NCBI GenBank assembly: GCA_002269645.1
Contig: NIVC01000555.1
Location: 244,482 to 308,481 of the forward strand
Direction of reading: 5' to 3'
Length of the DNA stretch: 64,000 nucleotides
DNA from: Macrostomum lignano
Taxonomy: Eukaryota
The position numbers and the translations under genes are program-made. Below are positions 1 to 64,000 of this stretch, piece after piece (position 1 is the first letter of the stretch; every line of letters begins with the position of its first letter). A model generated the notes under the pieces. The model was not told the origin of the DNA. It did not search any database and was given only the letters and a program-made list of their open reading frames with translations.

Positions 1-3000
1 CGGAGCCGTGGTCGGTTGCAGCGGCGGACAGCGCCCGGCCGGTTGGCAGCCACACCCGAATTGTGCAATCGTCGCTGGCTGTGACCAACATGCCGTGGTG
101 CTGGGGATTCCACGCTACAGAGTTCACGATGCCCGAGTGACCCGACAGTCTGTAGGGAGGTGGTCAGGGCGGAGTTTGACACATTGTTCCTTAGTAGGTC
201 ATTGTGACCCCCAAGTCCTACAGTAGGTCACTGTGACTTCCAATTCCTACAGTAGGTCACTGTGACCCCCAATTCCTACAGTAGGTCACTGTAACTTCCA
301 ATTCATACAGTAGGTCACTGTGACACCCGATTCCTATAGTAGGTACCCCAGCACACACAAAGACACCCAGTTACCCCAGCACATTCTGGTCACAAAGACA
401 CCCAGTTACCCCAGCACATTCTGGTCACAAAGACACCCAGTTACCCCAGCACATTCTGGTCACAAAGACACCCAGTTACCCCAGCACATTCTGGTCACAA
501 AGACACCCAGTTACCCCAGCACATTCTGGTCACAAAGACACCCAGTTACCCTAGCACATTCTGGTCACAAAAACACCCAGTTACCCCAGCACACACAAAG
601 ACTAGTTCAGACACCCCTCCCTCACCTGTCAGGCTGGGAGTCGGCCCCTCCAATACGCCAAACATGGGCGCAATTGTCCTGCGATCCGGAGGCCAAAAAG
701 TTGCCAGTCAGCCCGCCGAAGCAGGCGTGCAGACAGTAGCCGCCTTGACTGATTCCAGGGCCTGCCAGCCGCTGCAGACAGACCCGATGCTGAAGATCCC
801 ACAGCCGCAGGCCAGAGTTGACAACATTCAATGCGGCAACCTGCTGGTCTCTGGACAGGCACATGGCTATAATACTGCCGTCCTCCTGCAGCAGGGTCTC
901 GTCTTGCATTGTGTCGAACCTGTACTGCCGAACTCGACCGAAAGAATCTGCAGCCAAGGCGGCCGTGTTGCCGTCGCGGTCCGTTCTGGTTGCCAGGGCA
1001 ACTACGCGAATGAAATCCCAGGATTTGCGGTAGCCGGCCTCCAGGCTGAACAGGTAGAACTGGCCTGCAGGTTGGGGGGCGATGGTGCGTTTAGGGGTGA
1101 TTGTCAAGGGTTTTTAGGAGCGATTTTCATGTGTTTATTGGAGATTCTCAGGAGTGTTTAAGGGAGATTCTCAAGGGTGCTTAAGGGAGATTCTCAGGAG
1201 TGTTTAAGGGAGATTCTCAAGGGTGTTTAAGGGAGATTCTCAGGGAGTGTTTAAGGGAGATTCTGAAGGGTGTTTATTGGAGATTCTCAAGGCTGTTCAG
1301 GGGAGATTCTCAAAGGTGTCTAAGGAAGATTCTCAAGGCTGTTTAAGGAAGATTCTTAGGGTGTTTGAGGGAGATTCTCAGGAGTGTTTAAGGGAAATTT
1401 TCAAGGGTGTTCAATGGAGATTCTCAAGGCTGTTCAGGGGAGATTCTCAATGGTGTTTAAGGGAGATTCTCAGGGAGTGTTTAAGGGAGATTCTCAAGGG
1501 TGTTGATTGGAGATTCTCAAGGCTGTTCACGGGAGATTCTCAAAGGTGTTTAAGGGAGATTCTCAGGAGTGTTTAAGGAAGATTCTTAGGGTGTTTAAAG
1601 GAGATTCTCAGGAGTGTTTAAGGGAGATTTTCAAGGGTGTTTAATGGAGATTCTCAAGGCTGTTCAGGGGAGATTCTCAAAGGTGTTTAGGGGAGATTCT
1701 CAAAGGTGTTTAAGGGAGATTCTCAGGAGTGTTTGAGGGAGATGGAGATTCTTAAGGGTGCTTAAGGAAGATTCTCAAAGTTGTTTAACGGAGATTCTCA
1801 GGAGTGCTTAAGGAAGATTCTCAAGGGTATTTAAGAAAGATTCTTAGGGTGTTTGAGGGAGATTCTCGGGAGTGTTTAAGGGCGATTCTCAAGGGTGTTT
1901 AGCGAAGATTCTCAATGGTGTTTAGCGGAGATTCTCAAAGGTGATTAAGGGAGATTCTTAAGGTCTGTTCAGGGGAGATTCTCAACAGCTTACCTCGAAT
2001 GCCCCCGGCAACAAAGTGCACAGAGTCGGGAAACCAAGCCGCAGTGGTCAGCGACTCTTCCGGCGTGCCACCCCGGCTGAATCGCTGCGGCTCCGAGCTG
2101 CCGCCGCTCAGCACAGAGGCGCTGTTAACAACCACGCTAGCGCCGTTAGGATGAGACTCCGCCAACAGGGAATGATGATGAGCAGCAGCTGACGCAGGCG
2201 GCAGCAGCGGCGGCGGAGAGACGCACCAGACAAGCACGTCGGAGCTGTCCTCGGCAGCGCAGCACAGCAACAGTCGGCTGTCTGGAGACCAAGCTAGACA
2301 GGCCACTCCGCCTCGCTCCTCGCCGATGTGGTACCGCCTAGCAACGCTCAGTCGGAGCGTCAGGTCGTCAACGCGCCAGATGAACACGGCGCCGTCTTTG
2401 CAGCCGGTGGCCAGGTGGCGGCCGTCTGGGGAGAATTGACAGCAGCGCACCTCGTCCTGGTGCTGGTCGGCCACCTGACGAGATCGGGCATGGTGGGCAG
2501 GGTTATAGATCAGTTTATGGAGATTTAATCACAGGTAGTCTGAGGTGTCTGAGGACAGGTAGCCCCCCAGTCTCTGAGGTGTCTGAGGACAGGTAGCCTT
2601 TGGTCTCTGAGGTGTCGGTGGACAGGTAGCCCCCAGTCTCTGAGGTGTCTGAGGACAGGTAGCCTTTAGTCTCTGAGGTGTCTGAGGACAGGTAGCCTTT
2701 AGTCTCTGAGGTGTCTGAGGACAGGTAGCCTTTAGTCTCTGAGGTGTTTGAGGACAGGTAGCCTTTAGTCTCTGAGGTGTTTGAGGACAGGTAGCCCCCA
2801 GTCTCTGAGGTGTCTGAGGACAGGTAGCCCCCAGTCTCTGAGGTGTCTGAGGACAGGTAGCCCCAGTTTCTGTGGACAGGTAGCCCCAGTCTCTGTGGAC
2901 AGGTAGCCCAATCTCAGAAGTCAGTCTGCAATGATATCCGCTCTCTCACCTGGCCACATCTGGCTGGAAACTCGGCGCTGTCCCTGCTGCAGGCGTGATC

Positions 3001-4954
3001 AGCCAGTAGCGACACCTCGGCAACGGGCAGGTCGGTGTTGTGATAGCGACACTTGGCCAGCTGGTACTGCACAGCTTCATCTAACAGTGACAGAAGTCGC
3101 CTGGGAGGCAGCATCACAGCCGGGGGGAAGAACTGCTGCAGTTGGTCTAGTAGGGCCTCGCGAGTGCCTTGATAGTTGGTTGGCACAGGGCTGAGAGTTA
3201 AATACTATTCAATTTAAATAGTAGCAGGTAATAACTGCTTGACAAAAATGACATGTTAGAGAATGGCTTCAACAGGTAAACACATTTAAAAAAGGAATAG
3301 AAGGCGATTAACTGGAGGGGTAGACAGCGGACCTCCAAAAATGAGTGGCGGATACCGGCCCTCTAAAAGAGACGGGGCGGATAGCGACCCTCTAAAAGAG
3401 AGGCGGATACCGGCCCTCTAAAAGAGAAGGCGGATCGTGGCCCTCTAAAGAGTAGGGGCAAATAGCGCCCCTCTAAAAATTGGGGTGGATAGTGGCCCTC
3501 TAAAAAGGGGGCGGATAGACAAAACGGTTTTCTAAAAGGCCGGATAGATCAGCAGCCCACTGAATGTGCGGATTGATCTACTAACAGTAGTTAAATTGCG
3601 ATAAAATATTCAATTATCATCAAGACAGTGTCAACAGGAACTCACCGGCAAGGGAGCCGGGCCAGCCGCTAATCCTGTGCAACTCTTCGGCATCGCTGCA
3701 CATGATATAAGTGCTGAGCTCGTGCACTCGGCCGGTGTTGAACTTCAGCGGAGTCAGCCGGTTGCGCAGTACATTCAAAGCGCCCATGTAGTCGCCGGCT
3801 TCAAGCAGCTCCATGTAGCGCTGCTCGCATAGGCGGAATGCGATCTCCGTTGCCGAGGATGCTTCGGTTACCAGCGACTGAAGGGATTGGCGATTGTCAA
3901 ATGGTTCTTGGTGTTGCAATGGGGATTTCTTTGGTTTACAGAATGAGGATTGCTTTTTTGCAATGGAGATTTCTTAGTTTCGGAATGAGGATTTCTTGGT
4001 TTCTGGAATGGGGATTTCTTGGTTTCCGGATTGGGGATTTCTTAGTTTCGGAATGGGGATTTCTTGGTTTCCGGAATGGGGATTTCTTGGTTTCGGAATG
4101 GGGATTTCTTGGTTTCTGGAATGGGGATTTCTTGGTTTCGGAATGAGGATTTCTTGGTTTCCGGAATGGGGATTTCTTGGTTTCGGAATGGGGATTTCTT
4201 GGTTTCCGGAATGAGGATTTCTTGGTTTCTGGAATGAGGATTTCTTGGTTTCGGAATAAGGAGTTCTTGGTTTCTGGAATGGGGATTTCTTGGTTTCTGG
4301 AATGGGGATTTCTTGGTTTCCGGGATGGGGATTTCTTGGTTTCCGGGATGGGGATTTCTTGGTTTCCGGGATGGGGATTTCTTGGTTTCCGGGATGGGGA
4401 TTTCTTGGTTTCTGAAATAAGGATTTCTTGGTTTCGGAATAGGGATTTCTTGGTTTCGGAATAGGGATTTCTTGGTTTCGGGATGGGGATTTTTAGATTT
4501 TCGGAATAGTTTTTCAAGGTTTCGGAATGGGGATTTCTTGGTTTCCAGAATGGGGATTTACAGTTTTGAGAATGAGATTTCTGGCTTTAAATATAGGAAT
4601 ATCCAGCAGTTTCTACTCAAACAAAAAGCAGTCTCAATATGATGAGGCTTTCACCTGCAGCGACTGCATGCACTCCTCAGCCGCGTCCCAGTCGCCATTG
4701 GCAACGTGCCTGCGAAAGCTAGCAGCGGCGCTGTTCTCCAGGGCGCAGCCGCTCTCCTGCACGAGGGCATCGACGCTGTGCGAGAGGCCCAGCTCGCGAA
4801 GGAACTGCCCGATGAGGCGCACAGTCTCCAGGCTGCGCTCATTCAGCGGTGGCGACACGGCAGAAGCCGCGGCGGCAGCGGCAGCTTCGGCAGTTGATGC
4901 TGCATGGTTACCGCTGTTGCCATTGGTAACGCCATTTAAGCATCCATTCTCCAT
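1..4954 (-). CDS. WDR26: WD repeat-containing protein 26 (CTLH/GID E3 ligase subunit, Gid7 homologue), 6 exons, 3' end beyond window start
   Basis: Exons deduced from GT-AG sites with matching phases: 4954-4655, 3877-3646, about 3167-2950 (weak AAG acceptor chosen because it restores phase), 2474-1994, 1064-626, 149-<1. The product has a LisH segment ([27 protein letters not shown]), a CTLH segment ([27 protein letters not shown]), the WDR26 signature [19 protein letters not shown]...CRYHN and WD40 repeats ([29 protein letters not shown]; [21 protein letters not shown]; [15 protein letters not shown]...[11 protein letters not shown]). Confidence 0.93.
189..600. repeat. Two adjacent minisatellites in WDR26 intron 5 (29-bp unit, then 35-bp unit)
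   Basis: CCTACAGTAGGTCACTGTGAC(TT/CC)CCAATT repeated at about 189-343; ACCCAGTTACCCCAGCACATTCTGGTCACAAAGAC repeated at about 345-600. Confidence 0.95.
1140..1985. repeat. About 22-23-bp minisatellite filling WDR26 intron 4
   Basis: GGGAGATTCTCAAGGGTGTTTAA variants in tandem. Confidence 0.95.
2535..2915. repeat. 33-bp minisatellite in WDR26 intron 3
   Basis: TCTCTGAGGTGTCTGAGGACAGGTAGCC(TTT/CCC)AG in tandem. Confidence 0.95.
3310..3550. repeat. Degenerate minisatellite of about 27-30 bp in WDR26 intron 2
   Basis: Recurrent GGCGGATA..GGCCCTCTAAAAG units. Confidence 0.85.
3915..4560. repeat. About 22-23-bp minisatellite in WDR26 intron 1
   Basis: GGAATGGGGATTTCTTGGTTTC(C/T/G) in tandem. Confidence 0.95.
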
Positions 4955-7882
4955 GATGTGCGATTAGTTCAGGTGACTTTTACACAGGATTTGAGATTCT
5001 GTATCCCTACAGCAGTAGCGAACTTATAACACTGATTTGATGGCAACTTTCTTCTCTTGCAAAAGAGAAAGTTTAAGAGAAACTGTTGGCAAAGCCTGCT
5101 ATTGCAATCGATTAAAGTCAGAAAAAGTGCAAAGCAGGAAAAATCAATATTTAAGCATTGTTTGACATTCCATTAAAATGTTTGATTGAAAATTTTTGTA
5201 CTAGGATTTATGATGGGCATTTAAACTTTTCTACAATGAGAGAAGAAATTACTATTAATTTAATATTCAAAATGCAGGATTTCTTTTGTGACAAAAGGCA
5301 AAGACCCAAGTAAACCTGAAAAAGTAGAGGAAGGACAGGATAGCAATACAAATTTCTTTGTTATAAGATAGCATATCAAGACATGTTTATAAGCAGCTAC
5401 ACTACAAAATAGAATCCAAAAATACCTACTTTTATTGTGGCAATCCTGATATCTTCCATAAAAAGGAAAAGGCCAATATATATCAATAAGGTAAATATAT
5501 GTAATAGTGCATACCTTTCTAGAATATAATATATAGAATACTCTAAACATATGTAGGCCACAAAATGAATCTTCCTTTTGCTAATTAATAATTAACAAAT
5601 TAGTCCTATATACTCCTTGAAATATTCTTGTGTAGCCTACAAAATACTTGCATTCATATGTTGTTTCTTTTAATCATTTATATAATATCCATATTCTTTT
5701 GCTAAGTCTATTTTGTGTGAGTGTCGATAAGGCAATTACTATGGAACCAAAGGCCATTCTAAGGTTTTTTTACTTAGAAATCTAAGGTTAGTATCCTCTT
5801 ACTTGCTATGACTAGTACTTGGTGTTTGTCTTAAAAAATATAAGTGCAGTTATAAGTGCACCTATGTATACATTATCATTTGCTTTACACTTTTAAAGTT
5901 GCACTTTTCATACTTGTAGTACCTACTTATCTTGCTTTTTTAGTTCAAAACATACATGCGCAACAGTCGGCCAAGTTGGCCGATCTGGCCAACTGATTTG
6001 GCGGCCAACCAATTTACTCGTAAGTCACAAAAATGCCCAACTGAATAAATACCCCCAGAGTAGTACTAAGTAGATGACGAGGCATTTTGCCTCAATGAGA
6101 CACTTATAGTTACTCTTGCCATTTACCCAAAGTTGCATTAATTTTGCTTTAGTTTTCTTTTACATGTAAGTTGCATTTTTGGCCAAAAACTACATCGCAT
6201 TTTTGTTAAAACTAAGTCACACAGCCAACCGAATTTTGGAGGTTGCATATGTATGGTTCAAAATATCATTTTTCTCTATTTTGCAATTTTTTTAACACTA
6301 TTAGTTCTTAGTATAAGATGGCTCAGGAACTTTAGTATATGCAATCTGGTAGCATTTTTTAAAACTTGAAAAACTAGAAAGTCTAAACATTAGCGCTTTA
6401 CTTTGTAATAGCAAATTCAAAATACAGAGAAAGACATGTACAACATGCAACAATGCAACAATAGCAATAATAGATAGATAAAAGCTTGAAGTTCATACAA
6501 TAATAGATGCATAAGATAGTGCAAGACCTAAGGAAGATTCACTATCTAGTAAAGCAATAACCACTAAAGACAATGCTTAAAGAAAATCTAATTCTTCAAT
6601 TATGAAAAAGAAACCATTTAGCATTCCTAAACCATAAGAAAATATATCTTAATATCTTATTATGCTATTGCTATTCCTATAAAAGATAATCCTATTGAAC
6701 TGATTTGCTTTGCTATAGAAATAAGTACAACAAAGATTATAAATAAATACTCAATATTCAATTGATAGCAATATACTCCATTAAACAGTATATACATAAT
6801 TATATGATATGCTAATATATATATTATATATATATTTTTTATATGCTTATTACACTATATATTTATTATTAGCAATTAGCATATTGCTAAGAGACATAGT
6901 GTAGACATAGACAAATATATTGTCTATGTCTACACTTAGCCTCTTAGTTTTTATATATAGGCCCCCTATATTAAGATATAGAAAGGAGGCCCCTTTTATA
7001 ATAATAAAAAAGAAAGCTTCCATTGAAGCCTTGCACTTTTCAACCAACCAAATAGTGTATCATAAAATATTTGCCAATTTACCTTTACTATTCAACAAAT
7101 ATACCATATAAGCTAGGCCTAGGCTAGTTGATAATAAAAATCTGATAAGTTTATTATTAGCATCTACAAGTATATTGTACTTGTAGCAATTAGAAATAAA
7201 AAACATGTTTAAATACATTGATATAATAGGGGCCTACTACTAACTTTTAAAGATCATTGTTATCAATCTTAGGGCTTAGGTTAGGCCTATATGAGTTATA
7301 ACTTGAATATAATATTAAATAACATTGAAATATCTTTAAAGTCATTATAAAAACTATTATTATTGATTTTTACATAGGCTTACAAGTTATTATGACCATT
7401 AAAATATTAGCTTTGCTATTTATTTAGTTCATTAAGTCAATTAAATAAGATATTTATTTTATAATATATATTATAGGGCCTAATATTTATTTTACATATT
7501 GATTATAATATAATAATAACTTAACTATTTAATTGGTCAAAATATATAAGCCTAGACTAATAATAGGCCTAACAACTATCATTTTTAAATATTAGGTCTA
7601 ACCCTAGGCCTATAGCCTTATAGTTATAGACACTTAGCTAGGGCTTTATATTATGCTAGGTCCTTAACAGCTTTTATTCTTGATCCCAAGTCATGTGGCT
7701 TATATTTTACATAAATAGGTCTTATGGATTTCTTTCAATATAGGGCCTAATAAATATAGGGGCGAAAAGGCCTATAATGCTAATACTGCATTATAAAATT
7801 TTGAGATTATTTAGAACTTAAGTTCTACAGTGTGCAATCTATTAGGCCTAGGCTATTATATTTTTATTACAAAATATATTGG

Positions 7883-8059
7883 AAATGGCAGATCCAGAGG
7901 GGGCAGGGGAGGCAGCCACCTCCTCCCTCTTTTGCCATGGCTAAACTTGTATAAAAAAGGGGAGCATTGCAATTTTTGGATTATTTAAAGCTTATTCTGG
8001 GCCAATCTGCCTGGGACTACCCCCTCTACTCTACTTTAAAAATCCTGGATCCGCCACTG
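7883..8059. mobile_element. hAT-type MITE (177 bp)
   Basis: Imperfect 15-bp TIRs (AAATGGCAGATCCAG ... CTGGATCCGCCACTG) flanked by a perfect 8-bp direct repeat TATATTGG (7875-7882 and 8060-8067). An 8-bp TSD is characteristic of hAT elements. Confidence 0.85.
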
Positions 8060-9547
8060 TATATTGGTATGTGTTGCCTGTGAGGCCTAATAAGCAGTTC
8101 AAAATGACAAAAGGCAATAGGCCTACTCCTAGTTTAGACCTAATAGGGCCTAGCTAAAATAAAATGTCATCAAAATTAAACTTAGAATGGCACTTAGAAT
8201 GAAACTTAGAATGGCATTTGCAGCGAATAGCGTGACTTGCACTTACATTACAATTGCGTGCTTCCTTACTTACACTACTTTTTGTTTGGGGTAAGTCTAT
8301 GTCTCTACACTTAGGCTTAGCCTCTTATCTTAGGTAGCATCACTAGCTAGAGCCTGCACCTTTATTAAAGCTTGTTGAAAAGCAGAGAGACGAGTGCTTA
8401 GAGAATTTACTTGTGTGACACAACAATGCGTACATATTACATAAAGCGCCAGTCGACGTGTCTGTGTGTCCCTGCGGCTGCCGCTGCTTGGGCCTGTGCA
8501 TGTCGGCCGACAATAAAATTTTTGTTGTTTAAACATGTCTGTCTGTGAAACCAGATGATTAGACGTATTTAAACAACTATCAACATACTCTAAAATAGCT
8601 AAGCTATCCAGTATTTGCAAGTATGTATGGATATAAAGCTCCTATACGTTTTTAAAACTTCACTAGGGGTTAATCCTAGGTGATACTGATACGCGATACT
8701 GATGGGTTGATTTTTTTAAATTAGAAAATTCTAAGAAAAAATTCTAGAAAGCTCTAGAAAACTCTCGCACAGTATTTATAAATGTCTTTACTCTTAACCC
8801 AGGGCAATGCGTCGGGGCATGCCATAGGGTCATGTAACCTTATCACTTAAAATAGTTTTGCTACATCAATTTGACTATAGACTAGACTTAGCTATCATTA
8901 TACGTTGGTATTGGTATTAGCACACAATTTGTGAAATGTGAGCCTTCGTCAGATTTCTAATTTCAAAAAATATATATTTGTGTATTTGCATTCTTTTTTA
9001 CTTTAATAATGCGGCTACTTTTTATCTGGTTACAATATAGGTCTATGTCTAGCCTATTGTGAATATTTATTCTCTTATTCATTATTTATTGTTATCAGGG
9101 AAAATGTATACCTATCTGAGGTTTTATTGCAAAGGTGCATTAGCATTTTTGACATTGGTATATAATATATATGCAATTTCTAACTATGTATGTATATTGA
9201 ATTTTGAAATGATATTGAGAAACATTTATGTCTTTTTTATCAAGTTTTATATCAAATAACTTTAAATAACCTTTAAATAAAATAAATGGATATTTTTAGT
9301 CAATATATTAAATAAGTTTAGTAATCTATTTTAAATTTCTTGATTAAATTGAATTAAAAAATATTATATTTATATGCATTCTAGACCTTATTTTTGTGCT
9401 TAAAATCTAATAATATATTGAATAAATAAACCTGATCATAATAAGCATAAACACCTTCAGCATGCTTACCATGAGCTAGTCTGATCATAACCATGACTCA
9501 TGAGCATCATCGCCAAGAACAAACCTGATCACACCAAAAACTGATGC

Positions 9548-10738
9548 ATGGCCTCGCCATACTCAGTCGAGGTGCTCAGAGCTGGCTACAGCTCAGACGA
9601 GCGCAGCGCATGCACCATCACCCTGGTTAGCGGAGCCAACCAGCACATCCTCATCGACACTGGCGGTCCCTGGGAGGCCGACCTGCTAACCAACTTGCTG
9701 ACTGCTCGCGGCCTCTCAGCCTCCAGCATCAGCATGGTGATCTGCACGCACGGTCACGTGGATCACATCGGCAATCTGGCCATGTTCTCAACCGGCTGTC
9801 CTAACAAACTCATGATTGTCGGCTGCGATATTGCTCAATCTCCTGATCGATTTCTGGCCCACGATTTTCGGTCCGGCATCGCCTACGAGTTGGACGAGTT
9901 TGTCCGGATTGTACACACGCCGGGACACTCGTCCGACGATGTCACCGTGCTGGTTAGGACCAGTTCGGGGCCGCTGTTTGAGGCCATGAAGGCTGAGGGA
10001 GAGTCCGAGATAACGGTACGAAATTATAGGTGTTTATTTTTTCAATCTGTTTTGATCGCCTAGTCATGTAGTTCATATAAACGCGGGCTTTTCTTTACAT
10101 ATTTCTGCTATCTGTCATGGCTACTTCTAATAAGTTGCCTTGTTTTCTGAACAATTCCGTTCTGACTCCTTATAGCCACCTGAGTGATTCCCCTCTATAG
10201 CCACCTGAGCGATTCCCCTCTGACTCATTATAGCCACCTGAGCGATTCCCCTCTGACTCCTTATAGCCACCTCTGAAATTTCCCTCTGACTTCTTATAGC
10301 CACCTGAGCGATTCCCTCTGACTCATTATAGCCACCTGAGCGATTCCCCTCTGACTCCTTATAGCCACCTAAGCGATTCCCCTCTATAGCCACCTGAGCG
10401 ATTCCCCTCTGACTCATTTATAGCCACCTGAGCGATTCCCCTCTGATTCCTTATAGCCACCTGAGCAATTCTCCTCTGACTCCTTACAGCCACCTGAGCA
10501 ATTCCCCTTCGCAACGCCATTCCCGCAGGTGGCCGTGGCGGGCGACCTGTTCGAATCCGAGGCCGACTTCAATGCCGACGGCGACGCCCAGTGGATGAGC
10601 CGGTCAGCCAACTCGGAGGTGCAGACCGACCAGCGCAAGCGAATTCTGCACAAGTCGCAGGCGGTGGTGCCCGGCCATGGGCCCGCGTTCCGCGTCAAGC
10701 CGGAATTCCAACGCTCGGTTAGTGTGGAGGAAATGTGA
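9548..10738 (+). CDS. MBLAC1: Metallo-beta-lactamase domain-containing protein 1-like, 2 exons (9548-10015, 10529-10738)
   Basis: MBL-fold motifs ILIDTG, THGHVDHIGN (HxHxDH), HTPGHS, AGDLF and VVPGHG. Donor ACG|GTACG and acceptor CCCGCAG|GTG are both phase 0. Confidence 0.88.
10170..10510. repeat. 33-bp minisatellite in the MBLAC1 intron
   Basis: GCCACCTGAGCGATTCCCCTCTGACTCCTTATA in tandem, with shortened units. Confidence 0.95.
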
Positions 10739-10834
10739 CAACCGCTTGCTGGCTTGCTAGGCACTTGAGTTGGCTGAGTCTCCGCGTTTTGTAACTTGGC
10801 AGTTTATCACTGTTCGTGTTCCTACACTCAGCAC

Positions 10835-11285
10835 CTCTGACTCTGCCTTTCTCTCTGCTTCTCCCTCTGTCTCCTCTCTGTCTCCCTCTCTGTCTCCTCT
10901 CTGTCTCCCTCTCTGTCTCCCTCTCTGTCTCCCTCTGTCTCCTCTCTGTCTCCCTCTCTGTCTCCTCTTTGTCTCCCTCTCTGTCTCCCTCTCTGTCTCC
11001 CTCTCTGTCCCCCTCTCTGTCTCCCTCTCTGTCTCCCTCTCTGTCTCCTCTCTGTCTCCCTCTCTGTCTCCCTCTCTGTCTCCCTCTCTGTCCCCCTCTC
11101 TGTCTCCTCTCTGTCTCCCTCTCTGTCCCCCTCTCTGTCTCCCTCTCTGTCTCCCTCTCTGTCTCCCTCTCTGTCTCCTCTCTGTCTCCCTCTCTGTCTC
11201 CCTCTCTGTCTCCCTCTCTGTCTCCTCTCTGTCTCCCTCTCTGTCTCCTCTCTGTCTCCCTCTCTGTCTCCCTCTCTGTTTCTGT
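10835..11285. repeat. CT-rich simple repeat of about 12 bp
   Basis: (TCTCCCTCTCTG)n. The ORFs overlapping it are repeat artefacts. Confidence 0.95.
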
Positions 11286-12672
11286 ATCTTTTTATAAACT
11301 TTTCTGTTTGTCTTGCCATGTCTCTATACTTGTCTATTTTCAGCCACTCCTTATGCAGTCAGTCATTACTTCCTGCTTCCTGGTTCTAATTTATCTATTC
11401 AATGTCTGTCGCAGTATCCCGGTAACAGCACGGCGGTCTTAACGTGTTCTAAATATTATTCAATCACAAGTAGCGCTCCAAAGTATATGTTTAAATCCAA
11501 AGTCTCTTTCATATTAGTATTTATCGTTGCATTCTTTTTGCATAAAAAGAATCCTAAATTCTAGACAGCAAATTCGACACTAGCTACTTGTAACTGTTAG
11601 TAGTTTAAAGTACGTATTTTTCATTTTTTTCGCTGTCATTAGGCATGTTATTTTTCCTATGCACTCATTAGTAGTATATATAGTCTATTCTCATTAAACA
11701 TATTCAGCTATCTCCGTGTTCTACCCTTGGATTTTCAAAGGCTTTATATGAACTGCTTTTCCGTTTACCAACCTATTTGCTATTTCTAATGTTTTTTGCT
11801 TCCAGTATCTAGTGGTAGACTGCCGCTTTCTGTTGGGCGCGATCAGTTTAAGTTGAAGTTAAAATAACAAATAAAAACGAACTACAATCAAAGTTTGCTT
11901 CTATTGCTAGTTTTGAAGCTTGCGTTGTTTTCGTTTAAACGGGGCTATACATTAATTTACTTATATTTTCCGACTGATTGTTCATTTTTAAGCTAGGAAA
12001 ATAGCACAGGTATCAGAATAGCTTGAAATACCAACCAAAAAATTCGCTCGCGAATCTGCTCTTTTCAGTAGTATAATTAGCGTTATTTGTGTTTAAAGTT
12101 TTTGAGTCTGCGATAATTGCCTCCGGCTTTCTACAAGCAAGATCAAGTTAATTTTTTTCTTTTTATCCTATTTTTACCTATTTCAGACTGCTTCAGACTT
12201 GGAATTGTTTAAAAAAGTTTTGTCCGTTTGACTTTGACCTCTCTCCTTATTGCTCTCTTATTGGCTGAGCTAGATTGGGCCTGCCCCTAGGCTGAGTTTC
12301 GTCCGTCTAACTTTAACTTCTCTCCTTACTGCTCTCTTATTGACTGAGCTAGATTGGACCTGCCCCCCCCTTAGGCTGAGTTTCGTCAGTCCTGTGTTGA
12401 CTTGTGTACATCGAGTTGAATGCTTGTTGCTAATTCTTAAAACCAGTAGCTTTTTTCGACACACAGTCACTATTGAAGGATGGCACGCCACGCATACCAT
12501 GGGGCTTCAATCTCTTTCCCACTACCTCAGAGCACTGTGTCAATTTACGGCTACAGTTTATTTTAAAGTTGTCTATTGTAAAAACAGTTCAGAATCATGC
12601 AGCAATTTTTCCTGATAACACAAACTTTTCGAACTTTACTGTATAATTAAGTCAACTCTCGCGAGACTTAAA

Positions 12673-23441: not shown

Positions 23442-26400
23442 TCACTTTTTGTACAGCGCGACGTCCAGCCACAGTCCCAGCGCCTCGACGTCGCGGTCCT
23501 CCGCGCTCATGTCGAACCAGTTCGTCGCCGGCCCGGACTCTCCTCCACCGTCGAGTCGCTGATTTGCCAATGCCCGGTAGCGAGCTCTTGACCGGCTGTC
23601 CACCTGCGAGTGAATGGGGATCGATACTGTATGTCTCACTCACACAGCAGTGAGGCAGAGCTGTCTCACTCTTACAGAGCTACACAAAACTCAGACCTGC
23701 TCACTCAGCTGATTGCGAGAGTCTCACCTGTCCAACCTGAACTACCAGCAGGCGGCGTCTGAACGAGTTCGCAGCGAGGAAGGCTTGGAACTCGCACTGC
23801 AGCTCGGCCTCGTCTCTGAACCAACTGAGCAGGCCGTCGTTGAGCAGCAGCACGAACTGGCGAGTTCGCTTCATCATGAAGCTGTTGATGCGGCCGGCTT
23901 GCGAGGCGCCCTCGAAGTTTTCAGGCCAGCGATCAGCCAGGACCGCGTCGTTGGTACCGAGCCGAACGCCAGGGAGGCGACGAACGATGAGCTCGACGAC
24001 GGTGTTTGAGCTCGAAGCTGGGTCGGCTCGAGACTCGGAGTCAGAGGCGGACTCCAGAGCGGACAGGATGAAGACCTCCGGCATTTTGTCCGAGTGGAAC
24101 GGCGGCCAGTCCCGAATCGTGCCCAGAATGATGCGGCTTCCTATAGGTAAGTAATTATACTAAAAGACACTGACATTGATATTTTTCTGTTCCAACTTAA
24201 TTCGCCAAATGCGAGCATTACTGAAAACAAATTGATAAGCTTAAACTGTATTCTAAGCAAAACTGTAGTTGCGCTTGCTATTCAGGAAGAATTGATTAAT
24301 TCTTACGCATAAAATCCATCGTCTGATCAACGTCGACAACCAGCGGCTGCTCATCAGAAGTTAGATCTACCAGCTCTTTAGGTTCAGCCGCTGTTGAACT
24401 CTCAGTGCCAACGGTTGCCAGCGCCGCAGCTGTGGTAGTCTCTGGAACCACTGACTGATCAAACACGAGAACGGCGGCCGGATCTCGGTTTCGAATGCGC
24501 TCGATGAGTCGGTACTCCCAGTCCACCGATTTGTACACGATGTCGCTCCCTGCGAGGATTTTCTGCAGAGTGTGGAACGCCTCCACGTCCTCAGGTCCGA
24601 GCTGTCTCTGGCGCTGAAGCGACACTCTGCGCGAGCTCAGGCGCAGAAACACAATGTCCTTGAACGGATTCCGACCCACGCTGTCGAGCTCTCGAATCAC
24701 CTGGCACAGAGCCAGGTACTGGGTGTCGAGGAACCTCTCGGTCAGAGCTACCACCACTTTGCCGCTGAACTTGGCTCCCTCAGCTGGACAGTCAAAGTAG
24801 GTGAGCGGACAGGAGCACAGGTCCGAGTAGAGGAAGCTCTCCGGAACGCACAGCTCGAGCTCGTCTCCGCCCGAGGCGCTGCGCACGCAGTTCAGCACGT
24901 CGACCAGACAGTCCTGGTCTCTGTCCGACGCCCACAGCATCGCGTCGTACGGCAGCGAGTCGCGAGATGCCTGATGCTGCAGTCGCCGACTGCTCTGGTA
25001 CTTGAGGAGGATGAGGACTCGAACCACGGCCAGCAGTCGGTGTCGACGGCGGACAGCGAGCATCGCGAGACCGAGCAGCACGAGACCAAATGCTGATGTC
25101 AGAACGATCCGGACGGTCTGCTTTCGCTGCTGTGCTGCCGAGTCCGCTATGAGCTCGCACACTTTGACAAGTCTGCCTTCATCACTCACTAATTGATAGT
25201 CTGTTGAGTTTTTTAGCTTCTTACAGACGACGTTCCACTTGTGATCGTGACTGTTGACCTTACAGGCGTCAATTATGTCTTGGTCGACACTGCAGGTCAT
25301 ACGTTGAAAGTCGGACACAACTTGTGTAGTTTTAGAGACCTGCAGAAGCGTTTGATGCAACTGCAGCCATTCTTTAGTGCAGGAGCATTGCCACGGGTTG
25401 TCACTTAGAGTGATGTCCATTAGACTCGGCAAGCAGTTCTCATCGAAAATCTCAACATCAAGTGTTGTCATGTCGTTGTTGTTTAGTGATATGTTTTGGG
25501 TGTTGTTCGCGAAAGTACATATCGACTCTTTTTTGAAACTCTTGATTCGATTGTGATCCAATTCAATCCGGGCTAGGCGGTGGTCGAAATTAAAGGCCCC
25601 GTTCTCAATGTAAACAATGCCACTGTTGCTCAATTTCAGAAACTCCAGCTGTGCGGAAAAACTCTGAGGCTTCCACTTGAAGGTTCCAGACGATATGTGG
25701 CGAAGACTGTCGACACCGTGGATGTCTGACATGTCAATTTTCTTTACTGGATAGTCGATAACCAACTGTGACAGACTGAGTGATTTGTTTTGACATTGTA
25801 AGTCGAAGAATGTCCAGTCTTCATTGTGATAACAGGAGCATCCTGCCATGCAGTACACCCAGCACTTGGTAGGGTCCGTGCAGTTCTTACTGGGCAGCTT
25901 GTGTTTCTTTTTGCCTTCAAAGTTGCAGAGAAATTGTACAGACTGCTGCTTGGCCTCACGGAGAGAGAGATTTACTTTGCCTCTGTCAGGATCAAAAAAC
26001 GTGCAGTTTGAGTCCATCTCCTCATCCGGAATTCGGGATAATGGTATTCGCTATGTTCGGCCCACGGGGAATTCTCCTCCTCTTCGAATGTCTTCATGTA
26101 GACACTGCCGCAGTCGCAGACTAAATTATTTTGCTGGTTCTTTGCGTACAGCACCACTCTGGAGCCCAGTGTCGTTCTCTTCGTCATAGTCATGCTGTCG
26201 TAGTAGATATGAAGCAATTGGTTGTGGCTGAGGTCAATGAAGTCCAGCATCTTAAGATTATTGAATGCACCTGTTTCAATCGCAGTAATGCAATTATTGG
26301 CCAGCTTAACTCTGTGCAGTTGAGAAGATCTTGGCAAGGAGTCATTCTCGACGTTTCCTAATTGATTGTGCTGAATACTGATCTCCTCCAGTCGCTCTAG

Positions 26401-29400
26401 GCTTGACAGTAAGAAGTACATTAATTTATTATAGTCTAAGTTCAAAACAACAAGGCTGCCTTTTAAGCGGGACTTTGCGAACGCTTCCGGGTTTATGGTG
26501 GTAATCTGGTTGCCTTGGAGATGGAGCTCCGCCAATTGGACCTGCGAATGCCAAACATGTAGGAAGGCACCTTTTTAAATACTACGAGTACAGTGTGTGC
26601 AAGTAAGGCTAGCAGGTTAATTTTTAACAAACGAATATGAAGGATCCCACACCATTTTAGTTCTACTTTGTCTTTGATAACCTTTCGTTTTGATTCTCGC
26701 TCTCCCGCCCCGCCTCTTACTTAGGGGCTGAGTAAGGGCTGAGCAAGGCAGTAACGTGGCCGACTCTCGAGCTTAAGTTCCGAGCGCGGCCACATTAATG
26801 TCTACTAAGCCTGCTCCGTGGGCCTCAGTGTAAAGTTTGTCAGCTCCACCCTTTCCCCTCGCGCCCTCCTCTCAACTCTCCCCCTCGCCCCATGCCGGGG
26901 TTTTTTTAACCCCGTATTTTCAGGCTTTGCCTTGGCACTGCGTGCAATGGTGCAATTGCTCTGATTTTCATTCTTTAGCTGTTTCAACAACCATGGAAAT
27001 TGCACGCGCACTACTAACAGCCAGACAGCTCAGAGCGGAGCTGGCCAAGCGCGGTCTACCAAACACAGGCTGCAAACAACAGCTCTACTAACGGCTATGC
27101 CACCACTTGTAGTCTGAAAGTCCCACAGCCGACTCTGATGGCTCCGGCGCGACTCTTGATGCAGGAATCATCGCCGACTTGTCAACAGGTGGGCACAAGG
27201 AACGAGGTGGGCACGGGGCGCTGCTGGCGAGGTTCTGCAGATGGAGGTCGAAGAGCTGGAAATCAAGGCGCTGACGCGGCGCCGTGCTCAACTGCAGCGG
27301 CAGTTCAACGAGAACCAGACTGCTGCCTCCCTACTTAAAGGTGAGCCCACTGATTTTTCTTCTGGTGTGCATGAGGCCTATTTATCTTGCGCTGGTATAT
27401 AGAGCGCGGTCAGTCGGCCAGAAAGAGCAGCCGGGCCTACCTGATCCGAGACTTTGTCAAGCCCAATGCAAATCAGTCAAGCGAGAGCCTGACCGCTTGT
27501 ATGAGAACGGCAACTTGTGATTCAAGAAGCAGCTGCGAAACCCAAGCAAGATTTCCACCGGCCAATGAATCTCCGGTAATGCTCTAATCCTACAGCACCA
27601 GATTGAGGACGGCTCGCTCATCTACACGAATGTCGACGGGTCTCTACCAGCGAGCTGAGAGGCTACCCAGTAGATCTGCGAACTTCTTGACGCCAACTAC
27701 AGCCCATATATTGCGGTGGGAGTTTGATAAAGTTTACAGGAAGCTACTGGCCGAGCCGGACTGACTGCCGGCTGTCAGTGGTTCAGCTGCAGGTACCCGC
27801 ATGTCTGCAAGCTGCCCGGCTGCGGTTAAGCCACACCCACCCACCTGCATCGTCAAAGCAGCAATGTGGCGGAAGGATAAAAAACTAAAAGCAATTGCCT
27901 ATGCCTTCCTGTCGCTGCTGTGTGGATTTGCGGGTTAACTTTTGTTTAACGCACGAACTATCAAAATAACGGAGCTCGAAAGCTCCAGGGTTAACGCCGT
28001 TTGACTCTCGTTCCACGATCGCTGGTTCGATTCCGTGTCGTTCAACGATCGCTGGTTCGATTCCGTGTCGTTCAACGATCGCTGGTTCGATTCCGTGCCC
28101 GACCACATTCATTTGAGGATCATGGCCCTTCAAATGGCCAAGGGTTGTCATGTGATTCACACCCTTGATCGCCAATCTCCAAGGCACAGAGAGTGCACAT
28201 GCCTGACGATTATAAAGTCAGGACCACTGTGCATGTACATTCTGTCTCGATAGTCATCAATAGTCAGCGGAATGGGCAGAACCGTTAGTTGTGGGACGAT
28301 ATCGCTGAAGGTGTTGCGCCAGATTGCTTAAACCCTAATAAAAAATTAACTAAGTAACTAAATTAGTTACTCACGTTATACCAGGGCTGAATTTCGCCGA
28401 TCAGTTCGATTCTATTGTAGGACAAGTCCAAAACCTTCAGAGTCTGCGCAGAGGCCCTAAACCAGTAGCAGTGTCTGTTCTTGCCCGTTCCGTTTTGTAC
28501 CGGTGGACGCCAGCAGATCCAGTCGCGGTACAAGCCGGAGATGCGGTTGTGGCTCAGGTTGACAGTCTGGAGGTTCCCAAGCAGGCTAAGCGAATAGGGT
28601 ATTTCATTGAGTTTATTGAAGCTGAGGTCCAAGTAACTCAGTCCGACGCCCCAAGGAACCTGTTTGCTCAAGTTCTGCTTATTTTCGCTCTCGTTAAACT
28701 CCTGATGACCAAACACCAACGAGAAGTCAATGTTATCGTTGTCCATCATGTCGTACAGGTATGTTACTTTGTTTAGTCGTCCCGAAGCATTGTAGCTGTA
28801 CTTCAGATTCTCGAAAGCCTTTTTAACAAGTTTGTTATGGCTATTCAACCGAGTTCTGTTTTTGACCAGCTGTGCTAAAAGCTCGTCTAATGCATTGAGC
28901 GTCACTTGCAGTGCGTCGCTGCCGAACTCGGAAATGTTGCAGTGAGCCATTGTCAGACTGTCGATATTTCTCAGAGCCAAGAGGTTTTGCACTGACACCC
29001 AGGTGATTGGCGAGTACCGAATCTGAATGCTGCGCAGATGCGTGCACCGATGCGTGATGTACACGGGAAGGAAATAAAGGTCTACCCTGTCCAAGTGAAG
29101 GTACGTCAGCTTGCAGTCGGACTTGTTGAAGTCCTTCGGGTAGGCGACCTCTACAGTGTAGTAGCCGCCTACTCCAGGCTTCTCGGGTATTCCGAACTGC
29201 GCCAGTTTCATTTCCTCTCGCAGCTCGACATGCTCCAACTCCAGCTGAGTCGCGTCAACGTTGATGTTGATTGGACAACCGATTATCAAGACTTCGGCTG
29301 GCGGATACACCTGAAACCCATCGAATAATTTCAGATTCATAGTTCAGAATTATTAAAAGCAGCTGGGCACATTTATTTCAGTTGAAGATGTTACCTTTGA

Positions 29401-29968
29401 CATAAGTGATTTTCTCATTGGTAAGCGCTTCCAGAATAATTTTGATGTGTCTTAATTGTCTTCACTGATGCGTAACAATGGTAGCAATAGAGAGATATGA
29501 AAGACTTGTACAGCGGCCCTGACTTTACATTCTATGCCTCATGGGGTTGGTCTTCATGGACCGCGATGAGGACCGCAGTGATTTAAAAGTACTCACCTTA
29601 ATAGTCATCTTATTTTTGTAGTGCGCTAGGCTCAGCTGCCGAAGATCCACTGTGGCGCAGTTGTGACAACCGCTGCAGTCAATCGTGAGATTCAAAACAA
29701 CTCTGTAAAGAATTAATGAGCACGGAACTCCCGATTCGGGTGGCACTTCGAACCGGTGAGAGATTTTGCAGTAAAAGTCATATCCCGACGGGTGGCCGGA
29801 GTCGCAGAGGCACTGGCTGTTGTTGTCATTAAAGACAACAAAACTGCTTTGGATTTGATCTTCTGGGTAATTAACTTTACCGCGGTGTCTGGAGCTCTGA
29901 GATGCAGTAAAACTTGACATCATTGCAAATAAGCAGACGCAGCTCAGTAACGCCAAGGCACTACCCAT
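23442..29968 (-). CDS. Toll-like receptor copy 1 (multi-cysteine-cluster type), predicted SP-CysRich-LRR-LRRCT-LRRNT-LRR-LRRCT-TM-TIR-TIR, 5 exons, one frameshift at about 26035
   Basis: Exons 29968-29597, 29310-28375, 26541-24307, 24140-23728 and 23603-23442, all GT-AG and phase-compatible. Signal peptide MGSALALLSCVCLF; LRRs (LSYLDLSFNKLNEIP, LQTVNLSHNRISGL, LDFIDLSHNQL); internal LVCDC and CxxxCxC clusters; NPWQCSC; TM IVLTSAFGLVLLGLAMLAV; TIR1 PYDAMLWAS…ELCVP…KVVVALTERFL; TIR2 PEVFILS…RQFVLLLNDGLLSW…RRLLVV. A GGG run at 26035-26037 is GGGG in copy 2. Confidence 0.85.
26993..27780 (+). mobile_element. Decayed SAP-domain gag-like retroelement fragment in TLR copy 1 intron 2
   Basis: LTARQLRAELAKRGLPNTGCKQQLY*RL fits the SAP consensus. 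Downstream RFPPANESPVML*SYSTRL resembles the gag RxQxxxESxxxYxxRL motif. It contains stops and frameshifts and is absent from the same intron of copy 2 (443 bp versus 1,833 bp). Confidence 0.55.
27990..28345 (+). mobile_element. tRNA-derived SINE with a triplicated B-box
   Basis: GGTTCGATTCC at 28024, 28054 and 28084 (30-bp tandem unit). The core GGCACAGAGAG…ACATGCCTGA…AAAGTCAGG..C.CTGT is shared with about 37034-37085 and about 48226-48280. A-rich tail. Confidence 0.65.
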
Positions 29969-31189
29969 TTCTGTTTTGGTGTATGTGCAAAATGAACTCT
30001 ATACTGCGTCAATTGCGTAGAAATTTATCCAGCTAAAAATGTGGAACTTCGCCCGTACAATTGAAATTTATTTAGTCGCTTTGCCTCTGCAGTTGTTTAT
30101 TTTATATTTTGAAGTCTCAGCTGCAGTGGGGGGGAACTTGTTGCTGTCAGATTTTCAGATAACGCCCCTCAGCAGAAGCCAAGGAACCCAAGTCACTACA
30201 GCGGAAAAATCGAAAAACGTATTTGGACGGCCTTGAAAGTTTTCAGTCACTTTGCAACATTCAAATTATAACTAACCCAATATCTTCATTTAGATGAAGT
30301 TTCATAGGCTGCTCCTAAACGATAAGCTAAATGCATGTAAACTCTACGAGAGTTGGAAAATAAAATCCTGGAAAATAAAAAGTGACGCATTAAAAGGTCA
30401 GAAACAATTGCTTTTTGTTTAAGTTTTTAATGTCGATCTTCGACATTCTTAAAAATTGTGCAGTCTTAAATCAGAGACACCAAAGAATCAATTTATTCAT
30501 CAAACATCATCGGCCACTTCTTTTGGCGAAATGTAAGAATCTTTAAAATGTATTAACTCATTGCTCTATGTATTCTTCAATTCATTGTTAAACTGTCCTA
30601 TGTATAAAAAATTTTAGGTAAAATCAGAACCTCAAAATCAGACATAGCCACGGGCATATTGTACTGCTCTGCGCACACAAGCTCGAGTGGTCGATAATGC
30701 GATGTTAATAAAAAATGTTTTCGATAATCAGCAGTACTGAACTGATATAATAATACATAAATTTATTCTTTAGCATGTACAGAGTCGTATATTCCTTGTC
30801 AACGAAACGCGATTGGGGCACTCCTAAGTATATAAATACGTCCTTCTTCATTAGAGCTCAGGCCTCAAACCAGATCGCAGCACATCGATCGTAAGTCGAA
30901 AGTAGAAATGGCGTTGAAAGCCTAAAAAGCAACTTTCTAAAAGTCTCTCTCTAAATTTTAACATTTACAAAATTATACAAAACTACGAGTAACTACAAAT
31001 TATTGATCTTGTACCGGTACATGCACTCTCTTGCAATTTGATAGAACCTTAAAAATTGGGAAATCATTGAATGGGTAGCTATGACCTTACAGCTTATACG
31101 ACAATAAGGATTTCTTCTTTCTTGAAAAAAATTGTTCACTGCTAGTTTTTTAACGTGAATAGAGACAATCAACACAATACTTGACTCCG

Positions 31190-34100
31190 TCACTTCCTGT
31201 ACAGCACTCCGTCCAGCCAAAGCCCCAGCGCCTCGACGTCGCAGACCTCCGCGCTCATGTCGAACCAATTCGTCGCCGGCCCGGACTCTCCGCCGTCCAG
31301 TCGCTGATTCGCCAACGCCCGGTAGCGAGCTCTCGACCGGCTGTCCACCTGCAGGCGAAAGACGATTGATTTATCTCATTCATACAGATCAGTGAGGCAA
31401 AGCTACTCAAAACTCACACCTGCTCACTTAGCTGATTGCGAGAGTCTCACCTGTCCAACCTGAACTACCAGCAGGCGGCGTCTGAACGAGTTCGCAGCGA
31501 GGAAGGCTTGGAACTCGCACTGCAGCTCAGCCTCGTCTCTGAACCAACTGAGCAGGCCGTTGTTGAGCAGCAGCACTAACTGGCGAGTTCGCTTCATCAT
31601 GAAGCTGTTGATGCGGCCGGCTGGCGAGGCGCCCTCGAAGTTGTCGGGCCAGCGAGCAGCCAGGACCGCGTCGTTGGTACCGAGCCGAACGCCTGAGAGG
31701 CGACAAGCTATAAGCTCGACGACGGTGTTTGAGCTCGAAGCTGAGTTGGCTCGGAACTCGGAGTCAGAGGCGGACTCGGGGGCGGACAGGATGAAGACCT
31801 CCGGCACTTTGTCCGAGTGGAACGGCGGCCAGTCACTGATCGTGCCCATACCGCGATTTTCTGAAGTAATTAATTGAGCCACGGAATAGCGTTTTCAAAG
31901 TTCATAATTAAAAAAGACGCTAGTTCGTCATTGTCTTTATTGACTTCCGAAAATAGTTCGATTTGGTGTTCAGAACTGCGCTCCTACGAGCGTGTATTCA
32001 TCCTGTGGGTCTATCTCGTTTTACTGCAACTGGATTTCACAGCATAATGTCGTTATACCACTACACGAGATGGCCTGTCCAATCTGTTGGATACCTAGTC
32101 TGTTTCTGGGCTCTCCCCTCGGCCTGCTGCGGCGTAGACGCATTGGCTGCTGCCACGTGGAGAGTCGCCTTAGCATGCTTGGCTACGTGGACCTTGACGA
32201 CCATGCTGGAGCGACAGCTGGACTCGGCGCACTAAGGGCTGCTTCGCACGTGGCGTGCAGACAATGAGGCCCTGTACTAAAGTGTTACGCTGCAACATCC
32301 GTCCACCATATTGTGCCGGTTTTGACCTTAACTGGCGGGCCACGTGATCCGGGCCGAGAGCTGCTGCTCATCTTGCAGGGCCTTTCAGGCGGGCGTAAAT
32401 ATCACCCGTCAACACTCGGAACTGCCTGCTGTCTGACACAGCAGTGCCCGCTCGCTCGCGCTGCGGCACGCCACCCGACACTCCCTAACCGTCTGAATCA
32501 TTTTCAAGTTCGCGTCCTTTGTTTTCGTATAGCTACATGATATTTTATGCAAGAAAAATATATTTAACAACATTTAGCAGCCAAATTTTTCGTCAGTATT
32601 GTAGACATCTCGAAACATAGTAGACTACTACAAGTAGCAAGATAAAATTACGAATACAAATTTTGAAACAGCATGCGTCACTCTATTTTCAGCAATATCC
32701 AGTAATATCACAAAAACGGCGAGTGATCATTCTATAGTTTGAAAAACCGGTTCGCAAAATCTATTTTTAGAATTTCAAAATATAGTAAATGTTAACCTGA
32801 ATACGACTGTAGTGACTGGCTGCTAACTGGCCATTCAGCAGCATTCACTAGCTTTCCTAAGAGCTCTGTGATCCGCTGCACAGCAGCTCAGTCCACCTGA
32901 TCTAGAAAGAGGTTACCCTGTGCTGGGCCGAAGTGTTTACTGCCCGATGACTCATCGCCCGAGCAGGCGCGAGCAGCCACATACAATGTCTTCCCATTCG
33001 CGCTGAGGAGGCATAGCAGGATGACTCATAATCTGCACGGAGTTTAATGGCTGCCTAGAGAGAGTAAACAGGATGAATCATCCGCCCAATTTCTACTTTT
33101 AGCACAGAATAAGCACGTGACTGTGCACGCAAGTTGTGCGTGGCCGCTGACCTTGAGTCACGCCACTGCTGCGTGGCAGGGTTACCTCATTTGGAAGTTG
33201 GCCTTGAGTCACGCATCTCCGGCATGACTCCGAAGACAAATAAGGAAGTTTCACGCGCTCACTGCATGAAAGTCACGTGACTTTTGGGGGTCCGCTCGGC
33301 TATAAATACGGAGCATCTCTGGGAGCCAGTTTTGCCCAGGCGTCCTCACTCGTTCGCGTCCGTCCGGCGACCGGAGCTGCATCTCTCCTCCCTCATTTCA
33401 GGATTTTCAGGTTTTTCAGGTTCGAGCAGCAATTTTAGGAACGATCAACCGTCGAGACATTTTCAGATTTGCCTGGCTCCGTGCGTTATTTTATTTTCAC
33501 GTTACAGATAGACAACTCTGCCGACGCGTCGAATCCGCAAACCAAGGTGACAGCAACCCTACCAAGTTTAAGGCTAACGTTTTAAAATCTTTTCAGGCAA
33601 ATCGATAGGTAGTACAACGGTACTATCTAGCAGCTTCCGGATGAGCGAGTTCAATTTTAGGTTCATCGTACAGAACTCGGGAAGGAGCGTAACACGACCA
33701 AGTCTCATCCTTTTCTATTCAAAAACCCACCTGTCAACTGATAAAATTCCTTTCTTGACCTCATAAAAAAACCGGTCTGGGCTCAAGGTCGACTTCAATT
33801 GTGTATATATACGAGCGAAAAATACGAGCTGAAATCTCAGACTCGGAGCGACCTCAAGAGATCTTGGGCTTTGCTAGAGCAGCCAAATGAGGCTACATCT
33901 CCAAGGGAGACAAATACCAATTGGTAAGCCTTTGTCAAAGTCTTTGTTACTTGTCAAAGTAGATTGAAGTATTTGATTATTGAGAGCTGTGTTATTACCG
34001 GCCGTTACTGATCAGTTGATTTTTATTGAGTTATTGGATTTGAGGCCTCCCTATTCCTACGGGATTGGATAGGATCTACTTACCGATTCCGATACTCTTA

Positions 34101-47295: not shown

Positions 47296-48079
47296 ACGCT
47301 AACGCAGGTTGAGATCATATATTTAGTTACCAAATTATTGAATTTCGTCGAAATTTCACCACTTCGCTACTTTACTACTCCAAAATTGGAGGCACAGCTT
47401 TTCCTCCAGAAAATAATAGCGTCCACTTTGCTCTTCAGCCCAAATAAGTTTCCCGTGAAGTTCTAATAGAGTAGAAAATTGCTTTGCAAATTGCTTTGAC
47501 AATCTCCAGGTTGATGGAGAGAGAGGGAGTGGAAATCAAAGGGCCGCAGCCAAGAAGCTTTGAGGTTTCCTAAACGGTCTCTTTTGTCTGCTCGGTTTCC
47601 CCCGTTGCTCAACTTTCCGAGTCTCAACTCTGCCGCTTGTCAGTCTGCCTGAGTCCGATCTCAAAGCTCATGCAGCACTGCACGATCAGTTACCTTTTCA
47701 ACCATATATATAAATACGACACATTTTGGCCGCTGTGACTAGGAAACAGTTATATTGTTAATCGATTACGTAACACAATAGGTAAGACGCGCATAAAAGG
47801 AATCGCGGCTGCTCACGCGAGGCGATCGGGGCCGATTGCTGCGAGAAAGGAGATGAGGGAAAGAGAAACATGAGGCAGCCGTTTTATGGCACGCATGGGA
47901 GCCCGGGGCAGCTCAGGTAGCTCCGGGCCAGACGAGTGTCGTCTTCCCTTTATTATTGTTGCCTTCCTTCATGCCCAAGTCTTTTGTAGCCAACCCCAAC
48001 TCGACCTCGATTAAAAAGGGGAACCGAGCAGTGGGGGGTCTCCGTTGCCCCCCCCAACCTCCCCACAGTCACCCAAAGC

Positions 48080-48415
48080 GATCGTTAACTCAGCATCTGG
48101 AGCAGAACCCGAGGAGTTGTCAGGTTCGACTCCTTGCGAGATCCACGCCCGTGAAGGTCCCTTGTTCGATTCCAAATTTGGTGTTTTTGTGCTCGAAAAT
48201 TGGTTGTCGTGATTGTCCACCACCGAGGCACAGAGAGAGTGTACATGCCTGGTGATCAGAAAGTCAGGGCCGCTGTACACCCTGTATTGGTGCACTTGTA
48301 GGTGTTCAGGAATCAGCGAAATGGGAAAGATTTGCCTCAGCGCTGGGTTTAGTGAAGATGTCGTGACAACGCTCATGCAGATATTATTAATATTACTACT
48401 CAGATTTGTATTACT
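48080..48415 (+). mobile_element. tRNA-derived SINE (third copy of the family)
   Basis: A-box-like TAACTCAGCATCTGG, B-box GGTTCGACTCC at 48123-48133, the shared core GGCACAGAGAGAGTGTACATGCCTG…AAAGTCAGGGCCGCTGTACAC, and an (ATT/ACT)n-like tail. Confidence 0.65.
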
Positions 48416-49104
48416 TGTAGAATACTTAAATTATCCACTTTTATTAGTCAAAGCTAATATAGTTAGTGCTTGGCGTTAAATCGGTGCATTGTAGGGAAGA
48501 GTTGGGTTCGCCACTCCAGATCCTCTGCTCAAAGATCTCCTTGCTCAGGTCTCAAGACGCAAATTGGCTTCACGGATTCGGGCGTGCAGCTTTTATTATC
48601 AGACGGGATCTGAAATCACGGATTCTCCGGAGTCTCGGCAGGATGCGTAGTGTCTGATCTGAGCTGCCATGGAGGGAGTGCAGGGTTTCACGTGGCTGTG
48701 CAAAGCATGTGGGATGCGGGTCTCCGGCTACACACCTCATAGCCCTGTGCTCACGAACACTGATCAAATTTAGCCTGAGGTTTCAATTCGGGTAATAATG
48801 CCTGCCTCATATTGTCACTTGAATCGCTTCATCTTTGTTGCGTAACGCCGGTTCTTAGCTCTCCTATTGACTCGATAGAGCTGAAGCTCCTTGGATAAGG
48901 CATCAGAGCTGGTCTTTTGTTCTCAGTAGCTATCTTAAACTGCCGCTTCTATAAAGATGGATGGCAACGTGGAACGAAAAAATCTAATTTAAGCGTATCT
49001 ATTGTTGCAACAGAAGCGCTTTGATTAAATAAATGATTGAATCAATTTGAAAAAAAGGCAAAAATATAGCCTCCTTTACGATGCAAGGAGACCAGATGGC
49101 GCCT

Positions 49105-49318
49105 CTGGTGCTAAAGCCCCTGATGCTTAAGTCCCTGGTGCTAAAGCCCCTGGTGCTAAAGTCCCTGGTGCTAAAGCCCCTGGTGCTAAAGTCCCTGGTG
49201 CTAAAGCCCCTGTTGCTAAAGCCTTTGGTGCTAAAGTCCCTGGTGCTAAAGCCCCTGGTGCTAAAGTCCCTGGTGCTAAAGCCCCTGGTGCTAAAGCCCC
49301 TGGAGCTAAAAGACCCTG
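49105..49318. repeat. 15-bp minisatellite
   Basis: CTGGTGCTAAAG(C/T)CC in tandem. Confidence 0.95.
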
Positions 49319-52300
49319 GAATGACATTATTAATATTGGCATACCTGAGGATAATGATAGGTTTTAGAGTTTCTAGTTTGCAACTCTACTCTGTATTTCA
49401 GTCAAAATGCTCATAGCAGGGCTCATGCTCATGAAACAATTTGGCAAATAAATAATTGATATATTGGGTCTGCTAGCCTTGACAGCAGGAACATTTGTAT
49501 TGCGTCACCAGCAGTATTTTGTGACATGTCAAGGCATGTCAGTCTCCAGCAGTTTTTCACTGCTTTTTCAACCTGCACATTATATGCTACATTTAATCCG
49601 TAGTTCTGTATGCTGCTTTAATTCAACTAGCTCCCATTGCGATGCAGTTCTTATTGAATAGCACCTTTCACCTCAGCATCCGATTGAGCTCTGCTGCACG
49701 ATAGCTTCCGACACATATCAATCAGGCAAAGATTGCCGAGTGAACTGAGTTGTGTGAGCATAATTTTTTTCTGGGTCACTGAACTGCATTTTAGTATTAA
49801 CCTGGCCAAACTCTCCCCACCTCTCTCTCTCTCTGTGTGTCTCCGCCGCCTCTGCAGTTCCTGCTTTCTTTGCTTTCACAACTAACATCTTGGCTCCACT
49901 GTATACCCTCTGACCTCATCAGCTGCTCCCACTTCTAGCAACTCTTCAGCACCTTCTCTTTACTACTATTTTCTCCTGCACCCGCAATTCATCAAGTCGT
50001 CAGTTCCAATAGAATCGGTTGCGCCAATTCTTCAAAATCAGAGAAACAAATCAGAGACAAGGGAACAGAGAGCAGTTCAACGGTTTATCCCGTCTGACAC
50101 CCGTGCCAAGGTACGCATGGCCGCATTAACAGTAGGAATATCAAACCATTTTTGCTGCTCTAAATATTTTTTTAACAGTTCAGAATTGTTAAAGGTATGA
50201 TGAAATAGTTCGATCTGGTGTCCATAGTCGCCTGGTGCCATCTGCTGAAGGTTCAGAAGCTCCACCAGGGTGAAGGCCAGTGACCAACGCTGTGAGCGCT
50301 GATGCAGACACATGTAGTCGACGTGCTGATGAAATTTGGAGGCTTGGCAAGGCTGCACTGAGGCGCAGTGCTGATTGGCGCACAGGGGTGTACTGAATAC
50401 ACTGGCATGACGCTTATGGGAAAAATCCGACCTTCTGGCAGAGTCGATGTGGATCTCGACAGTCTTAAGGGCTTGTAACTTGATTCTTGCTTGAGAAGGT
50501 GTGCAACAAAAACTTCTGTAGAAGTTCTGTAGAATCGCTAGTTCCAGCTGGTAATTCTCACATGCGAGGGTTAGACACGAAGACACTGAGTGTGATGAGG
50601 AAGTCCAGGTCGCAGTCCACCCTGTGTGAGCCTGTTGTACGTGTCCGTGAGTGTGCTTAGGGGTCAGTAGAATGTACATGACTGCCTCTTTATCGACTGC
50701 CGCTTTAATATAGTCAGTGGCAAAAAGCCCCCAGAAGACAAACAAACAAATACCTCGGAGGCAGAAGAACTACAGAAGATCATATTGGGTGATACAGATG
50801 GCTGCCTGCAGCAAGCTCAACTCTCTCGTGGCATATTTAGTGGCCTACCTTTGCCTCCTAAGCACCCCACCCTCAGGGCAGGTGGCAATGAGTAGTTACA
50901 CTCCTAGGTGTTTTTGAGTGGCCAGAGAACTAGCCTACAGGTTGGTCCAGCACTCCAGCGCGCTTTGTCTCTGCAGAGCAAAGCTGTTCTATAGGGGCTT
51001 CTTCGACTTGTGGTGGCGTTTCATTCTTTCTCTCCATAGCCGTTCAAACACTTTTGACTGAGGCTTTGCCCCGAAGCGATCAGTCAGGGAGGGACTCAAC
51101 TCAACTCAAGCCCCCCCCCCTAAGACACTCGTGGTTTCTCGCTAACAATGGGCTTTTGAAGGTAAGATCTGTGGGCCTAAGTTGGGTCACCAACTGGCAA
51201 GTTTTGTTCCTGTATTTTCTTACTGCTTTATAAACAATAACAGCAGGTGTTAATTGCGCCACTGATTCTTCAAGCTTTGGGTTGATGAACTTCAGAAATG
51301 GGAACAGAGTTTTACGAGTTCATCTCAGGTGACAATATAATCCTGGGGATAATTGAAAACCCGAGATGAGCTCTCTAAGTTCTGGGCCACTACAGTCTCT
51401 GATGCAGTTTTCAGGTCGCTAAATTGACACAAATCCGTGGCTCGAGAGGGGGTTCCTTTCGCGTTGAAAATGTGTGAGATGAAAATTTCTCACCCATATT
51501 TCTATCCCTTCTATCCATTTTGAAATCTGTATGTAGGGTGAGAGGGTTTTGTAGCGCATAGAAAAGCTTATAAAAAAATTCAGTTGCTAGGGCGAAACGT
51601 CAGACTCAATTTGCAAAACTCCCAACTAGCTTCTCCCTAATGGCAAATGGGGTTGGTGGGTCAAATTTAGGGCACACGAACTCCTAGAAAAGACTTCGAG
51701 CTGAGTAGTGAAACCGTGGAGCTCTGGGGGGACTGAGGGCAGACGCCGTGGAGGACCGCGGGACTCCGCACCGGTCCATCCGCCTGCGCAACTGTCGAGT
51801 TTTCACCTCCAAGCAGCTTATTTTGCCACTTCCAGCGCCTGCGCACTTGACAGGATAATCCTCTCTGGCCTGGGACAGACTGGCAGATAAGGCGGGATAA
51901 GTTCTGCGTCTGTGTTTGCATTGAAAAACCTCCACCCAATCCACTACTGCGCGCCGATCGATCTGCCTCGATATTCACTCTTGTAATATTTATCCCAATT
52001 CTAGCCCAGATCCCATAGCGCGGTGCGCAATGCCGGTAGTTGATCTGGAGGACGGTTTCCCTGTAAAGAGAGGCAAGATTCTGCAATACCTGAATGCATA
52101 TCTGTCTAGCATTACGAGCTATTCAATCTTAGAGGTAATCCTTGGCACCCTTGAATGACGTAGAGCGTCGTTTATTCGTCAGTCTAATGTAAAAAGGATC
52201 TACTTGCCTGCGATTTCCACAGAAACTTAATTTTTTTTGCTAATTTTGGTTAAAAAAAACTCGTAAACCAACGTAAATTACCCTTCATCATCATTATGAC

Positions 52301-53049
52301 GTAGCGTGACGTAACGTTTATTTACCTACAATCACGTTAATCAACCTTCGAACTATTAGCTACATGTAATTAACCCCCACAATATTAACCCACGTTTTCA
52401 ACGGGATTACAAAATTAACTACAATTACAAATGTGCTGCTCTGTCCTCACGATAGCCAAATGGCGATAATAATACAAACAGAAGTAGAAGGACGCCATGA
52501 TGCGTGAAAAGGACGCCGGAATTCGGTAGCTGTTTCACACTTGCCAGCACAATCGCCAGACCAAGACACAGCTAGCTAATGCGTTGCTAGGCCCTGCCAC
52601 TCGTCCTCTCATTGGCTGTGGCGTCTGCAAAAAACGGGAAAATCCTCACACACACTCAAGCTTAGCCCAAGGAGCGGGGCGAGCCAGTAGCAGGGCTGGA
52701 GGGCCGGGCCAACCGATGCGATAATGGACACGACGAGTGGCCTATATGGAGGGTGCCGGAGGGATGGCTGCCTGACTGTTTTTTCAGTGCGGGCTGGGGA
52801 ACTTCGCTCTCCTGGAATATAATCGACCCCTTCGATTGCCCACTCACTTCGGATCCATCACCTTCTGCTCGCCAATACCGCAGCTCAGCCCCATGAATCC
52901 GGCCAAGGATATGAAAACCGTTATCTGCTGCCCTCTGAGCTGCACTTAAAAGGAGTCCCCTAGGGTTGAACTTTCTGGTCTCGGCGAGAGGTCCACTCAC
53001 ATCGGCTCAGGTAAGTTGCCTTACTTTTCTTAAATCGCATTTCTAAAAG

Positions 53050-53335
<286 letters not shown>

Positions 53336-55259
53336 AAACCTTCTTATGCTACCTGTACTACCAACCGGCCTACGAAGCTATCTATCTATATCTATAGGTA
53401 TAGTTAGGCAGGCAGGTAGTACAGGTAGCATAATGTTATTACCTTAGCGCTGACAGACGTCATAAAGATGGGGATACGTGAGCTTAGAAATATTTGCATA
53501 AGACAGCAGCAGGGAGTACAAGCAAAGCGGACAGGAGATAAGCAGACTCAGGCCGGCCTGATGAGGGCTCGGATCAGCTCTCGGACAGGCTGTCGTCCGA
53601 ACGAATGTTATTTTACGCTGCTCGAGCTCATCGAGTCCTCTTCTCTTTAGAACAGGCCTGGCTCTCCCATCTGCTTCCTATAGTAGAAATGCATTTCCCG
53701 ATAGTAGGAGAGAATTTCGAACAAAGCCAGATCCCCAGTTAGCTAATAGGGGATGCAGCGAACCGTCCTTGCTCAGTTTGTGTCCGAGTTTTTTTATCAA
53801 CTCAGCAGGCCTTTCCCTGACTCATCGTGGCGGACAAATTTGCAACTGTTTTTATAGTACAAATGCCATCGCTATCTCCGCGTGTCATCAGTTTGGCAGC
53901 GGGACAGGAAAAAGGGACGGATTTGAGCCGCTCCCATGCCATCCTTGCAGTTCCAGGTGAACCATGCAGCTGGGCACAGGCAGATCTATCTGCATCTGAT
54001 CTGGGGCGGTCAGGAAATCCTGAGTTAGTTTTGTTATTCTATCTGTGTGTGATTAATTCTTCGGGAAATTGTGCAGCTCGCCGTCCCGCAGACTCTCTAG
54101 CGCTGGCTGGGGGGGGGGGTCAGTCAGACTGGCTCTAACTGTGCTCTCTTTTGGCAACGAATCGCTTAGAGATGGGAGAGAGTGGTGCCGGAGCCCCCCA
54201 TATAGCTCTAATCAGACACTATAAATCAAGTTGCGACTTTAATCCACTAAAAATCTATACAACGATTTCTGCCGCTGTCTGTCTCTCCTTCTCCCCAGTC
54301 TCCGGTGGGATCTGGTCACCTTTCCTGTGGTAATGGGGCATGGCAAATGGCACTAACTAAGGATAAGGTTTTACTGCCAAAAACAGATCCCTCCCCATCC
54401 GGATGCATGAGGATGAAATGCTGAAGCCGACGGATTCTGTGCGCGCATGGTACTGCCTTGTGTCCGGCTGCAATAACCTTTTAATTCGGTGGCAACAAAC
54501 ACGGACCGAGTTTTGTGGCGACGCTGTAACAAGCACGCGGGATGCTGGGACTGACCGAGGGCTCGATGTCGCTATCAGGGTGAACACAAGTTCAAGAAGA
54601 AAGTGGTTTTGCTTGCTGGCCGAGAGACAGAGCTGCTGGCCGAGGTTATAGCAGAAGCAGAAGCAAGCTGCAACGGCTTCTGCAAGCTCTTCATCATCAT
54701 TAAGGGGATATCTAAAAAAATAGTCGGGATTGGGCATTGGGTCAGTCTTGCCAGTTTGTCGATCGGGTGGGAAGTAGAATCCAGAGGATATTCACTTCAC
54801 TCTCTGCCCCCTAATTGAAGGATGCCAAAAAATCCCCAATAACGATCGCATACAAAAATGTTTTCCCTCAATGTCAAGGAAATGAAAATGAATAACTGCT
54901 GCCAGCATGCGGAGCACTGTATTTTATTCATTCAATTCCATTAGTTTGATAAGCCAACGATCTGCCAAATAAGAGCCATGAGCGGTGCGCTTCCATTTGG
55001 CTGATTGCTTCTAAACTCTCTCGGATTTTATAAAGTTTTCTGCACAGCCGAGTGTATTTTCATTTCCTAGATATCTAATAAATTGTTGAACTTGCTTATT
55101 ATAGTTTATTTTCAAAAACCAAGTATTTGCAGGCATTTTAGCAGTAACAGGGCTACTTGACTACCAGTAACAGGCCCAATGCGGCACGCGAAGCCTCTCT
55201 ATCCAGTCCTCGGGTTCTTTGAAATTTCGCTATAGCAATCGGCTCGCTCAAGGTTTGTG

Positions 55260-55700
55260 TCTCTTCTAAGTTCTCTCTTCTCCTCTCTTTTCTCCTCTCA
55301 TCCCCTCTGCTCTCTCATCTCATCTCCTTTCCTCTAATCTCCTCTTCTTTCTACTCTCATTTCCTTTCCTCTTTCCTCTCATCTCCTCTTCTTTCTACTC
55401 TCATTTCCTTTCCTCTCTCATCTCATCTCCTTTCCTCTCATCTCCTCTTCTTTCTACTCTCATTTCCTTTCCTCTTTCCTCTCGTCTCCTCTTCTTTCTA
55501 CTCTCATTTCCTTTCCTCTCTCATCTCATCTCCTTTCCTCTCGTCTCCTCTTCTTTCTACTCTCATTTCCTTTCCTCTCTCATCTCATCTCCTTTCCTCT
55601 CATCTCCTTTTCTTTCTACTCTCATTTCCTTTCCTCTTTCCTCTCATCTCTTCTCTTCTTTCCTCCTTTTCCCTCTCTCCCATTTCTCTTTTTTCCACTC
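55260..55700. repeat. Pyrimidine-rich low-complexity tandem repeat
   Basis: CTCATCTCCTCTTCTTTCTACTCTCATTTCCTTTC variants. Confidence 0.9.
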
Positions 55701-56715
55701 TCCTCTGGCCCGCAACAATGGTTTATATTTCTTGTCTGGCAATAATTTGAAAGAATAATGACAAAATACTTTCTATTTCATCATAAAAAATAATTGAGAT
55801 TTTTTTAATTGATGTGTCAAAACATTTCAACTTTCCAAGATTTTCAGTGCGGATTTTATTAACAAAAAACTTGAAAGCTGAACATTGAAAGCCGCTTCAG
55901 CTTTCGACAAGACACTTGAGTTAAAAAACTATAAGAAGATTTCAAAATGGGTTTGTCCCTGCCTGACCTGCACGACCCCATCGCACTCCTGGCAGCAGGA
56001 CACGTCAGTCTCATGCAATCCCTAACAAATTTCAATATGCCTCTCCCTCTTTGCAGCAAAATGAGGAGCTTCTAGCAGCAAGTGCAGGCAAAATGGATAT
56101 CAATGCAAATGAAATGCGTTGTGCAGTGTCTCGCTCTCTCTCTTGGTATTAATGTTTGCCGTTTCAGACGTAATCCCCCCTCTGCATAGCAGAATTCCAT
56201 TAATGTCAAACACTGCCTGCAGGATGCAACAGCGACAATCCGAGGAGGGTCCCGGAGGTCATCAGGACGTCCTCATCGGGTCCCCCTCCTCCGCTACCAT
56301 AGGCTGTCACCCTCGGCGGCACTCTAAATCCTAAAGGGGATTTCCCAGCGGGATATCAACAACTGGACAGGCAGGGAGGATGAAAGCGGGTCCGAGTTTC
56401 TAATCCCGGGAGCATCTGGCAGAAGCCCCTCTCTTTGACAAACGCCCGGATGAGGCCGGGGATTCTCCCGTGGGAAAGTGAAAAAAAAAACAATTTCGAC
56501 CAAATGTTCTGGGCGAGTGTGCAGCAGAGGGGAAACGCTTTATTTTGATCTGCGAGAGGAAAGACAAACAAGATAGATGAACGAGCAGAATATATTGTTT
56601 CGCATTGAAATTGCGAATTTCAACTGAGTCATGCGAAGGCCAGCATCTGCAACTTGTTCATGAACTGTAGCTAAAATATACAAGACGTTTTTCTTCGCGT
56701 CATTCAGCCCAGTCA

Positions 56716-56752
<37 letters not shown>

Positions 56753-59700
56753 CTCTCTCTCTCTCTCTTTTATTCGATCATGTTTCTTCCTGCCAAATTT
56801 TTGCTTAAAAGGCAATAAAATTTTGCTGACATTTTTTTTCAAGGCAAAAACCTGGCTGCGCAATATGTTTTTTGGCAGTGCCATCAGTATGGCAAGTGAG
56901 CAGTGGGTGAGGAGTCAAGTTCCAAGTTCTGAAAACTTACAAGAAACTGTTTGAAATGACAGTGTAAGTTTGAAGTTTGGCCATAGACATGTATCTAGGC
57001 ACAGAGGTTTCTATTAGCTAGAAGAAAAGTTCTTTTTAAAATCATGTTACTCACAGTTTCCATGGACTCAGATCAACCAGGGGCCGTAGCCTATATAGTG
57101 GTCTAGCCTCGATTCAAACTGCAGCCAAATTAATTTGGGGCTAAATTGGAATCTCGGCTTGGGACTTCTCATAGAATTAACGCCCTTGAAAACCTACCCC
57201 CAAGGCACAGTGAAGTGTACATCTACATGCGTACGTATCCGCGCGTTTGTGTGCCTGCTCAGGGGAGTCGGCGGAATGGCCGGTAAAATTCCTCTCGTCG
57301 GTTGTTTGACAATGTAGCCTAAAGTGCGCCAGGGTGCAATAGCCCCCTGCCTCTATTAATAAAAGATTAGCTAGGGGGGCAAGGGGCTTAGCCCCCTATA
57401 GCTGAAATTTTTTTTGCCCCCCCCCTCAAAACAGCAACAGGTTAAACATCTCCGTTCCCAATTGTTAAACACCTCCCCGACAACTACTTTGGCTTTAGTG
57501 CTGGCATCGTTTGGTGTTGGCGCCCCTCGATTGCGCTCACAGAAACGCCCCTCAATGAAAAATCCTGACGTAACAAGTTAACGGGTAAAACGGAACCATT
57601 CACTTGACTCTTGTAAGCTTCTAGAATCTATTAAACATGGCTCTGGACTTGCTGCTATAGGAGCAATAAACCTGTCACAGAAGTCGGTCGCATTCAGACC
57701 GCGTGGCTTAGTCTGTTCAGGGATAGCGAGATCGGCGCTGTTCCAAAGCTGCCGCGCTTATGTTAGCAATGACTAGCCACTGCTGCACAGCTTGGATCGT
57801 ACCATCCATGCGGTGCGATCCCATGGGATTATTGTGTCCACTTTGGGAGTAGCCCCACAACTTGCATGAGCGCACACCACCCCGCTGGACTGAGCCTTTA
57901 ATTAATCTTCAATTGTGCCCCTAATCAGGGCGGGATTTTATTCCTAGCGTTTGAGCTGGTTGCGAGCGCACGACAGGGGCAGACCAAACCGGGTACTCTG
58001 GGACTGGGAGAAGAGGTAGCAGGTGACAGAGCGAGTTATTTCTCTCTCTCGCTCTCTGTCTCCAAGAGCTTCTGATGCGTGCTAGCCAACAGGCTGTTTT
58101 TTCATTCCCAGACTCATAAAGCAATGTAGATCGACATCAGTTTTCAATTGTCCATTGTATATAACAAAAAACTCCACACGGGACTGGGTAATTGTAGTAG
58201 AAAACTTTCCTAGAGAGTGCCTGTCACAGAAGAGTGAAAAATCAAGCTGGGAATTGGATTTAGGGTCGAGCGGGTTGCCAACGCAGCGAAATTTGTTAAT
58301 CTGAAGAGATGAAATTTGCTGCTCCCCAGAGGGCAAGCGAGACTGACAAGCTGGTGCAAGATAAAAAAACTGGAAGCCCAGAAGAGAAAAAAAATTTTTT
58401 TGACGTACAGCTTGCGACAAAAGATCCGAAACATGCCGCGCTATGCAGGCTAAAGATCAGAATTTCCATCGCAATTTTCTTTTTAAAACGCCCCGCGGGT
58501 GGGTTGGTCGGCCAAGGGAAGCCTTGAACTGCAGCTAAAATTGACTGCCTGTCTGCCTGACTTGGGGCTGCATGGGCTTCGTCAGGTTCCTCTGGCAGCC
58601 CGACAGTTTATCGTGATACCGCGATATTCGCCAAATTAAACACTGAAAATCGCCCCAGCGTCTCCTCCACCACAATCTGATGCCGCGGGAGAGCTTTGCT
58701 GGGCCTGGCGTCAGTTACGCTCGTACAAGGACAAAAAATTCTGCCCCCCCCGCCCTTCGTGGGAACTTCGCAGGGAGTCCTCGATTCTGGAAATAGTCCA
58801 CCAAAGCTCTCGATTGCACTGGAACTTATCGCTGGATTATCCGACAAAAGAAACTGAGAGTTTTTTCAGCCTACTTATAGGCCCTGTGTTTTCTGTCTTT
58901 CATGCTTCGCTGATGGTGGAATTAGCCTAATTTCCAGCGACAATTAGTCACTTCATGCAACGTCAGAAGCACTCTCGCTGCTGCACGCACGATCCTATTC
59001 TAGAATTCCAGAGGTAGTCTCTTGGCCCCGGCTTTCTCATGATATTTGGTTCACGATAATCGGGTCATCGGTTTTGGTGTTTATCAGGATAGTCGTCAAA
59101 ACATCTCCTAAATATATCAAAATATCTCCTATTTAGACCCCTAGAGGCTCATTTTTGACATAATCTAAGAATTTTTAGTGCTCCTGAACAACAACAACAA
59201 ATTGTGCTTTCTATTCCCTCGAGCATCACCTATTTCAAAATCTAATTTGCTTATTTTACACCCTATTTATAAACTGAAAATGCCTCAGCTCCACTGAAAC
59301 TTAATCCCCTTCTAATCTATGAAATGTTTCTGAGCTTTCCCATAACCTCGCACAGTCTGCAGCCTTTCAATATTCGATGCTGGGGAAAACATGCAACAGG
59401 AAGTGAATTCTAGAATCTCTTCCCCAGCAACAAGCAGAAAGAGACATCTCACAATTCTATTTACCTGTCGGTTTCAATATTTGCCCGTTGTTTTGTACCC
59501 GTTTCTGCTGCTCGATCCTTGTTATTTTACGATTCAACATAGCAATTTTCCCTCAGGAGGTGCCCACATAGGAGAAGGATATAGTCTTACCTAGCGAGCA
59601 TGAGAGGACTTGAGCAGCGGGGGGATTCGAAGCAAACCGACAGATAGGTAGGAACGCAGGTAAAACACGCTAAACAAAAAAACACAAAAATGTTGAAAGG

Positions 59701-60344
59701 AAATGCCTCGCTATGGAACAAGACAGCCCATCAACGTTTACCCATCTATCTCCCTACTCATCGCATGGATACAGATGGGTGCAAGTGAAAATGCAGGAGG
59801 CCCTGTGAAAGCAGAATTAGAGAATCGACGAGCTCACGTGTTCTCGGCGAAGCCGGACTCACAAAAGGATAGAAAGGGAAGACAATAATCCAGAGCGACT
59901 GACCGAGCCAGAAGAAGGGTTTCCCGTGTCGCATACTCAGCGGGCAGTCGGGAAGGGGATGGGGAGTCGCCCTTGTATTTTGCTCTTCTCTTTTGAGTCG
60001 TCATCTTTGGTTTGCTGCATTTCCATTATGATATAATATTTCCCATTGAGTGTATAGTTCGAGCTAAATAGCCGGATAAATAAACCGTCATGGCCTAAGT
60101 TATACACGAAAAGCAGTTTAACCCACGAATTTATGGCATAGTCAGGATAAATCACACAATCAAGTCGTCTTTAAAAGGCGACCAATATTTTTCTTGACGC
60201 TTGAGTGCCTTCTTGAGCATGGCTGATTGAAAAACTTTCCTCCCCGCAGATAATCGACAGCTTAAATCTTAACCACGTCAGTTCAAGCCATGGCTCTCGG
60301 AGCAATCTAGCGCCGCGATTGACCTTCGAATTCTTGGGACAGCG

Positions 60345-63300
60345 ATGCTTAACTCGATTAGCCTTGTCGCCCTGCTGTGGGCCATCAGCTGCGCACCCTT
60401 CATCTTGGCCGCGAGTCGCGAGGTGAACTTCGAATGCGACGAAGAGACTGATCTGAATGCGGGAGTTGGTAACTTATGGCGATCCTTAGGCAGCCCAAGC
60501 CGCCTCTCAGACTTCAGACTCATGCCGGAGTCGCCCTACTTCAAAGTTGACAAGGAAAGCAACGTGCGCATCAGAGGGCGAATCGACCGCGAGGATCCGG
60601 TCGCTTGTCCCGACGCAGGCGAGACTCGACCCTGCGTGATCGAACTCAACGCTTTCTCAGACAACGACCGGACTGTGGTGCGCATCACCATTAAGGATAT
60701 AAACGACAATGCGCCGGTGTTCAAAGAGCCACAGAAAGAATTGATCGTCGAGGAGGGCGATACAAATTTTCAGTGCCCGCTGGATGCGGCAACCGATGCG
60801 GACATTGGTGACAATGGAATGCTCATTAAAGGTCACTACTTCCTGATTGGCGATGGGGGGCAATTTTCACTAAAGCAGAGACATCAGCAAGGCGCGCTGT
60901 ACCTCGTGCTGGCTGAAGGAGCCCAGGCTCTGGACTATGAGACGGCACAGCAGCACTTGCTAAACCTGACCGCTTGCGACGGTGGTTTAAATCCGAACTG
61001 TACCAGCCAGCGACTCATAGTCCGGGTACGCGATCGCAATGATAACGCGCCGATTGTAACGCCAGACGCGTGGCCGGCAGTGCCGGACACGCTGCCCGTT
61101 GGCGGTCGGGTGGGTAAAGTGACCGCCACGGACGCGGACAGTGGCGAAAATGGCCGCCTGACATACAGCATCACTGGCGATAGAAAGTCCATGGAAGCAT
61201 TCGTTATTAACGAAACAACTGGCGAAGTCCGATTGCACCGCCGACTAAATGCGCGAAGCCATCTTCAGTACGTCATTCAGGTGCTAGTCTCAGATAATGG
61301 GGCTCCCAGCCGCCAAACAGTGACTAGCTTCCCTCTGAGCGTCCGAGACGCCAACGATCACGCACCGAACATTTCAATCCTTCCGATGGTCCAGCGATTG
61401 CAGCAGAAAGGTACACCTGAAGCAACCAAGAACTCTGGAATGGTTTTAGTCCGGGAACGCGAATACAGGCGCCTCACTAGCTTTCATTCAGGTGACCGAC
61501 GAAGATCTAGAAGACAATGGTCGCACAACTTGTCAGCTTGGTGAGCCAGGAGCGGAGCTGTTTCGGCTTACGTCGTCTGGAGAGAAAGATTACATGCTTT
61601 ACAGCCTGCAGTCCCTGGACTACGAGGCACAGACAAGGACTAGCGTTCGAATCGATTGCCGCGATGCCGGGTCTCCGCCGCAGTCCGCAAGCAAAGTCGT
61701 GCAAATCAAAGTTGAGAATGTAAATGAGTTTTCCCGGAGTTTCAATCTTCATATTACAACGCCACGGTTGAAGAGTCGAACGGTCAACATGATGACAACG
61801 GTGTAGGACGGCCAGTGCTCACCATTGAAGCCATTGATAGGGACCGAGACGACCCGCTGACTTTTCAAATTTTAGACGACGGAGCCACTTCCCACGGTCG
61901 CTTCTTCGAGGCCGTAGTAGAGATACATCGAGCTTCTCAAATCTACAGGGGGTCAGTCGTACAACAGGTGTAATAGAGTGAAGTCGTCAATAGATCGAGA
62001 CTCGCTTCGATTGCCAAACGATCGTTTGGTATTTGTCATTCAAGTTAAGGACACACCTGACTCCGAAGGTACACAGCACACCGCTAGCGCAAGCGTCACT
62101 GTTCGTGTATTAGACGTAAACGACAATGCTCCTGAAATTCTTCAGCCCCGACTGTACAAGGTACGCGAAAATGCACCGGTTGACACTCCTGTGCTCGCAG
62201 CATCAAATGGCGACAGTCGGATCCGATTCACTGATCCCGACGCTCCCGGACCAAATTCCCGAGCTGAATTTCAACTGCTAGATGTGCGAGCCAAAATTCT
62301 TGGCTTGGAAGGTGGAGACCGTTATCTGCGGCCGAGGGAGCGGCCGTTTCTTGTGACCAAAGACGGTCAGATTAGGACAACAGTCTCGTTGGATCGAGAA
62401 GTTCATTCGGCCTATCTAATATCTGTATCTGTTGCCAATACGGAGGCCCAGCCACGATTGAGCACTACGGCTGAGCTCACAGTGATTGTAGAGGACGAGA
62501 ACGACAGTCCACCGGTTTGGTCATTTCCGAGGGAGTCCAACCTCTTTGTGAACATCTCCACTGCGCATCGAATCAATGATGACGTCACCTGGGTGCAGGC
62601 GACAGACTCAGACGAATCCAGCAACATCACTTACCAGCTCATTGATGCAGTTGGCGAACCGCTCACCTGGGTACCGTCGCATGCTTCGTTTTTTCTGGCC
62701 ATCGACCCAAAGTCTGGCGTGATTCGCTTAGTTGCCCGACCAACTCCTGGCCGCCACGTTGTGACTGTCCGTGCTGTGGACGCTGACCGGCCGCAGATGT
62801 TTGTAGACACTCAGCTGATCATAAACGTTCTGCGCTACGCTGGCGACGGTGGACACCTGCGCGAGGCTCAGGTTAACCTGTCAATCATTGTTGCCATGGT
62901 GGCGGCAACTTGCCTGGTCAGCCTCTGCCTGGTTTCCGCCATTGTCTGCGTCCGTCAACGGCGTCATCAGCGATCTGCAGGCGCCGCGTCTTCTGCCGGT
63001 GGCTCCTCTTGCGGCAACGGCGGCGGCCTTGGCGTCGAAAAGGCGTTATCGCCACCGACGCTGCCGCTGCCAGCATCGTGCCAATTCGGCCTCGATGACC
63101 AGCTGGACGACTGTGGTGCGCCTGAGCCGCTGTTGTTCAGCGGCGGCGGTGACATCGGAGGAGGCGGCTGCAGCAGCGGCTGCGGTACACCAACAAGGCA
63201 CCACCTGCACATGACCACCTTCTGCCAGAGCGACTCACAAGTGCTGCCAATGATGCAGTCGCACCATCCGCTGTACTATCCGCAGCATCAGCACCTGCAG

Positions 63301-63389
63301 CAGCAATCCAAGCAGCCGTTCCGCTTCCACATCAGCAGCAGGCCATGTACCAGCAGCCAAACATTCAGCTGCTTCTGGCTGGAAATGAG
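60345..63389 (+). CDS. Protocadherin (7 cadherin repeats, delta-1-like), single large exon interrupted by about 5 small deletions; likely continues beyond the donor at 63390
   Basis: Signal peptide; seven EC repeats ending DINDNAP, DRNDNAP, DANDHAP, NVNEFSP, DVNDNAP and DENDSPP, with DRE/LDYE motifs; TM NLSIIVAMVAATCLVSLCLVSAIVCV followed by RQRR. Frame repairs are needed near 61457, 61730, 61870-61955, 61975 and 63320. Candidate donor GAG|GTGAAA. Confidence 0.85.
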
Positions 63390-64000
63390 GTGAAATTTCT
63401 TCTTATTGACCAGCGACCAATCATAGAACCTTTGCCCTTCGTGTGTAGCTTTAACCAGTCTTGACAATTACAACGTTTTACCCTTACTTTTGAGCACTTA
63501 AAGCTTCTATATAGTGACTCCATTCAATTTTGACACTCAATCACAGGACACACCGAAACGAAGCATATCATTGTAGAGCTTAATGTTGATGTCCGGGATG
63601 TGAAACAGAGTTAGGGGAGGGTTGCGCTGGACGATTGTGCAGAGAAATCGTTGCATTTAGTCGTCCTCATTGAATGCTTCACACATGGCTTTGCTTTCTT
63701 CGCAGCAAAATCGTAGTTTCGTCAAGCAACGTCATTAGGCGTCAAAATGTGTGTTGAATAGGGTGAAATGGTGCAGTAGGTATAGCTACTAACTCTCACA
63801 GAATGATTGACATTGAGAAGGGATGAATTGTGACTCATAGATTAGAGAGATGAAAGAATTGGTTTTAGCTTCACTCTCGCGCTCAAAATAATTAGAAGGC
63901 CAGTTTTTTCTAGCACCTTGTCTCTTGAAAATAGCTGTAGCGCTAGTAGATGAAGCACAAAATTGTGAGATTTAACGCTCGGTTTCAAATAAGGATCTTC

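What the first reader, a model, noticed from the sequence alone, without database searches (positions are those of the whole stretch)
23442..39823. Tandem Toll-like receptors with two TIR domains joined by a hidden in-frame splice
The ORF track shows each receptor stopping after TIR1, with a separate small ORF downstream. Both copies instead have a strong phase-1 donor just before that stop (TTTATGC|GTAAGA at 24307/24306; TTTATGA|GTAAGT at 34578/34577) and a phase-1 acceptor opening a second TIR-like exon (TAG|GA at 24141/24140; CAG|AA at 31861/31860). A phase-0 intron then leads to a last exon (VDSRSRARYRALANQRL…NWFDMSAE…LGLWLD). At least eight of the differences between copies in that last exon are synonymous third-position changes in this frame, which indicates purifying selection. 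The result is LRR-TM-TIR-TIR receptors of about 1,364 and about 1,372 aa. From memory, twin-TIR TLRs have been reported in bivalves (please verify), but the two TIRs here are highly dissimilar to each other, which suggests a receptor fused to its own adaptor or effector TIR.
Basis: partly seen in the sequence, partly recalled or inferred. Interest (0 to 1): 0.9.

Follow-up and report, generated by a model that had tools for sequence, protein, structure and literature searches.

The report
Flatworm Toll receptors with extra TIR-like tail
Two neighbouring Toll-type receptor genes of the flatworm Macrostomum lignano, a species reported to have no Toll-like receptors, probably splice a second, very divergent TIR-like signalling module onto their tails. 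Neither the splice nor the fold could be proven with the tools available here.

Summary
The sequence features are real. Two tandem minus-strand genes (copy B 39823-31190, copy A 29968-23442) each have a GTAAG donor in phase 1 at the end of the receptor ORF. Each also has a phase-1 acceptor opening a 137-aa exon, then a phase-0 intron and a 52/53-aa last exon. Conservation between copies drops sharply exactly at the donor. Exons 4+5 carry an excess of synonymous changes (20 of 39, p=3e-4). Copy B gives 1364 aa.

The window is Macrostomum lignano (Mlig_3_7, NIVC01000555.1). The ectodomain, TM and first cytoplasmic domain align colinearly with arthropod P-type Tolls. However, Pfam, PADLOC, NCBIfam and PDB searches recognise neither cytoplasmic domain as TIR. 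AlphaFold without an alignment failed (pLDDT 35-39). Only hypothesis-driven tests give weak, correctly registered TIR signals (domain 1 p about 0.002-0.13; domain 2 p about 0.005-0.03).

No transcript evidence could be reached. An SL-trans-spliced downstream gene remains a live rival.

Twin-TIR Tolls are known in bivalves. The main interest is that M. lignano was published as lacking TLRs.

The parts
39452..39823 (-). Copy B exon 1: ATG, signal peptide and cysteine-rich N-terminal region. Donor CAG|GTGATT, phase 0.
37239..38174 (-). Copy B exon 2: N-terminal LRR region. Acceptor TGTAG|, donor AAC|GTGAGT, phase 0.
34578..36795 (-). Copy B exon 3: LRRs, an internal LRRCT/LRRNT-like cysteine cluster, membrane-proximal LRRCT, TM (~35311-35376), cytoplasmic domain 1 (~34699-35238) and a divergent linker ending in the conserved PLIVDVDRTWDFM.
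31861..34577 (-). Copy B proposed phase-1 intron, 2717 nt (GTAAGT...TTCAG). It has no repeats shared with the rest of the window. If retained, the frame stops after 16 codons.
31451..31860 (-). Copy B exon 4: most of domain 2 (TIR-like; DWPPFHSDK-VPEVFILS ... LLVVQVGQ). Donor CAG|GTGAGA, phase 0.
31190..31348 (-). Copy B exon 5 coding part (52 codons plus TGA at 31190-31192): VDSRSRARYRALANQ...NWFDMS...LGLWLDGVLYRK. This would supply the last strand and helix of domain 2.
29597..29968 (-). Copy A exon 1 (ATG, signal peptide). Only 41% aa identity to copy B.
28375..29310 (-). Copy A exon 2 (74% aa identity to copy B).
24307..26541 (-). Copy A exon 3: LRR, TM, domain 1 and linker. A 1-nt deletion at ~26038 (CCC vs CCCC) breaks the frame. 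Downstream of it the ORF 26017-24296 is intact, and domain 1 is 98% identical to copy B.
24141..24306 (-). Copy A proposed phase-1 intron, 166 nt (GTAAGA...CTATAG). If retained, the frame stops after 3 codons (RKN*).
23728..24140 (-). Copy A exon 4 (domain 2).
23442..23603 (-). Copy A exon 5 coding part (53 codons plus TGA at 23442-23444).

Best explanation
The region holds two tandem paralogues of a Macrostomum lignano Toll-type (P-type, multiple-cysteine-cluster) receptor. Each consists of a signal peptide, an LRR ectodomain, one TM helix and a cytoplasmic domain in the TIR position. That domain has diverged beyond the reach of TIR profiles.

In each copy the receptor ORF most likely does not end at the stop codon just downstream. 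It is probably cis-spliced from a consensus GTAAG donor (phase 1) to two further coding exons. These add about 190 residues whose sequence pattern fits a second, unrelated TIR-like alpha/beta domain:
- betaA: EVFILS
- betaC/alphaC: LVLLLNNGLLSWFRDE
- betaD: RLLVVQV
- a Trp at the betaE position: NWFDMS
- a box-3-like LWLDGVL

The inferred working model has three steps. Ligand-driven pairing of the ectodomains brings the membrane-proximal TIR-like domains together. The tethered distal TIR-like module then acts as a built-in adaptor or scaffold for downstream TIR-TIR assembly. This parallels the bivalve twin-TIR Tolls, except that the two domains here are heterotypic.

What is shown: the splice-site geometry, the conservation boundary at the donor, purifying selection in the frame, and the Toll-type architecture.

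What is inferred: that the junction is used in mRNA, that either domain has a TIR fold, and any signalling role.

Copy B is intact. Copy A is either a young pseudogene or carries a residual homopolymer error of the PacBio/Pilon assembly.
For: Splice geometry
- Both copies have donors and acceptors in compatible phase.
- The donor is the only GT[AG]AG in the last 400 nt of exon 3, and it matches the species' cis-donor motif GT[G/A]AG.
- Identity falls from 34/45 to 16/45 across the donor.
- The linker upstream is highly diverged (dS 1.15, 52% aa identity). It still keeps the frame and the motif VDVDxTxDFM up to the donor.
- Read-through tails are unconserved: RKN* in A against SKSVLNFLEAMSVLRN* in B.

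Exon 4 behaves as an internal coding exon
- It has no conserved ATG. A has M only at DK-M-PEVF, B only at RG-M-GT, and paralogue P0018 has neither. The segment upstream of these ATGs (DWPPFHSDK) is nevertheless conserved as protein.
- The species' spliced leader ends in ATG. Joined to exon 4 it would be out of frame (plus reading).

Selection
- Exons 4+5 show 20 synonymous changes out of 39 (p=3e-4). The proposed frame is the only sense frame without stops and ties with one antisense frame for the lowest dN/dS.

Other loci
- A third locus has the same order domain 1, linker, domain 2, tail. It is seen as the antisense part of P0018.
- The C-terminus of paralogue P0001...VT-SK-YNCQSFL*, looks like read-through of the same phase-1 A|GTAAGT donor (inference).

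Toll identity
- Pfam finds LRRs.
- BLASTP is colinear with arthropod Tolls that carry PF01582, through the cysteine clusters and TM into betaA-betaC.
- UniProt names P0001 'TIR domain-containing protein'.

TIR-likeness
- Against a TIR profile built from 15 sequences (10 written from memory and confirmed TIR by Pfam; 5 cut from Toll hits whose precomputed Pfam lists include PF01582), domain 2 scores p=0.005 (11/2000 shuffles).
- hhalign gives P=0.027 over 83 columns from alphaA to betaD, with the alphaC Trp and Glu aligned.
- The Smith-Waterman family sum gives z=2.6 for domain 2 (10/500 shuffles) and z=3.7 for domain 1 (1/500).
Against: - No transcript, EST or annotated protein spanning the junction could be found. 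Nine candidate products (fused, unfused, stand-alone) are all absent from a 15-billion-protein collection.
- No gene is called over copy A in GCA_002269645.1.
- The only public model of a paralogue (P0001) stops after domain 1.
- Pfam, PADLOC, NCBIfam and PDB sequence searches find no TIR in either domain, even at E<=10.
- Exhaustive phmmer of exon 4 against 1.84 billion representatives finds only one M. lignano protein.
- The AF2 models are unusable and the Foldseek hits meaningless.
- The TIR p-values are modest and come from hypothesis-driven tests. Domain 1 reaches only p=0.13 on the HMM shuffle test.
- dN/dS of exon 4 alone is 0.5 (p=0.05).
- The 155-nt gap between the stop and the acceptor in copy A is typical of M. 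lignano operon spacers.
Confidence: 0.5

Rival explanations
1. Exons 4-5 are a separate downstream gene encoding a small cytosolic TIR-like or adaptor-like protein. It is co-transcribed with the receptor as an operon and resolved by SL trans-splicing at the exon-4 acceptor, or it has its own start. The receptor then ends at the stop just past the GTAAG.
For: - M. lignano trans-splices 30-39% of its genes and has operons with a modal spacer of ~100 bp. The trans-acceptor motif is [T/C]TNCAG.
- The copy A spacer would be 155 nt, and the copy B acceptor CTTCAG fits the motif.
- In both copies the first ATG of exon 4 is in frame.
- The public model P0001 ends after domain 1.
- A domain-2 copy exists in a non-receptor context in P0018.
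Against: - A consensus cis donor sits upstream in both copies. According to PMC8629364 this favours cis- over trans-splicing.
- The in-frame ATGs are at different positions in A and B and are absent in P0018, while the protein sequence upstream of them is conserved.
- The ATG of the SL would open a long out-of-frame ORF.
- The copy B spacer would be 2.7 kb.
- Phase compatibility and the sharp conservation boundary at the GTAAG would have no explanation.
Confidence: 0.22
2. The exons are spliced onto the receptor as proposed, but the added ~190 residues are a lineage-specific domain that is not a TIR fold. The resemblance to TIR is a generic alternating beta/alpha hydrophobic pattern.
For: - No profile or PDB sequence hit at E<=10.
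- No homologue outside M. lignano among 1.84 billion representatives.
- hhalign probability is only 1.8%, and the p-values of 0.005-0.03 would not survive a library-wide search.
- The AF2 model has pLDDT 35.
Against: - Three different tests all place domain 2 on the TIR profile in one colinear register, covering betaA to box 3 with the alphaC Trp/Glu and the box-3 Trp aligned.
- Domain 1 sits exactly where the Toll TIR should be, and UniProt calls it TIR. Its signal is no stronger than that of domain 2 on the two profile tests. Failure of the profiles is therefore expected in this lineage.
Confidence: 0.2
3. The loci are decaying, unexpressed relics. The pair, or at least copy A, are pseudogenes whose apparent constraint only reflects recent duplication and gene conversion.
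For: - Copy A has a frameshift.
- No gene is annotated over copy A in a transcriptome-based annotation.
- None of the candidate products is in public protein collections.
- The mosaic dS (0.08 to 1.6 along the gene) shows gene conversion.
Against: - Copy B has an intact 1364-codon frame across five exons.
- The synonymous excess is significant in domain 1 (10 of 13, p=9e-5) and in exons 4+5 (p=3e-4).
- The old, diverged exons 1-2 (dS 0.66-1.6) still have dN/dS of 0.25-0.29.
- The single frameshift lies in a C run of a PacBio/Pilon assembly.
Confidence: 0.08

Closest known systems
Bivalve twin-TIR Tolls (Hyriopsis cumingii HcToll-2, Ren et al. 2014; two Crassostrea gigas loci, Gerdol et al. 2017; cited in PMC5845394)
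   Same: The architecture is LRR ectodomain, TM, then two cytoplasmic TIR-type domains in tandem on one polypeptide. Both occur in a spiralian.
   Different: The bivalve proteins were described as carrying two recognisable TIR domains. Here neither domain is recognised by Pfam, the two are unrelated to each other in sequence, and the second is attached through a separate pair of exons whose splicing is unverified. No homology between domain 2 and any bivalve TIR was detectable.
P-type / multiple-cysteine-cluster Tolls of arthropods (Drosophila Toll; hits P0003 Petrolisthes, P0005, P0014 Venturia 'protein toll-like')
   Same: BLASTP is colinear over LRRs, the internal LRRCT-LRRNT cysteine cluster, the membrane-proximal LRRCT, the TM and the first half of the TIR. 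The best non-flatworm hits of the receptor exon are Tolls.
   Different: Identity is only 23-25%. The TIR boxes are degenerate: YDAMLWAS is kept but there is no RDxxPG BB-loop. There is an extra C-terminal module.
TIR adaptors and effectors (MyD88, SARM1, TIRAP)
   Same: Domain 2's best single pairwise match in the reference set is the betaC-betaD segment of the MyD88 TIR. A domain-2 copy also occurs outside a receptor context (P0018 residues 904-1073). This is what one would expect of an adaptor-type module captured by a receptor.
   Different: There is no death domain, ARM or SAM domain. Similarity is at the noise edge (SW score 48). Nothing here bears on whether domain 2 has NADase activity.
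'LRR-only TLR-like' proteins of TLR-less animals (category of Orus-Alcalde et al. 2021, PMC8609888)
   Same: A HMMER-TIR-first survey would classify these genes as LRR-only. That study reports 0 TLRs in M. lignano.
   Different: These proteins have a cytoplasmic domain positionally homologous to the Toll TIR, and UniProt auto-names the paralogue 'TIR domain-containing protein'.
Operonic gene pairs resolved by SL trans-splicing in M. lignano (PMC8629364, PMC5730564)
   Same: The two coding units lie on the same strand. In copy A a short spacer ends in an acceptor site.
   Different: A consensus cis donor lies in compatible phase upstream, there is no conserved start codon, and the ATG of the SL would be out of frame.

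Membership tests
Toll / Toll-like receptor (definition used in PMC8609888: at least one LRR, a TM and a TIR) | Extracellular leucine-rich repeats behind a signal peptide | tested here: met
   Pfam LRR_8 8.3e-30, LRR_4 6.6e-17, LRR_1 and LRR_5 on the 1364-aa model. The N-terminus MKFTVFLLCCAAVAWTYA is hydrophobic (read directly, no predictor run).
Toll / Toll-like receptor (definition used in PMC8609888: at least one LRR, a TM and a TIR) | Single transmembrane helix between ectodomain and cytoplasmic domain | tested here: met
   IVVIVLTSAFGLVLLGLAMLAV is followed by RRRHR. It aligns with the TM of Tolls P0003 and P0005. No TM predictor was run.
Toll / Toll-like receptor (definition used in PMC8609888: at least one LRR, a TM and a TIR) | Cytoplasmic TIR domain recognised by a TIR profile | tested here: inconclusive
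   - Pfam TIR, TIR_2 and all others give no hit at E<=10; PDB phmmer finds none.
- In-house TIR HMM p=0.13; hhalign P=0.054.
- SW family-sum z=3.7, 1/500 shuffles.
- BLASTP with Tolls runs colinearly into betaA-betaC.
- UniProt names paralogue P0001 'TIR domain-containing protein'.
P-type / mcc Toll subclass | More than one LRRCT-type cysteine cluster, with an internal LRRCT-LRRNT junction | tested here: met
   The following align with the corresponding clusters of P0003 and P0005:
- LVCDCGSVYMK
- CWVYCMAGCSCYHNEDW
- the membrane-proximal NPWQCSCTKEWL

Pfam LRRNT and LRRCT models themselves did not hit.
Twin-TIR Toll (bivalve type) | Two TIR domains on one polypeptide, shown by cDNA | not testable with these tools
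   No transcript data were reachable. The comparative splice-site evidence is favourable.
Twin-TIR Toll (bivalve type) | Both domains are recognisable TIR domains by standard profile searches | tested here: not met
   No Pfam TIR hit for either domain. The same library scores the ten memory-written reference TIRs (of the 15 in the in-house profile) at 1e-13 to 1e-44.
TIR domain (for domain 2) | Significant sequence-profile match to TIR | tested here: inconclusive
   - Library searches are negative.
- The register is colinear, with Trp/Glu of alphaC and Trp of box 3 aligned.
TIR domain (for domain 2) | Flavodoxin-like five-stranded beta/alpha fold | tested here: inconclusive
Foldseek found nothing at E<=0.001. 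The order of secondary-structure elements is beta/alpha alternating but of low confidence.
SL-trans-spliced operon pair (rival) | Short same-strand spacer (<1 kb) ending in an acceptor with no cis donor upstream | tested here: not met
   The spacer is 155 nt in A but 2.67 kb in B. A consensus GTAAG donor lies upstream in both copies. SL-read evidence is not testable here.

The most novel reading that the evidence does not exclude
Macrostomum lignano belongs to a phylum published as having lost all TLRs. It may nevertheless retain a small, concertedly evolving family of P-type Toll receptors whose TIR has drifted beyond profile detection. These receptors may have captured, by exon acquisition, a second heterotypic TIR-like module that also exists in a non-receptor gene. 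That would make them a receptor fused to its own adaptor or effector. Toll signalling would then persist in cryptic form at the base of the flatworms.
Probability: 0.3. Interest if true: 0.7.

Novelty: new variant of a known kind. Interest (0 to 1): 0.55.

Why it matters
A broad survey (PMC8609888) scored M. lignano and all other flatworms examined as having zero TLRs. From this it inferred loss of the family early in platyhelminth evolution.

These loci show that at least Macrostomum keeps genes with the full Toll ectodomain/TM architecture and a positionally homologous but profile-invisible cytoplasmic domain. The inferred 'loss' may therefore be partly a detection artefact of searches that start from a HMMER TIR profile.

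If the extra exons are really joined, and if the module is a TIR, this would be the first twin-TIR receptor outside molluscs. It would also be the first with two unrelated TIR-type domains, a natural receptor-adaptor fusion.

M. lignano is transgenic- and RNAi-tractable, so the idea is directly testable.

If the exons turn out to be a separate operonic gene, the finding reduces to a divergent Toll-like receptor next to a small orphan protein. The correction to the TLR census would still stand.

Tried and rejected
- Pfam, PADLOC and NCBIfam hmmscan at E<=10, and PDB phmmer at E<=10, on each cytoplasmic domain found nothing relevant.
- The search for homologous proteins with the 433-aa spliced tail and with exon 4 gave no hits. 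The tool also failed to return P0001 and P0018, which are in its collection and near-identical to the query. These negatives therefore say nothing about same-species paralogues.
- Exhaustive phmmer of exon 4 returned one hit only, the chimeric M. lignano model P0018.
pLDDT was 34.8 and 38.7. Foldseek against PDB was meaningless; the top hits were aldolases and ribosomal proteins.
- P0001 and P0018 have no encoding contig on record.
- Exact look-up of nine alternative products of both copies found none in the collection.
- No plausible single-exon anchor gene exists right of copy B, so the public annotation there could not be seen.
- Internal duplication as the origin of domain 2 was rejected. 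Domains 1 and 2 share no similarity (best BLASTP E=2.4, hhalign P=0.14).
- A TE insertion as the explanation for the 2.7-kb intron in copy B has no support. There are no repeats within it or elsewhere in the window. The species' mean intron is 1.1-1.4 kb anyway.
- A mini-intron as the explanation for the copy A frameshift was rejected, because copy B is continuous there.
Full report
WHAT IS THERE

The region contains two head-to-tail genes on the minus strand. ORF listing and direct reading gave five-exon models, which a script then translated.

- Copy B: exons 39823-39452, 38174-37239, 36795-34578, 31860-31451 and 31348-31193, with the stop at 31192-31190. The product is 1364 aa.
- Copy A: exons 29968-29597, 29310-28375, 26541-24307, 24140-23728 and 23603-23445, with the stop at 23444-23442.

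The second intron is phase 0 in both copies.

Copy A reads CCC at ~26038 where copy B reads CCCC. The frame shifts and translation stops after 625 aa. The assembly is PacBio/Canu polished with Pilon. This may be a residual error or a genuine young pseudogene.

IS IT MORE THAN CHANCE?

The copies are a mosaic. dS is 1.58 in exon 1, 0.66 in exon 2, 0.125 in the exon-3 ectodomain, 0.08 in cytoplasmic domain 1, 1.15 in the 40-codon linker before the donor, 0.12 in exon 4 and 0.32 in exon 5.

The linker is strongly diverged. Even so, both copies keep the frame, keep the peptide PL(V/I)VDVDxTxDFM, and then have GTAAG. That GTAAG is the only GT[AG]AG in the last ~400 nt of exon 3 in either copy. Identity falls from 34/45 before it to 16/45 after it. 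The read-through tails are unrelated (RKN* and SKSVLNFLEAMSVLRN*).

Exon 4 is open only in the proposed sense frame, and that frame ties with one antisense frame for the lowest dN/dS. Exons 4+5 together show 20 synonymous changes out of 39 substitutions, against 25% expected (p=3e-4). Exon 5 alone shows 10 of 15 (p=7e-4).

WHERE IT COMES FROM

A single-exon ORF of the window (17688-19622) is an annotated gene on NIVC01000555.1 of GCA_002269645.1, the Macrostomum lignano assembly Mlig_3_7. The fetched locus is identical to window 7688-29625. In that record no gene is called over copy A.

The receptor exon's best hit is UniRef A0A1I8HBV3, an M. lignano 'TIR domain-containing protein' of 1068 aa (P0001).
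- It is 56% identical overall but ~97% identical in the TM plus domain 1.
- Its model ends ...ALIVDVEQPVTSKYNCQSFL*.
- The S-K dipeptide there is what read-through of a phase-1 A|GTAAGT donor would give, as in copy B. This is an inference.

The next hits are arthropod Tolls carrying PF01582 (E 1e-18 to 1e-12).

ARE THEY TOLL-TYPE RECEPTORS?

Pfam finds LRR_8 (8e-30) and other LRR models. BLASTP against Tolls P0003 and P0005 is colinear across the following:
- the LRRs;
- an internal LRRCT/LRRNT cysteine cluster;
- the membrane-proximal LRRCT;
- the TM;
- the TIR from betaA (YDAMLWAS against FDAFVSYS) to betaC (GKVVVALTERFLD against KRTILILSENFIK).

This is the P-type/mcc architecture.

The cytoplasmic domain itself is invisible to Pfam TIR and TIR_2 even at E<=10, and invisible to PDB phmmer. 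I built a TIR reference set of 15 sequences. Ten were written from memory and Pfam confirms all ten as TIR at 1e-13 to 1e-44. The other five were cut from the Toll hits P0002, P0003, P0005, P0014 and P0016, whose precomputed Pfam lists include PF01582. Against this set domain 1 gives:
- HMM shuffle p=0.13;
- hhalign P=0.054;
- Smith-Waterman family-sum z=3.7 (1/500 shuffles).

I take domain 1 to be a highly divergent TIR. The grounds are positional homology, weak statistics and the UniProt name.

IS DOMAIN 2 A TIR?

Library searches are negative. Exhaustive phmmer of exon 4 against 1.84 billion representatives finds only A0A1I8HAL1 (P0018), a 2297-aa chimeric M. lignano model.

The hypothesis-driven tests are consistently weakly positive.
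- hhalign P=0.027 over 83 columns from alphaA to betaD, aligning WFRDE with the WCxxE of alphaC.
- Family-sum z=2.6 (10/500 shuffles). The best partner is the betaC-betaD segment of the MyD88 TIR.

MAFFT adds domain 2 to the TIR alignment colinearly, from EVFILS (betaA) to LWLDGVL (box 3). Domains 1 and 2 share no detectable similarity.

AF2 could only be run on single contiguous sequences and failed (pLDDT 34.8 and 38.7). The Foldseek hits are noise. The fold is therefore plausible but unproven.

ARE THE EXONS JOINED TO THE RECEPTOR?

No transcript evidence was reachable.

The serious rival comes from the organism's biology. [quoted passage not shown] The copy A gap between stop and acceptor is 155 nt.

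Several points count against this rival.
- A consensus cis donor sits upstream in compatible phase in both copies.
- The in-frame ATGs of exon 4 lie at different codons in A and B and are absent in P0018. The peptide DWPPFHSDK upstream of them is nevertheless conserved.
- The SL ends in ATG, which would be out of frame with domain 2.
- In copy B the gap is 2.7 kb.

A third locus keeps the same order of domain 1, linker, domain 2 and tail. It is seen as the antisense-translated C-terminal part of P0018. P0018 also carries a sense copy of domain 2 plus tail, spliced at the same VGQ|LDSRSR junction, behind unrelated sequence. That model is an ab initio chimera with a C2H2 zinc-finger gene, so it is only a hint that the module also exists outside receptors.

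I put the cis-spliced fusion at roughly two in three. The complete reading (fusion plus TIR-like fold) is at about one in two.

COMPARISON WITH WHAT IS KNOWN

Tolls with two TIR domains are established in bivalves: HcToll-2, and the oyster 'twin-TIR Tolls' (PMC5845394). The architecture as such is therefore not new.

Three things are new here.
- The lineage. Orus-Alcalde et al. 2021 list M. lignano with 0 TLRs and infer early loss in Platyhelminthes. They used a pipeline that first filters with a HMMER TIR profile, and that filter would miss these genes.
- The extreme divergence of both cytoplasmic domains.
- Their heterotypic nature.

VERDICT

The Toll-type identity and the coding, constrained nature of the extra exons are solid. 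The splice is likely but unverified. 'TIR' for either domain rests on weak, register-consistent signals.

Interest is moderate (0.55). This is a new variant of a known kind, and it offers a testable correction to the view that flatworms lack TLRs.

Noticed in passing
window 26036-26040 (copy A) vs 36294-36297 (copy B): Copy A has a 1-nt deletion in a C run, which frameshifts the ectodomain (stop after ...EYHYPEFRMRRWTQTARFLILTEAK). No gene is called over copy A in GCA_002269645.1. It is either a pseudogene or a residual homopolymer error of the PacBio/Pilon assembly.
   Followed up: partly
window 23442-39823, and paralogue P0001: Divergence between copies is strongly mosaic (dS 1.58, 0.66, 0.125, 0.08, 1.15, 0.12, 0.32 along the gene). 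The TM plus domain 1 is ~97-98% identical even in paralogue P0001, whose ectodomain is 56% identical. This indicates gene conversion, or concerted evolution, of the TM/TIR-like block within the family.
   Followed up: partly
whole window; literature PMC8609888: The window is Macrostomum lignano. A published survey lists this species, and all flatworms examined, as having zero TLRs. These LRR-TM genes, with a cytoplasmic domain positionally homologous to the Toll TIR, would be missed by a screen that starts from a TIR HMM.
   Followed up: partly
P0018 (UniRef A0A1I8HAL1), residues 904-1073 and 1915-2296: This public M. lignano gene model is a chimera. It contains a C2H2 zinc-finger gene, a sense copy of domain 2 plus tail behind unrelated sequence, and the antisense translation of another tail/domain 2/domain 1 locus. 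It indicates at least two further genomic copies of the domain-2 module, one of them possibly outside a receptor.
   Followed up: partly
window 23604-23727 and 31349-31450 (intron between exons 4 and 5): The first ~50 nt of this intron are nearly identical between copies. The rest is unalignable, with indels. This may be the edge of a conversion tract or a conserved intronic element.
   Followed up: no
window 17688-19625 (+) and 15843-16472 (-): These are two annotated genes without Pfam domains. The 645-aa product has eight tandem 21-aa repeats (ASQPVETALAVSAADNAAVAL) flanked by coiled-coil-like sequence. Both products share a W(K/R)RWxGYG motif followed by a hydrophobic segment.
   Followed up: no
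window 10770-11450 and 43650-44920; also 45190-45760 and 46850-47330: Long CT/GT-rich microsatellite arrays (for example (CTGT)n-type, read as LSVC or DRQT repeats in ORFs) give strong local GC/AT skew. This is typical of the repeat-rich M. lignano genome.
   Followed up: no
window 13777-14238 (+): An ORF fragment resembles a piggyBac-type transposase C-terminal region (...GGVDRLDAALQPYSAGRRTYSWHQKLGFHILLQLVRNAW...). The identification is by eye only.
   Followed up: no
window 60345-63393 (+); 622-2474 (-); 9548-10738 (+): Neighbouring genes include cadherin-repeat ORFs (DxNDNAP motifs, protocadherin-like, with a TM), WD40-like exons, and an annotated metallo-beta-lactamase-fold gene (Pfam Lactamase_B in the record).
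   Followed up: no
tool behaviour: The word-seeded protein search returned nothing for queries that are 89-97% identical to P0001 and P0018, although both are in its collection. Its negative results should not be read as absence of same-species relatives.
   Followed up: partly
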